64,000 nt of DNA from an uncultured Planctomycetaceae bacterium (GTDB taxonomy: Bacteria > Planctomycetota > Phycisphaerae > Sedimentisphaerales > UBA12454). Where the stretch lies: assembly GCA_964619675.1 (NCBI GenBank), contig CAZUEO010000003.1, forward strand, positions 56,186 to 120,185. Direction: 5' to 3'. Below the pieces are notes generated by a model. That model saw nothing but the letters and a program-made list of their open reading frames with translations, was not told where the DNA came from and ran no database searches. Positions 1-64,000 of the stretch are shown here, piece after piece (the stretch's first letter is position 1; every line of letters starts with the position of its first letter). The translations under genes were made by a program, and so were the position numbers.

Positions 1-198
1 TTTGCGCTAGCGTTCCCGCGCAGGACGGCCTCACAGCGGAGAGCCTTTAATTTATTAAGAAAGGCCTACGTCGATGCCCGCTATAAGGCATCGTACAAAA
101 TTACCAAAAAGCAGCTCGAGTACCTCGCAGGGAGAGTAAAGGTATTACAAAAGCTGACAAAAAAGATTTGTCAACAAAAGATTAAATCATTTGTTTAA
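1..198 (+). CDS. HEPN domain protein, C-terminal fragment (5' end outside window)
   Basis: Frame 1 is open from nt 1 to TAA at 196-198. The translation ...RRAFNLLRKAYVDARYKASYKITKKQLEYLAGRVKVLQKL resembles the C-terminal helices of MNT/HEPN-type HEPN proteins. Confidence 0.45.
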   Translation, partial: FALAFPRRTASQRRAFNLLRKAYVDARYKASYKITKKQLEYLAGRVKVLQKLTKKICQQKIKSFV

Positions 199-207
199 CC
201 ACGGATT
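194..207. repeat. Left arm of a 14-bp perfect inverted repeat (TTTAACCACGGATT) bracketing the R-M cassette
   Basis: The exact reverse complement occurs at 3595-3608 (AATCCGTGGTTAAA). The left arm overlaps the HEPN stop codon. Confidence 0.8.
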
Positions 208-466
208 TCACAGATTTTTGCGGATTTTTGTCCCTAAACCCTGCATTCTCCTGCCCTTGGCGACGGCAAATTCTCCTCTGCGGCGGCTCTTTCGCCTCTC
301 CATTCTCGATTATCGACTTTCCGCGCCTCGACAAGCTGCCGGTCCTCCCACGTAATCCCTGACTGACGCTTAACCTGTCTCGTAATCTTTGGATTTTTTT
401 TGACTAACCGTATGATTATGGTTAACTTATAATAAATCAGGATGGTTTTTTTGGATAGGGCAGTAA

Positions 467-1906
467 ATGAGCGGTGATGTAAGCGACAGGAAGAGACTTA
501 TATCAATAACTGGTGGTAACATCCGCAACAACCATATATACATCAGTGGTCATCACGACTTTTTCCCGAAAGAGTGTTACGGTTCCTCTGAAAGCAAAAA
601 AGGGCTGGGTAAACCTCTGACACTTTTACTAGAAGGATTAAATAAGGAAATTAAAACGGATATTTCTAATGGTACAAATGGAAAACCAAGAAACTTTTTT
701 CGAAAACGTAGCTGGGTAAGTAAATTCTTCAAACAATTTAATATTTGTGAAGGGGACGTTATAGCCATTGAGAAAATCGCTAAATATAAATATCGGGTAT
801 ACCCTTTCGAGACTAAAAATATTCGTGAAGGCTCTGAAATGCCATCGCATTGGTTGAAACCCCCGGCAAGCAAATTAAGAGTTATTGATCTTTTTGCCGG
901 TTGTGGCGGTTTTTCTTATGGTCTTAAAAAAGCCGGCTTTGAAAACCTATTGTCCATAGAATGGGATAAATCGTGTTGCGAAACTTTCAAAGCTAATATA
1001 AGCCCAAGAATACTTAATTGTGCTATTCAAAAAGTCGAAACTTTTCCCAAAACGGATTTACTTGTCGGTGGTCCTCCGTGTCAGGGTTTTAGTAATCTTG
1101 GAGAAAAACTCCCTAATGATCCACGAAGACAATTATGGAGGCATTTTTTAAGAGCTGTTAAAGATTCAAATCCTTTAATATTTATAATGGAAAATGTTCC
1201 GCCTATTCTCAAATCTGCAGAATATCAGGAAATTGTTAAACAAGCCCGCAAATTAGGCTATGAAGTCGAAGGACGCATTTTAAATACCGCATTTTACGGA
1301 GTACCCCAACAAAGAAAACGGGCGATAATTATAGGCAGCCGAATCGGCAAACCTGTTTTTCCTAAACCCACACATCGCGCACCAAACGACGGTAATTTAT
1401 ACGAATCTGATCTACCCATCTGGAAAACAGTTAAAGATGCTATAAGTGATATGCCCGCAAAACCCGATGGTAAAAACTGGCACATCAGTAGAAATCCGAC
1501 CGGATTATCAGAAAAAAGATATCGTTGCATTCCTGCAGGGGGTAATCGTTGGAATCTGCCGCTTCGCTTGATGCCGCCTTGTTGGAAACGCAAAACCAAA
1601 GGCGGAACCGATCTTTTCGGCCGTCTCTGGTGGAACAGGCCTTCCGTTACCATAAGAACAGAATTTTACAAGCCGGAAAAGGGCAGATATTTGCATCCTG
1701 TAGAGCACCGTCCGATTACTCACCGAGAGGCTGCAAGGTTACAGGGATTTGATGATGATTTTAAGTTTACCGGGAAAAAAATTGAAGTAGGAATACAGAT
1801 AGGTAATGCAGTTCCACCACCATTTGCATATCAAATCGGCTTAACCGTAAAAAAGGAAATTGAAAGATGGAGATATAAATATAATGTCGTCAAAAAAACT
1901 GCTTAA
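467..1906 (+). CDS. DNA (cytosine-5)-methyltransferase with an extra ~140-aa N-terminal domain
   Basis: Canonical m5C MTase motifs occur in order: DLFAGCGGFSYG (I), GGPPCQGFS (IV), ENV (VI), QQRKR (VIII), GNAVPPP (X). It is followed by an endonuclease gene and vsr. Confidence 0.9.
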   Translation: MSGDVSDRKRLISITGGNIRNNHIYISGHHDFFPKECYGSSESKKGLGKPLTLLLEGLNKEIKTDISNGTNGKPRNFFRKRSWVSKFFKQFNICEGDVIAIEKIAKYKYRVYPFETKNIREGSEMPSHWLKPPASKLRVIDLFAGCGGFSYGLKKAGFENLLSIEWDKSCCETFKANISPRILNCAIQKVETFPKTDLLVGGPPCQGFSNLGEKLPNDPRRQLWRHFLRAVKDSNPLIFIMENVPPILKSAEYQEIVKQARKLGYEVEGRILNTAFYGVPQQRKRAIIIGSRIGKPVFPKPTHRAPNDGNLYESDLPIWKTVKDAISDMPAKPDGKNWHISRNPTGLSEKRYRCIPAGGNRWNLPLRLMPPCWKRKTKGGTDLFGRLWWNRPSVTIRTEFYKPEKGRYLHPVEHRPITHREAARLQGFDDDFKFTGKKIEVGIQIGNAVPPPFAYQIGLTVKKEIERWRYKYNVVKKTA

Positions 1907-2825
1907 AAATTCAAGTGTAACGATTAACCTTTTAATCGTTGCAGCAGAATCGAAACTTGCCGAATACAAAAAGAAATATAAAGGTCTCTCATGGCGAGAG
2001 AAAATACTTCTGTTGGTAGAGCTTAATAAACCGGTAGCAAGCCTTGGAATATATTCTAATCCTGAAACGGCAAAAGTCGGAGCCAGAGAGAGATTACGAT
2101 TTTATTTATTAGAAAATGTCGGACAAGTAATTGAAGCAAAAGAATTAGAAATTGTTGCAGGGATTTCTGAATATGCCAGAAGAATGAGAGAATTAAGAAT
2201 TCAAGATGGTTATAAAATTATTACAGGCGCGAGCAGTTCGGAAGATTTCACTATTAAACTTAAACCTTCTCAATATATCCTACTCGATACAAAACCTGAC
2301 CGTAAAGCCGCCAGCAGATGGCATATAGCCAATAGAATCAGGAAAGAAAACCAAGGCGGCAGTAAAGCCCGTATATTAAAATATTTAAAGGGATTTGTCG
2401 GAGAGGTAATAACAAGTGAGGAATTATTATATGTTGCCAGAGCCAAAGAGTATGGTCGAAGAATTAGAGAATTGAGAACTGAAGAAGGTTATGCCATAGC
2501 AACCAATTTAACCGGCAGGCAGGATCTAAAAATGGGAGAGTATGTCCTCGAATCTCGTGAAAGAGTAGCAGAACCCCATGACCGCAAAATTCCTTTTGAG
2601 ATACAAAAAGAGGTCTATAAAAGAGATAAAAATTCATGCTGCCTTTGTAATTGGAATCACAAAAAATGGACAAAAGGAGACCCCAGAATACTGGAGCTCC
2701 ATCATATTCATGAGCACGTTAGGGGTGGTAAAAATTCGGCTGATAACATAATTCTTATCTGCAGCAAATGTCATGATAAAATACATGCAGGCAAATTAAA
2801 ACTTCCGCCAAATATTTTAGATTAA
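1884..2825 (+). CDS. HNH-family restriction endonuclease (putative R subunit of a type II system)
   Basis: The C-terminal HNH/zinc motif is CCLCNW...ELHHIHEHVRGG...NIILICSKCHDKIH. The gene overlaps the MTase gene end. ATG 1884 with GGAG upstream is preferred over TTG 1860. The N-terminal half contains two ~65-aa internal repeats. Confidence 0.7.
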   Translation: MSSKKLLKNSSVTINLLIVAAESKLAEYKKKYKGLSWREKILLLVELNKPVASLGIYSNPETAKVGARERLRFYLLENVGQVIEAKELEIVAGISEYARRMRELRIQDGYKIITGASSSEDFTIKLKPSQYILLDTKPDRKAASRWHIANRIRKENQGGSKARILKYLKGFVGEVITSEELLYVARAKEYGRRIRELRTEEGYAIATNLTGRQDLKMGEYVLESRERVAEPHDRKIPFEIQKEVYKRDKNSCCLCNWNHKKWTKGDPRILELHHIHEHVRGGKNSADNIILICSKCHDKIHAGKLKLPPNILD

Positions 2826-2830
2826 GCATT

Positions 2831-3241
2831 ATGGTCGATACCCTAACAAAGGAACAAAGGAAGTATTGCATGTCAGAAAACAAAGGTAAAGATACAAGTC
2901 CTGAATTATTTGTACGAAAATTAATCTCCTTACAAAAATTCCGTTACAGTTTACACGGAAAAGGTTTACCGGGTCGTCCTGATATAGTTTTTCTCAAGAG
3001 AAAAAAAGTTATTTTTATTAACGGCTGCTTCTGGCATCGCCACACCTGCAAAAAAGGCCGTTCAATACCCGCAACAAGAAAAAAATTCTGGAAGCAGAAA
3101 TTTAAAAGAACTATCGAACGAGATAAACAAAATTTAAAAGCCCTGAAAAAACTCGGCTGGAAGGTTTTGGTCATCTGGGAATGTCAAACCAAAAAATCCG
3201 AAAAAATTGTCGATAAAATCTCAACTTTCCTTAAAAAGTAA
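2831..3241 (+). CDS. vsr: Very short patch repair endonuclease Vsr
   Basis: DTSPELFVRKLI...GLPGRPDIVFLKRKKVIFINGCFWHRH matches Vsr hallmarks (DT.PE, G.PD, F..GCFWH.H). Vsr genes classically accompany m5C MTases. Confidence 0.85.
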   Translation: MVDTLTKEQRKYCMSENKGKDTSPELFVRKLISLQKFRYSLHGKGLPGRPDIVFLKRKKVIFINGCFWHRHTCKKGRSIPATRKKFWKQKFKRTIERDKQNLKALKKLGWKVLVIWECQTKKSEKIVDKISTFLKK

Positions 3242-3387
3242 AATTTTCCCCGCCCCAAAAATCGCTAAAACTTGCCCGCCGTAGCCTCGATACGGGGTTT
3301 ATTGCTTCAACTTTGACGATTTTTTAGGCAAAAATTCGGATTTGAAATCCTGCGGGCAAAGCAAAACAGTAAGTACGACGGATTCTT

Positions 3388-3505
3388 TTGCTTTAAGGCG
3401 TAATTGCGCAGCGGTAAGAAATTCAATTACAGGCCCGTTGAAGTTTAACTTCAGAAAGGGGCTGTTTGAATTTTACAGTGTTCGCAGAACACCGCCTTAA
3501 AGCAA
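3388..3505. repeat. 13-bp perfect inverted repeat (TTGCTTTAAGGCG / CGCCTTAAAGCAA) closing a 92-nt segment
   Basis: The arms lie at 3388-3400 and 3493-3505. The interior holds a further palindrome, TGAAGTTTAACTTCA. Confidence 0.7.
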
Positions 3506-3845
3506 TAGTGTCTCTGTGGACTCTGTGTTCTCTGTGGCTAATTTTTTCGTGTCTTGGTGCCTTTGTGGCTAATTAGAATCTGCGTAATCCGCGCAATCCG
3601 TGGTTAAATTCGTAGTTAATTTTTAATTTTGACTTTTGGTTTTAAGTTTTTAGCTTTAACTTTTAAACTCTTGTTTCTCTCCCTCACTTTGATTGATAAT
3701 TATCAACTATCGTTTTTCGCCTTAATTTTTTATTTTTTATCTGTCGTTTTTATTTTTAATTTTTGATATTTGATATTTTTTACTAGCGACTATCAACCAG
3801 CGACTGGCGACTGCATAATCCGCGGTTACTTTTCTTGTCAGGCCT
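3500..3845. repeat. Intergenic spacer built from degenerate heptanucleotide runs held in one 7-nt register
   Basis: Splitting into 7-mers gives runs such as tttttaa/ttttgac/ttttggt/tttaagt/ttttagc/tttaact/tttaaac and tactagc/gactatc/aaccagc/gactggc/gactgca. Modules are shared with 35464-35900. Confidence 0.7.
3595..3608. repeat. Right arm of the 14-bp inverted repeat bracketing the R-M cassette
   Basis: AATCCGTGGTTAAA is the reverse complement of 194-207. Confidence 0.8.
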
Positions 3846-4280
3846 GTGAACTATGGTTATAATCTTTTGCGTATGTTGCAGAAAAAGACAAATATGCTGC
3901 GGGTGAGGATTTTATCGCTTGTTTTGTTACTTATTTTGTCGCTAATGGGCTTTTGGATTTGGCGGTATTATCAAGGCTGGGCTGAAGGCTGGATAAGGTT
4001 TTATATTTCAGGTATCGTGTATGTGATGGTTTTATCTGTTGGCTTGTTTGCTGTTTTGCCGGGCGGCAGGAACGTTTGGCGGATACCTTTAATTGTTTTT
4101 ATTTTGACTTGTGGTCTTGAGTTTCTTCAGCTTTACAAGCCGCCGTTTTTGCAGGCTTTCAGGTCAACATTGATAGGTGCGGCTCTTATCGGAACGTGCT
4201 TCGTTTGGCTGCAATTTCCGTTTTACATAGCAGGGGCGTTATTCTCATATCTGCTCCTAAAATTCCTTTTTTCAGTCTAA
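3846..4280 (+). CDS. Small polytopic membrane protein, DUF2809-like
   Basis: There are four hydrophobic helices. GLEFLQLY...LIGAALIGTCFVW resembles the DUF2809 pattern. The start is uncertain (GTG 3846, ATG 3873 or 3894). Confidence 0.4.
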   Translation: MNYGYNLLRMLQKKTNMLRVRILSLVLLLILSLMGFWIWRYYQGWAEGWIRFYISGIVYVMVLSVGLFAVLPGGRNVWRIPLIVFILTCGLEFLQLYKPPFLQAFRSTLIGAALIGTCFVWLQFPFYIAGALFSYLLLKFLFSV

Positions 4281-4330
4281 AAACCTCATTATTAATACTG
4301 ATAAAGGCACTTTTCCTTGAGAAAATACTC

Positions 4331-4359
4331 TTGCTTTGTCGATAGAGCTTTAGTATAGT
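4331..4359 (+). promoter_or_regulatory. Sigma70-like promoter (TTGCTT - 17 nt - TATAGT)
   Basis: The -35 is at 4331-4336, the spacer is 17 nt, and the -10 is at 4354-4359. No ORF follows; the next annotated gene is the tRNA at 4620. Confidence 0.35.
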
Positions 4360-4365
4360 ACCTCG

Positions 4366-4520
4366 CAAGCCTTCTGTCAGAAGGGGTAGCAACACGTGTT
4401 TCGTAGCCTTTTAGGCGAAGGAGCATAGGAATATGGGGCCGGTAGTATCACGGCATCGCCGGCTCAAGCCTCAGACAGAGCCCAACCGGTCCGAACCTGA
4501 AACGGACACCGTGAAAGCAG
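4366..4520 (+). ncRNA. Unassigned structured region upstream of tRNA-Gln (candidate ncRNA or tRNA leader)
   Basis: It contains several local hairpins (CUUCU-GUC-AGAAG; GCCGG...CCGGC; GUCCG-AACCUGAAA-CGGAC) and the palindrome AACACGTGTT at 4391-4400. I recognise no known RNA family. Confidence 0.2.
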
Positions 4521-4619
4521 AGAAAATTGAAGATTGTAAGTTGAATATTGAAGATTTACTTTATCTTTTGTTTTTTCAATTAAATTTTCAATCTTAAATC
4601 TTGAATTTTCAATGATTTA

Positions 4620-4691
4620 TACCCGGTGGTGTAATTGGTAACACAGAGGCTTTTGGTGCCTCCATTCCAGGTTCGAGTCCTGGCCGGGTAG
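4620..4691 (+). tRNA. tRNA-Gln (anticodon UUG)
   Basis: A manual cloverleaf fits: acceptor TACCCGG/CCGGGTA, D stem GTGT/ACAC, anticodon stem GAGGC/GCCTC with loop TTTTGGT (anticodon TTG), T arm CCAGG-TTCGAGT-CCTGG, discriminator G. Length is 72 nt and CCA is not encoded. Confidence 0.9.
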
Positions 4692-4730
4692 GTAGAGAAA
4701 TTAAAAATAAAGTATAAAAAAAGATAAATT

Positions 4731-5951
4731 ATGTCTGATAGGGTAGCCATAATATTAGCGGCAGGGATAAGCAGTCGAATGAATACCAAACTGCCTAAGG
4801 TCCTGCATGAGGTCTGCGGCAGACCAATGCTGGCATACGTAATTGATGTCTGCCGGCAAGCAGACATCGAGAAACTGTATGTAATTGTCGGCTACGGCAA
4901 AGAACAAGTCATAGAATACTTCGGCGATGATAAAAATATCGTCTGGATAGAACAAAAAGAGCAAAAAGGAACCGGCCATGCGGTAATGTGCTGCAAAGAA
5001 TACCTGGCCAACTTCACGGGAGATACGCTGATTCTCTGCGGAGACGGGCCGCTAATCAGAGCAGAAACACTCAAGACGCTAATCGAAAAACATCAGCGTG
5101 AGATGTCAGCGGCCACCCTGGCAACGGCGATTCTTGATTACCCGACGGGGTACGGCAGAATTGTGCGAGACGGCTATGGGAATATCCAGGGTATTGTCGA
5201 GGACGGCGACTGCAGTCCACAGCAAAAGACCATAAAAGAAGTTAATCCGAGCTACTACTGCTTCAAAAATAAAGTACTGTTCGAATCGCTGGATAAGGTT
5301 ACGCCCGACAACGTGAAAAAAGAATATTACCTGACCGATGCGCTGCATTTGATTATCGAGGCGGGCCATAAAGTTACGGCGGTAACGGCAGTGGCCGCCG
5401 AAGATGCGATGGGCGTCAACAGCAGACAGCAGCTCAGCGAGGCGGGGAAAATTATGCAGCGCAGGATTCAGGACAAATTTATGAGAACCGGCGTTACGAT
5501 TGTCGACCCGCCAAATACGTGGATTGACGCCCGCACACAAATCGGGCAGGACACGGTAATTGAGCCTTTTACGTATATACACGGCAGAGTAAGAATAGGC
5601 AGCAACTGCAGGGTCGGGCCGTTTGCTCATCTTCGCGACGGGACAGTGCTTGGCGATGATGTGGTGCTGGGCGTCTTTACAGAAGTGAAAAACTCGACCC
5701 TTTCAGACGGAGTAAGAGCCAGGCATCACAGTTATATAGGCGATAGTCAGGTGGGCAAAAATGTGAACATTGGGGCCGGTGCAATAACGGCAAATTTTGA
5801 CGGCGAGAAAATCAACGCGACACAGATAAGCGATAACGTCTTTATCGGCTCGGGCTCGATACTTGTCGCTCCGATTAACGTGCCGGCAGGTACTCACATA
5901 AAACCCGGCTCAACGGTAGCCGCCAAAGATTTGCAGGACAAGAAAGAATAA
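4731..5951 (+). CDS. glmU: Bifunctional UDP-N-acetylglucosamine pyrophosphorylase / GlcN-1-P acetyltransferase
   Basis: The N-terminus has ILAAGISSRMNTKLPKVLH and the C-terminus has hexapeptide (left-handed beta-helix) repeats. The gene order glmU-prs-ctc-pth is conserved. Confidence 0.85.
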   Translation: MSDRVAIILAAGISSRMNTKLPKVLHEVCGRPMLAYVIDVCRQADIEKLYVIVGYGKEQVIEYFGDDKNIVWIEQKEQKGTGHAVMCCKEYLANFTGDTLILCGDGPLIRAETLKTLIEKHQREMSAATLATAILDYPTGYGRIVRDGYGNIQGIVEDGDCSPQQKTIKEVNPSYYCFKNKVLFESLDKVTPDNVKKEYYLTDALHLIIEAGHKVTAVTAVAAEDAMGVNSRQQLSEAGKIMQRRIQDKFMRTGVTIVDPPNTWIDARTQIGQDTVIEPFTYIHGRVRIGSNCRVGPFAHLRDGTVLGDDVVLGVFTEVKNSTLSDGVRARHHSYIGDSQVGKNVNIGAGAITANFDGEKINATQISDNVFIGSGSILVAPINVPAGTHIKPGSTVAAKDLQDKKE

Positions 5952-5963
5952 AGGGACTGAAAA

Positions 5964-6911
5964 ATGCTTTTGAACAGGAAAATCAAGATTTTCAGCGGCT
6001 CGGGCAATCCTCGGCTTACGGAAAAGATATGCAAGTACGTCGGCGAGCCCGCAGGCGAGGTGAAGATTGAGCGGTTTCCTGACGGCGAAAAGATAATAAA
6101 ATGCGAAGACGACGTTCGCGGCAGTGACTGTTTCATCGTGCAGGCAGGATGTGAGCCTGTCGATGCCAATCTTGTCGAGCTTCTGATTTTTCTCGACTGC
6201 CTTAAACGCGCAAGCGTAAGCAGAGTGACAGCGGTGATGCCTTATTTCTCGTACGCAAGGCAGGACAGGAAAGACGAAGGCAGGGTGCCGATAACGGCAA
6301 AATTAGTCGCGAACCTGATTACGACGGCAGGGGCCGACAGGGTACTGGCCGTGGACCTGCACGCGGCACAACTGCAGGGCTTCTTTGATATACCGCTTGA
6401 CCATCTTTTTGCGGAGCCTGTCCTGGGCGGATATTTTAAGAGCAAGGGAATCGAAAACCTGACGATAGTATCGCCTGATATCGGCAATTTGAAGCGTGCG
6501 GCGAGATACGTCCAGCATCTTAACGGCGAACTGGCGATAATCCACAAAAGACGAGTCAGCAGTAAGGAGGTTCAGTGCGGAGAAATCATCGGCACGGTCA
6601 AGGGAAGGAATATACTGATGTGCGACGATATGATTTCAACTGCGGCTACGATGTGCAGCGCGGCAAAACTTCTCAAGCAGCAGGGCGCAAAAAAGATTTT
6701 CATAGGCGCTACACACGGGATTTTCTGCGGCGAAGCGGTTGAGAATATCACCGGTTCACCGATAGATGAAGTGGTTGTAACCGACACAATCCCGCAGGAG
6801 GAAAATTCGAAAAAACTTAAAAATCTTAAGGTACTGACGGTTGCAGGGATTTTAGGTGAAGCCATAAAGCGCATTCACAAAAATGAGTCAATAAGCGCGA
6901 TGTTTCAATAG
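5964..6911 (+). CDS. prs: Ribose-phosphate pyrophosphokinase
   Basis: KIFSGSGNPRLTEKI, YARQDRK and the PRPP-binding loop DDMISTAATM are present. Confidence 0.95.
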   Translation: MLLNRKIKIFSGSGNPRLTEKICKYVGEPAGEVKIERFPDGEKIIKCEDDVRGSDCFIVQAGCEPVDANLVELLIFLDCLKRASVSRVTAVMPYFSYARQDRKDEGRVPITAKLVANLITTAGADRVLAVDLHAAQLQGFFDIPLDHLFAEPVLGGYFKSKGIENLTIVSPDIGNLKRAARYVQHLNGELAIIHKRRVSSKEVQCGEIIGTVKGRNILMCDDMISTAATMCSAAKLLKQQGAKKIFIGATHGIFCGEAVENITGSPIDEVVVTDTIPQEENSKKLKNLKVLTVAGILGEAIKRIHKNESISAMFQ

Positions 6912-6952
6912 TTATTTTTTCGTAAAAAAACAGACTTTGGATGAGGTAAAAA

Positions 6953-7630
6953 ATGGCATCAAAAGAGATGGTTCTCAAGGCCGAGGCAAGAAGCGAGCTT
7001 GGCTCAAAACGTGCGGCGAAACTGCGGTTAGCCGGCAGGATACCTGCCATTATCTACGGACACGGACAAAAACCCCAAACCGTCACGCTTGACGCACATG
7101 ATTTTGCCGAAGGGCTTCATCACGGGCACAGGCTTTTTGGCGTTGAGTTCGGCGGCAAGAAGGAAAAACTTCTGGTCAAAGACGTGCAGTACGATTATTT
7201 AGGCAAAAAGATAATTCATGCGGATTTAATCAGGGTTGACCTGGGTGAAAAAGTGAAGGTTGAGGTGCCGCTTGTCTTCAAAGGGACGCCGGCAGGAGCT
7301 CATGAAGGGGGACTATTGGAAGAGCATCGTGACCATATCGAGATTGAATGCGCGGTTACCGATATACCGGAAGCGATTGATGTTTCAATTAAAAATCTTA
7401 AGGTCGGCGATTCGCTTCACGCCCGCGATATCGTGCTTGCGCCGGGGATTAAACTTATAACCGAGCCTGATACGCTTCTGATAACCTGTCATCTGCCGGT
7501 GGTGGCCGCTGTTGAAGAAACGGCTGCTGAAGCTGTTGTGGCAGAGCCGACGGCGCCTGAAGTTATTACCGAACGAAAACCGAAGGAAGGCGAAGAAGAG
7601 GCACAAGCGTCTGAAAAGGAAAAGAAATGA
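6953..7630 (+). CDS. rplY: 50S ribosomal protein L25 / general stress protein Ctc
   Basis: RLAGRIPAIIYGHG and the two-domain Ctc layout are present, with an acidic C-terminal tail. Confidence 0.9.
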   Translation: MASKEMVLKAEARSELGSKRAAKLRLAGRIPAIIYGHGQKPQTVTLDAHDFAEGLHHGHRLFGVEFGGKKEKLLVKDVQYDYLGKKIIHADLIRVDLGEKVKVEVPLVFKGTPAGAHEGGLLEEHRDHIEIECAVTDIPEAIDVSIKNLKVGDSLHARDIVLAPGIKLITEPDTLLITCHLPVVAAVEETAAEAVVAEPTAPEVITERKPKEGEEEAQASEKEKK

Positions 7631-7672
7631 GGTGTCTGTGAACCCCTCGGCGGACGGAGGGGATGAATATAT

Positions 7673-8266
7673 ATGAACGATATAAGATTGATAGCGGGTC
7701 TTGGCAACCCGGGTTTGGAATACGAGCAAACCCGCCATAATGTCGGATTTGAAGTTGTTGACCTGCTGGCAAAAAAGCTGAAGGTCAGGCTGAATAAAGA
7801 AAAATTTTCAGCGGCTTTCGGACAGGCAGAATTTGAAGATAAAAAGTTAATATTGTTAAAGCCGCTTGTGTTTATGAATAACAGCGGCCAGGCCGTTGCA
7901 GCGGCTGCGAATTTTTACAGGCTGACAGCCGGGGCGATACTGGTAATAGCAGATGATATGGCCCTTGAGCCCGGGATGATACGGTTGCGGGCCGCCGGTT
8001 CGGCGGGCGGACACAACGGACTGGCTGATATTATTGAAAAGCTCGGCACAGACCAGTTCAGCAGGCTCAGAATCGGCATCGGCAGTAGAAACCAGGCGGA
8101 TGGCAGGGATTATGTGCTTTCAAGGCCGAGTGAAACTGAAAGAAATTTAATAGATAAGGCAGTAGCCCAAGCGGCAGATGCAGTAATAGTATGGATAACC
8201 GAAGGCGTTGAAGCCGCGATGAACAGATTTAATTGCAAAACAACGCCAGATGATGAAGAAAAATAA
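7673..8266 (+). CDS. pth: Peptidyl-tRNA hydrolase
   Basis: GLGNPGLEYEQTRHNVGF and GGHNGL motifs are present. Confidence 0.95.
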   Translation: MNDIRLIAGLGNPGLEYEQTRHNVGFEVVDLLAKKLKVRLNKEKFSAAFGQAEFEDKKLILLKPLVFMNNSGQAVAAAANFYRLTAGAILVIADDMALEPGMIRLRAAGSAGGHNGLADIIEKLGTDQFSRLRIGIGSRNQADGRDYVLSRPSETERNLIDKAVAQAADAVIVWITEGVEAAMNRFNCKTTPDDEEK

Positions 8267-8349
8267 AGTTGACAGCTTCGTCCCAATCCGCCGTTGCCCA
8301 GGGCTATGGCGAGACAAGGTGGCGGGGGCTAAATGGATTTTTTTAAGGA

Positions 8350-8811
8350 GTGAATAATTTGGAAACCGTAACGCAAAGGTTGTATGAGGCGCTGTTTCTT
8401 GTAGATTCTGCAGAGGCGGCCGGCGACTGGGACGGAATAAACGAACACATAAAAAAAGTCTTCGATCGCAACGACGGTAAGGTGGTCAGTATTCGTAAAT
8501 GGGATGAACGGCAGCTTGCGTATTCGATTATGGGCAGAAACAGAGGCACATATATTCTTGTTTACTTTAACAGCCTTTCAGACAAAATCGCTTCTATCGA
8601 AAGGGACTGTCAGCTTTCGGAAAGAATTATGCGGGTGCTCATCCTGCGGGCAGACCATATGGCCAAGGAAGATGTAGAAAAGGAAGCGTCTGCGACGGCG
8701 GTAGAAAGACAGGCTCACAAGCCGGCCGATTCGCACCAGAACGCTGCTGTTGATAATAAAGAAAAAGCTGCCGACAAAAACAACGATATCGATGAGCAGG
8801 TAGTATTATAG
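8350..8811 (+). CDS. rpsF: 30S ribosomal protein S6 (with C-terminal extension)
   Basis: YEALFLVDS and WDERQLAYSI are S6 signatures. TTG 8359 may be the real start, since AAGGAG lies at 8345-8350. The gene sits in the order rpsF-ssb-rpsR-rplI. Confidence 0.85.
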   Translation: MNNLETVTQRLYEALFLVDSAEAAGDWDGINEHIKKVFDRNDGKVVSIRKWDERQLAYSIMGRNRGTYILVYFNSLSDKIASIERDCQLSERIMRVLILRADHMAKEDVEKEASATAVERQAHKPADSHQNAAVDNKEKAADKNNDIDEQVVL

Positions 8812-8837
8812 CTTAAAGGATAATGAGAGGGACAAAT

Positions 8838-9281
8838 ATGGCGAATTTCAACAAAGTTATTTTGATGGGAAACCTGACGAGAGACCCACAGCTGTCTTAT
8901 CTGCCCAGCCAAACGGCTGTAGTGGATTTCGGCATGGCAACTAATCGGCAGTGGAAAAGTCAGGACGGCCAAATGAAACAGGACACGTGTTTTGTTGATT
9001 GTCGGGCGTTCGGCAAGCTGGCTGAAACAATAAATAAATACTGCAAAAAAGGAAAGCCTTTGCTTGTTGAAGGCAGATTGACTTTAGACCAATGGACAGC
9101 ACAAGACGGACAGAAACGAAGTAAGCATAGAGTTACAGTTGAATCTTTCCAGTTCCTGCCTATCGGCAGCGGCGGGGGCGGGCAAAACGGAGCAGCAGGC
9201 GGTGAAACCCGCACTGCTCCTGAAGACAGCGCCCCTGCAGATGAAGACCAGACCGGCAGCAAAGACGATATCCCGTTTTGA
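8838..9281 (+). CDS. ssb: Single-stranded DNA-binding protein
   Basis: The OB-fold N-terminus NKVILMGNLTRDPQL, a glycine-rich linker and the acidic tip DDIPF are present. Confidence 0.9.
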   Translation: MANFNKVILMGNLTRDPQLSYLPSQTAVVDFGMATNRQWKSQDGQMKQDTCFVDCRAFGKLAETINKYCKKGKPLLVEGRLTLDQWTAQDGQKRSKHRVTVESFQFLPIGSGGGGQNGAAGGETRTAPEDSAPADEDQTGSKDDIPF

Positions 9282-9317
9282 GTTAAAGGAAAATGCAAAA
9301 AAATATAAATTTAGGAG

Positions 9318-9599
9318 ATGCTTTCAGTGAGATATCAGGGTTTTAAGAAAAAGACAGACATAACCAGAAAAAGGAGGAGGCGCAGAGAAAATATCAGAGA
9401 GCAGAATCAATGCAGGTTCTGCCGGTCGAAGATAGAATACATTGATTACAAGAACCTTGAGGTGTTAAGCAAATTGCTTACTCACCGGGGCAAGATTTTC
9501 TCGCGGAAGCGCAGCGGCAACTGTGCAGGCTGTCAGCGAAAAGTCAGACTGGCCATAAAACGTGCGCGTTTTATGGGATTGCTGCCGTTTACAAGTTAA
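9318..9599 (+). CDS. rpsR: 30S ribosomal protein S18
   Basis: CRFCRSKIEYIDYKNLEVLSKLLTHRGKI...RLAIKRARFMGLLPF matches S18. GTG 9327 is an alternative start. Confidence 0.9.
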   Translation: MLSVRYQGFKKKTDITRKRRRRRENIREQNQCRFCRSKIEYIDYKNLEVLSKLLTHRGKIFSRKRSGNCAGCQRKVRLAIKRARFMGLLPFTS

Positions 9600-9675
9600 T
9601 TAAATGAAAAAGTGAACAGTTTACAGTTGACAATAAGCTGTCGGCTGTAGCAGATTTTATTGGAGACAGTTGAAT

Positions 9676-10173
9676 ATGAAGGTTTTACTGTGCGAAGATG
9701 TTGAAAAACTCGGCTGGTACGGCGATATAGTTGAGGTCAGCGAAGGTTACGCAAGAAATTATCTGCTGCCGCAGAGAGTAGCGACGATGCCGACCGAGCA
9801 GAAAATAAAGGCAATGGCCGAGGAAAAGTCCAAAAGAACCAAGCATAGAAGGCTGGAAGAAGAAGAACTGCAAAAGGCGGCGCAGGCCGTCGAGGGCGCT
9901 GAGGCCGTTATTGCGGCAAAGGCCAACGAGCAGGGACATCTGTTCGGCTCCGTTACGGAAAGCCAGATTGCCGAAAACCTGCGCCAGCAGGGATACGAAG
10001 TCGCTGACAAATTTGTGCAGCTTGATGAGCATATCAAACAGGTCGGTCAATATACGGTTAAGGTTAATTTTATAGGGGATGTAACGGCCAGGGTGAAAGT
10101 TACAGTAGTGGCAGAAGGACAAGGACAGGTCGCACAAACAGATGGCCCGGAAGGACAAACAAACGCAGAATAA
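9676..10173 (+). CDS. rplI: 50S ribosomal protein L9
   Basis: MKVLLCEDVEKLGWYGDIVEVSEGYARNYLLPQ matches L9. Confidence 0.9.
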   Translation: MKVLLCEDVEKLGWYGDIVEVSEGYARNYLLPQRVATMPTEQKIKAMAEEKSKRTKHRRLEEEELQKAAQAVEGAEAVIAAKANEQGHLFGSVTESQIAENLRQQGYEVADKFVQLDEHIKQVGQYTVKVNFIGDVTARVKVTVVAEGQGQVAQTDGPEGQTNAE

Positions 10174-11533
10174 CAAGGCCCAGACCGCCATTGCGGGCAG
10201 GACTATGCCGGAATCGCTCGAGGCTGAAGCAGCGATGCTCGGGTCAATGATGCTCGACCCTGAATGTATAGGAGATGTTGTTCAAAAAATCAGGGCCGAG
10301 GCATTTTACCGTCTTGAGCACCAGATGATGTTTGACGCGATTATCGCGCTGTGGGAAAGAAACGGCGATGATTTTGACCTCGTAATGCTGCGGGACGAGC
10401 TGAAAAAACGCAACCAGCTCGATGAAGTCGGCGGGCCTGAGTACCTTGCCAAAATCGCCGAGTCGGTGCCGTCCAGCGCAAACGTCGGGCATTACGTTAA
10501 AATCGTGAAAGAAAAGCAGATGCTCAGGGAGCTTATCGCCGCCGCCAGCGAGGTTATGACAGATGCCTTCGAGACGGCAGGCGACGTTGGCGACAAGCTC
10601 GACAGGGCAGAGCAGAAGATATTCAACGTAACGCAGAAAAAGATTACAGGCACCGCTGTGGCAATCAAGGATTTGCTGGTGCAGGCGTTCGAAAGTATAG
10701 AGAAGCGCGAGGGGCATCACGTTACCGGTCTTGCGACGGGTTTCCGTGAGCTTGACGAGCTGACCTGCGGGCTGCAGAACGGTGAAATGATTATTATTGC
10801 AGGCAGGCCGAGTATGGGCAAAACGAGTTTAGCTATGAATATCGTCGAACATATCGGAGCGGATAACGATATACCTGTCGCGATATTCTCTCTTGAAATG
10901 AGCAGGCAGCAGCTTGTCGAACGTATGCTGTGCAGCAGGGCGGCGGTGGATTCCCAGGTCGTCAGGAAGGGATTTCTCAGCGACGAGCAATTTGGTGCGC
11001 TTAAAGAAGCTGCCGACGATATGAATAACAGACCCATATACGTCGATGACATGCCTGGGATTACGCCGCTGGAAGTGCGCGGCAAGGCGAGAAGACTGCG
11101 GGCACAGCACGGCATAAGATGTATAATAGTCGATTACCTGCAGCTTATGAGTCTCGGCACAAGAGTAGAGTCCCGCCAGCAGGAGGTAAGCGAGATGAGC
11201 AGGTATTTAAAGGCGCTGGCCCGGGAGCTTGAGATACCGGTTGTGGTTTTAAGCCAGCTTAACCGGGCACCTGAAGGAAGAGAAGACCACAGGCCGAGAA
11301 TGAGCGATTTGCGCGAGAGCGGCAGTATCGAGCAGGATGCCGATGTTGTGATGCTGCTGCATCGCGAGGATTATTACAGGCGGGAAGATGAAAGCGGCCA
11401 AAGCAGCCAGGATAATGTTGCGGAAGTGATAATTGCCAAGCAGCGTAACGGCCCGACAGGAACGGTAAAACTGAGCTTTAACAGCCAGTTTACAAGGTTT
11501 AATACCCTGGCGAGAGTGCAGGAGCCGTTCTGA
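10142..11533 (+). CDS. dnaB: Replicative DNA helicase DnaB
   Basis: SLEAEAAMLGSMM, Walker A GRPSMGKTS, SLEMS and QRNGPTG are present. No intein is seen. Confidence 0.95.
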   Translation: MARKDKQTQNNKAQTAIAGRTMPESLEAEAAMLGSMMLDPECIGDVVQKIRAEAFYRLEHQMMFDAIIALWERNGDDFDLVMLRDELKKRNQLDEVGGPEYLAKIAESVPSSANVGHYVKIVKEKQMLRELIAAASEVMTDAFETAGDVGDKLDRAEQKIFNVTQKKITGTAVAIKDLLVQAFESIEKREGHHVTGLATGFRELDELTCGLQNGEMIIIAGRPSMGKTSLAMNIVEHIGADNDIPVAIFSLEMSRQQLVERMLCSRAAVDSQVVRKGFLSDEQFGALKEAADDMNNRPIYVDDMPGITPLEVRGKARRLRAQHGIRCIIVDYLQLMSLGTRVESRQQEVSEMSRYLKALARELEIPVVVLSQLNRAPEGREDHRPRMSDLRESGSIEQDADVVMLLHREDYYRREDESGQSSQDNVAEVIIAKQRNGPTGTVKLSFNSQFTRFNTLARVQEPF

Positions 11534-11597
11534 GATGACCGGTATTATTTGTTACCTGTGGCAGAGCTAAAAGGATTTTGTGAGAAAGGGATTTTTT

Positions 11598-13994
11598 ATG
11601 CGGATTTTCAACCGCGGTTTTGGACAGGAAAAGCTGCTGCTGATTTCAGTTTTTTTATTTGTGCCGCCTTTTATTTTTTATTGTTTTGCGGATACCAGCG
11701 GTGTCAACGCAGCGGACATCAGCGCAGCCGATGTTAACACGACGGATGTCGGCAAAGCAGAAGCAGCAGCAGAAGAAATGATGATAGACAGCGTTGAGAC
11801 AGCAGGCAATGTTTACATCAGCAGCCAGAAAATACTTTCAGCGGCAAGGAGCAGGGCAGGGCAGATGTTCAACGCAACGACGGCACAGGAGGATGTCGGC
11901 AGAATTGCCGCCCTTAAAGGCGTCGAATTTGCCTATTACAGCATCGAACCTGTCGATGGAAAAGCGAAACTGATTTTTGTAGTGAAGGAAAAAAGCGTCG
12001 TCAGGTGGGTAGCCTTCAGCGGATATAAAAAATACAGCGATAAAAAGCTGATTGAGCAGCTTGGTTTCAGAAGAGGCGATTTTCTTGACAGATTTACCGC
12101 AAAAGCAGGGGCTGAAAGGCTCACTGAATATTATCAGAAAACGGGGTATCCTTTTGCAAGGGTCGTTTTTGACGATTCCGGTCTTGAGCAGGGCAAGCTG
12201 CATTATGTGATTGACTGCGGACAGAGAATCAAAATCAGAAAAATTAAATTCGAAGGGAATGCCTCGATAAAAACCAAAGAGCTTAAAAAAGCCGTCAAGA
12301 GCAAGCCGAGAAATTTCGGCATTTTCCAGAACTTTTTCAAGCAGGAAACGCTCGATGACGATTTGGTTAAACTGCAAAAGGCTTATGACAGAAGAGGGTA
12401 TCTGGATACTAAAGTAACCGCCCAGACGCGGTTCGGCAAAGATAATAAAAATGTCGAGCTTGTTTATGCCATCGAAGAAGGCAGGCAATATGACGTTGAG
12501 AAGATAGAGCTTGTGGGAAATGAATTTTTCAGCGATGCGAATCTGACCGGCGGCTTCAGGCTCAAAGAGGGTCAGTTTTACAGCGATGAAAAAGCCGAAT
12601 ACGACAGAGATGAAATACTCAAGGCCTACAGAGAGGCAGGATTTATATATGTTGATGTCGAGCAGGTCAGACGATTTACGCCTGACAGCAAGATAATAGC
12701 CGAGTTTGATATAACCGAAGGCGAGCGATTCCATATAGGAAAAGTCAATATTTCCGGAAATATGACCACACAGGACAAGGTTGTAAGACGCGTGCTGGAT
12801 GAGGAGGAGTTTAAGCCCGGCGAGTGGTATAACGCCCATATCGCGAGGGGAGACGGCGAAGGTGAGCTTGAAAAAGATATAAAAGCCAACGTTTATACCG
12901 AGACGGCAACTATTACGCCTGTGGGCGACAAGCCCGGCCAAAAAGACGCTGAGGTCAGGATTACCGAAGGTAAAACCGGCTCAATACTTTTTGGTGCGGG
13001 AGTTAGCAGCGACAGCGGCTTGATTGGGCAGGTTGTATATGAGCAGAGAAATTTTGATATTAAAAAATGGCCGAAAGACTGGCGAAAATTCTTTTCGAAG
13101 GACGCCTTTAAGGGCGCAGGACAGCGATTCAGGGTCTCGGCTGAACCTGGCACAGAAGTGAGCAGATATTCCATTAGCTTTACCGAGCCTTATCTTAAGG
13201 ACAAGCCCATATCGATGACTCTTGCAGCGTCGAACTGGGAGCGGGGCAGGGAAAGTTACGATGAGCAGAGACAAAAAGGATACCTTGGTTTTGTACGCAG
13301 AAAGAAAGAAGGCAGGTATAGAACGCTGGCCTTTCGGCTCGAAAACGTAATCGTAAAAGATGTTGAAAGCAGTGCTGCCAAAGAAATAACCGACGTAAAG
13401 GGAGATAACTTTCTGGCCGGCATCAGAATCGGTTTCGGCAGAGATACGACAGACAGCCGTTTTACGCCTACCAAAGGCAAAAACTATGAGCTGAGCTACG
13501 AGCAGGTGGCGGGCGACCATACTTTCGGCATTCTCGATGGGACATACCGATGGTACAAAACGCTGCACGAGGATATTGCCAGACGAAAGACCGTGCTGGA
13601 GACGAAGTTACGTATGGCGACCGTCATAGGCGATGCGCCGGTGTTTGAGAAATTTTACGCGGGCGGAATCGGGAGCATAAGAGGCTTTGAATATCGCGGC
13701 ATAAGCCCGCGTTCTGGTCCGGACGACGACCCTATAGGCAGCAAATGGCTGGTAACTGCAAGCGGGGAAGTTGTCGTACCGCTGACCAGCAAGGCACTGT
13801 CGGCGCTTTTCTTTATCGATACCGCTATGATAGAGACCGGCGGCATCAGGGCTTCCGGTGGTGTAGGTGTCCAGATTCTGATACCTCGGTGGTTTGGGCC
13901 GGTGCCTATGAGATTTGAAATTGCCGCGCCGTTTCTCAAGAGCGACGACGATGAGACACAGGTTTTCAGTTTCTCTGTCGGCAGTTTGTTTTAA
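11598..13994 (+). CDS. bamA: Outer membrane protein assembly factor BamA (Omp85 family)
   Basis: It has a signal peptide, repeated POTRA-like units (I..I.F.GN...), and a C-terminal beta-barrel ending in ...FSFSVGSLF. skp and lpxD follow it. Confidence 0.85.
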   Translation: MRIFNRGFGQEKLLLISVFLFVPPFIFYCFADTSGVNAADISAADVNTTDVGKAEAAAEEMMIDSVETAGNVYISSQKILSAARSRAGQMFNATTAQEDVGRIAALKGVEFAYYSIEPVDGKAKLIFVVKEKSVVRWVAFSGYKKYSDKKLIEQLGFRRGDFLDRFTAKAGAERLTEYYQKTGYPFARVVFDDSGLEQGKLHYVIDCGQRIKIRKIKFEGNASIKTKELKKAVKSKPRNFGIFQNFFKQETLDDDLVKLQKAYDRRGYLDTKVTAQTRFGKDNKNVELVYAIEEGRQYDVEKIELVGNEFFSDANLTGGFRLKEGQFYSDEKAEYDRDEILKAYREAGFIYVDVEQVRRFTPDSKIIAEFDITEGERFHIGKVNISGNMTTQDKVVRRVLDEEEFKPGEWYNAHIARGDGEGELEKDIKANVYTETATITPVGDKPGQKDAEVRITEGKTGSILFGAGVSSDSGLIGQVVYEQRNFDIKKWPKDWRKFFSKDAFKGAGQRFRVSAEPGTEVSRYSISFTEPYLKDKPISMTLAASNWERGRESYDEQRQKGYLGFVRRKKEGRYRTLAFRLENVIVKDVESSAAKEITDVKGDNFLAGIRIGFGRDTTDSRFTPTKGKNYELSYEQVAGDHTFGILDGTYRWYKTLHEDIARRKTVLETKLRMATVIGDAPVFEKFYAGGIGSIRGFEYRGISPRSGPDDDPIGSKWLVTASGEVVVPLTSKALSALFFIDTAMIETGGIRASGGVGVQILIPRWFGPVPMRFEIAAPFLKSDDDETQVFSFSVGSLF

Positions 13995-14023
13995 ACAAAA
14001 GACTCTCAAAGAAAGGAACAATT

Positions 14024-14638
14024 ATGAAGGCAAGAAATTTTATCGCTGTAATAGTTATAGCGGCCCTGAGTTTGTCGATTATCGGATTGGAATATTCTTT
14101 TGCCGCCAGGGGAAAATCGTCGGCATCCGTGAAAATCGGCATTGTGAGCATCAGGAAGGTTTTTGAAAGCTGTGCAATGAAAACCGAGGTGGAGAAAACA
14201 CTGGTTGCCGAGGGTGAAAAGAGATTTACCGAGCTGAAAAATCTCGAAGAAAGTGTAGAAGCCGATAAGGTGGCGCTCAGCAAACGCAAAGAAGGCAGCG
14301 ATGATTATATGGAAATGCTCAAGGCGGTGATGCTGAAGCAGTCGCAGCTTAATGCGCAGAAAGAGTTTTTCCAGCAGGAGCTTGCCGTAAAAGAAATGCG
14401 CGGAAAGGAAAAAATATATCGCAAAATTCTTGAGGTTATTGAATCTGTTGCGAAGGATAAAAAGCTGGATATGGTTATAAGCAGAGACGATAACTATCTC
14501 AGCAGGCCGGATTCAGGACCACCTGCTCAAAATCCCTCCGACCTTATCCTGACAACGAAGACTCACAAACTGCTTTATTTTAATCCGGATTTGGATATTA
14601 CAGCCGATGTGGTCGCTGCAATGAGTAAAAGTAAATAG
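14024..14638 (+). CDS. skp: OmpH/Skp-family periplasmic chaperone
   Basis: It has a signal peptide and a coiled-coil, lysine/glutamate-rich body, and sits in the conserved bamA-skp-lpxD position. Confidence 0.7.
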
Positions 14639-14660
14639 TAACGGATTTTTATCACAGGAA

Positions 14661-15713
14661 ATGGCTGAAGATATACGTAAAAAATTTACTGTAGCTCAGC
14701 TTGCCGAGATAGCGGCCGCTGAGCTTGTCGGCAGCGGAGAGGCACAGGTCTGCCAGGCAGCGCCGTTCGAATCGGCGGGGCCGGACTGCATAACCTTTGC
14801 CGCGGACGAAAAACTTCTCGAAAACATTGCAGGCTGCAAAGCCGCTGCGATAGTCGTAAATAAAAAGGTTGATTCAGTCGTGCCGCTGCTTGTTGTCGAT
14901 AATGTCGAGCGGGCGCTGATTAAAATACTGAGCCAGTTTATGCCGCAGCTTGACAAGCCGCAGGCCGGTATTCATAAAAGCGTTGTTGTGGATGAGGGCG
15001 TCTCGATAGACAGAACTGCATCGATAGGCCCTCTTGTTTATATTAAAAAGGGCGCTAAAATCGGCCCGCAAACGGTTGTCGGGGCGGGCTGTAAAATCGG
15101 TGAAAATTCAGTGATAGGTTCAGACTGCCTGCTTGAAGATAATGTCGTGGTTTATCATAACTGCACTATTGGAAATAGCTGCATAATCGGGGCAAACACC
15201 ACAATCGGCGCGACGGGATTCGGATATTATTTTATCGACGGCAGGCATCAGTTGATACCGCATACGGGTGGAGTCATTATTGAAGATTGTGTCGAAATTG
15301 GTGCAAACAGCTGCATCGACAGGGCAAAATTCGGAAACACCGTAATCGGTGCGGGAACGAAGATAGATAATCTTGTTCAGATTGCTCATAACGTTATAAT
15401 TGGCAAGTGTTGTCTGATTGTTTCTCAGGCAGGTATTTCCGGCAGCAGCAGGATTGGCAACGGCGTAGTCCTTGCCGGGCAGGTCGGAGTGAAAGACCAT
15501 ATAACAATTGGCCACGGCGCTCAGATAGGCGCACAGGCAGGTGTGATGAATGATATCGAACTGAATAAACAGGTTGTCGGTTCGCCGGCTATAGATGTCA
15601 GGGAAAAATTTAGACAGATTCATTTCACGCAGAAGCTGCCGAAAATGAGCAAACAGTTGAAAGAGCTAATAAAAAGGGTCGAAGAACTTGAAGCCGCAAA
15701 GGACAATAGCTGA
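14661..15713 (+). CDS. lpxD: UDP-3-O-acylglucosamine N-acyltransferase
   Basis: Long hexapeptide-repeat beta-helix, LpxD N-terminal domain, and lipid A cluster context. Confidence 0.9.
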
Positions 15714-16998
15714 CGAAGCGAAACTTGCCGGCAGAGGTATGTTCAGCGGCGCGCAGTCGCAGGTAAGATTTGCTCCTGCCGATGTCGATACCGGCGTTGT
15801 TTTTGTCAGGACGGATCTTGACGAGCCGCTGCACATAGAAGCAAATATCCGCAATATTGCCGGGCGCAGCCGCAGAACCGCCTTGAAGAAAGGACAGATT
15901 TCCATCGAGACAATCGAGCACTGTATGGCTGCCGTAAACGCACTGGAGATAGACAATATTTTTATCGAGGTTGACGCGCCTGAGATGCCGGGCTTCGACG
16001 GCGGCAGCGGCGAATATTTCAGGGCATTGAAAGAATGCGGTTTTGTGGAACAGGCAAGGCCGAGGAAGGAATTTGCCATCGCCGAAGCGGTCAGCCTCAA
16101 TGAGGCAGGGGCCTCGATTTATGCCCTGCCGTGCGAGAGCAATACCCTTGAGATTACATATGATATGGATTATACGAAGCATACCGGCATCGGCAGACAG
16201 TTGCTGACCTGTACGCTGACTACCGAATATTTTGAAACAAATCTCGCCCCTGCACGAACGTTTCTGCTCGAGGCCGAGGCGAAACAGTTTCAATCTCACG
16301 GTATCGGTACGCATTTGAGCCCGCGCGATATTCTGGTTATTAGTTCGGACGGCCCTATTAAAAACAGTTTCCGTTTCCCGGATGAGTGTGTCAGGCATAA
16401 AATTGTCGATTTAATCGGCGATATTGCTCTTGTCGGCAGAAGAATAACCGGCAGGATAGTAGCCTACAAAAGCGGTCATAATCTAAATCAGCAGCTTGCC
16501 GCAAAGCTGTTTGAGCAGGCCCAGCAGTATGACAGGATAGCAAAAGTCGGCACCGATGCGCTGCTCGACATCCGCAGAATTCAGAAAATTCTACCGCATC
16601 GCTACCCGTTTTTGCTGGTGGACAAGGTCATTGAAATTGACGGCGACAGATTTATCAGAGGCGTCAAAAACGTTACGTTTAACGAAGTATTTTTCCAGGG
16701 CCATTTTCCGGGAACGCCTATAATGCCGGGCGTGCTCGTTCTCGAAGCGATGGCGCAGGTCTGCGGCCTGCTTTTTGCCCAGAAGCTTGAGCATACAGGC
16801 AAGCTTGCTCTGATGCTGGGAATGGACGACGTGAAGCTGAGAAAAAGCGTTGTGCCCGGCGACCAGTTGATTCTTACAGCCGAGGCTGTCAAAGTCCGCA
16901 GCAAAATCGCTGTGTGCAAATGCGAAGCGATTGTCGCGGCGGCAAAAGTGGCAGAGGCTGAAATAAAGTTTATGCTTGTTGACGAAGAAGCAGTTTAG
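15688..16998 (+). CDS. lpxC: Fused UDP-3-O-acyl-GlcNAc deacetylase / 3-hydroxyacyl-ACP dehydratase
   Basis: The N-terminal LpxC region has QRTI...GRGMFSG and HKIVDLIGD. The C-terminal FabZ region has [11 protein letters not shown] and [16 protein letters not shown]. The start is TTG and overlaps lpxD. Confidence 0.9.
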
Positions 16999-17037
16999 AT
17001 TGAAGATTGAATACAGGTTTTTTCAGGAATAGAAGTA

Positions 17038-17853
17038 ATGAGCAAGATACATCCGACAGCGGTAATTGAATCGAGCGCCCGGCTTGGCAAAGATGTTACA
17101 GTTGGCCCGCATTGTTACATTGACGCAGGCGCAGAAGTAGACGACGGCTGCATCTTTGACGCCAACGTCGTAATCGGCAAAAATGTAAAAATCGGCAAAA
17201 ACAATGTTTTTTATCCCGGCGTCGCCATCGGCAGAAATCCACAGATGCTCGGGGCAAAGCCTGACGGTAATTTCGGCTCGCTTGAAATCGGAGATGATAA
17301 TCTTATCAGGGAATTTGTAACCATACATCCGAGCATATACCCGGACGGCGCAACAAGAATAGGCAATAATAATTTGATTATGGTAGGCGTGCATATAGGT
17401 CACGATTGTATGGTTGAGGACAAAACAGTTATCAGCAATGGCACACAGATAAGCGGGCACTGCAAAATCGAAACGGGCGTCTGGCTCAGCGGGGCGGTGC
17501 TGATTCATCAGTTTATAACCGTCGGAAAATGGAGTTATGCGACTGGTATGGCAGGCCTCAATCACGATGTTCCGCCGTTTGTCATTGTCAGCGGCCATTA
17601 TCCGCCTGAAATCAGAACGGTAAACGAAAGAGGGTTAACACGGGCTGGTTTCAGCGATCAGCAGCAGCAGGTAATTATGGATGCCTTTAAATTCCTGTTT
17701 AAACAGGAAACACCGCTCCTGGAAAACGCCAAAGCTCTTGTTGCTCAGGGCGGACTTGATGAAAACGTAAAGGCTATGGTTGATTCAATTATCAACAGCA
17801 GCAAGCACAGATTTGGCAGATACCTTGAGTCGCTCAGAAGAAAAGAACATTGA
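17038..17853 (+). CDS. lpxA: Acyl-ACP--UDP-N-acetylglucosamine O-acyltransferase
   Basis: IHPTAVIESSARLG, hexapeptide repeats and the C-terminal helical LpxA domain are present. Confidence 0.9.
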   Translation: MSKIHPTAVIESSARLGKDVTVGPHCYIDAGAEVDDGCIFDANVVIGKNVKIGKNNVFYPGVAIGRNPQMLGAKPDGNFGSLEIGDDNLIREFVTIHPSIYPDGATRIGNNNLIMVGVHIGHDCMVEDKTVISNGTQISGHCKIETGVWLSGAVLIHQFITVGKWSYATGMAGLNHDVPPFVIVSGHYPPEIRTVNERGLTRAGFSDQQQQVIMDAFKFLFKQETPLLENAKALVAQGGLDENVKAMVDSIINSSKHRFGRYLESLRRKEH

Positions 17854-17864
17854 CGGGAATACCT

Positions 17865-18869
17865 ATGGGTAAAATCAGAACGGCTGTTGTTGGAGCGGGA
17901 AAAATGGGGCGGATTCATGCAAAAGTCCTCAGCAAACTGCCTCAAAGCAGCCTTGCCGGTATTGTTGATGTTCAGCCCGACAAGGCAAAAAAACTTGCAA
18001 AGGAATACAAATGCACGGCTTTCACCGATGCAAAAGAGCTTTTAGGCAAGGTTGACGCCGTAACCATTGCCGCGCCGACGAAAAGCCATCTTGAACTTGC
18101 GGAACTTTTCATAAGCAGCCATATCCCTGTCCTTATTGAAAAACCTCTTGCCGCAAGTGCAGCCGAGGGCCAAATTATTGTCGCGCTTGCCGAAAAGAAC
18201 AATACCATTGTTGCGGTAGGACATTCCGAAAGATGTAACCCTGTTGTGCAGGCGATGAAAAGGCTCAAAATCGAGCCGAAATTTATCGAAGCGGTCAGAA
18301 TCAGTCCTTATCCGTTTCGCTCAACCGATATCGGTGTTGTCCTTGACGTGATGATACACGATATTGATATAATTCTCGCTCTTGCTCAAAGCATGGCGAA
18401 AAAGGTAGAAGCTGTCGGCGTAAATGTCATCGGCGATTACGAGGACATCTGCAACGCGAGGATTGTTTTTGAAAACGGCTGTATTGCAAATGTTACCGCA
18501 TCGAGACTTGCCCTTAAAACGACAAGAAAAATTCGCGTTTTCAGCAGGCAGGCATATCTGAGTCTTGATTTTCTCAAGAAAGAAGGCATTGTAATCAAGA
18601 CAGACCCTAACATTGATGCAGTCAAATGGGTAAAGCAGAAACAGAACGAGGGAAATTTTGATTTTGCGGGTGTGAACTGGCCCGACCTGCTGCATATCGA
18701 GCAGCTCGATATTGATGGCAGGGAGCCTTTGCGTGTCGAGCAGGAGGCATTTTTAAATGCCGTTGCCGATGGAAAAAGCCGGCCTGAGGTAACCGCTGCA
18801 GAAGGTTTAGCTGCCCTTGAATGCGCCGAGGAGATTTTAAAATCCGTTAAACAGCACAAATGGGAATAA
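17865..18869 (+). CDS. Gfo/Idh/MocA-family NAD(P)-dependent oxidoreductase (GnnA-like position)
   Basis: It has the Rossmann motif RTAVVGAGKMGRIH and EKPLA, and lies immediately downstream of lpxA, overlapping its stop. Confidence 0.75.
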   Translation: MGKIRTAVVGAGKMGRIHAKVLSKLPQSSLAGIVDVQPDKAKKLAKEYKCTAFTDAKELLGKVDAVTIAAPTKSHLELAELFISSHIPVLIEKPLAASAAEGQIIVALAEKNNTIVAVGHSERCNPVVQAMKRLKIEPKFIEAVRISPYPFRSTDIGVVLDVMIHDIDIILALAQSMAKKVEAVGVNVIGDYEDICNARIVFENGCIANVTASRLALKTTRKIRVFSRQAYLSLDFLKKEGIVIKTDPNIDAVKWVKQKQNEGNFDFAGVNWPDLLHIEQLDIDGREPLRVEQEAFLNAVADGKSRPEVTAAEGLAALECAEEILKSVKQHKWE

Positions 18870-18875
18870 AGAAAT

Positions 18876-19547
18876 TTAAGCCTGCCGCAGTCTTGTTACA
18901 GTCTGGTGTGCAAGGCGTGTCGGTTCAGGTAGGCGATATTTAACACTGCAATCGAGCACAATTCTAACGGCATCATTTAATTTGCATTTATTACCAATGG
19001 AAACGAAAACCGGCTTTACATTGCTGCGCGTCCTGACAACTGAACCGATAATTTCACCTTTATTCGTAAGCGGACTTGTCGAGCCTTTACTAATCGCGGG
19101 CATTTTAAAATCTCCAATCAGTCTGCTCTTTGCGCAGCCTATTGTTGGGGTATCGAGAAAAATACCGAGATGACTTGCAAGCCCCAATCTTCTCGGATGT
19201 GCGATTCCCTGGCCGTCGGCGATAAAGCAATCAGGCATCGTTTTTAATTTTTCAATTGCCGCAAGGCAGGCAGGTGCTTCACGAAATGACAGTAAACCCG
19301 GTATATAAGGAAAATTGACGGCCCCAACTGTGTGGACGGTTTCAATAATATCAAAAGACTTTGCTGAAAGGACTACCACACAGGCGATTATATTTTTTTT
19401 ATCGGTGGTAAACGCGCAGTCAATGCCCGCAATTGTCCTGAGCTTTTTATTAAATCGCCGTATCTGCACCTGCCCTGCGAGGCTTTTTTGCAGCTCAATC
19501 GCCTTTTTTACGCTGAGGCGCCAGTTGTGTAAGTTCTTTATTTTCAT
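18876..19547 (-). CDS. nfi: Endonuclease V
   Basis: AGIDCAF, YIPGLLSFREAP and DGQGIAHPRRLGLASHLG are present. Confidence 0.9.
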   Translation of the reverse strand: MKIKNLHNWRLSVKKAIELQKSLAGQVQIRRFNKKLRTIAGIDCAFTTDKKNIIACVVVLSAKSFDIIETVHTVGAVNFPYIPGLLSFREAPACLAAIEKLKTMPDCFIADGQGIAHPRRLGLASHLGIFLDTPTIGCAKSRLIGDFKMPAISKGSTSPLTNKGEIIGSVVRTRSNVKPVFVSIGNKCKLNDAVRIVLDCSVKYRLPEPTRLAHQTVTRLRQA

Positions 19548-19669
19548 CGGCTTATGAAAAATACCTTAATAAATGTATTTTACTTCTTGAATGCTTGTGA
19601 TACAATAATCAAATTGGTTTATTGTGGACTTTTCGCAGGCGAATGCTGACGGCAGTAAGAAGGAAGGAA

Positions 19670-22522
19670 ATGCAGAAATCGATAAAAATAACCGGTGCCT
19701 GCCAGCACAATCTAAAAGATATAAACGTCGAGATACCGCGCGATAAATTTGTCGTAATCACCGGCATCAGCGGCTCAGGCAAAAGCTCGCTCGCGTTTGA
19801 CACGATATACGCGGAGGGGCAGAGAAAATATGTCGAGTCGTTAAGCGCGTATGCAAGACAGTTCCTTGAGCAGATGCAGAAGCCCGATGTGGAGAACATC
19901 GAGGGGCTGCCGCCGACAATTGCAATTGAACAGAGAAGTGCTGCCAGCAATCCTCGCTCGACCGTCGCAACGACAACCGAGATTTACGATTACTGCAGAG
20001 TTCTTTTTGCAAGGGCGGGCACGCCGCATTGCTGGATTTGCGGAAAAGAAATCTCAAGTCAGCACGCCACTCAGATTGTTGACAGTGTAATGTCGCTGCC
20101 GCAAGATACGAAAATTCAGATTTGTGCGCCTTTAATTCGCGGCCAAAAAGGCGAGCATAGAGATATTTTTGCAGGGATTCAGAGTCAGGGATTTGTGCGA
20201 GCGCGTGTTGATGGAATAATTTACGACATCAAAAATTTGCCGAAACTGGACAAGAATAAAAAGCACGATATTGCCGCCGTTGTGGACAGGCTTATTATAA
20301 AAGACACGGTGCGTATTCGTCTTGCGGATTCAATTGAGGCTGCGTTAAAGCTCGGCGAAGGCGTAATATTTGTGATGGTGCAGGGGCCGGGTGAAGACAA
20401 GAAGAATGGCGGCGACGGCAGATGGAAAGACCTTGTTTACAGCGAGAAATTTGCCTGCAATGAGCATCCGCAGGCGTCTCTGGAGGAACTTTCGCCGCGG
20501 CTTTTCAGCTTTAACAGTCCTTACGGCGCCTGCGGCAGCTGTGACGGCCTGGGTACGATACTCGAATTTGACGAAGAGCTGATTGTGTCCGACAAAAGTT
20601 TGTCGCTTGAAAACGGGGCTGTTGATGCCTGGCGAAAAGGCGGCAAAAGAATGAACATCTTTTACAGCAGATTGATTGCCAAGTTCTGCAGAGATTTCGG
20701 GATCAGCAAACAGATGCCCTTTTCAAAAATTCCCGCCGATATGAGAAAAATCCTGATGCATGGGACAAATGACCAAGACGAGAAAAAGTACGGGGTTTAT
20801 TTTGAAGGAGTGATTCCAAACCTTGATAAGAGATGGCAGAATACCTCAAGCGAATTTGTCAAGGCCAGGCTGCACAGCTATTTGTCGGAGCAGCCGTGCA
20901 GAACCTGCAAAGGTGCAAGACTGCGCAAAGAGGCAATTGCCGTTACCGCAGGCGGCAAAAGCATAAATGAAGCGGCAAAGATGAGTGTCGAAGAGGCACA
21001 GGAATTTTTTGAAAACATCAGGTTTGACAGTGAAAAAGCAATAATAGCCGCTCAGCCCTTAAAGGAGATAAAAGCAAGATTGAAATTTCTTGTGGATGTG
21101 GGATTGGGGTATCTTACTCTTGACCGGCGAAGCGGTACGTTAAGCGGCGGCGAAGCGCAGCGGATAAGACTGGCCACCCAGGTCGGCAGCGGGCTTGTAG
21201 GCTGCTGCTATGTCCTTGATGAGCCTACCATCGGACTGCACAGGCGGGACAACGGCAGACTTCTCGGCATATTAAGACGTTTGACTAACATCGGAAATAC
21301 CGTCCTGGTCGTTGAGCACGACGAAGAGGTCATTCGCAGCGCAGATTACGTAATTGATATCGGCCCGACCGCAGGTGCTAATGGCGGCCGGGTTGTGGCG
21401 CAGGGCAGCGCTAAAAATATATGCAATTGTCGGCAGTCTTTAACCGGAGATTATCTTTCAGGAAGGAAGCAGATTAAGCTGCCGGTTAAAAGACGAAAAA
21501 TCAGATTGTCTTACTGTCTTGAGGTAAAGGGGGCGGCGGAAAATAATTTAAAAAATATCGATGTAAAATTTCCTCTCGGCGCGTTTATCTGCGTAACCGG
21601 CGTTTCCGGCTCGGGCAAAAGCACGCTTATAACGGAAGTGCTCTTAAAAGGTCTTAAAAGAAAGTTGTATTACACCGGCCCCAAGCCCGGCAAACATAAA
21701 AACATTCTCGGCACAAGTCAGATTGACAAGGTTATCGAAATCGACCAGTCGCCCATCGGTAAAACTCCGCGGAGCAACCCGGTTACTTATACAGGCGTAT
21801 TTGACCTTATAAGGCAGTTGTTTGCAAAGACAAGAGAGGCCAGAATCAGGGGTTATAACCCGGGCCGGTTCAGCTTTAATATCAAAGGCGGCAGATGTGA
21901 GCATTGTCAGGGACAAGGCACAAAAAAAATTGAGATGCATTTTTTGCCTGACGTGTATGTCGTCTGCCAGCAGTGCAAAGGAAAAAGATACAATCCTGAA
22001 ACGCTGCAGATTACGTATAAGGGCAAAAATATTGCCGACGTTCTCGATATGCGGGTTGAAGAGGCTTTGAAATTTTTTGCAAATTTCCCGAAAATTATCC
22101 GGCTGCTCAAGACTTTAAGCGATGTCGGCCTTGGTTATATGGAATTGGGGCAATCCTCAACGACCCTTTCAGGCGGCGAGGCCCAGAGGGTCAAGCTTGC
22201 CGCAGAGCTCGGCAAAAGCTCAACGGGTCATACGTTGTATCTGCTCGACGAGCCTACGACGGGTCTGCATTTTGCCGATATTCATAATTTGCTCAACGTA
22301 CTCCAGAGACTGTGCGACTTGGGCAATACCGTGGTTGTAATTGAACATAATCTTGATGTAATCAAGATTGCCGATTATATTATTGACCTCGGCCCTGAAG
22401 GCGGGCAGGCCGGCGGGCAGGTTATCGCGGCAGGAACGCCGCAGGAAATTGTAAAAACTGAAAAAAGCTATACGGCAAAATATCTTAAAGGATACCTTGA
22501 CGGCAAAAAATACAGGGGATAA
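19670..22522 (+). CDS. uvrA: Excinuclease ABC subunit A
   Basis: There are two ABC modules (GISGSGKSSLAF, GVSGSGKSTL), LSGGE signatures and zinc-finger cysteines. ATG 19670 with AGGAAGGA upstream is preferred over TTG 19622. Confidence 0.95.
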   Translation: MQKSIKITGACQHNLKDINVEIPRDKFVVITGISGSGKSSLAFDTIYAEGQRKYVESLSAYARQFLEQMQKPDVENIEGLPPTIAIEQRSAASNPRSTVATTTEIYDYCRVLFARAGTPHCWICGKEISSQHATQIVDSVMSLPQDTKIQICAPLIRGQKGEHRDIFAGIQSQGFVRARVDGIIYDIKNLPKLDKNKKHDIAAVVDRLIIKDTVRIRLADSIEAALKLGEGVIFVMVQGPGEDKKNGGDGRWKDLVYSEKFACNEHPQASLEELSPRLFSFNSPYGACGSCDGLGTILEFDEELIVSDKSLSLENGAVDAWRKGGKRMNIFYSRLIAKFCRDFGISKQMPFSKIPADMRKILMHGTNDQDEKKYGVYFEGVIPNLDKRWQNTSSEFVKARLHSYLSEQPCRTCKGARLRKEAIAVTAGGKSINEAAKMSVEEAQEFFENIRFDSEKAIIAAQPLKEIKARLKFLVDVGLGYLTLDRRSGTLSGGEAQRIRLATQVGSGLVGCCYVLDEPTIGLHRRDNGRLLGILRRLTNIGNTVLVVEHDEEVIRSADYVIDIGPTAGANGGRVVAQGSAKNICNCRQSLTGDYLSGRKQIKLPVKRRKIRLSYCLEVKGAAENNLKNIDVKFPLGAFICVTGVSGSGKSTLITEVLLKGLKRKLYYTGPKPGKHKNILGTSQIDKVIEIDQSPIGKTPRSNPVTYTGVFDLIRQLFAKTREARIRGYNPGRFSFNIKGGRCEHCQGQGTKKIEMHFLPDVYVVCQQCKGKRYNPETLQITYKGKNIADVLDMRVEEALKFFANFPKIIRLLKTLSDVGLGYMELGQSSTTLSGGEAQRVKLAAELGKSSTGHTLYLLDEPTTGLHFADIHNLLNVLQRLCDLGNTVVVIEHNLDVIKIADYIIDLGPEGGQAGGQVIAAGTPQEIVKTEKSYTAKYLKGYLDGKKYRG

Positions 22523-22524
22523 CC

Positions 22525-23589
22525 TTGAAAACCTTTAAAACGCTGCAGTGGATTGGCGATATGGATGGCTATCTTGAACTGATAGACCAGCGAAAACTTC
22601 CTGCTCAATTTATCACGATACAATGCAGAACGCCTGAGCATCTGCACGAAACGATAAAGACTCTCGCCGTGCGGGGGGCACCTGCAATAGGAGTTGCCGC
22701 GGCGTTTGGCATCTGTCTTGCTGCACAACAGGCTGATAAATTAAAACTTTCAGATGCAGTCGGCCTTGTGGAAAAAAAGGCAGATTTCCTTTCAAAGGCG
22801 AGGCCCACGGCGGTTAATCTCTTCTGGGCACTCGGGAGAATGAAGAAAACGGCTTGCAATTTTGCAACTGAAAATCCGAAGGCAACTGTGGAGAACCTGA
22901 AAAAATATCTGTTTGATGAGGCTCAGAAGATTTATAATGAAGATGTCGAGATGTGCCGTAAAATCGGCGAAAACGGCGAAAAGTTTATTCCTGACGGTGG
23001 AGCGGTTCTTACGCACTGCAATGCGGGCGCTCTGGCGACGGCGGGAGACGGCACGGCGCTTGCCGCGATATTTGAAGCGCAGAGGAAAGGAAAAAAGTTC
23101 AAAGTTTATGTTGACGAGACAAGGCCGTTGCTTCAGGGGGCGAGACTTACAACATGGGAGCTTAAGCAGGCGGGTATTGACGTTACGCTTATCTGCGATA
23201 ATATGGCAGGGGTGCTGATGAAAGAAGGCAAAATAAATGCTGTAATTGTCGGCGCCGACAGGATAGCGGCCAACGGCGATGCCGCCAATAAAATCGGAAC
23301 TTATTCTTTAAGCATTCTTGCCGGGGCGCATAATATACCCTTTTATGTCGCTGCGCCGTCGAGCACGTTTGATTTGAATTTAAAAACCGGCAATCAAATC
23401 CCGATTGAACAGAGGCAGGCCGGCGAAGTGCTTAATTATATGAACGTTCAGACCGCGCCGCGGAATATAAAAGTTTATAATCCTGCCTTTGACGTAACGC
23501 CCGCGGAAAATATAACGGCAATAATTACTGAATATGGTGTTATCCAATGTCCGACAGAAGAAAAAATCAGAAAAGTGTTAAATCCTTAA
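22525..23589 (+). CDS. mtnA: S-methyl-5-thioribose-1-phosphate isomerase (eIF-2B alpha/beta/delta family)
   Basis: LELIDQRKLP, VRGAPAIGVAAA, HCNAGALAT and GADRIAANGD are present. Confidence 0.85.
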   Translation: MKTFKTLQWIGDMDGYLELIDQRKLPAQFITIQCRTPEHLHETIKTLAVRGAPAIGVAAAFGICLAAQQADKLKLSDAVGLVEKKADFLSKARPTAVNLFWALGRMKKTACNFATENPKATVENLKKYLFDEAQKIYNEDVEMCRKIGENGEKFIPDGGAVLTHCNAGALATAGDGTALAAIFEAQRKGKKFKVYVDETRPLLQGARLTTWELKQAGIDVTLICDNMAGVLMKEGKINAVIVGADRIAANGDAANKIGTYSLSILAGAHNIPFYVAAPSSTFDLNLKTGNQIPIEQRQAGEVLNYMNVQTAPRNIKVYNPAFDVTPAENITAIITEYGVIQCPTEEKIRKVLNP

Positions 23590-25355
23590 AAGCAAATCCG
23601 GCCGGCGGCTCAATGCTGCAAACGGAGACAGGGGAAAAATACGTTGAGATTTTTCTGTTTTTCCTGCTTCTTGCGTTCGGCATTTATCAGGCAATTCTGT
23701 ATTGGGGCCATAAGGCTGTGCCGCATCCGGATTTTACCTGTTTTCCAGCGGTTGCAAGACAGATTTTGTCTTTTCAGATGCCTTCCGATTTTAAGAGGGT
23801 GCCGCTATTGGGAGTTTTGCAGATATCTCTCGGCAAGATTGCCGGCGGCCAAAGCCCCGACCTTACCGGCGCCTGGCTGCTTAATTCAATAGCACATTCG
23901 CTGACGGCGGTTTTATTATGGCTGGTCGGCCGGAAAATCATCGGGCGCAGCGCCGTCTTGTTTGCTGTAATTGCGATAATCAATCCCTGGGGCCTGCAGC
24001 TTTTGACCGAGGCTATCGCGGAAACCACGCTTTTATTTTTTATCTGGGTCACGTTCTATCTTATATTCATAAGGTCAAAATGGGCTTATTTACTTGCCTC
24101 GCTGACGTCGATGGTGCGCTACGAAGGAGCGGCTCTTATCCTTTGCGCCTTTGTCTTGGATATGATAGAAGCGAAGGATAAAAAGGAGCGTATTCTCTCT
24201 TTTGTTTATGCCGCTGCAGCTTCAGTGCCGCTTTTTGTTTGGCTGGCAGGAACTGTCCTGCAGCAGGGTATGGGCACGACGCATTATTTCAAGGTGTTTA
24301 CCAAAGAATACAGAGAGCAGTTCGTCGGCGATGTAGCTGCCAAGACGGGCTTTGTAAAACACGCCAATATGCTCTGGCAGGTCGGATTTTATCAGTTATT
24401 TGTGCCCAATCCGCAGTCCGGCGAGGCTTTTGCGAAAACGCTTATGAATTTAAGCAAGTTCTTCGTACTTGCCGGCTTTTTGTTCGGCTCTGTATACGGC
24501 CTGCTCAAACGTCAATGGAAGATACTGGTTCTGCTGCTGTTTTTAGTGCCGTATTTCTCGCTTCACGCAAAGTATCCGTATCTGCAGCTCCGTTATCACG
24601 CGACGATATTTGCCATAGTTCTGCTTATCTGTATTTACGGCCTGCAAAGTTTCTGGAAGCTGCTCAATGACAAATTCAGGCTGCCCAAAGGCGTCACAAT
24701 AATGTTGCAGTTAGTTGTAATTATAACGGCTCTTATATGGGCGCTTGGGTTGTCGGGTTATCTTTCAAAATTGGCGCAGATAAGCACGGCAAGCGTCTCG
24801 CTGCCGTTCGTTTCAATATCAGTTGTCCTGTTGGCGCTTGCCGCCGGTTTTATTGCATATAAGGACGGCATATTTAAAAGTATTGTTGTCCTGACACTGA
24901 TGATTTTGATTATTGTCTCCAATCAGTTTGCCGTAGCAGGCATAGTAGGCAGCGGCAGAGGTGATATCGAGTTTAAATACCTTGCGGACTGGTATTGCGA
25001 AAACGCCCAAAGCGGCCAGAGGCTTGTATCAACAATGGCCAATCTTCTGACGGCGATGGCGCCTGAGCATGCGGACAGTTTTATTGCGATAGACGATTTT
25101 TCTGATGTGAACACACCGGCTGAATTTGTAGATAAGTGTTACAAAAAGAATATTACGTACGTAGCCTGGGATTCAAGAATCGGGCTTGCGCGGGGTGATG
25201 ATTATTACAAAATCTGGAAGATACAGAATATTGCGCCCCTTGCCGCGGGACGCAATATAGGGCCGTATCAGTTTATTACGCAGTTAAGAGCCAGCCAAAG
25301 ACGCTATATAAATATCTATCGTCTCCGCGCCCCATCAGGCGGCAGGCAGCCTTAG
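23547..25355 (+). CDS. Large polytopic membrane protein with C-terminal soluble domain (possible GT-C-like glycosyltransferase)
   Basis: It has about 12 hydrophobic helices followed by a ~140-aa hydrophilic tail. The start may be ATG 23613. No catalytic motif could be confirmed by eye. Confidence 0.4.
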   Translation: MSDRRKNQKSVKSLKANPAGGSMLQTETGEKYVEIFLFFLLLAFGIYQAILYWGHKAVPHPDFTCFPAVARQILSFQMPSDFKRVPLLGVLQISLGKIAGGQSPDLTGAWLLNSIAHSLTAVLLWLVGRKIIGRSAVLFAVIAIINPWGLQLLTEAIAETTLLFFIWVTFYLIFIRSKWAYLLASLTSMVRYEGAALILCAFVLDMIEAKDKKERILSFVYAAAASVPLFVWLAGTVLQQGMGTTHYFKVFTKEYREQFVGDVAAKTGFVKHANMLWQVGFYQLFVPNPQSGEAFAKTLMNLSKFFVLAGFLFGSVYGLLKRQWKILVLLLFLVPYFSLHAKYPYLQLRYHATIFAIVLLICIYGLQSFWKLLNDKFRLPKGVTIMLQLVVIITALIWALGLSGYLSKLAQISTASVSLPFVSISVVLLALAAGFIAYKDGIFKSIVVLTLMILIIVSNQFAVAGIVGSGRGDIEFKYLADWYCENAQSGQRLVSTMANLLTAMAPEHADSFIAIDDFSDVNTPAEFVDKCYKKNITYVAWDSRIGLARGDDYYKIWKIQNIAPLAAGRNIGPYQFITQLRASQRRYINIYRLRAPSGGRQP

Positions 25356-25359
25356 CAGT

Positions 25360-25620
25360 TTATTTGACTGCGATGACTTCTTTTACTTGGGGCACGCGCT
25401 GCTTGAGCAGTCGTTCGACGCCCGTCTTTAACGTTATTTGAGCGCTGGGACAGCCCCGGCAGGTACCCTGAAGACGAACCTTAACCGCATTGTCTCTGTC
25501 TATCTCTACAAATTCTATATCGCCGCCGTCGTTCTTCAGCATCGGACGAATGCTGTCAATTACTTCTATCACCTTGTTCTGCAAGGCCTTATCGCTGTTA
25601 CAGCCGCAATCTCCACACAT
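25360..25620 (-). CDS. NifU-like (Nfu C-terminal domain) Fe-S cluster scaffold/carrier
   Basis: CRGCPSAQITLKTGVERLLKQRVPQVKEV contains the CxxC Nfu motif. Confidence 0.8.
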   Translation of the reverse strand: MCGDCGCNSDKALQNKVIEVIDSIRPMLKNDGGDIEFVEIDRDNAVKVRLQGTCRGCPSAQITLKTGVERLLKQRVPQVKEVIAVK

Positions 25621-25829
25621 CTTATAGACTCCTTAAAAGTGCTAAACTTAAAACAAACCGCGCCTTAGATGGATAGATATTATACCAGCTCCTTATTAAG
25701 TTCTCCAGTATTTTTACGTTTAAAAAGTCAAGAAGCGTTAGCGAGAGGCCACAAAGCCCTGAATGTTAATTAGGAAGGTTGATTCTTTGTTGCGTTTCGG
25801 AGCAAAAATTGCTATAATTTTGCTGTTTC

Positions 25830-27038
25830 TTGTTTGGAGAACTATTTGTGAGAAATCTCTTTTGTTTTTTATTGATGAGTATATTTTTGTCGGCTGGTTT
25901 CACAGCCGCTGATACCTTTATCAATACTCAAACCGGCCAAAAATATCACGGTTTCACCACAGGCGGTGAAAACTCCGGCCTGTCCGATGTCAATACCGTC
26001 GAGGAGGGTATTGTTAAACTTAATTTGAGCCGGTTCAAAGTAGCGCGCGACAGAGCGGGCAGAAATAATACTGTTGCGTTTTTGTCGGTGCCTGGTGAAA
26101 TAGCCCTTGGAATGGAAACCAATGCCTTTGAAAAGGCGGTCAGAGATGCCGCTTCGAAAGGACCGCTGTTTATTCTTATAGAGATAGACAGCCCCGGCGG
26201 GCGGGTCGATTTGGCCAAGAGAATGTGTTCTGCCATAACCAAAACCGTTAATTGCGATACTTATGCTTATATAACGGGAGGCGACAGCGGCGGAGCATAT
26301 TCGGCAGCGGCTGCGGTGGCACTGGCCTGCGATAAAATTTATATGGCGCCCGGCACGGTTATAGGCGCCGCTACCTTAATTTCCAGAGATGACAATGGCA
26401 AACCTGTGGATATCAAACAGGTTCTCGGCCGAACTGTGGGTGAAAAGCTAAGCTCGGCCTGGCGAAATTATCTTGCTTCGCTGGCTGAGAATAATAATCG
26501 TCCCGCCGTGCTGGCAAGAGCGATGGAAAGCAGGGATATCGAAGCCATTGAAGTCAACGAAAACGGCAAAAGGGTCTTTATGGAATCAGTGGATAAAAAG
26601 CCCGGCCAGCAGATAGTAAAGACGTGGTCCAAAAAGGGGTCGCTGCTTACGCTGACGGCACAGGAAGCTGCCGATTGCGGCGTAGCAGATAAAATTTATG
26701 CCGGCAGGCAGGATTTATTGGCTGACCATAACGCCATATCGGCCCGGATAATTCCAGATGAATCGCTTGCCAAGGCCAGAGAGCTTTGCCAGCGAATAGA
26801 AAAAAGCATCAAAAGGATAAATGCCTCGGTTGACCTCGGCATAAAGACACTCGAAGCCACACAATCGCGGGGGCAGGCCCTTAAGGCTATGAGAGGTTTA
26901 ATAAATGACGCTCGGTTTGTGCTGGGCCTCAGGAGAAAATTCGGAGATGATGTGCCGGTGGATGAACAGAAAGTTCAAGACTTCCTGAATTCTGTCCAGG
27001 CTGAATATGATGCCCTCAGAGTTGCCGGCAGACAGTAG
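25830..27038 (+). CDS. Secreted ClpP/crotonase-fold serine protease, NfeD/SppA-like
   Basis: It has a signal peptide, then LILIEIDSPGGRVD and GGAYSAAAAVALACDKIYMAPGTVIGAA. Confidence 0.6.
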   Translation: MFGELFVRNLFCFLLMSIFLSAGFTAADTFINTQTGQKYHGFTTGGENSGLSDVNTVEEGIVKLNLSRFKVARDRAGRNNTVAFLSVPGEIALGMETNAFEKAVRDAASKGPLFILIEIDSPGGRVDLAKRMCSAITKTVNCDTYAYITGGDSGGAYSAAAAVALACDKIYMAPGTVIGAATLISRDDNGKPVDIKQVLGRTVGEKLSSAWRNYLASLAENNNRPAVLARAMESRDIEAIEVNENGKRVFMESVDKKPGQQIVKTWSKKGSLLTLTAQEAADCGVADKIYAGRQDLLADHNAISARIIPDESLAKARELCQRIEKSIKRINASVDLGIKTLEATQSRGQALKAMRGLINDARFVLGLRRKFGDDVPVDEQKVQDFLNSVQAEYDALRVAGRQ

Positions 27039-27091
27039 TCTAATTTTTTGTTTATCTCGCCTCAACGGTTCCTGATCCTGTCCTGATTTGG

Positions 27092-27278
27092 TTTTTTTAT
27101 TGGTTTTTAGTGGAATTTTGGGCGTTTTTAACCGTTAGCGACAGGTTTAGTTCCTTTTAGGTCGAAATTTTGGATTTTTTCGGATTTTTTCAAAAAGTGA
27201 GGGAGTTTTTACAAGTTTTTGAAGGTTTTTACAAAAACGAACGCTGATTTATCCCTTTAACTTCTTTTTACGCTTTTT
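27092..27278. other. Array of ~16 T-tracts phased at about one per helical turn (predicted intrinsically bent DNA)
   Basis: T-tract starts fall at 27092, 27104, 27116, 27125, 27146, 27155, 27168, 27175, 27185, 27206, 27216, 27226, 27248, 27256, 27265 and 27274. Mean spacing per slot is about 10.3 bp. Confidence 0.65.
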
Positions 27279-27279
27279 C

Positions 27280-27308
27280 TTGAAATACAAATGATGACCT
27301 TATAGAAT
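27280..27308 (+). promoter_or_regulatory. Sigma70-like promoter (TTGAAA - 17 nt - TAGAAT) only 9 nt from the ATG
   Basis: The -35 is at 27280-27285 and the -10 at 27303-27308. The ATG at 27318 has no Shine-Dalgarno sequence, implying a leaderless or near-leaderless mRNA. Confidence 0.4.
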
Positions 27309-27317
27309 GACCACCGT

Positions 27318-30300
27318 ATGGATACAATTACTACTGAAAGTATCATTAAGACTTCAAGTATAACTCCTTGGCCTAGAAAACTTTATCGTAATGCTGAAGA
27401 ATTCTGGAGGAATTCGCAAGGGTTTCATTACGCCTACCTTATATACCGCACTTTACGGGGCGACCATAAACGTACTTTTCAACCAGATGCCGTCTTTTAT
27501 GTTGGTAAATCGCCCGCGGCCTATCTGAAAAATGTGGATGAAATACGCGAAGAAGACGTAGGGCAATGGCAGCGATTTCTCTGGAACCAGGCCATTGTGC
27601 CAATGTTAATAATAAAATCCCCTATCAAAGTCAGAGTTTACACCGCTTATTCGCAACCCCAAAAATCAGATAGTACCGAAAAAATACAATCACTTCTTGA
27701 AGATACTGCTGACGCATTAAAACTTGATAAGTTGTGGACCGCTATCGAATCCGGCATGATTTACGAACTAAAACCTGAAGCTTTTAAAAGAGAACATGCA
27801 GTTGATCAATATTTACTTGATAATTTAAATGCGGCTGGCCAACTTTTAGCTAAAACACAACCAGGAAAAACCAAAGAAGCTAACGAGGAAAATCTGGAAT
27901 TTGCTCATCATTTTCTTACGCGTTTGTTGTTTGTTTGCTATCTTATTGAAAGAGGGATGATTGGCAAACATTTTAATGATTCTGAACATGAATTTTTGAA
28001 AGAACTTCGACCGGCTACTGATGAAAAAAAAGGTTATTTCCTTAAGGACCTTTTTGAAGATCTCAATACCTATTCCAAAAAACGAGAGGCTTTATGCCGT
28101 ATATTTGGTTATGTAAAACGGACATTTAATGGCAGTTTGTTTCCAGAAAGTATTGCAACAGAAAAGGACAGATATACGGATGATTTTATTAAAATAGTAG
28201 ATGATTTTCTTCACGGTCATGAACTTAGAACTGGGCAAAAGCTCTTAGGATTTTGGGCGTATGATTTTAGTGTAATTCCGATTGAAACTATCAGCGCAGT
28301 ATATGAGAGTTTTCTGGGAGAACAAGGAGAAATCAAAGAAGTTCTTGGAGGGAAAAATTCTAAGAGAACAACCGGAGCTTATTATACGCCGTTGCATTTG
28401 GTAGAACTGACCGTAGATATCGCTTTGGAAAAAATCAAAAATAAAAAGTCAATCCATAAACTCAAAATACTTGATCCGGCCTGTGGTAGCGGAGTCTTTC
28501 TTGTTTCATTATTTGGTCGAATGGCCGAGAGTCTTCGTCGTCAAGAAACTCAGACTAAAGGTATTAATTGGGCACGAAAACTATTACCGAAGTTACATCA
28601 GTTATACGGCATAGATATTAGCCAAACAGCTTGTCATATCACATGTTTCAGTCTTTATCTGGCTTTATTAGAGCAGCTTGAACCCAGTGATGTTGAGTAC
28701 CTCCACGAACATGATGAGAAACTCCCGCCTCTATTAGCAAATACAAGGCCGGATAGCTGGGATACGGTCTATCCTGGTAACTTATTTAATACTGAACTTT
28801 CTTTTAAAGAAAAAGATTTTGATATTGTTATCGGTAATCCACCATGGGTAAGCCGGGGAAATCAAAAAGATGAACATTTTCTTAAATGGCTGACTTCTAA
28901 AAAAAATACTGATATATATGGCCCTGAAAAACAAATTGCTCATGGCTTTATGTGGGAAGTTCCCAAATATCTTTCTGACTCTGGGATTGCTTGTCTTTTG
29001 CTGCCAACTACTGTATTGCTCAATAACCATACTAACCAGTTTCAAAAAGAATGGTTTAAATCTGTTACTGTTGAACGGGTTGTCAATTTTTCAGACCTTC
29101 GGTTTATTTTATTTAAAAGCGCAATACATCCGTGCGTTGCAATCAGTTTTAAGTCTGTAAAATCAAATCCTGAGAGTATTATCCGTTATGAATCTCCTAA
29201 AACAGATATTCGCAGCCAAAAAGGTGGCCCTGTTTATATTCGCGAGGAAGATACAACTTGCTTGTATTTGAAAGAAATTACATTTGCAGCAGCTAATGAT
29301 TATGCGCCTACCGTTTGGAAAACTCATTACTGGGGTTCTTGGCGGGATCAGAGACTCTTGTCGCGTTTAATGGATTTTAATAAACTTTCTGACTTGGCCG
29401 GCGAAATAGGAAAACATAAAAAATGGATTAAAGGACAGGGCATACAAGTTGGTGGGGGAGATCCAAACCCTGTATGGTGGAAACCTTCAACTTTGTATCT
29501 TGATTCCGAAGTAGATTTTGACTTGATAATTTGTAAAGATGATCTTATAACCATAAAACAAGCTGAAATACCCATTGATACTGTACATCGTCCTCGTGAT
29601 AAAAAATTGTTTATTGGGCCTAAAGTTCTTCTCGCAAAGGGAAGCCGAAGAGTTTTCTTTTGTAATCAAGAAGTTGTTTTCAGAGATACTTTCACGTCTA
29701 TAACAGGCACCGAAAAAGACACATCTCTTTTACGGTTTCTTGCGGTGGTTTTGAATTCGGATTTAGTTTATTATTATCTGTTTCACACCAATTCAAACTT
29801 AGGAATCTATCGCTCCCAAACGTATCCTAATGAGTTTTTATCAGTTCCGTTTTTTCTGCCAGAAAATGCGGTTGCTCCCGATAGGGCTAAGGAAATCGTA
29901 TCTATAGTCGCAAAACAGGTTGGAGAGTTTGAAAATAGTCTTAAAAATAAGAAATGGTTTGGTGAAGAACAAAAGAGAAAAGATAAGGCCAATAAAATTC
30001 GTATAAGACTTGAGCTATTAATTCGCGAATATTATAACGTAGATAAATATGAATCAATGCTTATTGATGACACCTTAAATTTGGCTGTCAAAAGTTTCCA
30101 CCCTAGAGAAAACACAGCAAAAGCAAAAATTCCAACTCTTGTGGATGTTAATGATGAACAGGCAAAAGAATATGTAAATACGCTTTGTGAAATGCTTAAT
30201 AATTTTGGCGAAGGAAGTAATTTCAAGGTCAATGGAGAAATCATAAAAGGGCAACCTTATTCTGTTGTCCAAATATCTTTGGCAGAAACAATTGATCGAA

Positions 30301-30536
30301 ATGTGCCTGTTTTAGATGCAAATAAAAAACTTGAGCAGACTTTCGAAAAAATGAAAACGCTCCTGCAGAATAAACAGGGGCGGTTTGTATTCTGCCAGAA
30401 CTTAAAAGTTTTTGACGGTGATAATCTTTATATCTTAAAACCTATGCAAATGCGGTTTTGGTCTCGCACAGCAGCCTTAAATGATGCAGATGAGATTGCC
30501 GGTGCTATTCTGAATTCGAGGGAGAAAAATAAATAA
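27318..30536 (+). CDS. Large gamma-class N6-adenine DNA methyltransferase with built-in specificity domain (PglX / MmeI-family-like architecture)
   Basis: GAYYTP (aa 353-358), ILDPACGSGVFL (motif I), DIVIGNPPW (motif IV, nt 28836-28847) and the TaqI_C/Eco57I-type LRFLAVVLNSDLVYYYLF are present. The N-terminal helical region has FLTRLLFVCYLIERG and YDFSVIPIETISAVYESFL. The gene is AT-rich. Confidence 0.8.
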   Translation: MDTITTESIIKTSSITPWPRKLYRNAEEFWRNSQGFHYAYLIYRTLRGDHKRTFQPDAVFYVGKSPAAYLKNVDEIREEDVGQWQRFLWNQAIVPMLIIKSPIKVRVYTAYSQPQKSDSTEKIQSLLEDTADALKLDKLWTAIESGMIYELKPEAFKREHAVDQYLLDNLNAAGQLLAKTQPGKTKEANEENLEFAHHFLTRLLFVCYLIERGMIGKHFNDSEHEFLKELRPATDEKKGYFLKDLFEDLNTYSKKREALCRIFGYVKRTFNGSLFPESIATEKDRYTDDFIKIVDDFLHGHELRTGQKLLGFWAYDFSVIPIETISAVYESFLGEQGEIKEVLGGKNSKRTTGAYYTPLHLVELTVDIALEKIKNKKSIHKLKILDPACGSGVFLVSLFGRMAESLRRQETQTKGINWARKLLPKLHQLYGIDISQTACHITCFSLYLALLEQLEPSDVEYLHEHDEKLPPLLANTRPDSWDTVYPGNLFNTELSFKEKDFDIVIGNPPWVSRGNQKDEHFLKWLTSKKNTDIYGPEKQIAHGFMWEVPKYLSDSGIACLLLPTTVLLNNHTNQFQKEWFKSVTVERVVNFSDLRFILFKSAIHPCVAISFKSVKSNPESIIRYESPKTDIRSQKGGPVYIREEDTTCLYLKEITFAAANDYAPTVWKTHYWGSWRDQRLLSRLMDFNKLSDLAGEIGKHKKWIKGQGIQVGGGDPNPVWWKPSTLYLDSEVDFDLIICKDDLITIKQAEIPIDTVHRPRDKKLFIGPKVLLAKGSRRVFFCNQEVVFRDTFTSITGTEKDTSLLRFLAVVLNSDLVYYYLFHTNSNLGIYRSQTYPNEFLSVPFFLPENAVAPDRAKEIVSIVAKQVGEFENSLKNKKWFGEEQKRKDKANKIRIRLELLIREYYNVDKYESMLIDDTLNLAVKSFHPRENTAKAKIPTLVDVNDEQAKEYVNTLCEMLNNFGEGSNFKVNGEIIKGQPYSVVQISLAETIDRNVPVLDANKKLEQTFEKMKTLLQNKQGRFVFCQNLKVFDGDNLYILKPMQMRFWSRTAALNDADEIAGAILNSREKNK

Positions 30537-31172
30537 ATGGCAACAGATGGCAATAAGGCTCTTTGGGCAGAAACATTCGACCCTGGCCAGATTCTAAAAG
30601 TTCTTCAACTTGTTCTTGATTCTTGGAGGTCTTTTAAAATCCCCTTAAAGCTATTGGAAGTACCCATCACACGAAAATTCTGCGCTCATCTTAGAAATAA
30701 TCGAGATAAATCAATTCATTTCTTTCGTATTGACTGGGAATCCACTGAACTTGATGATAAAGGCCAAGAACTAGGAAGGATTGATCTGAAGTTTTCCCAA
30801 GGTTATGACGAAAAAGTTTGTTTTTCCATTGAATGTAAACGCCTTAGGGTTAATTTCGATAGTGGGTTTGATTCATTAGCAAACGAATATGTAGAAGATG
30901 GAATGTATAGATACTTTAATGGCCAATATGCGACAGGGCTGGATAAAGGCGGAATGCTTGGTTACGTAATGGATGGTGAAGTAAATAAAGCTATTGAAAA
31001 CGTTCGCAAAGCGGTTGAAGGTCGCAGGCTTGATTTACATATGGAACAAGATGGCACTCTTTGCAACTGCTCTATATTAGCTTCCAAACAGGTAAAAGAA
31101 ACTTTTCATAATCATGGCCCTGAAAATAAATTTCATATTTATCATATTTTCCTTCCCGTAAAAGCTGCGTAA
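30537..31172 (+). CDS. Mrr-like PD-(D/E)xK nuclease-fold protein (putative partner endonuclease)
   Basis: GRID83LKF...CFSIE99CK101RL fits the D...(E)xK core. Its ATG directly abuts the TAA of the upstream MTase gene. Confidence 0.5.
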   Translation: MATDGNKALWAETFDPGQILKVLQLVLDSWRSFKIPLKLLEVPITRKFCAHLRNNRDKSIHFFRIDWESTELDDKGQELGRIDLKFSQGYDEKVCFSIECKRLRVNFDSGFDSLANEYVEDGMYRYFNGQYATGLDKGGMLGYVMDGEVNKAIENVRKAVEGRRLDLHMEQDGTLCNCSILASKQVKETFHNHGPENKFHIYHIFLPVKAA

Positions 31173-31370
31173 ATCCGTGTCTAAAAGAAAGCTTCCTTGT
31201 CGAAATTACGATGAGTAGAAAAGAAAATTGTCTGCATTGATAATGACCCACCCCCATTTATTGTATCATTATGAATTGGAGTATCCTGCGTTAATTAGTC
31301 CTTCCTCCCCCATTTGGCGACTTGCTTGATTTCTCCTTTGTCCATGCCCCATATTCTATTTCAGTTCTGC

Positions 31371-31904
31371 TCACCAGTATTGCAGCAGAAGCGTTGGAAG
31401 ACCGAGACCGATTGCGACCCCGTAGATATAATCAAACCAGACGACTCTCAGGCCGTTGGCGATGTAGATAGCAATAACCAGCGGCAGGCTTATTATTGCC
31501 AGCGGGTGAAGGGTGACTGCGGCCTTCTTGGCCTGCTGAAACAGCAGGTGTGCATCGCCGATGGACGGAAACGCGTGCATCCCTATGGAAATGCCCAGCC
31601 ACAGCAGGACATAATAAAACTTGTTCACCACGCCGAATATGCGCATTGGAATCAGCACCGGGAAGCAGATAATTATGCAGAGCAGTGAGTTAACGATAAA
31701 CGGCCCGACTGAAATAAGAAACGTCGTTGTAAAGTTGTTTGTCTCTTCGTGTACAACATATCCTGCAGGGTCGCCGAAGCGGAAAAAACAAAAATCCAAT
31801 ACCGCAACGCCTCTCAGCCGGCACAGCAGCATATGCGCAAATTCGTGCACAATCACGCCCGGGAAGGTTAAAACAGTTATAATATATCCCGGAATTAAAA
31901 ACAT
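31371..31904 (-). CDS. Membrane zinc metallopeptidase-like protein (DUF3267-like, HExxH)
   Basis: VIVHEFAHMLLCR (HExxH) is embedded in about 5 TM helices. Confidence 0.55.
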   Translation of the reverse strand: MFLIPGYIITVLTFPGVIVHEFAHMLLCRLRGVAVLDFCFFRFGDPAGYVVHEETNNFTTTFLISVGPFIVNSLLCIIICFPVLIPMRIFGVVNKFYYVLLWLGISIGMHAFPSIGDAHLLFQQAKKAAVTLHPLAIISLPLVIAIYIANGLRVVWFDYIYGVAIGLGLPTLLLQYW

Positions 31905-31906
31905 AC

Positions 31907-32833
31907 TTACTCCTTTGCCGGCTCTTTCCAGCCGTCGGGAAATCTTTTCTGAAACTCGCTGCGCGTGATAATCTCGCGGGAATAGAGACGATGAAGAATT
32001 CTCCGTTCGTATTCACTGAAATACGGGTCTGCTTTTGAAAGCGTTTTTGCCTTGTCCAGAATCTCGAGCGATTTTTTTCTGAACTGCTCGTCGCCTGTTA
32101 CGGCAAATTTGCATGCGTAGGCCGAGGCAACCTGACCGCAGTTGGTAACGTCATCGGGGTTTATGTTGTAATTTTCAATCGCCATGGCCAAAAATCGGTC
32201 GTAGTCTTTGTTGTCGAATGCCACGCCAATTTCTGCTGCTATTGCAAGCTGGTCCAGTGTTTCATTTAATCCCTGCGGCAGCGATGAACTCCGGCACGAG
32301 TTAATCACTTCCAGCGCCTCTGCGGGCCTGTCCTGCCCCAGCAGCAGAATCGACTGGTAAAGGGCTGCCATTGCGAGAAGTTCGCTGTTTTCCGGGACGT
32401 GCGCGGATGCCGAATCCATCAGTTCTGCGGCTTTTTCAAGGTCGTTTTTGTAAAAAGCCCTGACTGAACTTCTCATCTCGACGTAGGCCTGTATAAACCT
32501 TATATTCCAGACCAGTGCGCAAGCGACCAGGGCAAACATAATGAAAAGAAAAACCTTGACCCAGTGAGGAAAAGGACGGTGTCTGAAAAAAGTCTCGCAC
32601 TGCAGGCACACGGGCAGTCCTGCAAGCATAGGCAGATGCTGCTGGTTATGGTCTTTTCCACAGTTAAAGCATATTGTAGGGTCGATTTGCTGCTTAACAG
32701 ATTTGATGTCGATGTCTTTTTGCTCCGAGGCGGCTTGCTCGCCGCAGACCCTGCACAAGACGACAGCGTTTATCCTGAATGTCTCATTCATCGGAAATTG
32801 TTGGCCGCAATTTTCACACTTGACTGTCTGCAT
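31907..32833 (-). CDS. Zinc-ribbon / single-TM / helical-repeat protein
   Basis: There are three CxxC pairs (CENCGQ, CRVCGE, CFNCGK...CLQCE), one TM helix, and a TPR-like C-terminal half. It lies 2 nt upstream of the metallopeptidase gene. Confidence 0.5.
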   Translation of the reverse strand: MQTVKCENCGQQFPMNETFRINAVVLCRVCGEQAASEQKDIDIKSVKQQIDPTICFNCGKDHNQQHLPMLAGLPVCLQCETFFRHRPFPHWVKVFLFIMFALVACALVWNIRFIQAYVEMRSSVRAFYKNDLEKAAELMDSASAHVPENSELLAMAALYQSILLLGQDRPAEALEVINSCRSSSLPQGLNETLDQLAIAAEIGVAFDNKDYDRFLAMAIENYNINPDDVTNCGQVASAYACKFAVTGDEQFRKKSLEILDKAKTLSKADPYFSEYERRILHRLYSREIITRSEFQKRFPDGWKEPAKE

Positions 32834-32928
32834 TAGCCGAGTCCCTGAACCTTATTTACAATGGAATAATAGAGTTGTCACTAAAAAAAATCCTGATTTT
32901 AAATTTCCTTATGACTGTAAATTAATTC

Positions 32929-32957
32929 TTGACAATAGCCGATATGTATATTATACT
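32929..32957 (+). promoter_or_regulatory. Near-consensus sigma70-like promoter of ilvBN (TTGACA - 17 nt - TATACT)
   Basis: The -35 is at 32929-32934 and the -10 at 32952-32957. This leaves a ~195-nt leader before the ilvB ATG at 33160. Confidence 0.45.
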
Positions 32958-33159
32958 TGTTAAATTACAGGCTTGTCCGCTTTGAGGCGGAAAGTTGTCC
33001 CTGAGACACGCGTAGTGCTGTGATTATGGCGCTGCGGCAGGACGCAAATCCTGGTTCGACAGGCTGTGAGAGTTCGTTGCCTTACGGTCGGCCGGTCAGA
33101 AATGCCCAAAAGAGCCGCGGTTAGCTGGAATAACTGAATAGTTTATCAGGAGTAAAAAA

Positions 33160-34896
33160 ATGAAGAAAAATCCTTCACAGGACAGTTCCCGCCAAAGTCC
33201 ATCCGATTTTCCCATCAAGACCGGTGCTGAAATTATCGTCGAAACGTTGATTGAGCAGGGTGCCGATACAATTTTCGGTTATCCCGGCGGGGTTGTATTA
33301 CCCTTGTTTGACAGACTCTATGATGCGCCTATCAGGTTTATTATTCCTCGCCACGAACAAGGTGGCACCCATATGGCGGATGGCTACGCACGAGCAAGCG
33401 GTAAAGTCGGAGTTATTATTGTCACAAGTGGGCCGGGCGCGTGCAATCTTACTACAGGTATTGCAAATGCGATGATGGATTCTGTGCCGATAGTTGCGCT
33501 GACAGGACAGGTTCGAACAGAACTTATCGGCAACGATGCATTTCAAGAAGCCGACACAACCGGTATTACCAGGCCGATTACTAAGCATAATATGATTGTT
33601 AAAGATGTTAAAGACCTGCAACAGATGATTCGTGAGGCGTTCTATATCGCCAAAACCGGCCGGCCAGGGCCGGTGCTTATTGATATTCCTGTCGATATTG
33701 AAGTTGCCAAATGTCAGTTACAACCTCTAAAGGAAATCAGTCTGCCAGGCTATAAGCCTCCGCAGAAGGGCCATCTGCGCCAGATAAAAATGGCGGCACA
33801 GGCTATAGACAAATCTGACAAACCCGTGCTTTATGCCGGCGGCGGAGTTATTGCCGCCGATGCCGCTAAAGAACTGCACTCCTTTGCACAGAAAGCCAAT
33901 CTGCCTGTAACAACGACACTCCTTGGGCTCGGCAGCTACGACCAGAGCCGGCCGGAGTCGCTCGATATGCTGGGTATGCACGGCACAGCTTATGCCAATT
34001 TTGCAGTTCAGGAATGCGACCTGCTAATCGCGGTCGGTGCGCGTTTTGACGACAGGGTAACAGGCAAAGTCAAGACCTTTGCGCCTAATGCGAAAATCAT
34101 TCATATCGATATCGACCCGAGCAGCATCAGCAAAAATGTCGCTGTCAATATACCTGTCGTCGGCGATGCGAAGTTTATCCTTGCCGAGCTGGCAAAAGAA
34201 GTTAAACATAAGGAAAGAAAAGAATGGTTTGACAAAATCGCGGACTGGAAAAGACGTTACCCGCTGCGATACGACACGAGAAGTGCTGGTTTAAAGCCGC
34301 AATATGTTATTGAACAGCTTTGCGAGGCTGCAAAATCAGAGGCTATAGTTGTTACCGGCGTCGGTCAGCATCAGATGTGGACTGCCCAGTTTTATAAGCA
34401 TAGTAAGCCGAGGCACTTTATAACCTCTGGCGGGCTCGGCACTATGGGCTTCGGACTGCCTGCTGCGATAGGTGCTCAGGTTGCCAGGCCGGATGCTCTG
34501 GTTATCGCTATTGACGGCGACTGCAGCTTTAATATGACCCTTACCGAAATCAGTACAGCAGTCCAGTACGAATTGCCCATAAAAGTCTGCATCATCAATA
34601 ACGGTTATATGGGAATGGTCCGTCAGTGGCAGGAACTGTTTTACAACAAGAGATACTCGAAAACCCATATAGACAATCCGGAATTTGCCGTTGTTGCGCA
34701 GGCTCTTGGCGCAGTTGGAATTGCCGTTGAGAAAAAAAGCGAAGTCAAATCCGCTATCGCAAAAATGCTTGCGGAAAAGAAGCCCTGCATTGTCGATTTC
34801 AAAGTCGAACGCGAAGAAAACGTCTGGCCGATGGTCGCGGCAGGAAAGAGCCTGCATGAAATGGACGGACTCGATATCTTCGAAAGTATGGCATAG
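33160..34896 (+). CDS. ilvB: Acetolactate synthase large subunit
   Basis: The thiamine-PP enzyme has GYPGG, GPGACNL and the TPP motif GGLGTMGFGLPAAIGA...DGDCSFNM. Confidence 0.95.
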   Translation: MKKNPSQDSSRQSPSDFPIKTGAEIIVETLIEQGADTIFGYPGGVVLPLFDRLYDAPIRFIIPRHEQGGTHMADGYARASGKVGVIIVTSGPGACNLTTGIANAMMDSVPIVALTGQVRTELIGNDAFQEADTTGITRPITKHNMIVKDVKDLQQMIREAFYIAKTGRPGPVLIDIPVDIEVAKCQLQPLKEISLPGYKPPQKGHLRQIKMAAQAIDKSDKPVLYAGGGVIAADAAKELHSFAQKANLPVTTTLLGLGSYDQSRPESLDMLGMHGTAYANFAVQECDLLIAVGARFDDRVTGKVKTFAPNAKIIHIDIDPSSISKNVAVNIPVVGDAKFILAELAKEVKHKERKEWFDKIADWKRRYPLRYDTRSAGLKPQYVIEQLCEAAKSEAIVVTGVGQHQMWTAQFYKHSKPRHFITSGGLGTMGFGLPAAIGAQVARPDALVIAIDGDCSFNMTLTEISTAVQYELPIKVCIINNGYMGMVRQWQELFYNKRYSKTHIDNPEFAVVAQALGAVGIAVEKKSEVKSAIAKMLAEKKPCIVDFKVEREENVWPMVAAGKSLHEMDGLDIFESMA

Positions 34897-34900
34897 AGAA

Positions 34901-34938
34901 GTTATCAGTTATCAGTTATCAGTTATCGGTTATCGGTT
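34901..34938. repeat. Perfect heptanucleotide tandem array (GTTATCA)x3 (GTTATCG)x2 GTT
   Basis: It was read directly from the 66-nt ilvB-ilvN spacer. A related array lies at 35486-35514, after ilvN. Confidence 0.95.
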
Positions 34939-34962
34939 AAATTTTGCCGAAAGGGCAGAAAG

Positions 34963-35463
34963 ATGAAACATATAATAAGCGCATTGGTTCAGAACAAGCC
35001 CGGCGTGCTGGCTCACGTGGCAGGGATGTTCGCGGCAAGGGCCTTTAATATCGATTCACTCGCTGTTGGCAGAACCGACGACCCTGCTCTTAGCAGAATG
35101 ACGATAGTCGTTGTCGGAGACGATAAAGTGGTCGAGCAGGTCCGCAAACAGCTTGCAAAGGTTATAGATGTCGTAAAAGTGCAGGATTTCTCAGGCAGAG
35201 AAGTAATAGCACGGGACCTGATGTTAATATGCGTTCATATACCGCCTGAGAAACGGCCTGAGATACTTGCGCTTGTCGAGATGTTCAAGGCAAAGGTTGT
35301 CGATATAGGCCAGAGATTTGTTATGGTTGAAGTAGTCGGGCCGGAAGATAAAATCGAGGCCTTTGTCGAGGCCTGCAGGCCTTATGGCGTGAAAAATCTG
35401 GCGCGAACAGGTACAGTAGCGATGGGCAGATTCGATAGGCAGGAAGTCGCAGATAACGAATAA
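34963..35463 (+). CDS. ilvN: Acetolactate synthase small (regulatory) subunit
   Basis: The ACT domain begins HIISALVQNKPGVLAHVAGMFAARAFNIDSLAVG. Confidence 0.9.
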   Translation: MKHIISALVQNKPGVLAHVAGMFAARAFNIDSLAVGRTDDPALSRMTIVVVGDDKVVEQVRKQLAKVIDVVKVQDFSGREVIARDLMLICVHIPPEKRPEILALVEMFKAKVVDIGQRFVMVEVVGPEDKIEAFVEACRPYGVKNLARTGTVAMGRFDRQEVADNE

Positions 35464-35900
35464 GAACACAGAACTCAGAAGAAAAGTTATCAGCAACTCA
35501 GTTATCAGTTATCGGCAATTCACCACAGACCTGTCCCGAGCGCAGCCGAGGGAGCCACGGAGATGTGAAAAATTCCGAATTACAAAGCACGAATTCCAAA
35601 TCAATGTTGAATTACCGAAATTTAAAATTGAACGCTGCGATAATTAGTCGCCAGTTGCTGGTCGTTAGTCGCTAGTAAATAATATCAAAAATCAAATATA
35701 AAAATGACAGTTGCTGACGAGGGCTGCGATGAGGAACAGACAGAATTACGCAGTCCCTAAAGGACGGAGTAAAAATAAAAGATTACCGAACCGAAGGCAG
35801 CAACTGCAACCATCGCAACGCTACGCGAATGTTTTTTCAATAGAACCAACGGCCGCTAACTTTTCACCACAGAGAACTCAGAGAAAGAAGTAATTATAAA
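35464..35900. repeat. Heptanucleotide-register spacer sharing modules with 3500-3845
   Basis: Runs include aattccg/aattaca/aagcacg/aattcca/aatcaat and tcgccag/ttgctgg/tcgttag/tcgctag. Positions 35644-35710 match the reverse complement of 3741-3814 at roughly 90% with one 5-nt indel. Positions 35867-35883 match the reverse complement of 3521-3537 at 16 of 17. Confidence 0.7.
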
Positions 35901-35965
35901 AAAATAGGTGCGGGGTTTTCTTTTTCAGGTTTTCAACAGCCCCACTGTCCTTATTTATTTTGATT

Positions 35966-36373
35966 TTATTTTTTTCTTATTTCTTCAAGTGTGTCGTGAA
36001 TGCGAAAAATTACAACTAACCATTCGCAAGCTATACGAATACCAACCACATTTATTAGCCAAAAGAGAATAGCAATTGCCAATGTCAACAATTTTGAATG
36101 TGTAGTAGAATAATCAGAAGATGTTGCCCATAACAAAGCACCCAAACCGGTTATAGTACACCATACCGGGAAAATCACAATAATAAGTTTTGTTGTCAAC
36201 ATTACGCGAAAAGTCCAAAAATCTTTGGAGAGTTTACTGAGGCTATTCTCGTCATATATGTTTTTACCACTCGCAAGGAAAGATTGATTACACTTTGAGC
36301 ATTTTACTGTTTTACCCACATAAATATCAGGAACATCAAAGGTTATGATACACTGTGGACATTGAACTTTCAT
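35966..36373 (-). CDS. Zinc-ribbon plus DUF4282-like membrane protein
   Basis: MKVQCPQCIITFDVPD...VKCSKCNQSF is an MJ0042-type zinc ribbon. It is followed by two or three TM helices and R..CEWLVVIFRIHDTLEEI. An ATG with AAAGGAGAG upstream is preferred over TTG 36388. Confidence 0.55.
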   Translation of the reverse strand: MKVQCPQCIITFDVPDIYVGKTVKCSKCNQSFLASGKNIYDENSLSKLSKDFWTFRVMLTTKLIIVIFPVWCTITGLGALLWATSSDYSTTHSKLLTLAIAILFWLINVVGIRIACEWLVVIFRIHDTLEEIRKK

Positions 36374-36555
36374 ATTCTCTCCTTTCAAATCATAAAATAT
36401 TTTTTATACTGGTTTTGTATAAGAAGATGATATTTTAAAATATCATTCCTACGGTTGGATAAATTGTATCAAACAATAAATAACTACTCATTTTGTAGTA
36501 TTTCAAAATTTAACTGGATCCGTTGTTGCCCCTCAAGGAAACGGAGAAATTATAT

Positions 36556-36628
36556 CCTTAAATTCGGTGAAAAACAAGGGAAAATAGCGTAGAGCGGACA
36601 GCGTATAGCGTATAGGGGATAGGGATTA
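36556..36628. repeat. Direct repeat copy A (CCTTAAATT...AACAAGGGAAAATAGCGTAGAGCG...GGGGATAG)
   Basis: It aligns with 36813-36876, offset 257 bp. The tail is heptamer-periodic (gcgtaga/gcggaca/gcgtata/gcgtata/ggggata). Confidence 0.8.
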
Positions 36629-36629
36629 T

Positions 36630-36658
36630 TTGCAAATTTTCAGTCTATATCGTATAAT
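36630..36658 (+). promoter_or_regulatory. Near-consensus sigma70-like promoter (TTGCAA - 17 nt - TATAAT)
   Basis: The -35 is at 36630-36635 and the -10 at 36653-36658. No ORF follows. Confidence 0.45.
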
Positions 36659-36664
36659 ATATAT

Positions 36665-36763
36665 GTGAGCGGGTAATTCCTGCGGTGGGTGACTTGAGCA
36701 CCGGCGTGGACGCGTGTGCGGCTGGACTTAAGGGACATCGGCATTGCAGGCGCCGCTTTTTTT
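36665..36763 (+). ncRNA. Candidate ~100-nt small RNA
   Basis: It starts just after the promoter above. The 5' segment GCGG(36669-72)/CCUGC(36679-83) can pair with the 3' segment GCAGG(36746-50)/CCGC(36753-56), which is directly followed by T7 (36757-63). There is an internal hairpin GGUG-ACUUGAG-CACC. Confidence 0.3.
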
Positions 36764-36812
36764 ATGCGCTCAAATATTACAAATCTTCAATTCAATTCAG
36801 TATTTGCGATAG

Positions 36813-36876
36813 CCTTAAATTGGGCGGGAAACAAGGGAAAATAGCGTAGAGCGTATAGGGTTTAGGGGATAGATTA
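36813..36876. repeat. Direct repeat copy B
   Basis: See copy A. The two copies bracket the promoter/RNA/terminator unit. Confidence 0.8.
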
Positions 36877-36973
36877 CCGGCAACGGGTCCGTGAAATCTA
36901 TTAAAAAACAGATTTCTCCGCTTCCCCCCGCCTTCGCGGGGGTTCGGTCGAAATGACATTTCTACAAAGCAAT

Positions 36974-37921
36974 TTAATTATTGAGTGTCAGCCGTTTTCT
37001 CAGCACCTCATATATCATCCAAAAACTGAGTATTGACAGCAATGCCCATGAAGCGAGGAAAAACAAGACCTCAAATATACTCGCATTCCTTGCAATATCG
37101 CCGGCTGTTATTAGTATAATGCCGAATATCAGCCAGCTTAAAGAAATCAATGCTGAAATTATGTAAAGAATCGAAAGATGCAAAGGGTTCTGTTTTGCCC
37201 ACTGAGCCAGAAAAGATAAACAGGATTCGTTATGCAGTAACCTTTCTTTTGCCGTTCTAAGATACAAAAGGCATACCAGCCAAAGAGAAGATACGGTGCA
37301 GGACCCGAAAAATATCGCTGTATATATAATTATATCCCGCTTCTTTTGTCCGCTATTGTCCGGCATAAAATCAATACATAGACTTTCTTTCTGCCAGCCT
37401 TCAAGTGCTGCTCCGGATTCGAGCTGGTCGCGCTCCTGCGGTGTTATTGTCTTTTTAGGGCCTGTATTAAACGTTTTAAGCTCAAAAGGATAGATATTCC
37501 CAAAAATTCCCCCTGGTATTTGAATGAGAAGATATTTGGTGTGGTCTAACGGCCTGACATTAAATGTGATTGTGAATAATTTCTCCTCTTGCGGTCTTAG
37601 ACTTTTACAATGTGTGGGAGACAGACCCGTAACGTTAAGGTCATTGCCGAAATTATCCATTACATAAATCCCAAAAACGTATCTGCTGGGTTTTAGGATT
37701 TTGTTTTTGGCTAATACTTTTACATTTAATGCTATGTAAAATTGGTCCGCTTTGCGGTATATCTGATTAATAGAAATTGAGACATCGTTTTCACGATAAG
37801 TGTCTGAAGTGTACAGCGGTAATGGAGAGCTACTATCAAGGCCTGCTGATGCGGCTGTGTAAATAACAAATACCGCTACAGCCGACAAGAACAAGAATAT
37901 ATATGTCTTCTTCGTTCTCAC
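36974..37921 (-). CDS. Orphan membrane protein: signal/TM, Ig-like (DUF4352-like) ectodomain, C-terminal multi-TM region
   Basis: It has a GTG start with AGGAG 10 nt upstream, a hydrophobic N-terminus, a beta-rich middle and about 4 C-terminal TM helices. I recognise no family motif. Confidence 0.45.
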   Translation of the reverse strand: MRTKKTYIFLFLSAVAVFVIYTAASAGLDSSSPLPLYTSDTYRENDVSISINQIYRKADQFYIALNVKVLAKNKILKPSRYVFGIYVMDNFGNDLNVTGLSPTHCKSLRPQEEKLFTITFNVRPLDHTKYLLIQIPGGIFGNIYPFELKTFNTGPKKTITPQERDQLESGAALEGWQKESLCIDFMPDNSGQKKRDIIIYTAIFFGSCTVSSLWLVCLLYLRTAKERLLHNESCLSFLAQWAKQNPLHLSILYIISALISLSWLIFGIILITAGDIARNASIFEVLFFLASWALLSILSFWMIYEVLRKRLTLNN

Positions 37922-37992
37922 TTCCGCAACTCCTCGCAGCTTGCCCGTGAGATACGCAGTTATCTCAATTCGGAGCCAGCCGCATAATATAT

Positions 37993-38020
37993 ATTATATC
38001 CAGTTTTTTTTAGGATTCAA
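37993..38020 (-). promoter_or_regulatory. Sigma70-like promoter on the minus strand (TTGAAT - 16 nt - TATAAT)
   Basis: Reverse-complement reading places the -35 at 38015-38020 and the -10 at 37993-37998, about 70 nt upstream of the GTG at 37921. Confidence 0.4.
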
Positions 38021-38541
38021 CAAAATTCTGGTTGTATTTATCCGAATAGTGTTTTAAGGCCCCGCAATGAGGCCATCCGACCCCCGGCTTTTCGAAAATA
38101 AACCACGCAGTTAGGGTTAACCGACGGAATAAAACCCCCCGATATAGCCAGGCAAAAACAATACCAATTTTATCCACAAATGGGAAAACCCAGTGGATTT
38201 TTTACAAAACGCGCAAAAAAAAACGTGCGCGTTTTGAAAATCTTAAAAAAATTTTGCCCTTATTTGACAAGGGTTTATGAAAAATCGACCCAGAATTTTT
38301 GCCGATTTTTTTGTAAAAACGCGCATTTTTTCAGGTAATACGGAGGGGGATGCTGGCCTGAAAGGCCAACATAGAGCAATCGAGAATCGAAAGTCGAGAG
38401 TTGAAATCCAGAATTCTCGATTGCGGTCAAATTTCGATTGTCGATTTTCGAAAAAAGGCAAATAGAAAGTCGGAAAGAATTGAAAAATGAACATTGAAGA
38501 TTGAAAATTTGGAGAATTAGCTAAAGGTGGAGAAATTTACT

Positions 38542-39189
38542 ATGTCAAAAATTAATCTTGCAATCCCGATTCCAACATTCATCGAAAGCATCGTCATTTA
38601 TTTTCTGCTGCGCTACAGGAAAAAGCATTGCGGCTATCCTTTTCGGAAAATCAGATTAATTCAGGCAAACCGCAGAGCAAAACCCATTTGTGCGAAAGTT
38701 GACCCGGACGATTATCAGACAGTTTCACAATACAATTGGCATCTTTATGAAAGCATCAGCAGAAATTACTATGCCGTCCGGTATGAAGAAAGAAGATATA
38801 TTAAAATGCACAGGGTTATTATGAACGCTCCTAAAGGTGTCATTGTTGACCATAAGGACGGGGATGGACTAAATAACACTAAAGATAATCTGCGTTTTGC
38901 GACATATGCCCAAAACAGCTACAACAAAAAGACAGGCAAAAACGGGAGTTCCAGATACAGAGGCGTCCATTTAATAAAAGAAACAGGAAAATACAGGGCA
39001 AAAATAAGTTATAATAGAATACGCAAACATTTAGGATATTTCGAAACGGAAGAAGATGCAGCGAGGGCGTATGACCGGGCTGCCAAAATTTATCACGGCG
39101 AATTCGCCATCCTGAACTTTGAGGACGTAACGAATCCCATTGCCAAATCGGCAGAAAACGAACCCTGCCCCCCGCATACGCGAGGGTAA
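38542..39189 (+). CDS. HNH endonuclease fused to an AP2/ERF-type DNA-binding domain (homing-endonuclease-like)
   Basis: The HNH_3 motif is HRVIM...VIVDHKDGDGLNNTKDNLRFATYAQN. The AP2 domain is SSRYRGVHLIKETGKYRAKISYNRIRKHLGYFETEEDAARAYDRAAKIYHGEFAILNF. ATG 38542 follows AAGGTGGAG. Confidence 0.8.
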   Translation: MSKINLAIPIPTFIESIVIYFLLRYRKKHCGYPFRKIRLIQANRRAKPICAKVDPDDYQTVSQYNWHLYESISRNYYAVRYEERRYIKMHRVIMNAPKGVIVDHKDGDGLNNTKDNLRFATYAQNSYNKKTGKNGSSRYRGVHLIKETGKYRAKISYNRIRKHLGYFETEEDAARAYDRAAKIYHGEFAILNFEDVTNPIAKSAENEPCPPHTRG

Positions 39190-39306
39190 ACTCCGTGTTG
39201 GCAGGGCTAACCGATAATAAATAAATTCACTTGCAAAAGAGGCAGTTTAGGGGTAAAAGCATACGAAATATGCGATAATCAATAATTGGATTAGGAGATT
39301 TTGAAA

Positions 39307-40308
39307 ATGGCAAAGATATATTATCGAAAGGATGCCCCAATCGGGCCGCTTAAGGGCAAAAAAGTAGCAGTAATCGGGTACGGCAGCCAGGGACACGCAC
39401 ACAGCCTGAACCTGCGGGACAGCGGTATCAAAGTGGCTGTTGCAGAACTTAAAGGCACCGCTAACTATAAACTCGCACAAAAGCACAAGTTCAAGCCGGG
39501 CGATATAAAGACGGCTATGAAAGGGGCGAGTTTGATAATCGTAACTGTGCCTGATGAAATGCAGGCTAAAGTTTATCAAGCCCTGATTAAGCCGAACCTC
39601 AAAGCGGGACAAACGCTCGGGTTCTGTCACGGCTTTAATATCCATTTTAAATACATTGTGCCGCCAGGGAATGTGAACGTTGTTATGATTGCGCCGAAGG
39701 GGCCGGGACATCTTGTACGCAGCGAATATGAAAAGGGCGGCGGTGTACCCTGTCTTGTGGCTGTCAAGCAGGATGCGACCGGAAACGCAAAGAAAATCGC
39801 GCTTGCCTGGGGCAACGGTATCGGCGGAGCAAGGGCGGGTATCATACAGACCACCTACAAGGAAGAAACCGAGACAGATTTGTTCGGCGAGCAGGTAGTT
39901 TTGTGCGGCGGGCTTACTTCGCTGGTTAAGGCAGGATTCGAAACGCTCGTCAAGGCGGGTTATCAGCCTGAGATTGCCTATTTCGAATGTATGCACGAGG
40001 TAAAACTTATCGTTGACCTTATGTATCAGGGCGGGATGAGTTATATGAGGTATTCAATTTCAAATACTGCGGAATACGGCGACTTGACGAGAGGGCCGAA
40101 AATCATAACCGACAGGACGAGAGCCGAGATGAAAAAAATCCTGGCTGATATCAGGAGCGGGAAATTTGCAAGAGAATGGGTAAATGAATACAAAAGCGGT
40201 ATGAAAAAATTCAACGCGCTCTACAAAAAAGACTATAACTGCAGGCTTGAAAAGGTCGGGCGAAACTTGCGAAAAATGATGAAATGGATTAACACGAAAG
40301 AAGTATAA
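39307..40308 (+). CDS. ilvC: Ketol-acid reductoisomerase
   Basis: [21 protein letters not shown] and the class I KARI C-terminal knotted domain are present. Confidence 0.95.
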
Positions 40309-40343
40309 CAAGAAAATAAAAAATCAAAAATAAAAATTAAGGA

Positions 40344-40370
40344 ATCCCGATAAATCGGGATGATTATTTT
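40344..40370 (+). terminator. Rho-independent terminator-like hairpin after ilvC
   Basis: ATCCCGA-taaa-TCGGGAT (40344-40361) is followed by a T-rich tract. This argues for ATG 40372 as the start of the next gene. Confidence 0.45.
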
Positions 40371-40371
40371 T

Positions 40372-41130
40372 ATGGAAAACAAAACCTTACGAATCTTAAA
40401 TTGTTTGTTGTTTTATAGTGTTGTTCCAGCCGTATTGTTTTGCGCGAGCTGCGGGGTTGAAGAGCCGCTTGAGAGGGTTAGGCCTGAGCCAAGGCCTTAT
40501 ACAAAGCAGCTACCCAATGCTTATGACAGAATCGCTCTCGGCAGGAGCACAAGCGCCGATGTGCTGGAGAGTATAAAACAATATAAGCAGGAATTTATAA
40601 GCCAGAGCGAAAGCGTCATTGCCAGCTACGGAGAAAAGAAAAAAACCTATCAGTTCTGGCTGACTATGGCTGCCTTTGACGAAGAAGAATTTACCGTGAC
40701 GAGAAAATATTTCCTGACGGTTGATGAAAAGCCGTGGCACATTGCCGCCGAAGGACAGAAGCTGCGGTTTGATACCGAGATGATTCTTGACGAAGAAACT
40801 TTATCGGAGGCTTATACGAGCGAAAATCAAAAGCGGATTGCAATACTGAAAAAGGTGCTCCAGAACACGCGCGACGACATTTCGCAGATTCGCCAGGAGA
40901 GCAAAATTCCCGATACGGCGGTAATGATGATAAATCAGATGCTCGAAAGAATACTTTACGTGCTGAGTCAGTCGCCTGCCCTTGCGGAAAAACTCGACCG
41001 GCCGGAAGGCTTGGAGTTCGACCATCTGACGATGGGCAAGGGACGAGTGGGAATGAAACTTGAAGATGAAAATGTTGCCGTAGTCAGGATAAGAATCGGC
41101 AGATTGTGGCAGATATGGAAGAAAAAGTAA
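40372..41130 (+). CDS. Hypothetical lipoprotein
   Basis: The signal peptide has a lipobox-like VLFCASCG. No recognisable domain is present. Confidence 0.5.
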   Translation: MENKTLRILNCLLFYSVVPAVLFCASCGVEEPLERVRPEPRPYTKQLPNAYDRIALGRSTSADVLESIKQYKQEFISQSESVIASYGEKKKTYQFWLTMAAFDEEEFTVTRKYFLTVDEKPWHIAAEGQKLRFDTEMILDEETLSEAYTSENQKRIAILKKVLQNTRDDISQIRQESKIPDTAVMMINQMLERILYVLSQSPALAEKLDRPEGLEFDHLTMGKGRVGMKLEDENVAVVRIRIGRLWQIWKKK

Positions 41131-41164
41131 AATTACCGCCTTGGGCGGCGGGGGCTAAATGGTT

Positions 41165-41893
41165 TTATTGCAATTTGGCCGGGGAACAGATTTTTTCCTG
41201 AATATTTTCAAGCCTTCCAAAGCAAATTAGCTCGTCATCGAGTGAAAATATTGTGTTCGGAGAGGGATTGGGTATTGTTTCGTGCCCCCTTACGACGGCA
41301 AGAACAGTTATGTCATAGCTTCTCAGTTTTGATTCAATCAGCGTTTTGGCCAGTATCGGACTATCTTCACGAATTGTTATCCTCGATACGCCATAGCCGC
41401 CTGTTGCTATTAAAAGCTCCTCGAAGGTTACAGGTTTTATCATTTCCTGTTTTAAAACGAATTTTCTAAGCAGGCCTGTCAGATGCCGAGTAAAGCTCCT
41501 GTTGGTGAACAACTTATATATTATTAAAAGCAGCAGTATAATAACAGCAAGATTGACCCAGGGCAGATGTTCGGCGGGGATAATGTTCTTAAGAAAAGGC
41601 AATGAGACCTTCGTGCCTGCAGCGCCCGGCCTTAAAGAGTTCGCGAAGGTTGCTATCATAGTTACAAGTCCCGCGTTGCCGAAAACTATGAGCATCGAAG
41701 CAATTTTACGTCTTTGAGGATTTGAAACAATCAGCTCGGATTCTTTCGTCGTAAAGCCGGTGCCTGAAAAGCAGCTTAGAGACTGAAATTCAGCCAGCGA
41801 CCACTCGAGCCCTGTAAGCTGAAAAGCAACCGCTCCGATGCGGACAATAATAAAGGATATTAAAATGACTATAATGAAAAGTATAAGGTTCAT
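41165..41893 (-). CDS. Membrane protein with C-terminal TrkA-C (RCK_C) domain
   Basis: The N-terminal TM/pore-loop-like region has FSGTGFTT. The C-terminal region is ITIREDSPILAKTLIESKLR...VLAVVRGHETIPNPSPNTIFSLDDELICFG. Confidence 0.55.
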   Translation of the reverse strand: MNLILFIIVILISFIIVRIGAVAFQLTGLEWSLAEFQSLSCFSGTGFTTKESELIVSNPQRRKIASMLIVFGNAGLVTMIATFANSLRPGAAGTKVSLPFLKNIIPAEHLPWVNLAVIILLLLIIYKLFTNRSFTRHLTGLLRKFVLKQEMIKPVTFEELLIATGGYGVSRITIREDSPILAKTLIESKLRSYDITVLAVVRGHETIPNPSPNTIFSLDDELICFGRLENIQEKICSPAKLQ

Positions 41894-41926
41894 AGTTATA
41901 TTCCTTCTGACGAGATTTCGGTGCTG

Positions 41927-42994
41927 TTAAAGCCAGTTCTTCCTTTTAAACATAAAGAGCATCGCTGCAATAATGGCTATTATTATAATCCAGAAACCTG
42001 CCGGGTACATCCACCTGGAATGCAGCTCGGGCATATGCTCGAAGTTCATTCCATAAACGCCTGCGATAAAACCGAGGGGAATAAATATAGTGGCTATTAT
42101 CGTCAGGACCTTCATTACCGAATTCATTCTGTTACTGACCCCTGAAAGGTATAAGTCCATCATGCCGGAGGCCATATCGCGAAAACTTTCCAGCGTGTCA
42201 ATAATCTGTATCGTATGGTCGTAAACATCGCTAAAGTATATTTCCGTATTTTTGGTTATCTGTGCCGTTTCACTTTTTCTGAGACTGTTGACGACTTCGC
42301 GCAGCGGCCAGATGGATTTTCTCAGGATAATCAGTTCGCGTTTTATCGAATGGATTTTCCGCACGGTTTTTTCCGTCGGGTCTGAAACGACTTCGTCCTC
42401 GAGTGATTCTATTATTTCGCCGAGTTTTTCGAGTATCACAAAATAATTGTCAACTATTGCGTCAATGAGCGAATAGACAAGGTAATCGGCCTCCATTTTT
42501 CTAATGCGTCCCTTGGCCTGGCGAATGCGCTCGCGAATAAAGTCAAATACGTCTCCGGGCCTTTCCTGAAAGGACAGGACGAAGTTACCGCCCAAAATCA
42601 GGCTGACCTGCTCGCCGTCAATGGTTTTGTCCGCATCGTTAAACGTCAGCATTTTGAGAACAACAAAGATATAATTTTCAAATGTCTCAATTTTGGGTCT
42701 CTGGTCCGTATTGACAATATCCTCGAGAGTCAGAGGATGAATGTTGAAGAAGCGGCCTGCCTGCTCGATTGTGCCCATATCATCAAGGCCGTCGATGTTC
42801 AGCCAGGTAACGGATGCTCTTTCCTTGAGGTCGCGGCACTGCTCAATGCTGCTTAGCTGTTTTTCCTGAAAGTCATCGTTATTATAGTCAATGACGGTGA
42901 TTTTTACGTCGCCTGTTCCTGCCCGGCCTATGTGGACGAGGGTTCCCGGCAGCAGACCTGATTTTTGGGAGCGTTTTTTGAACAGTTTTTTCAT
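41927..42994 (-). CDS. corA: Magnesium/cobalt transporter CorA
   Basis: The YGMNF (GMN) motif lies between two C-terminal TM helices. Confidence 0.9.
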   Translation of the reverse strand: MKKLFKKRSQKSGLLPGTLVHIGRAGTGDVKITVIDYNNDDFQEKQLSSIEQCRDLKERASVTWLNIDGLDDMGTIEQAGRFFNIHPLTLEDIVNTDQRPKIETFENYIFVVLKMLTFNDADKTIDGEQVSLILGGNFVLSFQERPGDVFDFIRERIRQAKGRIRKMEADYLVYSLIDAIVDNYFVILEKLGEIIESLEDEVVSDPTEKTVRKIHSIKRELIILRKSIWPLREVVNSLRKSETAQITKNTEIYFSDVYDHTIQIIDTLESFRDMASGMMDLYLSGVSNRMNSVMKVLTIIATIFIPLGFIAGVYGMNFEHMPELHSRWMYPAGFWIIIIAIIAAMLFMFKRKNWL

Positions 42995-43117
42995 TATTTA
43001 TGCAGATTATTTGAATACCGGCTGATTGTCAAGCAATGAGTCCCTGCAAAAGTTTGAAAAAATCTCAGGCAGCAGGAGTCGAGTCGGCAAAGGATTTTAT
43101 TTCTTCTATCTTAACCT

Positions 43118-43786
43118 TTAAACTTCGACGGGGCAAAGTCCGTTTTGCGGCTGCCTGAGGCGGCCATCCATGGCCGCATTATTTACAGAAGAAACAGCAG
43201 TTTGGCGGATATTCGGCCGAGGCTGCAACTGCTGCTGTGCAGAAAAAATCGCCTGTGTCTGGAAAAGGACAAGAAACCTGATGAAATCGGCAGGCACACA
43301 GCGAAAGCCGGCAGCAAGTATTTTTTCTTCCACCATTGAAGCAACTGTTCTTGCCGTGGTTCTGTCGAGATTATACTCAGTAATAAGATCGTTAATAATT
43401 TTAGATTTATTCCAGCAATCTTCCGGCTGTATCGCCGTGCTCCTGCGCAATCTGACGGCATCAGAAAACTTTTTAATGTCGGATTTTATTACTTTAAGCC
43501 TTGTCCTTAAAAGGTCGCGTTTATAGTGGTATTCGGCAAGATTGACAGCAGCAACATCGTGCCCGGTGGACGAGAGAACAGCCTGAATTATCGACAAAAT
43601 CGCATTGCTTGTGATTTTATTCGAGCCGTATTTGCCGTACAGGTAAAACGTAACGGCTTCGGCAAGCTCGCGTGCAACAGAGGTATCCGCAGGCTGGGCA
43701 AAGGCATTGACAAACGCCGCAAGTACCTTTGTGTGCAGGTACCCTTCCTCTGTACCATCAGCTTTTATTACTTTTAGCTGCATCAC
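43118..43786 (-). CDS. Stand-alone ATP-cone domain protein (one clear and one probable ATP-cone)
   Basis: LKVIKADGTEEGYLHTKVLAAFVNAF...ITSNAILSIIQAVL fits the ATP-cone pattern. A second LKVIKSD...WNKSKIINDLITEY...ARTVASMVEEKI unit follows. The gene is 45 nt downstream of nrdR. Confidence 0.45.
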   Translation of the reverse strand: MMQLKVIKADGTEEGYLHTKVLAAFVNAFAQPADTSVARELAEAVTFYLYGKYGSNKITSNAILSIIQAVLSSTGHDVAAVNLAEYHYKRDLLRTRLKVIKSDIKKFSDAVRLRRSTAIQPEDCWNKSKIINDLITEYNLDRTTARTVASMVEEKILAAGFRCVPADFIRFLVLFQTQAIFSAQQQLQPRPNIRQTAVSSVNNAAMDGRLRQPQNGLCPVEV

Positions 43787-43831
43787 ACCATTCTTTCGAC
43801 TGCGCTCAAGACAGGCTTTATTTAGATATTT

Positions 43832-44323
43832 TCAGTCTGTAAACAGCTTTGGCTGATTTATATTATCAGGTTCCAGAATTGCCTGACTTACTTCATTTAT
43901 AAATTCGCCTGCATCTGTGAATTGCCGATAAACGCTTGCGAAGCGAATATATGCCACCTTGTCAACGGCTTTCAGATGCCTCATCGTGCTTTGGCCGATA
44001 AACTTTGAATTCACTTCCTTATCAGAATGCCTGAATATGTCTTCTTCAATCTTGTCGGTAATCTGCTGTATCTGTTCGGCAGAAACCGGTCTTTTGTAGC
44101 AGGCCTTCTGCAGGCCGGTAATTACCTTTTCCCTCTCGTAGGGAACGCGCGAGTTATCTTTTTTGATAACATTAAGTTTAAAGCTTTCACTAACTTTTTC
44201 ATAAGTTGTAAACCTTCTGCGACAAGCCAGGCAATGACGCCGCCGACGAATTACCCGGCCCGCCTCGCTTGAGCGCGAGTCGATAACCTTGTCACGGTTT
44301 TCCTTGCAATATGGACATTTCAC
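43832..44323 (-). CDS. nrdR: Transcriptional repressor NrdR
   Basis: MKCPYCKENRDKVIDSRSSEAGRVIRRRRHCLACRRRFTTYE is the zinc ribbon. An ATP-cone follows. Confidence 0.95.
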   Translation of the reverse strand: MKCPYCKENRDKVIDSRSSEAGRVIRRRRHCLACRRRFTTYEKVSESFKLNVIKKDNSRVPYEREKVITGLQKACYKRPVSAEQIQQITDKIEEDIFRHSDKEVNSKFIGQSTMRHLKAVDKVAYIRFASVYRQFTDAGEFINEVSQAILEPDNINQPKLFTD

Positions 44324-44345
44324 GTTTCTTTTTCTGCCATTAACA

Positions 44346-44391
44346 CCACAATATTTTGAGCCGAGGCTATTCTAAACCCCATATATAGTAT
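44346..44391. promoter_or_regulatory. Two candidate NrdR boxes directly upstream of nrdR
   Basis: Box 1 at 44346-44361 is ccaCaAtATtTtGagc. Box 2 at 44376-44391 is accCcAtATaTaGtat. They score 12/16 and 13/16 against the NrdR-box consensus as I recall it (acaCwAtATaTwGtgt). The centres are 30 bp apart. Confidence 0.45.
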
Positions 44392-44561
44392 GTCAATCAA
44401 AAATATTTAAAAATTTTGCTTACAGCTGGTCGGGATTGTTAGTAAATTTTTTTATTTTTCTTAAAGCAGGTGAGTTAATAGGGTAACAGCAAGTGTTATG
44501 AAGAATTCACAGGAAATAAAGAGGAGATAAGAAAGTAAGATAAGGATGTGCCAGAGCGCAT

Positions 44562-44596
44562 AAAAAAGGTCTCTGCGTCCCCTAACGACAGAGACC
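44562..44596 (-). terminator. Rho-independent terminator (minus strand)
   Basis: An 8-bp stem GGTCTCTG/CAGAGACC (44568-75 / 44589-96) is followed on the minus strand by U6 (A-run 44562-67). Confidence 0.5.
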
Positions 44597-44641
44597 CAAG
44601 ATCAATATATGAGCAGTCCCCCCACAGAAATTGATAAAATC

Positions 44642-44700
44642 GGGACACGTTACGGTTTTAGACGGCCGGGACAGGCCGGCCTTACTTTTTAATGTGTCCC
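44642..44700 (+). other. Nested stem-loop: outer GGGACAC/GTGTCCC, inner GGCCGG/CCGGCC followed by a T-rich run
   Basis: The outer stem is 44642-48 / 44694-700. The inner hairpin is 44664-81, followed by TTACTTTTT. Confidence 0.35.
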
Positions 44701-44771
44701 TGTCAGTTTTACTTGCTGTGCTGCAGCAAAGAGCACGTAACCTCGGCGAAGGCGGCTAAATTTTATTTTTC

Positions 44772-44925
44772 AAATCCCGACAGGTCGGGATTTTCAATTT
44801 CGCCTGCCCTGGTTATTCCCCCCAAGGCAGGAAGCACAAGTTAAAGGAGGAGAGAAGAAGTCAATTTTGTCAGCGATTTTTTCTTATTATTACTATACTT
44901 TCAAAGCATAAGAAATAAGTTCAAC
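44772..44925. repeat. Structured tandem element, copy 1
   Basis: Hairpin 1 is AAATCCCGAC/GTCGGGATTT. After a 10-nt linker TCAATTTCG.., hairpin 2 is CCTGCC(44803-08)...GGCAGG(44826-31) with a C6 loop, then AAGGAGGAG. It aligns with copy 2 at a 184-bp offset. Confidence 0.65.
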
Positions 44926-44958
44926 AAAAGCAAATTAGCCGGAATTTCTTTATTTATC

Positions 44959-45110
44959 AAAGCTCCTGCAAGCTTTTCAGTTACCACCTGCCCTGGTTCA
45001 TCCCCCCAAGGCAGGAGCACAAATAGTAGAAGGAGATAAGGAGTCCTTTTCACATCTTTTCTTGTCTCCATTAAAAATATAAGAAATGAAGTGTAAAGAG
45101 GCAAATCGGG
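44959..45110. repeat. Structured tandem element, copy 2
   Basis: Hairpin 1 has a different sequence, AAAGCT/AGCTTT. After an 11-nt linker TCAGTTACCA., hairpin 2 is CCTGCC(44987-92)...GGCAGG(45010-15) with a C6 loop, then GAAGGAGAT. Confidence 0.65.
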
Positions 45111-45170
45111 CATAATAAATTTTAATGCGGCAGTGAAAGACGTGAAATAGCGGCATTATGGGACGTTTTT

Positions 45171-46043
45171 TCAGCCTTTGGCTTTGGCGTACCAGTCAGG
45201 GTCGCCGGCAAGTTTTTCCTTTGCCTCGGCTGTCATCATTGAAAAGGCCGGCTGCGTTGACTGCCAGGAACGCTTTTTGAAATCTCCATCCCTCATCTTT
45301 TCCACCTCGGCGGCAGCGTCCCTGAAATAGCTGCCGTAGATGTGCAGCGAATCTGTTATATCAACGTATCTGCCGACTTTGACGGGTCTGGCGATTTTTC
45401 TGGCTATTTTTTCCGCAACGATTCTCTGTAAATCAGTCAGGGCATATACGTTCATAAACCAGGCCTTGTAAAGGTCTCTGCTCCGCCAGTGAGTGTTCAT
45501 ATTCAGGCTGAAAGTCCCATCGGGATTTTCAATCAGTCTGCACCATATCCGCTGCAGACAGGGCGGGTCGTCGGTTTTTATATCGGCGGTGGGCATCCAG
45601 GTAATTGCCTGTGCCCGCCTTGTATATGCGGTAGCCGCCAAAGAGTCGATTATGTATTGAATCTGATTGACCTTTGCAAAAGGTCTGGGCGATTTGGAGT
45701 TTCTGATGTCTTCGATGGGGCAATATGCGAAAAGCCTTTCATGATATGTATAAGTCCATTTTCCTGCTGCGGGGTCAATCCAGTGGTCGTGAATGCCGTC
45801 AACCACTTCCTGCCGGTAGGCTTCAAGCTCTGCCGGTCCGCCCGGGAAATTTTTGTGTATTCGGGGCTCGGCAAAAGGGTCGGTTACCGTAATCATCACA
45901 GTGGCATCCCTGCTGGGCGGGTCGTCAGGTTTGTCATACTGGGTTTTTATTTCAAGGCCGTTGTCCCAAACGGCCAGAACCGCTGCTTCCCATGCTTCGG
46001 GCAGACAGCCGGCCTCGATGGAAATTACGGGTATATTGCTCAT
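45171..46043 (-). CDS. Thymidylate synthase (ThyA) family protein, divergent/archaeal-like
   Basis: DDPPCLQRIW holds the catalytic Cys context, HWRSRDLYKAWFMNVYAL corresponds to RS.D...G.PFN, and RRAQAITW corresponds to SRR...W. Confidence 0.7.
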   Translation of the reverse strand: MSNIPVISIEAGCLPEAWEAAVLAVWDNGLEIKTQYDKPDDPPSRDATVMITVTDPFAEPRIHKNFPGGPAELEAYRQEVVDGIHDHWIDPAAGKWTYTYHERLFAYCPIEDIRNSKSPRPFAKVNQIQYIIDSLAATAYTRRAQAITWMPTADIKTDDPPCLQRIWCRLIENPDGTFSLNMNTHWRSRDLYKAWFMNVYALTDLQRIVAEKIARKIARPVKVGRYVDITDSLHIYGSYFRDAAAEVEKMRDGDFKKRSWQSTQPAFSMMTAEAKEKLAGDPDWYAKAKG

Positions 46044-46060
46044 TTAACCTCCGTGTCTTT

Positions 46061-47674
46061 TTAAAGTCCCAGCTCCTCATCGGTAAGATTATATTGCTGA
46101 CGATGATCTTCGGGCACATTGCGCAAGAGCATCTGTGCTTCCCGTGCATATTTTGTGTTGGGATAATCCCTCATTACCTGTCTGCACCACTCGATAGGGT
46201 TACGATATGTGTGCGAGGGGAGTCTGTTGCCGATTTGAAGAAAAGTTCTGGCGTTTGAGAGGAGTTTTTCCGCCTGATAGTTGTCGGCGGCAGAAAAGAC
46301 ATCATCGTCCTGCTGCTGTGTTTCCGCTGGCGGTGGCGGAGGCAGCGCGGTATTTGCATCCATTTGAGGCGATATTTGATGCTGTTGAGTATTTAAAGCA
46401 GCCTTATTTGCATCGGCAGTCGATAAGGTCGGCGATGTATTTGGCTCTGCAGGTATATGCCTGGCGGGTTCGGCATTATCAGGCGGTTTGTTTGGTTCAT
46501 TGGGTTCTGCGAACTCCAGCGGATTTTGCAGAATGCTGTTAATAACCATCTGCGGCAGAAAGCCTTCAATACCACCGGCATATCTGGTAGTGCTGTCGGG
46601 TGCGATAATCAATAAAATCGGCTTGTCAAAACCGTCGCCAAGATACGAAAGCATTTTCTGCTGCTCCTGCGGGGAAAGAATAAATGTCTGCCAGGTCTGG
46701 GGATTCTTGTTGAGCCAGTTAGCAAGATTTTTCATTTTCGCGGGGTCGTTGAAGTCGTTGAGATTGATTCCTGTAAAGGCGATTTTTTTGTTTTCTGCGA
46801 ACTGGGTCTGCAGTTTTGAAAATTCTTCAAGCTCAGGTATCGGCTTGGCAACAGGCTCAGGAGGCAGATATTGGGGAATATTTAGCTCCTGCGGAGATTT
46901 GTTCGGCTCATTTGTTTCAGGCGGTATTACCACTTCTATCGGAGCAAAACTATCAAGCTCATTAGCGTCAATTTTCCACAGCAGTGTACAGATAAGCCGG
47001 CCTGCAGGCTGCCAGGCCGCCATGTTGGCTTCAACAGGCTCGGGATGAAAATCAAAAACTTTGCTGAGCAGCTCTATCCTGACGGCGTTTACGTCAAGCT
47101 GAATGTCATCTTTGCTGGCCTGATAATAAGACGAACTGTCAGGTTCGTCAGTTTGCGGGCCCCGCCGGTCATTAGAACTCTGCTGCGTTAATGCTTCGAT
47201 TACAGATGTGTAATCCTTGTAAATTATAGAAAGGGCAAGACGCGTTTTAATACTGCCTGGATTTTTGTGGGCAATCTTCTGGGCAGAGGCAGCCTGTTTG
47301 GCCGCCCTGTTCTGCTTGTCATCGAAATAGTAAACCCATGCCGACAAAATGTGATAAGTAGCCTTTTGTGAATCATTAAATACCGGCAGATACTTCCTGT
47401 TTCTTGCGATGGTTTTGAGAAATTCTCTAAGGTCCGGCTCCGAAGGCGCTTGAGCAGAGTTGACGTATGGCAGAATTTCCTGATATTTGGCCGAGACTTC
47501 GGTTGAGGCACTCGAGGCCTCCTGTTCAAGCATCTGTCTTCGCTCCTGAGGGGTTAATCGCTTTATGCTGCGGGTTTCTGCAGATCGGGCAGGCGGCGCA
47601 AAGGCTTTGGATGTTATCACGACAGAAAAAACAATTAAAAAACTAATAATTTTAAGATTGCTGAATTTTCTCAT
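46061..47674 (-). CDS. Secreted proline-rich hypothetical protein with TPR/YbgF-like ends
   Basis: It has a signal peptide, a low-complexity P/E-rich middle, and a C-terminal YPNTKYAREAQMLL motif. Confidence 0.45.
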   Translation of the reverse strand: MRKFSNLKIISFLIVFSVVITSKAFAPPARSAETRSIKRLTPQERRQMLEQEASSASTEVSAKYQEILPYVNSAQAPSEPDLREFLKTIARNRKYLPVFNDSQKATYHILSAWVYYFDDKQNRAAKQAASAQKIAHKNPGSIKTRLALSIIYKDYTSVIEALTQQSSNDRRGPQTDEPDSSSYYQASKDDIQLDVNAVRIELLSKVFDFHPEPVEANMAAWQPAGRLICTLLWKIDANELDSFAPIEVVIPPETNEPNKSPQELNIPQYLPPEPVAKPIPELEEFSKLQTQFAENKKIAFTGINLNDFNDPAKMKNLANWLNKNPQTWQTFILSPQEQQKMLSYLGDGFDKPILLIIAPDSTTRYAGGIEGFLPQMVINSILQNPLEFAEPNEPNKPPDNAEPARHIPAEPNTSPTLSTADANKAALNTQQHQISPQMDANTALPPPPPAETQQQDDDVFSAADNYQAEKLLSNARTFLQIGNRLPSHTYRNPIEWCRQVMRDYPNTKYAREAQMLLRNVPEDHRQQYNLTDEELGL

Positions 47675-47775
47675 AATTTGTCCGCTTTTCCCTTAAAATA
47701 GCCATATAATATAATACCATAATACCAGCTAAATGTTTTGATGAAAAGTCAAAAAATACAGCGGCAAAAAGGTAT

Positions 47776-47804
47776 TTGACAATCTGGCTTCCTAATCCAT
47801 AATA
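47776..47804 (+). promoter_or_regulatory. Sigma70-like promoter (TTGACA - 17 nt - ATAATA)
   Basis: The -35 is at 47776-81 and the -10 at 47799-804, 23 nt before the ribE ATG. Confidence 0.4.
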
Positions 47805-47826
47805 TCTGTAATTTATTGAGATTACG

Positions 47827-48459
47827 ATGTTTACAGGACTTATAGAGTCTGTTTGTAGGGTAAGTACTGCTGTCGGCAGAATAGGCGGTATGAGACTGGG
47901 CATAGACCTCGGCCAGGCTGTGAAGGGCGGTGACAGCATCGCTGTTAACGGCGTGTGTCTGACTGTCGCCGGCCTGAAAGGGACTGTCGCAGAATTTGAT
48001 GTAAGCGCCGAGACGCTGTCAAAGACAATGCTGGGCGGATTAAAAACCAGCTCACAGGTGAATATAGAAAGAGCCGTGCAGGCAGCAGACAGGTTCGGCG
48101 GACATTTTGTGCAGGGACATATTGACACGGTCGGTAAAATTAAAAAAATCGAAAAGAAAGGAGATTTCTGGATATATGCCTTTGAGGCCGGTAAAGAGAT
48201 TTCAGATTTTCTTGTTTCCCAAGGCTCAATAGCAGTTGACGGCGTAAGCCTTACAATCGCAGATATTAAAGACGATAATTTTACCGTGGCGGTAATACCG
48301 GCCACTTTCAATAATACTATTTTCAAAGATTATAAAATCGGCGATTCGGTCAATATCGAAACGGATGTTATCTGCCGAGTTGTAAAAAAACAGCTCGATA
48401 ATATTCTGGGACACAAACAAGGACTTACTGTTGAGAAGTTAAAAGATACTGGATTTTAA
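47827..48459 (+). CDS. ribE: Riboflavin synthase alpha chain
   Basis: MFTGLIESVCRV begins the protein, and the duplicated lumazine-binding barrel carries GDSIAVNGVCLT and QGSIAVDGVSLT. Confidence 0.9.
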   Translation: MFTGLIESVCRVSTAVGRIGGMRLGIDLGQAVKGGDSIAVNGVCLTVAGLKGTVAEFDVSAETLSKTMLGGLKTSSQVNIERAVQAADRFGGHFVQGHIDTVGKIKKIEKKGDFWIYAFEAGKEISDFLVSQGSIAVDGVSLTIADIKDDNFTVAVIPATFNNTIFKDYKIGDSVNIETDVICRVVKKQLDNILGHKQGLTVEKLKDTGF

Positions 48460-48469
48460 AATTTATTGA

Positions 48470-49564
48470 ATGAGCGAGAATAATAAAAATTTTGAATCGC
48501 CGGTTGTTATCGGCATAACGATGGGTGAGCCTGTAGGAATCGGGCCGGAGATTATCGTAAAAGCTCTGTATGACCCGTTTGTACGCAGGGGAGCAAAATT
48601 CATCATATTCGGAATGGATGAATTTCTCGAATATGCGGCAGATTTTGTGGAAATTGAGCCTTACTGGGGCAGGTGCCAGCATGAAAAAATATCCAGAAAT
48701 TTTCCCAGAAACGTTGTCGTTGCGGATTATGACGATTACTCAGTACCGAGCTGGATAAAAGGTTCAAGCAAGGCAGGCGGTGAAGCGTCGCTGCGATTCT
48801 GCACCGATGCAATTGAAGCGGCAAGAGCGGGCATAATTGATGCGGTGGTTACGGCGCCGATAAGCAAGGCAAGCTGGAAACAGGCAGGTGCCGAATGGCC
48901 GGGACATACGGAATTACTGGCAGCAATGTATAAGTCGCCTCGCAAAGCGATGATGTTTGTCGCAGGGCCGTTAAAAATCGCACTTGCAACCATTCACGAG
49001 GCACTTTTTGAACTTCGAAACAAATTCACAATCGGCTGCGTTTATGAGCCGATAGATTTGCTCAATACCGCACTGCAGGAATACTTCGGCATTAAAAATC
49101 CGCATATAGCAGTAGCGGCATTAAACCCTCACGCAGGCGAAGAGGGGCAGTTCGGCGATGAAGAACAAAGGATAATCAGTCCTGCAATTTTGATTGCTCA
49201 GGAGATGGGCGTAAACTGCTCAGGACCGTACCCGGCTGATACGCTATTTGTAAGGGCGGCGGCAGGCGAGTTTGACGGCGTTGTCGCAATGTACCACGAC
49301 CAGGGAATGATACCGGTTAAACTATTAGCGTTTAAAGATGCGGTAAACGTTACTATTGGAATACCGATAATTCGGACTTCACCTGCGCACGGCACGGCAT
49401 TCGATATTGTGGGCAAAGGCGTTGCGGATGAATCAAGTATGAAGGCGGCAATTAAGCTTGCGATAGAAATGGCAAAAACGAGAAAACAGAAGTCAGAAGT
49501 CAAAATACCCGCCCTTGGGCGAGGTCTCGCCGAAGGCGGACAGGATGCAGAAGCGAGGAAATGA
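48470..49564 (+). CDS. pdxA: 4-hydroxythreonine-4-phosphate dehydrogenase
   Basis: GEPVGIGPEI, GHTELLA, NPHAGEEG, YHDQGMIP and IRTSPAHGTAFDI are present. Confidence 0.9.
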   Translation: MSENNKNFESPVVIGITMGEPVGIGPEIIVKALYDPFVRRGAKFIIFGMDEFLEYAADFVEIEPYWGRCQHEKISRNFPRNVVVADYDDYSVPSWIKGSSKAGGEASLRFCTDAIEAARAGIIDAVVTAPISKASWKQAGAEWPGHTELLAAMYKSPRKAMMFVAGPLKIALATIHEALFELRNKFTIGCVYEPIDLLNTALQEYFGIKNPHIAVAALNPHAGEEGQFGDEEQRIISPAILIAQEMGVNCSGPYPADTLFVRAAAGEFDGVVAMYHDQGMIPVKLLAFKDAVNVTIGIPIIRTSPAHGTAFDIVGKGVADESSMKAAIKLAIEMAKTRKQKSEVKIPALGRGLAEGGQDAEARK

Positions 49565-49597
49565 GGAAACAAGGTTATCGGGAAAGATTTTTTATTT

Positions 49598-50482
49598 ATG
49601 CAGACGAAGACTGATATACAAAGGTTGCTGGCTGGGGCTGGGGTTGAGCCGAACAAACGGCTCGGGCAGCATTTTCTCATCGATTTGAACCTTATGGAGC
49701 TTTTGCTTTCAAACGCAAATATTACTGAAAATGACATCGTTCTCGAAGTAGGCAGCGGCACAGGTTCGCTTACAAGCGAGCTCGCCAGGCGGGCAGGGAA
49801 GGTTATCGCAGTCGAATGTGATGACACCCTTGCCGAGATAACAACACAGCAGCTTGCAAGGGTAAAAAATATTGAGGTTATAAATGCTGATGTTCTTGAA
49901 AGTAAAAATACCATTAACCGCAGGGTGATTGAAGAACTTCAGGCAGCACAGCAGGAGTTATTCGGAAGAGTCCTGCTCGTCTCAAACCTGCCTTACAGCG
50001 CGGCTTCAAACGTGATGCTTAATTTACTGTCCGGCACAATTGTTGCCGATGAAATGATTGTAACCGTGCAGAAGGAAGTTGCCCTGCGAATGGCCGCCGA
50101 GCCGGGCAGCGAAGATTACGGGGTATTAAGCATATTTCTGGCAGCGATGGGGCAGTGCAGAATTCTGAGGAAACTATCGCCTAAGATATTCTGGCCGCCG
50201 CCGCAGGTGGATTCGGCGATGGTTCGATTCGACAGAGACCCTGCCAAAGTAGTTGAAATTCATAATATCGAACTGTTCCATCAGGTAGTGAACCTGTTTA
50301 TGGGGCATCGACGAAAGATGATGAAGGCCTGCGTAAAGTTCGCTGAAGGCAAACTTGCAAATATTCATAACTGGCAGGACGTTTTTGCGAGAGCGTTTAT
50401 CGAGCCGCATCACAGGCCGGAGGAATTAAGCGCGGTCGACTATGTTGCAATGGCAAATCTCTGTAACGAAACGCTCGGTTAA
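49598..50482 (+). CDS. rsmA: 16S rRNA (adenine1518/1519-N6)-dimethyltransferase
   Basis: KRLGQHFLID, EVGSGTGSLT and SNLPYS are present, with the classic pdxA-ksgA linkage. Confidence 0.9.
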   Translation: MQTKTDIQRLLAGAGVEPNKRLGQHFLIDLNLMELLLSNANITENDIVLEVGSGTGSLTSELARRAGKVIAVECDDTLAEITTQQLARVKNIEVINADVLESKNTINRRVIEELQAAQQELFGRVLLVSNLPYSAASNVMLNLLSGTIVADEMIVTVQKEVALRMAAEPGSEDYGVLSIFLAAMGQCRILRKLSPKIFWPPPQVDSAMVRFDRDPAKVVEIHNIELFHQVVNLFMGHRRKMMKACVKFAEGKLANIHNWQDVFARAFIEPHHRPEELSAVDYVAMANLCNETLG

Positions 50483-51330
50483 ATTTCCACTGAAGCGTGC
50501 CGGTGAGCGTGACATTCGATATTAACGGCGACAGGCAGTGAGGCAATGTGGCAGGGGGCAGTTTCGATCTGAACGGCAAACGCCGTTGTGTCGCCGCCAA
50601 GACCGGCCGGGCCTATGCCGAGTGAATTTATTTTCTGCAAAAGCTGTTTTTCCATATCGGCGTAAAAAGAATTAGTGTTGCGGGAATCAACTTTTCGCAA
50701 AAGTGCTTTTTTACTCAAAAGACAGCACTGTTCAAAATCACCGCCAATACCGACGCCGACGACAAAAGGCGGACAGGCATCGGCACCGGCATGAGCGGCA
50801 ACTTCTGCAATCCATTCGATAATTTTTTCCTTATCATCGGTCGGCAGAAACATTTTGAACTGACTTTTGTTTTCACAGCCGCCGCCTTTGGTCATCAGCG
50901 TTATCCTGATTTTATTGCCTGCGATAACTTCTGTATGAATTACCGCAGGGGTGTTTGTGCCGGTATTTCTTCTCTTGTTCAAAGGGTCGGCGACGACGCT
51001 TTTTCGCAGATAGCCGCTTTCGTAACCTCTTGCTATACCTACCGTTACGGCGCCAGCGGCCGTAGCGCCGGCAGGCTCGATAACAACCTGTGAGCCGATT
51101 TGAAGAAATACAACTGCAAGGCCTGTGTCCTGACAGATTGGAATTTGCCGGTCTTTTGCTATTTTTGCATTTTCAATAAGCTGATTTAATATTTTTCTTG
51201 CCGGGACGCTCGATTCTTTTTTTGCGAAGGTTTCCAGTGCGGACAGAACATCCTCAGGCAGTTCATAGCAGCTTTTTATGCAGAGTTTTTCAACTTCCGA
51301 AGCGATTTTTTCAAAGGATATTGTTCTCAT
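50479..51330 (-). CDS. Fe-S hydro-lyase, tartrate/fumarate family, alpha subunit
   Basis: CQDTGLAVVF, KGGGCENKS and PPFVVGVGIGG are present. No beta subunit lies adjacent. Confidence 0.85.
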   Translation of the reverse strand: MRTISFEKIASEVEKLCIKSCYELPEDVLSALETFAKKESSVPARKILNQLIENAKIAKDRQIPICQDTGLAVVFLQIGSQVVIEPAGATAAGAVTVGIARGYESGYLRKSVVADPLNKRRNTGTNTPAVIHTEVIAGNKIRITLMTKGGGCENKSQFKMFLPTDDKEKIIEWIAEVAAHAGADACPPFVVGVGIGGDFEQCCLLSKKALLRKVDSRNTNSFYADMEKQLLQKINSLGIGPAGLGGDTTAFAVQIETAPCHIASLPVAVNIECHAHRHASVEI

Positions 51331-53576
51331 TTAATTTCAATGTCGAAGGTTTTGTACATCGTATTGCTTTCGATATCTGATATTTTTAACGCAAAGACGT
51401 GCTGGCCGGGCCTTAAATCGGTTATTGTGATTGTAAAGTCTTCCTGGGTTGTATCGAATATGCCGTCTTTGGGCAGCGCTGAAATCCATTTTTCATTGCT
51501 GTCGATTGTATAGCTTAGACTTTCAATAACACTGCAGGCGTCTTTTAGTTTCAAATTCAGTACGGCCTTTGTGTCCGAGACCTTAAGCTTGTGTGTTTCG
51601 ATGACAGGTGCAGTATTGTCGATTGTTACAGGGTCGCTTATTCTTGAGCCTGTAAGTTTCGTGCTTTGGTCATTGCTCAATTCGTCCGAGGCGGTGATTC
51701 TGATTTCATAGATGCCGTCCTCGACGGTTCTGCTGTCCCAGTCAAAGGCAGGCTTATCAAGCTCGTTTTTAAGCTCAATCCAGCTGCTGCGGCCTGTTTT
51801 TCTGAAGTCAATTTTATATATGAGCTGGTCACTGTTTTCATCTTCTGTCTGAAAAACGATTTTAAAAATGCCGGGATTTGCTTTTTTGTCTATTTTAGCG
51901 ACAATAACCTCTTTTACTTTAGGAGCGAGATTGGGTATCGCAAAAGCTGCGGCAACTTCACGTATAACCGGCGCAGAGTCTGCATCGCCTTCAAGAATCA
52001 GTTTATACTGACAGAATCTGTTTAATGGTATGGTAAGGTCAACCGGCGTTGTTATTTTTACAGGCTCCGTCCAGTCAGAAAAGGTCGGGTCATTGACATC
52101 TTCCACATTTCCGCTTCTGGCACAGAGCAGCACTTTAGTGCTGTCCGGTATATCTGCGTCGAGCTGCAGCTTGCCCCACTTTGCAGGCTGACCGGCGTCA
52201 ATAAGAGAGGATTCGAAATTGCCCTTGACGGCGTATTTTGACTTGAGCAATATAAGCTTTGGCGGATTTGCAGTGCAGAAATACGTATCACCGTCTGAAC
52301 TGATTATATCGGTTATCTGTGAGGCGAGTTCGTCTTCGTAAATAAGAGTTTCAATTTCTGTCTGCGGGTTAATGTTGTACATTTGGGCCTTGTTGCCGGT
52401 GCCGACAAGAAGATTATTGTTCTGTAAATGGAGTGTAAAAAAGACAGCGGTCTCGCTGAAGATATCAGTTACAAAACCGTTCGGGTCGATTTTGTAAATA
52501 TGACTTGCGGAAGATTCACGGCCTCTTTTGAGGCTTTCAGGCGGCTTTGGCGATTCGGCAGGCTGATTATCTGAGCCGGTATTTGCAATTTTAAGCGATG
52601 TGCCGGCAGCGGAGAATTCTTCGGATGATTCCTCCTCGGCATCTTTGTCCTCCGGTCTGCCGGGAGCAAAGGGTTTTGGTTCTGATTCTTCCTTAAACTG
52701 AGATTTGATTGATTTGTATGAAGTAGCCGCTGCATACAGATTGTCTTTATTGTCAAGCAGCAGGTCGGTTATTTCATTTTCGCTGCTGTCATAAAGAACC
52801 GAAGCGTTTTTCTTTTCAGGGCTGATTTTATAGACGATACCCCTTGTGTCAGTTCCGGCATATAAAAAGCCATCTCTGCCGGCGGCAAGGCTCAGGACAT
52901 TCTTGTCCTTACAGGTGTAAATAAGCTGAGGATTTCGTCCCTTACTGTCGAGACGCCAGATTTTGCCGTTCGGACCTGTGCCAAGGAAGATATTGCCGTT
53001 TTTGTCGAGCTCAATGGCAAATATATATAATGCCTCGTTTGGCTCAGGTTTAAAGACAGTTTCAGAGTTTTTGCCGTCAAATCGCATAAGACAGCATTTG
53101 TCGCCGCTTATCCCTGCCAGGACTTTGCCCCGGGAGTCGAGCGCGAGCTTGAAAACGTGCAGGTTCAGCAGATGTTTTTTGGCGGTGCCGCTTTTTGGTT
53201 CATTCGGTTCGTTGGGTTCGTCAGATTCATTTGGCTCTTCTGTTTGCCAGTAAATGCAGGTGGTTTTGCCGTCTTTGTATCTGTAAATTTGGCCGTTGGG
53301 ACTTGTACCGATGTATATTGAACTGTCTTTAGTGTGTAAGATTGAATTTATTATCCAGACTTCGCTAGGGGATGCCTTACGGCAATTGTTGAAATCCTCG
53401 ACCAGCACCTGCGTTGCTGCCGCAAGCGTGATATTGCCGCGGGAGTTTATAACCGTATCGTGAGTTTTGCCTTTGGAGAAGTCCTCCATTGACTTATGTC
53501 TGATGATTTTGCTCGTAATAGCTAAACAATCGCCGGCAAAGGCGGCAACTACCAGGATAGCAAAGATTTTTTTCAT
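51327..53576 (-). CDS. Secreted beta-propeller-like protein with C-terminal Ig-like domains
   Basis: It has a signal peptide, recurring GT.PNG.I(Y/W)R blades, and C-terminal beta-sandwich-like repeats. Confidence 0.45.
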   Translation of the reverse strand: MKKIFAILVVAAFAGDCLAITSKIIRHKSMEDFSKGKTHDTVINSRGNITLAAATQVLVEDFNNCRKASPSEVWIINSILHTKDSSIYIGTSPNGQIYRYKDGKTTCIYWQTEEPNESDEPNEPNEPKSGTAKKHLLNLHVFKLALDSRGKVLAGISGDKCCLMRFDGKNSETVFKPEPNEALYIFAIELDKNGNIFLGTGPNGKIWRLDSKGRNPQLIYTCKDKNVLSLAAGRDGFLYAGTDTRGIVYKISPEKKNASVLYDSSENEITDLLLDNKDNLYAAATSYKSIKSQFKEESEPKPFAPGRPEDKDAEEESSEEFSAAGTSLKIANTGSDNQPAESPKPPESLKRGRESSASHIYKIDPNGFVTDIFSETAVFFTLHLQNNNLLVGTGNKAQMYNINPQTEIETLIYEDELASQITDIISSDGDTYFCTANPPKLILLKSKYAVKGNFESSLIDAGQPAKWGKLQLDADIPDSTKVLLCARSGNVEDVNDPTFSDWTEPVKITTPVDLTIPLNRFCQYKLILEGDADSAPVIREVAAAFAIPNLAPKVKEVIVAKIDKKANPGIFKIVFQTEDENSDQLIYKIDFRKTGRSSWIELKNELDKPAFDWDSRTVEDGIYEIRITASDELSNDQSTKLTGSRISDPVTIDNTAPVIETHKLKVSDTKAVLNLKLKDACSVIESLSYTIDSNEKWISALPKDGIFDTTQEDFTITITDLRPGQHVFALKISDIESNTMYKTFDIEIK

Positions 53577-53591
53577 AATCGACCTCGTTTT

Positions 53592-55400
53592 TTAATTTTC
53601 CTGTATGGTTATATCAATCGATTTGCTGTCGAGCACAATGGTGTCAACAGGTATTATTTCTTCGAGCCATTGCGCTGCGGGTTTTGCAAGCATTGTGCGT
53701 TTTTCATCGTTGAGAAGCAGAGTTTTGCTAAGCGGCAGCTCGGGCAGCTGGGCTGTTTCAATCGCGATACCGCCTGCGGGCAGGGTCAGGAGCAGATGCA
53801 GACGGTTTCTTTTTGTGTTGGCGATATCGTTTATGATGCTAATCAGGCTCGGTAGATTTTCAGGTGTATATTTATACGGCGCTGCTTTCGTTACAAGGTC
53901 CATATAATCTTCTGTGCCGCCAAGCAGGAGTTTATATTGGCCCGGCGGGACATTGGTTGGTATGGTCAGAGAGGTTGTATAATTTCTGTGGCCGGCAAGG
54001 TATGATTCGAGCGTTACCTGAGCCGTTATTGTCTGGCCGGGCTTTACCGTAGTATTTGATACGCTAAAACTCCATATGTGTGAAACCGCGGCCCGGGGCA
54101 GTATTTTGACCTCAAAATCGAGAGATGAAATCGGCGGTCTGTCGTAAGGGTTGTTCATAATGAGACTTAAAGCCCCGATACTGTCGGCCAGGCAATCTTC
54201 AAGGTCGGCAAGGCTTGAGAAATTTTCCAGACAGACGGGCTGGCAGCCTTTGATACCGATGCGGGTTTTATATTGCACCGAATGGTCGGCTGGCAGCGGT
54301 CCGAGCATTGTCGCTGTCCCGCTCAGGCAGATTTTAGCCAAAAGCGGGGTGAAATATCGATGCGATACAATCTGACAATTGTATGTGCGTATTTTTTCGT
54401 CTGCCGTAAGGCATCCCTTAGTGGAGTTGAATCTTTCCACTGTCAGGCGCATAGGAATTGTTGCCGCTTTTTTGCCTAAGCGTCCGACAATGGCGGTTGA
54501 CTGGTCGGCATATAAGGCACCTTTGATGTCAATAGACTGGCCGAATTTGAACGACCTGGTGAGACGGGCAACAACAGTATGAACGTATCCGGTTGCCATC
54601 GGGACATCAATCGGACCTTCGCCAAGAAAGTCGTGACCAAAGGCATAAACCCTGTCGTCAACTATCTCGGTGATTGTTCCTATGGCCGATAGTTCAATAT
54701 CGCCGTAAACAAGCGGCAAAGTGAGTATGCCGCCGGGTTTCATTGAGACGTCGGTATATTCAGAAAGTTTTCCTGAAATGCCTGCCGATACCGGTAAAAG
54801 ACCAATAGATTCGAATGTATTGGTAAAATCTGCAAGACAGGATGCCGGCAGAGTTGTGGCTATCGGGCAGGGGAGCATAGTTATTCCGCCGGCCTGCGAT
54901 TTATGATTTTTGAGGTTGATTGTCTGATTATAGGCTGCTTTAAGGTCAACCGGCTTTGAAAAATCCAGTGCAGGTGTGAAGGATGCAGATTTTTCAGAAG
55001 TGTAGCTGCCGACAGTGAGCATTTCCTCTATGGGAGTAACGCCATAAAGAGGGTCTTTGCTGAACGGCCAGGCAAAGGCAAGTGCTCCTGCAAGTCTGCC
55101 GTTTATATATACGGGTGAGCCGCTGCATCCTGCAACGGGGCCTGTGTGGATGAATTTTTCATCGGTTCCCATTACAAGGATTGCATTTCTGTTTGGGGTT
55201 ATATTCCTGACAACATCCACGACTTTAAGATTGAATTTTTCAGGCTCGGTGCCTTTATAAACCGTAAGACAGACGGCATCTGTTCCGGGTTTAATTTCGT
55301 CAATAGTTATGTATCTTGTTTTATCTATTTGGCCGCAGCAGGAGGCGACAAGCAGGAGGCAAGGCACTATTTTTACAACACTTACGAGTCTCTGAAACAT
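53592..55400 (-). CDS. SpoIVB/S55-like serine peptidase domain protein
   Basis: GPVAGCSGSPVYINGRLAGALAFAW (GxSGSP) follows a signal/lipobox-like N-terminus. ATG 55400 with AAAGGA upstream is preferred over 55481. Confidence 0.5.
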   Translation of the reverse strand: MFQRLVSVVKIVPCLLLVASCCGQIDKTRYITIDEIKPGTDAVCLTVYKGTEPEKFNLKVVDVVRNITPNRNAILVMGTDEKFIHTGPVAGCSGSPVYINGRLAGALAFAWPFSKDPLYGVTPIEEMLTVGSYTSEKSASFTPALDFSKPVDLKAAYNQTINLKNHKSQAGGITMLPCPIATTLPASCLADFTNTFESIGLLPVSAGISGKLSEYTDVSMKPGGILTLPLVYGDIELSAIGTITEIVDDRVYAFGHDFLGEGPIDVPMATGYVHTVVARLTRSFKFGQSIDIKGALYADQSTAIVGRLGKKAATIPMRLTVERFNSTKGCLTADEKIRTYNCQIVSHRYFTPLLAKICLSGTATMLGPLPADHSVQYKTRIGIKGCQPVCLENFSSLADLEDCLADSIGALSLIMNNPYDRPPISSLDFEVKILPRAAVSHIWSFSVSNTTVKPGQTITAQVTLESYLAGHRNYTTSLTIPTNVPPGQYKLLLGGTEDYMDLVTKAAPYKYTPENLPSLISIINDIANTKRNRLHLLLTLPAGGIAIETAQLPELPLSKTLLLNDEKRTMLAKPAAQWLEEIIPVDTIVLDSKSIDITIQEN

Positions 55401-55549
55401 TGCTTTTTTCCTTTCGCAGAGTAAGGATTTTAGTAGTCTAAAACAGATATTGCAAGCCAAAATGTAAACGATTATAATCAAGTTGCTAATCCGCTAAGGG
55501 ATGCCTTACGGCAGACATAGCGGCACGAAGAATTAAGGAAAGGTAAACA

Positions 55550-56353
55550 ATGAAAGCAGAACATCGCCATGAATTGAAAACAAATGAGCTGGCCGACTGG
55601 ATTGTGCATTTTCCGCAGTGGTTTGAGGAAAATAAAACGACTGTAATTGTCGGGGCGGTTATAGTCGCGGGTCTTATCGTTTATACAATATTCTTTTACA
55701 GCAGGCAGGGCAGGGTCTGGGAACAAAAACAGGTAATGACCACTGCACTGCTTGAACAGCTCGCCTGGCAAAAACAGACCGTTCTGCAGGGTAGAGTGCA
55801 GGGACTGGGCGTTTCGGATACCTTTCTCAACACAGCGGGAAGTCTCGGCGCCGCTGCCGAAGAGGCTGATAATCCGCTTTTGTCGGCGCTGGCAATGATT
55901 AAAAGGGCCGAGGCTCTTCGCACAGAGCTTCACTATCGGCCCCGGCCGGCCGAACCTGATGTGCAGAAACAGCAGCTCGAACAAGCCAAAAGCGTTTATG
56001 AACAGGCACTTGGAAAAGCCCAGGGCGACCCTTATATATCGGCTATGGCCGAATACGGAATAGCTCTGTGCCTGGAAGGTATGGGAGATTTTGAAGGGGC
56101 TAAGAAACTTTATGAAAAAATAGCCAACTGGCCCCAGTATCAGGGCGGTTCGTTCACGGCAAGGGCAAAATTCCGTGCTGAAACTATGAGCGACTATAAG
56201 GAAAAAGTCTTTTTTTCAAAGGTTGAGCCGTCTAAACAAATACCTGAGCAGCAAAGTAACAAGCAGCTCTACGGACCGCTAAAGTCGCTGGCGCCAACAA
56301 TTGAGACAAATATTGCATCACAGGAAGATTTGGACTTTAATTTGGCCAAATAG
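55550..56353 (+). CDS. Single-TM, TPR-containing YfgM-like protein
   Basis: The N-terminus is HELKTNELADW, followed by one TM helix and a TPR-like periplasmic part. Confidence 0.45.
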   Translation: MKAEHRHELKTNELADWIVHFPQWFEENKTTVIVGAVIVAGLIVYTIFFYSRQGRVWEQKQVMTTALLEQLAWQKQTVLQGRVQGLGVSDTFLNTAGSLGAAAEEADNPLLSALAMIKRAEALRTELHYRPRPAEPDVQKQQLEQAKSVYEQALGKAQGDPYISAMAEYGIALCLEGMGDFEGAKKLYEKIANWPQYQGGSFTARAKFRAETMSDYKEKVFFSKVEPSKQIPEQQSNKQLYGPLKSLAPTIETNIASQEDLDFNLAK

Positions 56354-56360
56354 CCTTCCG

Positions 56361-57398
56361 ATGAACGAGCAAAGGCTTACAGAAGAAGACGTAAATAAGC
56401 AGAACAATCAGGAGCCGCTTGAACAGCCCGACGGCGCTGAGCATCTTACCCTTAGAGTCGGAAACAACATAACAAATCGCAGACTTGATAAATACCTTCA
56501 GGGCAGATTAAGCCGGTTTAGCAGAACAGTCCTTCAGAAGCTCATAAAGGAACAGGCAGTAACCACCAACGGCAAGACCGCCAAGCCCAGCAGTAAACTG
56601 TCGCCGGGTGATGTTGTGGATTTGATTCTGCCGCCGCCGGAGATCAAGGAAATTGTGCCGGAAAATATCCCGCTGAATATTATTTATGAAGACGATGATA
56701 TTATCGTTATCAACAAGCAAGCGGACCTTATTGTTCATCCTGCCAGATGCTATAAGAAGGGTACGCTTGTTAATGCCCTTGCATATCATTCAAAACAGCT
56801 TTCAAAAGGCAGCGAGGAATTTCGGCCCGGCATAGTTCACAGGCTCGACCGAAATACCACAGGCGCGCTTGTTATTGCGAAAAACGATACCGCACACTGG
56901 CGGCTGGCAAGGCAATTTGAAAAGAGGCTTACCAGAAAGCATTATCTTGCGGTTGTTCAGGGTGTGCCGGAGCTCGCGGCCGATTGCATAAATAAGCCGC
57001 TGGCTGTGCATCCGGTAATACGCGAGAGATTTGCAGTCAGGCCCCGAATCGGCAAAGAAGCAATAACATATTATGAGGTTATTGAAAAATTCAGGGGATA
57101 TTCATTACTGAAACTCGATATAAGAACAGGCAGGACGCATCAGATACGTGTTCATATGTCTTACATCAAGCACCCGATAGTCGGCGATGAGATGTATGGC
57201 GGCAAAATTGTCTATCGGTGGCAAATCGAGGATAAACAGGCCCAGCCTCAGGAGCCGTTAATAGGCAGACCTGCTCTTCATGCCTGGCAGCTTGAATTGA
57301 CGCATCCGACGACGAATAAAAAAATGACTTTCGAAGCACCGCTGCCGAGTGATTTTCAGCAGTTGCTCGAGGAACTGAGAAGGTTCAGATGTGTCTGA
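56361..57398 (+). CDS. rluD: RluA-family 23S rRNA pseudouridine synthase (RluD-like)
   Basis: An S4 domain, HRLDRNTTGALVIAK and GRTHQIRVHM are present. Confidence 0.9.
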   Translation: MNEQRLTEEDVNKQNNQEPLEQPDGAEHLTLRVGNNITNRRLDKYLQGRLSRFSRTVLQKLIKEQAVTTNGKTAKPSSKLSPGDVVDLILPPPEIKEIVPENIPLNIIYEDDDIIVINKQADLIVHPARCYKKGTLVNALAYHSKQLSKGSEEFRPGIVHRLDRNTTGALVIAKNDTAHWRLARQFEKRLTRKHYLAVVQGVPELAADCINKPLAVHPVIRERFAVRPRIGKEAITYYEVIEKFRGYSLLKLDIRTGRTHQIRVHMSYIKHPIVGDEMYGGKIVYRWQIEDKQAQPQEPLIGRPALHAWQLELTHPTTNKKMTFEAPLPSDFQQLLEELRRFRCV

Positions 57399-57416
57399 AA
57401 AACCTGTGGAAGTTTA

Positions 57417-58097
57417 TTACTGTGGCAGTTTGGCAAGGTCGGCATCTGAGCCTGCGACCATCAGGATATCACCTTCGTAAATAACGGTGTCCGGCAGCGG
57501 GACGTTTATTATTTCACCTTTTTTCTTCGTATCGTTGGTTTTTTCGCCTCTTTTTATTGAGACAAGATTGACGCCGTATTTCTGGCGAAACTGCAGGTCG
57601 AGAACGGTTTTCTCGTGATAGCTTGCAGGAGCAATTACGCTTGCAATTGAATAACCGGGAGCGAAATCAATCTTATCGGTTATCTGCGGAGTAATCAGTT
57701 TATAGGCCCACCGCTGGGCAGATTCGATTTCAGGATAAATGACTTCTGTGGCGCCGACTTTTGACAGGACCTGCCCCTGAATAAGGTTTTCCGCACGGGC
57801 GTAAATCCGCTGCACACCTATTGTCTTTAAATTTACGACGGTGAGTATCGAAGATTCAAAGCCGCGGCCGCCCTGACCTATGCCGACAATCGCAACATTG
57901 ACTTTATCAATCCCCTGAGCGCGCAGGGCATCCTCGTCAGTGCTGTCGAGCCTTACGGCGTGTGTAACCTCATCGCGAATCTGTTCGATTATCTCGCGAT
58001 TCTGGTCGATTGCAATTACCTCTGCCTGGCTCATTGTAAGTGTAATGGCAAGCTTCTGGCCGAAACGTCCGAGACCTATTACTGCAAACTTTCTCAT
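57417..58097 (-). CDS. ktrA: K+ uptake system NAD-binding subunit KtrA/TrkA
   Basis: FAVIGLGRFGQKLA is the RCK_N motif. A C-terminal RCK_C domain follows. Confidence 0.85.
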   Translation of the reverse strand: MRKFAVIGLGRFGQKLAITLTMSQAEVIAIDQNREIIEQIRDEVTHAVRLDSTDEDALRAQGIDKVNVAIVGIGQGGRGFESSILTVVNLKTIGVQRIYARAENLIQGQVLSKVGATEVIYPEIESAQRWAYKLITPQITDKIDFAPGYSIASVIAPASYHEKTVLDLQFRQKYGVNLVSIKRGEKTNDTKKKGEIINVPLPDTVIYEGDILMVAGSDADLAKLPQ

Positions 58098-58115
58098 TTT
58101 TTCCCTTTAGCTAAA

Positions 58116-59168
58116 TTATTTTTCTGGTAATCTTTCCACAAAAGCACGCAGTCGGGGCAGACTATCAGGGTAATTCTGCTGTATAAATTCCACAAGTTTT
58201 TCCCTGACATAACATCGAAGGTTCCAGGCAGTGGGTGCATCTGCTGCGCTCATTAAAGCTCGTAATTCGATAGTTTTGTCTGTAGTGTTTGTAACCTGGA
58301 GGGCGCCAACTTTACCATCCCACATTCCGGAACTTTGTAATATATTTTGCAGTTGTTTTCGTACTGCTTCCACCGGCACGGTGTAATCGCAGTAGATGAA
58401 CACGGGGCCGAGCAGGTCAGATGTCGAACGAGTCCAGTTCTGGAAAGGTTTTTCTATGAAGTAAGTTATCGGCACAATCAGCCGTCTCAAGTCCCATATT
58501 TTCACGATAACATATGTTAGGGTTATTTCTTCGATTCTGCCCCATTCGTTTTCAACTATGACAACGTCGTCTATCCGAATCGGCTGAGTGAACGCCAATT
58601 GAAGGCCCGCGATAAAAGTACCGATGGTTCGCTGGGCAGCAATTCCGACTACGATACCGATTATTCCGGCGGAAGCTAAAATTGTGCCGCCAAGCTGCCG
58701 AACTTTTTCGAAAGACATCAGCGTAATTCCAAACGCCAGAACCAGTACCGTAATTATAACGATTCTTTTAAATATGCCGAGCTGAGTGAGGACTTTACGA
58801 GCTTTCAAATTATCCTTAACGTTTATGTTGAATTTACTGAGAACAAAATCGTCAAGAACATAAGTAAGTTTTATAAAGAACCACGCAACTATTGCGATAA
58901 AAAGAAAGCTTAAGATACGGGTTGACTTTTCAATATAAACATCACGTACTGTTAGAGGCAGAAGCCATCGGTATATCAGCAAAATGCCAATCCAGTTTAA
59001 GGGCCGAAAACAGTGTTTTACAAAAGAGTGGTCGATGGTGGTTTGGGTGCGGTTTGCAAGTTTTATAAGCAGTTTGAAAATGAAAAAGTGTCCAATCAAA
59101 CCTGCAAGAACCGCAATTGCCGACAACCAGACGAACCACTCTATATTTTGCCAGGAATTCATCATCAA
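58116..59168 (-). CDS. MscS-family mechanosensitive channel
   Basis: About 4 TM helices precede the conserved IGTFIAGLQLAFTQPIRIDDVVIVENEWGRIEEITLTYV. Confidence 0.8.
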   Translation of the reverse strand: MMMNSWQNIEWFVWLSAIAVLAGLIGHFFIFKLLIKLANRTQTTIDHSFVKHCFRPLNWIGILLIYRWLLPLTVRDVYIEKSTRILSFLFIAIVAWFFIKLTYVLDDFVLSKFNINVKDNLKARKVLTQLGIFKRIVIITVLVLAFGITLMSFEKVRQLGGTILASAGIIGIVVGIAAQRTIGTFIAGLQLAFTQPIRIDDVVIVENEWGRIEEITLTYVIVKIWDLRRLIVPITYFIEKPFQNWTRSTSDLLGPVFIYCDYTVPVEAVRKQLQNILQSSGMWDGKVGALQVTNTTDKTIELRALMSAADAPTAWNLRCYVREKLVEFIQQNYPDSLPRLRAFVERLPEK

Positions 59169-59236
59169 GAAATTATAAAATTATTAAAAGTATCTCAGTT
59201 TTTATATTTTAACAGTGCAAATGAAACATTCAATTC

Positions 59237-60985
59237 TTATCCCACAATCACAGGTTCTGTCGGGTAATTATAACGGGCCGGTTTTATATTGAAAGTCAAA
59301 ACGGCGAGCAGCGTAAGCGGCCCGAGTCTGCCAATCAGCATAGTAATAATGATAATAATTTTTCCTGCCGCTGTCAAAGCCGGCGTAATTCCGCAGCTAA
59401 GCCCCACAGTTCCAAGGGCAGAAGCAGTTTCAAAGACTACGGCAGAGGTTTCAAAACTGCTGTACCTTTCGGTGATGGTAAGAGCAAATACTGAAACCAG
59501 CAGAACAGCCGCAAAGAACATCGTAACCGTCATTGCCCTGTAAACCATCGAAGTGTGAATGGAACGTCTGAATATTTCGACTTCACTGCGTTTTCGGACA
59601 GTGGTATAGCAGGCCATAATAATAAGGGCAAGCGTTACGGTTTTGATACCGCCTGCCGTGCCGCCGGGCGAGCCGCCTATAAGCATCAATACAATAAGTA
59701 TCATCTTGTCGGGGGTCGAAAGAGCATTGATATCGATGGTGTTGAACCCTGCTGTCCTGGCGGTTATGGACTGGAAAAATGCATCGCCGACAGTTAAATT
59801 GTCTTTGCCATCACTGCCTATGGCGTTAGCCTGGAAAATCATCAGCGCGATTGCCCCTGTTACAATCAGAATAGCTGTTACGGTCAGAGCAATTTTTGTC
59901 TGAAGCTGGATACGTTTGGGCTGCCTGCCCGAAGGGGGCTGCTTTGTGAAAAGCCTAATTAGGAAATGTTTTATTTTATTGAAGGACACGTCGCAGATGT
60001 TTTCAAGGACTCCAAAACCAAGACCGCCGAGAACTATCAGCGGACAAATCACCGCATAAACGGGGCTGTAGATGCGATATCGCGTCAGACTGTCTGAAAA
60101 TAATCCCAGGCCTGAATTACAGAAGGTACTTATCGAGTGAAAAATGCTGCAGAACCACTTGCTGCTGATATGTGGGGGCAGCGGTCCTGTTTTTTGCCAC
60201 ATATTCAAAAGAACGATAGCCCCGGCAGTTTCAATTAAAACGGTGGCGATGAAAACGAAGGCAATTGAACGTGTAATTCGTCCGACAGTCTGAGCGCTGA
60301 GCAGGTCCTGCATAGCGGCAGATTGCCTGACATTAAGCGACTGACCGAAAAGCAGTGCAAATACAGCTCCAAAAATCACTATGCCAAGTCCGCCGAGCTG
60401 AATCATTGCCAGGATAACAGCTTGTCCTGCTAATGTAAAATCCTGCCCCGTCCGGAGAACCGTAAGCCCTGTAACGCAGGTAGCGCTGCTGGCAGTGAAA
60501 AGTGCATCGACGAAACTAATCGAAGAGCCGACATGGCAGCGGGGAAGCATTAGTAAGCCGGCGCCGGAAAAAATGATGACAAGAAAAGAGCCGATGAAAG
60601 TGCCGGCAGGGCTTTTAGCCGAAGCGGCGAGATTGACCATAGTTCTGCATATCTTGGTTATTATCTGAAGCAGCAGATATACTGAAAGAGCTATAAGAGA
60701 ATTAGCTGTGAGAAAGAGAATCAATAAAACCGCGACAAACAGAAACTCGTACCACCACAAAGAAAGAAAATCCTTTTTTGAATAGGCGTTGAAGAACCTT
60801 ATGAATTTCTCAGCTATGAAAAAGACCGTAGCGGCAGTATATACCGGGTATATCAGCGAAACGGGGAATACCCGCCGGTAAAAACCCAGCTGCAATAAGG
60901 CGATTCCCACTACGGCAGTAGTTACGGCGACATTCGTTAATATCAACAGCCTTTCGAGCGTTTTATTTTTATAAAGAATATCCAT
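59237..60985 (-). CDS. ktrB: K+ transporter membrane subunit TrkH/KtrB
   Basis: Repeated M1-P-M2 units carry SATCVTGL, CNSGLG, RTAGFN and LGTVGLS pore loops. Confidence 0.85.
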   Translation of the reverse strand: MDILYKNKTLERLLILTNVAVTTAVVGIALLQLGFYRRVFPVSLIYPVYTAATVFFIAEKFIRFFNAYSKKDFLSLWWYEFLFVAVLLILFLTANSLIALSVYLLLQIITKICRTMVNLAASAKSPAGTFIGSFLVIIFSGAGLLMLPRCHVGSSISFVDALFTASSATCVTGLTVLRTGQDFTLAGQAVILAMIQLGGLGIVIFGAVFALLFGQSLNVRQSAAMQDLLSAQTVGRITRSIAFVFIATVLIETAGAIVLLNMWQKTGPLPPHISSKWFCSIFHSISTFCNSGLGLFSDSLTRYRIYSPVYAVICPLIVLGGLGFGVLENICDVSFNKIKHFLIRLFTKQPPSGRQPKRIQLQTKIALTVTAILIVTGAIALMIFQANAIGSDGKDNLTVGDAFFQSITARTAGFNTIDINALSTPDKMILIVLMLIGGSPGGTAGGIKTVTLALIIMACYTTVRKRSEVEIFRRSIHTSMVYRAMTVTMFFAAVLLVSVFALTITERYSSFETSAVVFETASALGTVGLSCGITPALTAAGKIIIIITMLIGRLGPLTLLAVLTFNIKPARYNYPTEPVIVG

Positions 60986-61084
60986 AACGATATTATTTTA
61001 TCCTGATTATGGGATATTTCCAGATAAATAAAAAGGCCGCGAGATAGCCTCGCAGCCTTGGAATTTTACCGAAATTAACGTCGG

Positions 61085-64000
61085 CTACGTTGTTTTTCTC
61101 CTGAAAAGGACAATCCAACCGAACGTTAGCAAAGTAATCGTTGCCGGCTCGGGAATGACGCCGATTTCGCCAAAGCTGTACAAGGACGATGTATCCCACT
61201 CTAACCCTGTTGGAAGGGCTGGCAGGCCAATTGTATCAAATTCGCCGAAAAGGTTGGCCGGTTCGAAATCGAGGATGTCGAACATGTTGCCAAACTGTGG
61301 GACAAAGTCATCTATAAGTGCGATGTTCAGTATACCATCAAGGAAAAAATCGCCCGCTACATCGAACGCGTCATACTCATCGCCACGAATCAGGCCGCCC
61401 AGCTCCATTATCAGTGTTGAGCCCGAACCAAGAATCACATTTGTATCAAAGATCATAGTGCCGGGGCTGCTGCCCGGGCTAATGACATCGAGGAACATAG
61501 CGGTTCCGTTGCCGCCGAAAGTGCCTGAGCCGCTGACATCATCAAAGAAAACGGCAGTTGAACCGGCTTGTATATCGCAGGTGCCGTCGTTTATAACAGA
61601 GCCGATGACCTCGAGGTCGCCGCCGCCGACTCCGATATGACTTTTGTTAGTTAGGCCACCACTGCGAAAGGTCCCGTAGCCTGTGATAGAGCTATTGTTG
61701 GTAATGTTATGATTGGCGTTATCGAATGAGCCGCCCTGCAGGGCAATGTCGCCGCGATTGGTCTTCATGCCCTGAGTAACAAAGACGGTTGAATCGTCGA
61801 GGGCTTCTATGCGGCCGGTACTGTTGTTTGTAAAGTCGGAGCCGGCGAGCGTCAGTGTTCCGCCGGAGGCCCGGACGGTGCCATCGTTATCCACTGAGTT
61901 TGAGAACCAGCCCTGGCCGAGGATTGTACCTGTATTCAAAATTGTGTCGCCGGAAAAAGTGGCGTTGGAACCATTAAGTACAATCGTGCCGTCGTTGAAG
62001 AGAGGTGTTAATACATTAATGCCTGCGCCGTCGTCGACTCTCATCTCGCCGCCGTTAATGTTGTCGGTCATGTCGGAGATAAGCAGTGTGGAGTCACCAT
62101 CGGCGTGTATGAGCCCGCCGTCGTTGGTAATCTGGCTGCCGATTGCGCTTCCACCGCGGATGATACCGCCTGGATGATTGGTAACCGTTCCGCTGCCGCT
62201 GATTGAGCCGCCGTCTAAGTCGACGGTGCCGTAGTTGTCCAGCCCGCCGTTCTGACGGAGCATCTCGCTGGTGGAGATATTGACCGAGCCGTAATTGTCC
62301 ATCTCTCCGTTAACTGTCAGCACGTCATCTAAATTGATGGTACCGTAATTATTCAGGGCATGGTTAACTGTGCCCTTGGCAGAAAAACTGGCGCCGTAGT
62401 CATTGGTAACTGTCCCGGGGCCTGCGATCATGCCGCCGGACATACTCATTGAAGAGCTATTGGTCAAACCGCTGGCGGTGTTCACCAAACCGCCGTTACC
62501 GATGGATAGGGAGCCATCGTTTTGAAGCTCATCGCTATATACTGTGCCATTGTTGACATTTAGTATCGCGCCTGAAGCGACGGTCGTAGTGCCGTTCTGC
62601 ACATCGAGTACCTGGCCGCTTGTCATGCTTAAATAAGAACCCAGAGGGCTGGTACCGGAGATGAACGCATGGCCGGTAGTAATCTCGAGCTCGCCGCCTG
62701 TGAAGTTCATGGGGGTGTCGGGCGAGCCAGACAGATACTTAACCGAGAGTTTCCCGCCGGAGAGGTTCACCGTGCCCCTATCACCGATGACGAAATTGCC
62801 GCCAGTGGTTACTTGTGCATCATTACTGACGTTGAGCGTGGCGGTGGCGTAGTCATCGTAGCCGACGTATAGGTCGTCACTGCCGGTGTCCCAGCTTGAG
62901 CCATAGCCATCGACGGTTACAGTGCCATCGGAACCGGCTTCGTGACCGATGTAACCCTCGCCGCTGGTAACATCCGCGCCGTTGGTGATATTAAGTGTGC
63001 CGGTGCCAGAGTTGCCGACATACATACTGTCGGTTCCTGTGTCCCATGTCGAGCCGGAACCATCGACCGTTGCGGTGCCCGTCGAGCCGCTATAGCGACC
63101 AATGTAGCCGGTGTCGCTGGTCACATCTGCGCCGTTGGTGATATTAAGTGTGCCGGTGCCAGAGTCGCCGACATACATGCAGGAGGTGCCTGTGTCCCAT
63201 GTCGAGCCGGAACCATCGACAATCACGGTGCCTTCGGAACCAGATTCGTGACCAATTGAACCTTCGCCGCTGGTAACATCCGCGCTGTTGGTGATATTAA
63301 GTGTGCCGGTGCCTGAGTTGCCGACATACATGCTGCCGGTTCCTGTGTCCCATGTTGAGCCGAAACCATCGACCGTTGCGGTGCCCGTCGAGCTGCTATT
63401 GTTACCGATGTAGCTGCGGCCGCTGGTAACATCCGCACCATTGGAGATATTGAGTGTGCCGGTGCCCCCAGCGCCGACATATAAGTTGTCGATTCCTGTG
63501 TCCCATGTCGAGCCGTCGCCATCGACAGTCACTGTGCCAGTCGAACCGGTATTGGTACCAATGCTGCCGGTGCCGCTGGTAACATCCGCACCGTTGGTAA
63601 TATTGAGCGTGCCGGTGCCATCCTCGCGGCCGACATACAGGTAGTTGCCTCCTGTGTTCCATGTCGAGCCGGAGCCATCGACAGTCGCTGTGCCCGTCGA
63701 GCCGGTAGAGTAACCGATGAGGCTGGCGCTGCTGGTAACATCCGCACCGTTGGTGATATCGAGCGTGCCTGTGCCAAAGTAGCCGGTGTAAAGTCCCACA
63801 AACGAGCCTGTCGTCCCAGAATTGTTAAAAGTAATGGACCCGCCGTCTGCGGTAATAACGGTGTCGATAGTCGTAGGCGAGCCGGAATTGATGGTCAGCT
63901 CGTCGCTGGAAGATGGCGTGCCGTTAGGGTTCCAGTTTGCGTTTGTCCACCACTCGTTGTCGGTTTCGCCGTCCCACGTACGGGTCGTTGCCCCGGCCGG
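61085..64000 (-). CDS. PEP-CTERM-anchored giant protein with autotransporter-associated beta-strand repeats (5' end outside window)
   Basis: The C-terminus is VIPEPATITLLTFGWIVLFRRK (PEP-CTERM). The frame stays open upstream of GTG 63799 to the window edge (...WDGETDNEWWTNANWNPNGTP...). The repeats read GTGTLNITNGADVTSG...GSTGTATVDGSGSTWDTG. Confidence 0.8.
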   Translation of the reverse strand, partial: PAGATTRTWDGETDNEWWTNANWNPNGTPSSSDELTINSGSPTTIDTVITADGGSITFNNSGTTGSFVGLYTGYFGTGTLDITNGADVTSSASLIGYSTGSTGTATVDGSGSTWNTGGNYLYVGREDGTGTLNITNGADVTSGTGSIGTNTGSTGTVTVDGDGSTWDTGIDNLYVGAGGTGTLNISNGADVTSGRSYIGNNSSSTGTATVDGFGSTWDTGTGSMYVGNSGTGTLNITNSADVTSGEGSIGHESGSEGTVIVDGSGSTWDTGTSCMYVGDSGTGTLNITNGADVTSDTGYIGRYSGSTGTATVDGSGSTWDTGTDSMYVGNSGTGTLNITNGADVTSGEGYIGHEAGSDGTVTVDGYGSSWDTGSDDLYVGYDDYATATLNVSNDAQVTTGGNFVIGDRGTVNLSGGKLSVKYLSGSPDTPMNFTGGELEITTGHAFISGTSPLGSYLSMTSGQVLDVQNGTTTVASGAILNVNNGTVYSDELQNDGSLSIGNGGLVNTASGLTNSSSMSMSGGMIAGPGTVTNDYGASFSAKGTVNHALNNYGTINLDDVLTVNGEMDNYGSVNISTSEMLRQNGGLDNYGTVDLDGGSISGSGTVTNHPGGIIRGGSAIGSQITNDGGLIHADGDSTLLISDMTDNINGGEMRVDDGAGINVLTPLFNDGTIVLNGSNATFSGDTILNTGTILGQGWFSNSVDNDGTVRASGGTLTLAGSDFTNNSTGRIEALDDSTVFVTQGMKTNRGDIALQGGSFDNANHNITNNSSITGYGTFRSGGLTNKSHIGVGGGDLEVIGSVINDGTCDIQAGSTAVFFDDVSGSGTFGGNGTAMFLDVISPGSSPGTMIFDTNVILGSGSTLIMELGGLIRGDEYDAFDVAGDFFLDGILNIALIDDFVPQFGNMFDILDFEPANLFGEFDTIGLPALPTGLEWDTSSLYSFGEIGVIPEPATITLLTFGWIVLFRRKTT
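62830..63800. repeat. At least 6-7 tandem copies of a 153-bp (51-codon) unit inside the PEP-CTERM gene
   Basis: The marker GATATTAAGTGTGCC and its variants recur at 62987, 63140, 63293, 63446, 63599 and 63755. The offsets are 153, 153, 153, 153 and 156. Confidence 0.85.

Follow-up and report, generated by a model that had tools for sequence, protein, structure and literature searches.

Discrete heptanucleotide arrays in the intergenic DNA of a Sedimentisphaerales bacterium and its relatives

Introduction

In several spacers of the DNA analysed here (a 64,000-nt stretch from an uncultured bacterium of the Sedimentisphaerales, referred to below as the window), consecutive 7-mers resemble one another over long runs without losing phase. 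Is this a general register in which the intergenic DNA is written, as an earlier note on the sequence proposed, or the property of discrete tandem arrays, and what kind of process would favour a unit of seven bases? The wider question of why bacteria expand 7-base units dates from the STRR description of 1990 and the simple-repeat survey of 2007. According to Mrazek et al. (2007), as relayed in PMC4679880 and PMC4692102, heptanucleotides are the commonest class of long simple sequence repeat (LSSR) in many prokaryotes, and polymerase slippage has been proposed as their origin in the accounts that these two papers give.

The period-7 signal of the window

Over the whole window, the autocorrelation of intergenic DNA peaks sharply at lag 7 (z=7.1), with z=4.2 at lag 14 and z=5.0 at lag 21, while coding DNA gives z=-7.5 at lag 7. 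Ungapped arrays with a score of at least 9 were counted against dinucleotide-preserving shuffles. Ten period-7 arrays were observed in intergenic DNA versus 0.12 expected (maximum of 2 in 100 shuffles), and the other periods from 4 to 12 yielded 0–2 arrays each. The 57-kb coding portion held a single ungapped period-7 array, no excess over chance, compared to the ten in 6.7 kb of intergenic DNA. This excess over shuffles is the test that the earlier note had named beforehand, and it came out as predicted. Period-7 tandem structure is likewise present, far beyond chance by Tandem Repeats Finder (TRF), lag-7 z and shuffles, at the places that the note listed, with the exception of 9612-9655, whose three weak units are not significant alone. 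For instance, lag-7 identity in the interval 3500-3845 is 0.454 versus 0.309 in dinucleotide shuffles (z=6.5).

The broader claim, that the spacers as such are written in a phase-locked register, did not hold. Twelve arrays occupy 635 of the window's 6707 intergenic bases (9.5%). Once they are masked, intergenic lag 7 drops to z=1.4 and only the usual 10–11-bp periodicity is left in the remainder; the period-7 signal is therefore not spacer-wide. The extent of individual blocks had also been overstated. Only some 40% of 3500-3845 is period-7, 3512-3537 and 3577-3600 are period-9 arrays, and the supposed block at 35464-35900 is periodic at 35485-35513 and 35645-35705 and nowhere else.

The arrays are real sequence rather than products of assembly, as the independently made Logan assembly L001 matches the window at 100% identity over 31122-35801. 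Most are degenerate, with 64–85% matches by TRF, and their units are richer in stop trinucleotides than random spacer 7-mers. Coordinates are collected in Table 1. TRF matches within genes at 2460, 28430 and 49487, as well as the units at 9612-9655, are at chance level.

Table 1. Short-period arrays of the window and their surroundings (positions in the window; L-numbers denote related loci)
Positions	Strand	Feature	Detection	Context
3512-3600		9-nt arrays, not heptamers: CTCTGTGGA (3512-3537), related cgtgtcttggtgcctttgtggc, AATCCGCGC (3577-3600)	TRF period 9	9-nt CTNTGTGG family recurs in relatives, often hairpin-forming (hairpins in L004, L022)
3616-3666		Degenerate T-rich heptamers TTAATTT/TGACTTT/AAGTTTT..., ~7.6 units	TRF period 7, 71% matches	In 604-nt spacer, vsr to DUF2809 gene; ungapped lag-7 segment 3616-3657, score 11
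3725-3782		T-rich heptamers ATTTTTT/TTTTGAT/ATTTGAT, ~8 units	TRF	Lag-7 segment 3747-3778, score 16
3782-3812	+	ACTAGCG/ACCAGCG/ACTGGCG, 4.4 units	TRF	TAGTCGC family on the other strand, also in L002, L016; sigma-70-like candidate promoter TTGTCA-17-TATAAT lies 3', at 3835-3863 (promoter scan)
4514-4618		Hairpin: TGAAGAT-type array (4522-4556) and inverted partner (4580-4606)	TRF	39-nt arms, 74% complementary; RNA fold -21.5 kcal/mol, z=-2.2; tRNA-Gln (4620-4691) directly downstream
9612-9655		GTGAACA GTTTACA GTTGACA, three weak units	No TRF hit at score 30	Between rpsR and rplI
34900-34939	-	(AGTTATC)x5.7 on +, i.e. (TAACTGA)n on -	TRF score 66, 96% matches	Cleanest array; fills ilvB-ilvN operon spacer from 3 nt past ilvB stop to 23 nt short of ilvN start; TAACTGA tandem at 34905 (x3 perfect, ~5.7 with variants); unstructured as RNA
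35485-35513	-	Second AGTTATC/TAACTGA-family array	TRF; blastn to 34899-34936, 87–91%	Just 3' of ilvN; TAACTGA tandem at 35498 (x2)
35645-35710		TAGTCGC array (35645-35676) and ATCAAAA array (35684-35705)	TRF	Inverted copy of 3741-3812
36584-36626		AGCGTAG/AGCGTAT/AGGGGAT	TRF (36584-36615)	Promoter-like TTGCAA-17-TATAAT directly downstream
36841-36870		Second copy of the 36584 AGCGTAG-type array	64-nt direct repeat 36552-36615 / 36809-36872	
38378-38451		Hairpin: AATCGAG-type heptamer array and inverted partner	TRF (38378-38414)	25-nt arms, 80% complementary; RNA fold -28 kcal/mol, z=-3.8
38474-38510		TGAAAAT/TGAAGAT array	TRF (38478-38509)	17 nt upstream of HNH_3-AP2 gene; inverted relative of 4582-4618 (37 nt, 84% complementary)
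40313-40340	+	A-rich AAAATAA AAAATCA AAAATAA AAATTAA	TRF	Fills 51-nt spacer following ilvC

Arrays of different units may adjoin in a common phase, as with the T-rich segment at 3747-3778 and the ACTAGCG array that follows it, which are offset by 35 nt (5x7). This pair forms a two-array composite of 59–65 nt found at two loci in opposite orientation (inverted at 35646-35710; 88% complementary over 59 nt), and it follows that not all arrays were born in situ. Within arrays, a higher-order period-14 structure is seen, and variants are arranged block-wise, such as AGTTATCx4 then GGTTATCx2, or TAGGGTTx5 then TAGGGGAx2 in the related locus L010. These variants, together with length differences of roughly whole units between orthologous arrays, fit the suggestion of a heptamer that underwent a few duplications followed by drift.

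Two candidate general forms were rejected. An inverted partner within 300 nt accompanies just 4 of 45 arrays, where a complement control gave 0 of 45, and the hairpin is not the general form of an array. Promoter, terminator or leader elements, as judged by position and orientation, were rejected since no preference was found. Per 10 kb of spacer there are 5.6 arrays in codirectional, 6.9 in convergent and 4.0 in divergent contexts; the comparison with gene ends that the earlier note had suggested revealed neither a positional preference nor a consistent strand. A mutational process would be expected to give such a context-free density. Searches of 3242-4730 and 35464-38526 with Rfam covariance models returned the tRNA-Gln only, and no other match at E<=1.

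Distribution and turnover among relatives

Sedimentisphaerales-like loci carry 27 arrays per 100 kb of spacer (19 in 70.9 kb), versus 3.5 per 100 kb (3 in 86.5 kb) in other Planctomycetota and outgroups. All 19 are at period 7, where 0.1 would be expected; 14 arrays occur at the harmonic period 14, and 0–3 at the other periods from 4 to 13. The pattern is thus not confined to the window; confinement would have told against it. Neither is it a trait of "PVC-type" genomes, as had been supposed, because loci from Pirellulales, Isosphaeraceae, Planctomycetaceae and other outgroups show no more than the baseline density. Even among relatives the distribution is sporadic, and the close relatives L003 and L005 are without any arrays. 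No arrays were found in the AT-rich outgroup spacers L037, L040 and L045.

Orthologous spacers give a view of turnover. A short-period array is present in ~10 of 26 ilvB-ilvN spacers, and the units include AGTTATC (window), AAAAGTG (L002), ACTCGAT (L007), ATTGATT x11 (L022), AATGATT/ATTGATA (L017) and others. In L003 and L005, the two nearest "bare" relatives, this spacer is 20 nt long and array-free. In the spacer 3' of ilvC, AAAATCA arrays are found in L017 and L022 as in the window, and (TAGTCGC)x8.5 in L002. Differences in roughly unit steps, all of them comparisons between species, are seen where an array family is shared: the L004 orthologue of the 36584 array is two units longer, with alignment gaps of 8 + 7 columns (7-, 8- and 15-column gaps), and L017 and L022 have ~4 and ~11 units, respectively, at a flank identity of 73.5%.

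Unit families in other genomes

Two of the window's units occur far outside the group. (TAGTCGC)3 is present in at least 120 metagenome contigs ranging from 29 to 73% GC, one of them Gallionellales-like. Contigs picked solely for this motif also held 95 arrays of other heptamers, or 15.6 per 100 kb, versus at most 2.3 per 100 kb for any other non-harmonic period. Their richness in other heptamers implies that genomes expanding one heptamer expand many. Sequence flanking (TAGTCGC)n shows no conservation across 122 arrays. Among viral contigs, (TAACTGA)3 occurs in 107 and its composition-matched permutation in 7; for (TAGTCGC)3 the corresponding numbers are 5 and 1.

Comparison with known heptanucleotide repeats

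Heptanucleotide repeats have been described in cyanobacteria, Xanthomonas, Beggiatoa and Bacteroidetes; the arrays of the window extend them to a further taxon and do not amount to a new way of composing intergenic DNA. As far as LSSRs are characterized in the two papers cited above, they are tandem 7-nt units in excess of other unit lengths, intergenic, sporadic in phylogeny and attributed to slippage; tandem 7-nt units, a period-7 excess and a mostly non-coding location are all found in the window. The window arrays differ from LSSRs in being short (3–8 units) and mostly degenerate, and in that many unit families share one 64-kb window. Sedimentisphaerales (Planctomycetota) is not among the LSSR-rich taxa reported in the literature that could be searched, and within the same bounds no paper was found that links heptamer repeats to Phycisphaerae or Sedimentisphaera, in line with the earlier note's belief that the pattern had not been described for the group.

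The TAACTGA repeats described by MacGregor (2015; PMC4679880) have a unit identical to that on the minus strand at 34900-34939 and 35498-35513. Further likenesses are an intergenic location, mixing with other heptamers, shorter spacers in array-free relatives, and contigs broken at arrays. In Microcystis, Gramella and Elizabethkingia, TAACTGA is mixed with other heptamers (PMC4679880). In Beggiatoa BOGUAY, nearly all of the repeats are TAACTGA, lying forward and just 5' of start codons, with few related heptamers (PMC4679880). In contrast, TAACTGA in the window is one of at least six families, is reversed relative to ilvN, and comes directly after the ilvB stop. Mixed heptamers and shorter, repeat-free spacers in relatives have also been reported for Microcystis, Gramella, Xanthomonas and Cyanothece, as have inverted pairs, strain-to-strain indels of 7 nt and contigs whose ends fall in arrays (PMC4679880, PMC4692102). 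The G-rich units of Xanthomonas (GGGAATC) and Nostoc (GGGGAYT) form G-quadruplexes (PMC4692102). Like the window arrays, these repeats are intergenic, lie in some cases within operons or as inverted stem-loop pairs, and vary in length and sequence from one related species to another at the same intergenic site. Window units, however, are mostly A/T-rich or mixed, and none gives four G-runs: GGGAATC and GGGGATT are never in tandem, and the single array with G-runs (36612-36626) has two.

Cyanobacterial STRRs, which the earlier note regarded as the nearest precedent, are also non-coding tandem heptamers with several unit families per genome. Their units are CCCCAGT (STRR1), TTGGTCA (STRR2) and CAACAGT (STRR3), and the window and 80 related loci contain none of the three in tandem. 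The host is no (heterocystous) cyanobacterium either; the nearest named IlvC homologues, 84–91% identical, are labelled as Planctomycetes, Phycisphaerae or Sedimentisphaerales MAGs. The analogy is apt at the level of mechanism, but STRRs are not the nearest precedent, since the heptanucleotide LSSRs and TAACTGA repeats are closer. Lastly, a subset of arrays resembles REP/MITE elements and 23S rRNA intervening sequences (IVSs) in forming imperfect spacer hairpins. The palindromes of REPs and MITEs are matched solely by the subset at 4514-4618 and 38378-38451, whereas ~90% of arrays are simple direct repeats that have no inverted counterpart, and no conserved termini or flanks are seen.

Origin of the arrays

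The arrays are probably heptanucleotide microsatellites, of the LSSR/STRR-like class with 5–11-nt units, that arise by duplication in 7-nt steps where this is tolerated. Named members of that class include the cyanobacterial STRRs, the GGGAATC repeats of Xanthomonas and the TAACTGA repeats. A lineage-specific process would add or remove DNA by 7 nt wherever frameshifts are harmless, including spacers inside operons, most likely through strand slippage or misaligned re-annealing in replication or repair that escapes mismatch repair. A seed would expand, acquire point mutations, be partially re-homogenized by further slippage and finally decay, the outcome being related heptamers that run in one phase. 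Occasionally, a block may gain a copy elsewhere, or an inverted duplicate that yields a hairpin. Most arrays would be largely neutral, probably tolerated by-products that lengthen spacers, and some may have taken on a secondary role, either as leaders without structure or as stems of the RNase III or terminator-like kind. The AAAATCA arrays that persist after ilvC across deep divergence (window, L017, L022) could reflect selection.

A smooth slippage model, in which escape from mismatch repair is weighed against melting cost, predicts a broad peak at 5–9 nt. What is seen is a spike at 7 only, over a flat baseline, which suggests a discrete determinant beyond slippage alone. That particular units (TAACTGA, TAGTCGC) are favoured across phyla also counts against slippage as the sole process, as do the composite found at two loci and the excess of stop trinucleotides in array units.

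Alternatively, the arrays could be cis-regulatory, each offering several copies of a site in mRNA or DNA to a transcriptional or post-transcriptional factor (for example ribosomal protein S1, a cold-shock protein or a CsrA-like protein) and so adjusting how the downstream gene is translated or coupled. Such a regulatory role was proposed by MacGregor (2015; PMC4679880) for TAACTGA repeats. Many arrays do lie inside operons, after one gene's stop codon and ahead of the following ribosome-binding site (ilvB-ilvN, post-ilvC, rpsR-rplI), direct arrays are unstructured as RNA, and favoured units are common to different phyla. The recurrence of short-period arrays in the ilvB-ilvN spacers and the persistence of AAAATCA-type arrays after ilvC point the same way. 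We nevertheless consider this reading unlikely: orthologous spacers bear unrelated units, some close relatives are array-free, convergent spacers, where no gene follows, are equally dense, and orientation is inconsistent, with the window's TAACTGA array reversed relative to BOGUAY. The degeneracy of most arrays also argues against it.

It is similarly doubtful that the arrays are parts or footprints of mobile or processed elements, the 7-nt step being an enzyme's staggered cut. Candidates would be MITE/REP-like hairpins, IVS-like elements that encode a four-helix bundle, or the 7-bp target-site duplications that remain after insertion and excision. The composite block at two loci, the sporadic phylogenetic distribution and the sharp 7-only spike, which suits a fixed stagger, are consistent with this origin, as are the arrays that form hairpins, both in the window (4514-4618, 38378-38451) and in L004 and L027 (fold z -2.2 to -4.9). 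The ilvB-ilvN spacer of L007 has a TIGR02436 four-helix-bundle (23S-IVS-type) ORF between inverted heptamer arrays, and L023 has, in comparison with L014 and L015, a 161-nt insertion with terminal inverted repeats and a flanking 7-bp duplication (CTTAGAA). The 23S IVS of Coxiella carries tandem GACAGAT heptamers at an RNase III site, with a copy number that varies between strains (PMC4990558). On the other hand, inverted partners are rare, the flanks of (TAGTCGC)n arrays lack conservation, a single four-helix-bundle ORF (in 1.2 Mb) and a single target-site duplication were found, and no transposase adjoins the window arrays. Excision footprints of bacterial cut-and-paste elements are not generally recognized as giving rise to tandem arrays.

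A more speculative reading, which we regard as improbable, invokes a dedicated, horizontally transferable activity that makes 7-bp tandem duplications, the arrays then being used as modules. The agent could be an enzyme that makes 7-nt staggered breaks, which are then filled and resealed, or else a transposase or IVS-type element that leaves duplications of 7 bp behind; inverted arrays could serve as RNase III stems and direct arrays as unstructured, stop-rich spacers. The observations behind it are the 7-only spike, the on/off pattern among close relatives, and the sharing of TAACTGA and TAGTCGC by distant phyla and (pro)viral contigs.

Finally, that the arrays merely reflect chance or the composition of AT-rich spacers, or arose in assembly, is hardly credible: several arrays are short and A/T-rich, and the chance-level matches noted above would suit it, but the shuffles and the array-free AT-rich outgroup spacers reject AT-richness as the cause, the independent assembly is identical, and arrays are conserved at orthologous positions in other genomes.

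Significance

Read as heptanucleotide microsatellites, the arrays by themselves disclose no new mechanism. They add to the short list of heptamer-rich groups a lineage of Planctomycetota with array-rich and array-free close relatives, they indicate a process specific to the period rather than the sequence, and they extend the TAACTGA family, plus a second family, TAGTCGC, to new phyla. They also account for the varying length of spacers, and for breaks between contigs, in these MAGs. The array-rich and array-free relatives offer contrasts for gene-presence profiling and, if a transferable activity were indeed involved, Sedimentisphaerales would provide one more lineage, new and independent, for tracing the responsible gene by phylogenetic profiling.

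Heptanucleotide arrays in the window

Short tandem runs of 7-nt units (arrays) in the spacers of the window are real and statistically strong. TRF returned 17 period-7 rows, the most for any period, with period 9 second at 12, and these rows match nearly all of the heptamer coordinates listed in the earlier note; the block proposed at 9612-9655 falls below significance when taken alone. On a crude gene map of longest non-overlapping ORFs, which leaves about 6.9 kb of intergenic DNA, intergenic lag-7 identity is 0.305 vs 0.265 in dinucleotide-preserving shuffles (z=7.1), with the harmonic lags 14 and 21 also raised (z=4.2 and 5.0, respectively). Coding DNA has its usual 3-periodicity and is depleted at lag 7 (z=-7.5). 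When ungapped segments were scored (match +1, mismatch -2; score at least 9), the spacers yielded 10 of period 7 vs 0.12 expected (maximum of 2 in 100 shuffles) and 0-2 for each other period from 4 to 12, while 57 kb of coding DNA yielded a single period-7 segment. The interval 3500-3845, singled out in the earlier note, is indeed periodic (lag-7 identity 0.454 vs 0.309, z=6.5). Since an independent Logan assembly is identical to the window across 31122-35801, the arrays are not assembly artefacts.

The broader proposal that spacers are written in a phase-locked heptanucleotide register does not hold and was overstated. Twelve discrete arrays make up 635 of 6707 intergenic bases (9.5%), and the lag-7 excess is gone once they are masked (z=1.4); the wide residual excess, at 8-10 and 21-23 nt, is ordinary helical periodicity. 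Within 3500-3845, TRF assigns 3512-3537 and 3577-3600 to 9-nt arrays, not heptamers. Phase is kept within contiguous arrays only and not across spacers as a whole; for example, a T-rich array (3747-3778) continues into an ACTAGCG array (3782-3812) in phase, at an offset of 35 nt.

Distribution in relatives and beyond

Hits to the window IlvC (39307-40308) begin at 92-100% identity, the 100% match being on a 124-kb contig, and the nearest homologues bearing names (84-91% identity) carry the labels of Planctomycetes, Phycisphaerae or Sedimentisphaerales MAGs. A separate scan of GTDB genomes with IlvC produced 80 loci. Group A comprises L002-L034 and L050 (IlvC identity at least 77%, Sedimentisphaerales-like, 496 kb in total), and group B comprises L035-L081 minus L050 (at most 68%, 720 kb), with other Planctomycetota, Fibrobacteria, Desulfovibrionaceae and others as members. 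Period-7 arrays found by TRF number 21.9 per 100 kb in the window, 9.5 in group A and 2.5 in group B; for other periods, the two groups are alike. At an ungapped score of at least 12, group A intergenic DNA holds 19 segments of period 7 (0.1 expected), 14 of the harmonic 14 and 0-3 of each other period, and group B holds three of period 7 and 0-2 elsewhere. Composition is ruled out as the cause, because the AT-rich spacers of three group B loci (L037, L040 and L045) contain no arrays. The trait is patchy inside group A: L002 (IlvC 94%) and L004 (91%) have several intergenic arrays each, and L003 and L005 (both 91%) have none.

An exact scan of metagenomes for (TAGTCGC)3 retrieved at least 120 contigs. 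The matches listed span 29% to 73% GC and have unrelated array flanks; for 39 of 122 arrays, the nearest contig end is no more than 150 nt away. One contig with 11 units (L107) encodes a BamA 72-76% identical to Gallionellales proteins, and the unit therefore also occurs in Betaproteobacteria. With the seed family excluded, the listed contigs hold 95 further period-7 arrays (15.6 per 100 kb), vs at most 2.3 per 100 kb for each of periods 4-6 and 8-13. Expansion of one heptamer in a genome therefore goes with expansion of many others, and the process is specific to period, not sequence. Even so, some units are favoured over others: counts of stretches in IMG/VR contigs are 107 for (TAACTGA)3 vs 7 for (TACAGAT)3, a permutation of matched composition, 5 for (TAGTCGC)3 vs 1 for (TGCTACG)3, and 13 for (TGAAGAT)3.

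Anatomy and turnover

The most informative comparison is offered by the orthologous ilvB-ilvN spacer, which in L003 and L005 consists of just 20 nt without an array. Elsewhere it is occupied by (AGTTATC)5.7 in the window, AAAAGTT/AAAAGTG in L002, ACTCGAT in L007, ATTGATT/GTTGATT x11 in L022, AATGATT/ATTGATA in L017, AAAGTNN-type units in L006, L027 and L031, and 9-nt arrays instead in L004 and L016. A comparable picture is seen in the spacer downstream of ilvC, where the window, L017 and L022 have A-rich AAAATAA/AAAATCA units and L002 has (TAGTCGC)8.5.

Variants within arrays are block-wise or alternate at period 14 (AGTTATC x4 then GGTTATC x2; TAGGGTT x5 then TAGGGGA x2; AACTGGT x4 flanked by AAATGGT), a pattern of the kind that stepwise local duplication leaves. 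For the array that precedes the promoter-like site at 36632, the alignment with L004 has gaps of 8 and 7 columns, and its second copy at 36841 has one gap of 15 columns. L017 and L022, 73.5% identical over 3.2 kb, share an ATTGAT-type array of ~4 and ~11 units, respectively. Both of these orthologous comparisons show change in approximately unit-sized steps.

Some arrays did not arise in place. A composite of T-rich and ACTAGCG arrays recurs in inverted form, with similarity ending at the block boundaries, and further inverted and direct copies are present in the window (see Table). The window also has unit families in common with relatives at non-orthologous sites, such as GCGACTA/TAGTCGC at two sites in L002 and in L016.

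Of 45 arrays, only 4 have an inverted partner no more than 300 nt away; a complement control gave none. Partnered arrays fold better than shuffles (z -2.2 to -4.9), direct arrays are unstructured as RNA, and the spacers gave no matches to Rfam families. Stop trinucleotides (TAA, TAG or TGA, read cyclically) occur in the sense strand of 16 of 25 units (64%, vs 0.39 for random same-spacer 7-mers) and in the antisense of 15 of 25 (60%, vs 0.31), a modest, post hoc enrichment among window and group A arrays, 40 of 45 of which bear a stop on one strand or both. As 7 and 3 share no common factor, any such array closes all three reading frames inside 21 nt.

Other elements in the window and relatives

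Features of the window and comparison loci
Feature	Position	Strand	Description
Composite block	3754-3812; 35646-35704		59-65 nt; second copy inverted, 88% complementary
Inverted copy	4582-4618; 38474-38510		84%, reverse complement
Direct copy	36552-36615; 36809-36872		
Folding inverted arrays	4514-4618; 38378-38451; L027 spacer; L004 9-mer spacer		
8-9-nt family	3512-3570; 35866-35885 (reverse complement); L004 ilvB-ilvN spacer; L017 and L022 after ilvC		CTCTGTGG / CTTTGTGCC / CTTGGTGCC
Telomere-like array	L010 1290-1342		(TAGGGTT)5(TAGGGGA)2, in a 176-kb Phycisphaerae contig
Related array	36841-36870		terminal AGGGTTTAGGGGATAG
10-nt arrays	27094-27234		TTTTTAGTGG, TTTCGGATTT, AGTTTTTACA; upstream of MmeI-like gene
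Restriction-modification fusion	27318-30536		MmeI/Eco57I-like, 1072 aa
Methyltransferase cassette	467-3241		Dcm-type C5 methyltransferase, HNH protein, Vsr endonuclease; immediately upstream of heptamer-rich spacer
Candidate small-RNA cassette	36632-36775	+	
Candidate small-RNA cassettes	L004 3820-3972; 4075-4222		tandem, homologous
Insertion between ilvN and ilvC	35464-39300		3.8 kb; Zn-ribbon/DUF4282, 315-aa ORF, HNH_3+AP2 (homing-endonuclease-like)
nrdR	43832-44323	-	
Repeat upstream of nrdR	44762-44935; 44949-45106		direct, ~176 nt; hairpin CCTGCCCTGG...CCCCCCAAGGCAGG in each copy
Repeat ORF	61085-63799	-	904 aa; ~5.5 tandem copies of 153 nt (51 aa), 306-nt higher order
TIGR02436 ORF	L007 8643-9111		in ilvB-ilvN spacer

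The separate 8-9-nt family is common to Sedimentisphaerales-like genomes, often forms strong hairpins (-28.2 kcal/mol, z=-4.9 in the L004 spacer) and looks like REP sequences. The L010 array has the plant-type telomere unit TTTAGGG, and one window array ends in a related sequence. The 10-nt arrays are phased T-tracts near the helical repeat and differ from the heptamers.

The candidate small-RNA cassette has a promoter-like TTGCAA-17-TATAAT and an RNA of ~100 nt predicted as a long hairpin, with a GC stem and T-run; CCTTAAATTGG and a short-period array lie 5' of each cassette. The two L004 cassettes have conserved ends (58 nt, 93% identity) and divergent middles, and the consensus fold of all three sequences keeps six pairs through double changes. 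No Rfam match to the cassette was obtained. The ilvN to ilvC distance is ~50 nt in L003 and L005, and L004 has an 8.9-kb insertion at this site, with the cassette and the HNH-AP2 gene in common with the window. The repeat upstream of nrdR is 74-82% conserved in L002, L003 and L004 and matched nothing in Rfam at gathering score; the 315-aa ORF had no family match, and the 904-aa ORF had none in Pfam.

Origin of the arrays

The best-supported explanation is microsatellite birth-and-death with a 7-nt step, in which repeats would be born and lost wherever indels are harmless. Array density is similar for all spacer types (5.6 per 10 kb in codirectional, 6.9 in convergent and 4.0 in divergent spacers), and no consistent orientation was found across spacers. 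Such a process would account for this lack of context preference, as well as for the restriction to non-coding DNA, unit turnover at fixed sites, block-wise variants and unit-step differences. Left unaccounted for are the sharpness of the 7-only spike, which stands on an otherwise flat baseline, the on/off occurrence of arrays in close relatives and the preference for certain units across phyla, and these leave room for two rivals.

The first is that arrays derive from a mobile element or an enzyme footprint, as the hairpin-forming arrays and the dispersal of the composite block may suggest, although inverted partners are rare and flanks are unrelated. Two ilvB-ilvN spacers also point this way. 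In L007, a four-helix-bundle ORF of the TIGR02436 (23S-rRNA-IVS-type) family is inserted with inverted ACTCGAT arrays on either side, paralleling the Coxiella 23S IVS, where heptamers occur at the RNase III site (PMC4990558). In L023, there is a 161-nt insertion relative to L014 and L015; it contains a pair of 11-bp inverted repeats close to the termini (TAAATAAATTA / TAATTTATTTA) and is flanked by CTTAGAA, a 7-bp direct duplication of empty-site sequence. The second rival, that the arrays are putative regulatory binding arrays, would suit their positions inside operons and a positional conservation that is deep in some cases, but the units are not conserved, orientation is mixed and arrays also occur in convergent spacers.

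Relation to published heptamer repeats

Read on the opposite strand, (AGTTATC)n becomes (TAACTGA)n, and the window contains two minus-strand tandem TAACTGA sets, at 34905 and 35498. Direct repeats of TAACTGA are known from Beggiatoaceae, Thiocystis, 15 cyanobacteria and 5 Bacteroidetes, of which Microcystis, Gramella and Elizabethkingia combine them with other heptamers (MacGregor 2015, PMC4679880). In the same report, close relatives of carriers have shorter spacers without repeats, most indels that separate Cyanothece strains come in steps of 7 nt, and contig ends fall inside the repeats. As summarised in PMC4679880 and PMC4692102, Mrazek et al. (2007) found heptanucleotides to be the commonest long-SSR class in most SSR-rich prokaryotes and proposed polymerase slippage tied to how long a stretch of DNA the polymerase holds. 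The GGGAATC repeats of Xanthomonas form inverted pairs and intra-operon arrays and vary between species (Rehm et al. 2015, PMC4692102). Neither G-rich units of this type nor the STRR1-3 units of cyanobacteria, held in the earlier note to be the nearest precedent, occur in tandem in this material. Among the papers searched, none ties heptamer repeats to Phycisphaerae or Sedimentisphaera. The arrays are a new taxonomic instance, in the Sedimentisphaerales (Planctomycetota), of a known heptanucleotide class, and this instance includes the published TAACTGA unit itself.

Follow-up and report, generated by a model that had tools for sequence, protein, structure and literature searches.

A probably composite, variable spacer with an HNH-AP2 gene separates ilvBN from ilvC in a Sedimentisphaerales genome

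The window, by which we mean the whole stretch of 64,000 nt that was analysed, comes from a host genome of the Sedimentisphaerales (Planctomycetota). It carries ilvB, ilvN and ilvC in the order and on the one strand known from the ilvBNC operon of many bacteria, but a spacer of 3843 nt with three ORFs, dispersed repeats and one promoter/terminator-bounded unit lies between the end of ilvN at 35463 and the start of ilvC at 39307. A preliminary description had reported this split of ~3.8 kb, repeat-rich DNA (here a 64-nt direct repeat, a 99-nt element and short dispersed repeats), a promoter/terminator-bounded non-coding unit and a homing-endonuclease-like HNH-AP2 gene, and all four were confirmed. 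Its 'two orphan membrane-protein genes' do lie on the opposite strand, but they are not orphans: orf315 has homologues, and orf140 is one member of a broad family of domain proteins. The features are the following:

33160-34896, plus strand: ilvB (Pfam TPP_enzyme N, M and C domains)
34963-35463, plus strand: ilvN (Pfam ACT_AHAS_ss and ALS_ss_C)
35464-36970, no strand: fast-turnover slot of the window's lineage, with dispersed repeats, orf140 and an sRNA-like array
35480-35515 and 35646-35704, no strand: short dispersed repeats
35708-35806, no strand: dispersed repeat of 99 nt with 9-bp inverted ends (CAGTTGCTG...CAGCAACTG)
35966-36388, minus strand: orf140, small membrane protein with MJ0042-type zinc ribbon and DUF4282
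36549-36577, minus strand: promoter-like box in repeat D1, facing orf140 (TTGTTT-17-TATAAT on the minus strand, by direct reading)
36552-36615 and 36809-36872, no strand: direct repeat D1 (64 nt), flanking the sRNA-like unit
36630-36772, plus strand: sRNA-like unit (promoter, long hairpin, T-run, conserved tail)
36971-38086, minus strand: orf315 block, with membrane protein at 36974-37921 and promoter TTGAAT-16-TATAAT (38020-37993)
38197-38541, plus strand: conserved leader of HNH-AP2, with palindrome CGCGCA (38210)/TGCGCG (38226), CCTTATTTGACAAGG box and second CGCGCA (38320)
38542-39189, plus strand: HNH(HNN)-AP2 gene, 215 aa from ATG (220 aa for the ORF from GTG 38527)
39220-39306, plus strand: ilvC 5′ box, with -35 TTGCAA (39231-39236), 17 nt, -10 TAAAAG (39254-39259) and RBS AGGAG
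39307-40308, plus strand: ilvC, the right flank (Pfam KARI_N, KARI_C; ATG at 39307, ORF from 39301)

The short spacers of an ilvBNC operon are thus missing here, unlike in the usual arrangement, while the RBS of ilvC is kept. With two genes on the opposite strand and a unit ending in a terminator inside the gap, co-transcription of ilvC with ilvBN is unlikely. The ilv genes themselves are intact despite the split. Among 80 related ilvC loci, ilvN lies upstream on the same strand in 61 and within 700 nt in 58 (median gap 152 nt); only 3 of the 61 show a larger gap. Several other lineages likewise have no ilvBN upstream of ilvC. In the sister clade (L003/L005), which IlvB, IlvN and orf256 identities place outside the split group, the gap measures 35 nt. 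Counts and sister clade both support the preliminary statement that contiguity of ilvB, ilvN and ilvC is the common and ancestral arrangement, and as the sister clade has a gap of 35 nt, the 3.8-kb split is, judged by this comparison, the derived state. The ilvC 5′ box is kept in the window, L165, L004 and L002, all of which are split; contiguous L003 and L005 are without it, and homology begins there only at 39291. By consensus match, ilvC appears to have a promoter of its own.

The low GC content of the spacer, from which the preliminary description had concluded that an AT-rich segment was horizontally acquired, is real: 39.5%, compared with 45.8% for the window and 47.7–49.3% for ilvB, ilvN and ilvC. 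However, the composition is foreign for orf140 only. The spacer owes its AT-richness mainly to a non-coding share of 47% (11% in the window), and this non-coding DNA has a GC content of 39.9%, compared with 40.2% in the window as a whole. GC3 values of orf315 (0.405) and HNH-AP2 (0.43) are less than 1 sd from the mean of the window genes (0.484, sd 0.085). orf140, with a GC content of 34% and a GC3 of 0.29, is the sole compositionally foreign gene of the spacer and the only one that resembles the window's restriction-modification islands (GC3 0.28–0.36). Of two marks of a horizontally acquired genomic island, atypical gene composition is lacking for the spacer as a whole and variable content among close relatives is present, as the ilvN-proximal slot differs in every one of them. 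Searches of Pfam, NCBIfam and PHROG revealed no integrase or transposase in the spacer, and no tRNA gene lies at the junction, the window's sole one being at 4620-4691. At ~35464 and ~39250, where the preliminary description had suggested looking for target-site duplications, we found neither these nor terminal or inverted repeats; the longest word common to both junction zones is 8 nt.

All relatives compared are represented by contigs from MAGs or metagenomes, many of which are short, and assembly breaks could account for some 'absences'. L172, from an unrelated sample, has the same gene order as the window (ilvB-ilvN-cargo-orf315(-)-HNH-AP2-ilvC). The order orf315(-)–HNH-AP2–ilvC is found at the same place in L172 and L168/L169, and HNH-AP2–ilvC in L165. 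The orf315 block is collinear with L172 and L168/L169 (82–84% nucleotide identity) and with L170 (75%). orf315 itself has no Pfam match and 15 homologues besides itself, several at the same position; the named homologue and every syntenic copy belong to Phycisphaerae/Sedimentisphaerales. Its dS is 0.17–0.47 versus 0.8–1.3 for ilvB, ilvN and ilvC in the same genome pairs, values near 1 being close to saturation, and its dN/dS is 0.5–0.67. The dS to L165 is similar for HNH-AP2 (0.85) and ilvC (0.79). A relatively recent delivery of the whole 3.8 kb by a homing endonuclease, as one AT-rich foreign segment entering an intact ilvBNC, would agree with the low GC, the HNH gene and the contiguous sister clade. 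It is nevertheless highly improbable, in view of the syntenic, flank-like diverged orf315 and HNH-AP2 of L172, L168/L169 and L165 (the latter with HNH-AP2), the other genes that fill the left 1.5 kb in the nearest relative, the native non-coding composition with orf140 as the only gene of restriction-modification-island GC3, and the lack of target-site duplications or inverted ends. The synteny in L172, L168 and L165 largely refutes this single recent event, a form of the horizontally acquired insertion that the preliminary description had put forward. That description had named the same content with native-like composition in relatives, or a lineage in which ilvN and ilvC are never adjacent, as arguments against its proposal; the former was borne out in part, for orf315 and HNH-AP2, while the genes are contiguous in most relatives.

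An assembly or binning artefact, in which ilvBN and ilvC would not truly be linked via the spacer, might be suspected from the source, a metagenome-assembled contig, and from L001, an independently assembled Logan contig from this organism that is 100% identical to the window over 31122-35801 and ends at 35801 inside a repeat. With the same gene order in L172, whose sample is unrelated, and with a further link between ilvN and ilvC via an HNH-AP2-bearing island on the 722-kb contig L004, we consider such a chimera scarcely credible.

The part next to ilvN behaves differently from the orf315 block. In L172, the closest relative, collinearity extends to 35459 and resumes at 36971, with four unrelated small minus-strand genes between. 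Across the relatives the slot holds four small genes, ABC-F and rubrerythrin genes, or a three-gene cassette; no pseudogene remnants of this cargo were found in 35464-36970. In the window it holds orf140 (Pfam DUF4282, 6e-12; TIGR02098 zinc finger), which has a single close representative, at 58% identity, besides 273 distant homologues. The promoter-like box in D1 also adjoins divergent genes in L165, L082, L004 and L174, and the 99-nt repeat recurs with 89.6% identity at L104 2220-2324, where it precedes a further HNH-AP2 paralogue found in the same metagenome. Native-type genes (ABC-F ATPase, rubrerythrin-like gene) fill the ilvN–ilvC gap in relatives; in L164, SBP, RhoN and HNH-AP2 genes lie between these two, the corresponding interval in its close relative L002 measuring 360 nt. 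Between HNH-AP2 and ilvC, L004 carries further genes, among them a type II restriction-modification system, and L002 and L016 have ilvBN in inverted orientation. The block edges 35459/36971, 38086 and 38197-38206 recur against different relatives and against the paralogue. Four modules or more that differ in their histories can be told apart in the spacer: the slot at 35464-36970, the orf315 block, HNH-AP2 with its leader, and the promoter-like box of ilvC. Integration or recombination hot spots of bacterial chromosomes ('variable islets' between core genes) offer a likeness in their conserved flanks (here ilvN and ilvC), cargo that differs in every relative, frequent defence genes (here the system in L004) and inversions anchored at the site. 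Unlike them, the ilvN–ilvC site is without integrase, tRNA and attachment-site repeats, part of its content (orf315, HNH-AP2) is stable, and the 'cargo' of relatives includes genes of a housekeeping type (ABC-F).

The HNH-AP2 protein matches Pfam HNH_3 with 31.6 bits (cut-off 24.8), and its best PHROG family is PHROG 99 'HNH endonuclease' (4e-42). As a single sequence it scores 28 bits for AP2, below the Pfam cut-off of 33.3; the family profile, however, detects solved AP2/ERF domains at 1e-25 to 1e-9, which places an AP2 domain at the C-terminus, and I-HmuI (1U3E) at 1e-4. With phmmer, 'GVIVDHKDGDGLNNTKDNLRFAT..QN' was aligned with 'GLVVDHKDGNKDNNLSTNLRWVT..IN' of 1U3E; the motif VDHKDG..NN...NLR aligns to I-HmuI, and the catalytic H104 and the metal-binding N112 and N116 do not vary among 26 members of the family. 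By these matches the protein looks like an HNN-AP2 endonuclease of the I-HmuI, phage type. The family is multi-copy within genomes of Sedimentisphaerales/Phycisphaerae (at least 365 homologues), in intergenic gaps between conserved genes (ilvC, recR and others). Paralogues within a genome share ~50% aa identity, which marks them as old, with no sign of recent transposition. Presence and absence occur, as HNH-AP2 is found in L164 and not in L002, but together with two other genes; at the ilvC site inheritance is stable. dN/dS of 0.14–0.31 indicates purifying selection. Between L165 and L168 the flanks differ at a dS of 0.20–0.44 and HNH-AP2 at 0.82; such alleles, more diverged than their flanks, are no more than suggestive in this respect. 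At 16 loci, HNH-AP2 genes are preceded by two CGCGCA boxes with a spacing of 110–114 nt (110 nt in the window, 126 nt in L135), and the pair is kept down to 37% protein identity; no RNA covariation was found in the leader. The window leader is 92.7% identical to that of an in-genome paralogue, whose protein is only 53–56% identical, versus 80.6% to that of the L165 orthologue. We know of no earlier description of the conserved N-terminal region or of the 200–350-nt leader with its two boxes. Dispersed free-standing HNN-AP2 genes occur in the Xanthomonas oryzae phages Xp10/OP1/Xop411 (PMC2248197). These and I-HmuI (PDB 1U3E) share with the window protein the domain order, HNH/N nuclease then AP2; the motif DH...N...N..NLR can be aligned with I-HmuI, and the window family is likewise multi-copy, dispersed and located in gaps between conserved genes. 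Unlike the phage genes, it is chromosomal in a free-living Planctomycetota lineage, consists of old paralogues (~50% identity) under purifying selection with locus stability over genus-level divergence, and carries the conserved N-terminal region and leader.

The spacer is probably a composite of variable content that sits at a junction prone to recombination and has been passed on vertically in one subclade of Sedimentisphaerales. The ilvB-ilvN-ilvC operon would have been broken once, in the ancestor of the group of the window, L172, L168, L165, L164, L004 and L002, an order of events that rests on few genomes; ilvC would have retained its RBS and today carries a promoter-like box. HNH(HNN)-AP2 with its long leader directly upstream of ilvC, and the divergent orf315 beside it, would be residents of the junction in several relatives, and the content of the ilvN-proximal 1.5 kb would be replaced lineage by lineage. 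We infer that breaks or nicks by HNH-AP2 may have caused turnover and inversions, or else recombination between the multi-copy leaders, whose boxes are putative binding sites of the AP2 domain. Ordinary, neutral gene-order decay independent of any nuclease, with HNH-AP2 as a domesticated AP2-type regulator of itself and perhaps of ilvC via the CGCGCA boxes, is possible although it seems unlikely to us. NCBI names several homologues AP2-type transcription factor, inheritance is vertical with the dN/dS given above, the two invariant boxes ~10.5 helical turns apart without RNA covariation are operator-like, native-type ABC-F and rubrerythrin genes occupy the same gap in relatives, and ilvBN is not upstream of ilvC in several other lineages. 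What speaks against such a regulator is the invariant catalytic His and Asn in 26 members, unexpected for a pure DNA binder, the recurrent breakpoints at both edges of the HNH-AP2 module, and the L165/L168 allele that is more diverged than its flanks. Purifying selection and synteny of HNH-AP2 fit a domesticated regulator equally well.

Break-up of operons at variable junctions is common, and the split alone matters little. The locus is a clean case in which AT-richness and an endonuclease gene suggest recent transfer and comparison points to an old vertical mosaic. It also brings to light an expanded family of chromosomal HNH-AP2 genes, with a conserved, within-genome homogenised cis-element, in an uncultured order of Planctomycetota; this family could be a tractable system in which to ask whether bacterial chromosomes, like phage genomes, are shaped by free-standing homing endonucleases. 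In a wider and rather doubtful reading, these genes would form an undescribed, slow-moving chromosomal homing-endonuclease-like family with leaders homogenised by within-genome gene conversion, whose nuclease would nucleate islets and break operons such as ilvBNC, and the neighbouring tandem units of promoter, hairpin and terminator would represent a new sRNA family specific to the lineage.

The unit at 36630-36772 is a candidate new small RNA. Its promoter (TTGCAA at 36630, 17 nt, TATAAT at 36658) is followed by a hairpin of ~100 nt (36666-36765) and a T-run; with the D1 repeats it makes up one and a half units of a 257-nt tandem array. No Rfam match was found, even at E≤10, and the window copy folds with a z-score of -1.48. 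A covariance model (R1) detected only three copies in ~0.9 Mb of related loci, that of the window and two tandem homologues in L004 with 75–93% nucleotide identity. A promoter of its own, a hairpin with U-tract terminator and conservation in L004 are the properties of a Rho-independent small RNA gene. The promoter hexamers are identical between the window and L004, closing and inner stems are common to all three copies, and RNAalifold on these copies from two genomes predicted 36 pairs, in 6 of which both sides have changed.

The gene coordinates of the preliminary description were borne out by the ORF list and a Pfam scan: ilvN and ilvC are separated by a gap of 3843 nt that contains three ORFs. 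About 47% of this spacer is non-coding, compared with 11% of the whole window. The genes of the region are:

33160–34896: ilvB
34963–35463: ilvN
35966–36388, minus strand: orf140, with an MJ0042-type zinc ribbon and DUF4282
36974–37921, minus strand: orf315, without a family match
38527–39189 (ATG at 38542), plus strand: HNH-AP2, with HNH_3 and AP2 domains
39307–40308 (ORF opens at 39301): ilvC

The spacer has a GC content of 39.5%, compared with 45.8% for the window and 47.7–49.3% for ilvB, ilvN and ilvC, and its AT-richness had been read as a mark of foreign origin. However, the GC content of non-coding DNA is 39.9% in the spacer and 40.2% in the window, so that the AT-richness mostly reflects the non-coding fraction. 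GC3 amounts to 0.29, 0.405 and 0.43 for orf140, orf315 and HNH-AP2, respectively (mean of the window genes 0.484, standard deviation 0.085), and of the three genes orf140 alone is similar to the two low-GC islands that are clearly foreign. These islands, both restriction-modification systems with GC3 values of 0.28–0.36, make up the compositionally foreign DNA of the window:

467–3241: Dcm-type C5 methylase, HNH endonuclease and Vsr, ∼1.4 kb upstream of tRNA-Gln (4620–4691)
27318–31172: 1072-aa Eco57I/MmeI-like restriction-modification enzyme (27318–30536) and a 211-aa ORF

For the spacer we found no integrase, transposase or nearby tRNA. Its junctions carry neither the target-site duplications that had been envisaged there nor terminal inverted repeats, and its non-coding parts hold no pseudogene remnants of the cargo seen in relatives.

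Related loci were collected in an IlvC scan with one genome per species, which yielded 80 loci, the nearest from Phycisphaerae/Sedimentisphaerales MAGs with 94–77% identity. ilvN lies upstream of ilvC on the same strand in 61 of them with a median gap of 152 nt; 58 of these gaps measure at most 700 nt and the three larger ones 1.1, 1.6 and 8.9 kb. ilvBN is inverted at two of the 80 loci and missing from 11 whose upstream sequence extends over 3 kb or more. Because 58 of 61 same-strand gaps are this short, we regard ilvN–ilvC contiguity as ancestral and the split, correctly noticed before, as derived. At the related loci L003 and L005, which IlvB, IlvN and orf256 identities place as sister to the group of the window, L002 and L004, the gap is 35 nt. 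By IlvC, L002 is nearer to L003/L005 (96%) than to L004 (93.7%), its clade-mate according to IlvN and orf256; recombination within ilvC or rate variation may be responsible.

Exact-protein look-ups added further loci of the split group. Their gene orders and those of L004 and L002 are as follows (L-numbers denote MAG or metagenome loci; (−), minus strand):

L172/L171 (via IlvN, 91%): ilvB-ilvN-[four small minus-strand genes]-orf315(−)-HNH-AP2-ilvC
L168/L169 (via orf315 homologue, 73%): ABC-F-rubrerythrin-orf315(−)-HNH-AP2-ilvC-orf253
L165 (via HNH-AP2, 66%): [372 aa (−)]-HNH-AP2-ilvC-orf252-...
L164 (via HNH-AP2, 70%): ilvB-ilvN-ABC-F-SBP(−)-RhoN(−)-HNH-AP2-rubrerythrin-NifU
L174 (via IlvN, 89%): 415-aa ATPase_2/AAA gene between ilvB and ilvN (5858–9606)
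L004 (via IlvC scan): ilvN-[three-gene cassette]-[two sRNA-like units]-HNH-AP2-FtsX(−)-rubrerythrin-[type II methylase and endonuclease]-ilvC
L002 (via IlvC scan): L164-type block inverted, without HNH-AP2

The ancestral operon appears to have been broken once, and the break holds a stable core of orf315, HNH-AP2 and an ilvC promoter box, together with a slot of rapid content turnover; relatives carry inversions and extra insertions. The ATPase gene of L174 means that even the ilvB–ilvN pair is split in this group. The preliminary description had explained the spacer by a single recent insertion, plausibly delivered or maintained by the homing-endonuclease-like gene. The derived split and the presence of such a gene agree with this, but synteny in relatives largely refutes a single recent event: orf315 and HNH-AP2 are syntenic in L172 and L168/L169, and HNH-AP2 in L165, whose collinearity with the window begins at 38204 (∼82% nucleotide identity). 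An assembly artefact is unlikely as well; a Logan contig from this organism matches the window exactly as far as 35801 and ends inside a repeat, but L172 and L004 each connect ilvN to ilvC independently through a comparable region. A further indel near the ilv genes is a corA-like gene (41927–42994, between orf242 (TrkA_C) and the ATP-cone/nrdR genes) that is missing in the otherwise collinear L165 (5300–5356).

Pairwise comparisons with relatives break at recurrent positions, which makes the spacer a mosaic of modules:

35480–35515 and 35646–35704: short dispersed repeats
35708–35806: 99-nt element with 9-bp inverted ends, recurring upstream of another HNH-AP2 paralogue at locus L104
36552–36872: tandem array of ∼257-nt units (1.5 units; 2 units in L004, 3728–4260)
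36971–38086: orf315 and its promoter, a block common to L172, L168/L169 and L170
38197–39189: HNH-AP2 module, leader and gene
39220–39306, plus strand: ilvC 5′ box, TTGCAA-17-TAAAAG followed by an RBS

The ilvN-proximal slot (35464–36970), which holds the repeats, the 99-nt element, orf140 and the array, was found in the window lineage only; L172 is collinear to 35459 and resumes at 36971, with other genes in between. orf315 gave dS values of 0.17–0.47 (window versus L172, L168 and L170), 3–5 times lower than the 0.8–1.3 that ilvB, ilvN and ilvC show between the same genomes, and a dN/dS of 0.5–0.67 versus ∼0.05. The block therefore has a later coalescence than the flanking genes, and orf315 encodes a fast-evolving protein. 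The gene looks younger than its surroundings, either through lateral spread of alleles or through constraint on synonymous sites. HNH-AP2, in turn, is a long-term resident of the junction, since its dS between window and L165 (0.85) is close to that of ilvC (0.79) and module and flanks show about the same nucleotide identity. L165 and L168 have nearly alike flanks (ilvC 97.6% identical in amino acids, dS 0.33–0.44; orf256 dS 0.20) versus HNH-AP2 alleles that are 66.7% identical with a dS of 0.82, and L164 carries a close HNH-AP2 allele in another context while its close relative L002 has nothing there. Together with the apparent youth of orf315, these patterns suggest lateral exchange around HNH-AP2.

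The HNH-AP2 protein (215 aa) matches the phage 'HNH endonuclease' family PHROG 99 (4e-42), and the profile of its family hits AP2/ERF domains of solved structure (1e-25) and I-HmuI, a homing endonuclease (1e-4). The motif VDHKDG..NN...NLR can be aligned with I-HmuI position by position, and its His and two Asn are invariant across 26 homologues; as judged from sequence, the endonuclease motif is intact. dN/dS of HNH-AP2 is 0.14–0.31. The family comprises at least 365 members, with several copies on single contigs. Most hits are metagenome proteins without a name; those with a useful one come from Sedimentisphaerales, Phycisphaerae or Planctomycetota, with a single exception labelled Proteobacteria. 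The organism of the window has a paralogue 29 nt upstream of recR. HNH-AP2 genes showed no strict orientation or neighbour preference, with downstream genes on either strand; the upstream gap is long and the downstream gap short. Variable islets between core genes are commonplace, and the region belongs to known kinds, HNN-AP2 genes and variable islets, in an unusual host lineage; a literature search returned no paper connecting Sedimentisphaerales with AP2. Free-standing HNN-AP2 genes dispersed in phage intergenic gaps are well known, for example in Xanthomonas oryzae phages, whose six to eight HNH endonuclease genes comprise dispersed ones of HNN-AP2 type (PMC2248197). Like these, HNH-AP2 of the window is free-standing and intergenic; it belongs to a chromosomal, multi-copy and long-lived family, which is unusual, as are its conserved two-box leader and the adjoining candidate sRNA.

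This leader (window 38197–38541; L082 4842–5165; 14 further loci in our alignment A7) comprises a palindrome around CGCGCA, a CCTTAT..ACAAGGACTTA box (CCTTATTTGACAAGG box) and a second CGCGCA. The two invariant CGCGCA boxes lie 110–114 nt apart in 16 loci (126 nt in L135) and are kept even where the HNH-AP2 proteins are only 37–45% identical. RNAalifold detected no covarying pairs among 15 leaders, so we favour an element that acts as DNA, either operator-like or as a recognition site, over a structured RNA. The window leader is 92.7% identical to that of the in-genome paralogue (proteins 53–56%) and 80.6% to the orthologous L165 leader, and the L168 leader is entirely different, which suggests exchange of leaders within a genome by gene conversion. 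The CGCGCA-type box AAACGCGCA is enriched (7 matches versus 1.3 expected); as a possible cleavage site elsewhere it was discarded, since no pattern emerged from its four occurrences beyond the leader, of which one falls within ilvB. We tentatively propose that nicks or breaks made by HNH-AP2, or recombination between dispersed leaders, would render the junction recombinogenic. In the main rival, HNH-AP2 is a domesticated AP2-type regulator acting at the CGCGCA boxes and the flux is ordinary gene-order decay; we give this reading a similarly low probability.

The window, L165, L004 and L002 share a conserved TTGCAA-17-TAAAAG box upstream of ilvC. L003 and L005 lack it, and their homology to the window begins just 16 nt before the ilvC ATG. 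The box is the best evidence for a putative ilvC promoter of its own, acquired or retained in the split lineage.

Each unit of the tandem array consists of D1 (64 nt), a perfect TTGCAA-17-TATAAT promoter, a ∼100-nt hairpin, a U-run and a conserved tail. The hairpin, closed by GAGCGG/CCGCUU, varies at its tip, and its ends (GAGCGGGUAA ... CCGCUUUUUUUAUGCGCU) are conserved; as a sequence pattern the sRNA-like unit reads GAGCGRGTAA-N60–90-CCGCWTTTTTTATGCGC. The L004 units show 75–93% nucleotide identity, with several compensatory changes between units. With the covariance model of the unit, no additional copy was detected across ∼0.9 Mb of related sequence, namely the window, selected ilvC loci, 80 HNH-AP2 loci and 11 extra syntenic loci, which rules out a general companion of HNH-AP2. 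Rfam returned nothing meaningful for 32500–40500 at E ≤ 1, for the whole window at the gathering threshold or, at E ≤ 10, for the two elements by themselves. In minus-strand orientation, D1 resembles a TTGTTT-17-TATAAT promoter directed at orf140. A promoter-like minus-strand box with a conserved spacer, TTGTYT-CCGCCCAATTTAAGG-TATAAT, adjoins divergently transcribed genes at several unrelated loci of the lineage:

window: 36549–36577 (minus strand)
L165: 1270–1296
L082: 4706–4740
L004: 3728–3760
L174: 12966–13010

Upstream of nrdR, ∼300 nt of non-coding, structured-looking DNA without an Rfam match at the gathering threshold precede a strong terminator hairpin (44555–44620, minus strand), whose tail TTTTTTATGCGCTC is identical to positions 36758–36771 of the sRNA-like unit.
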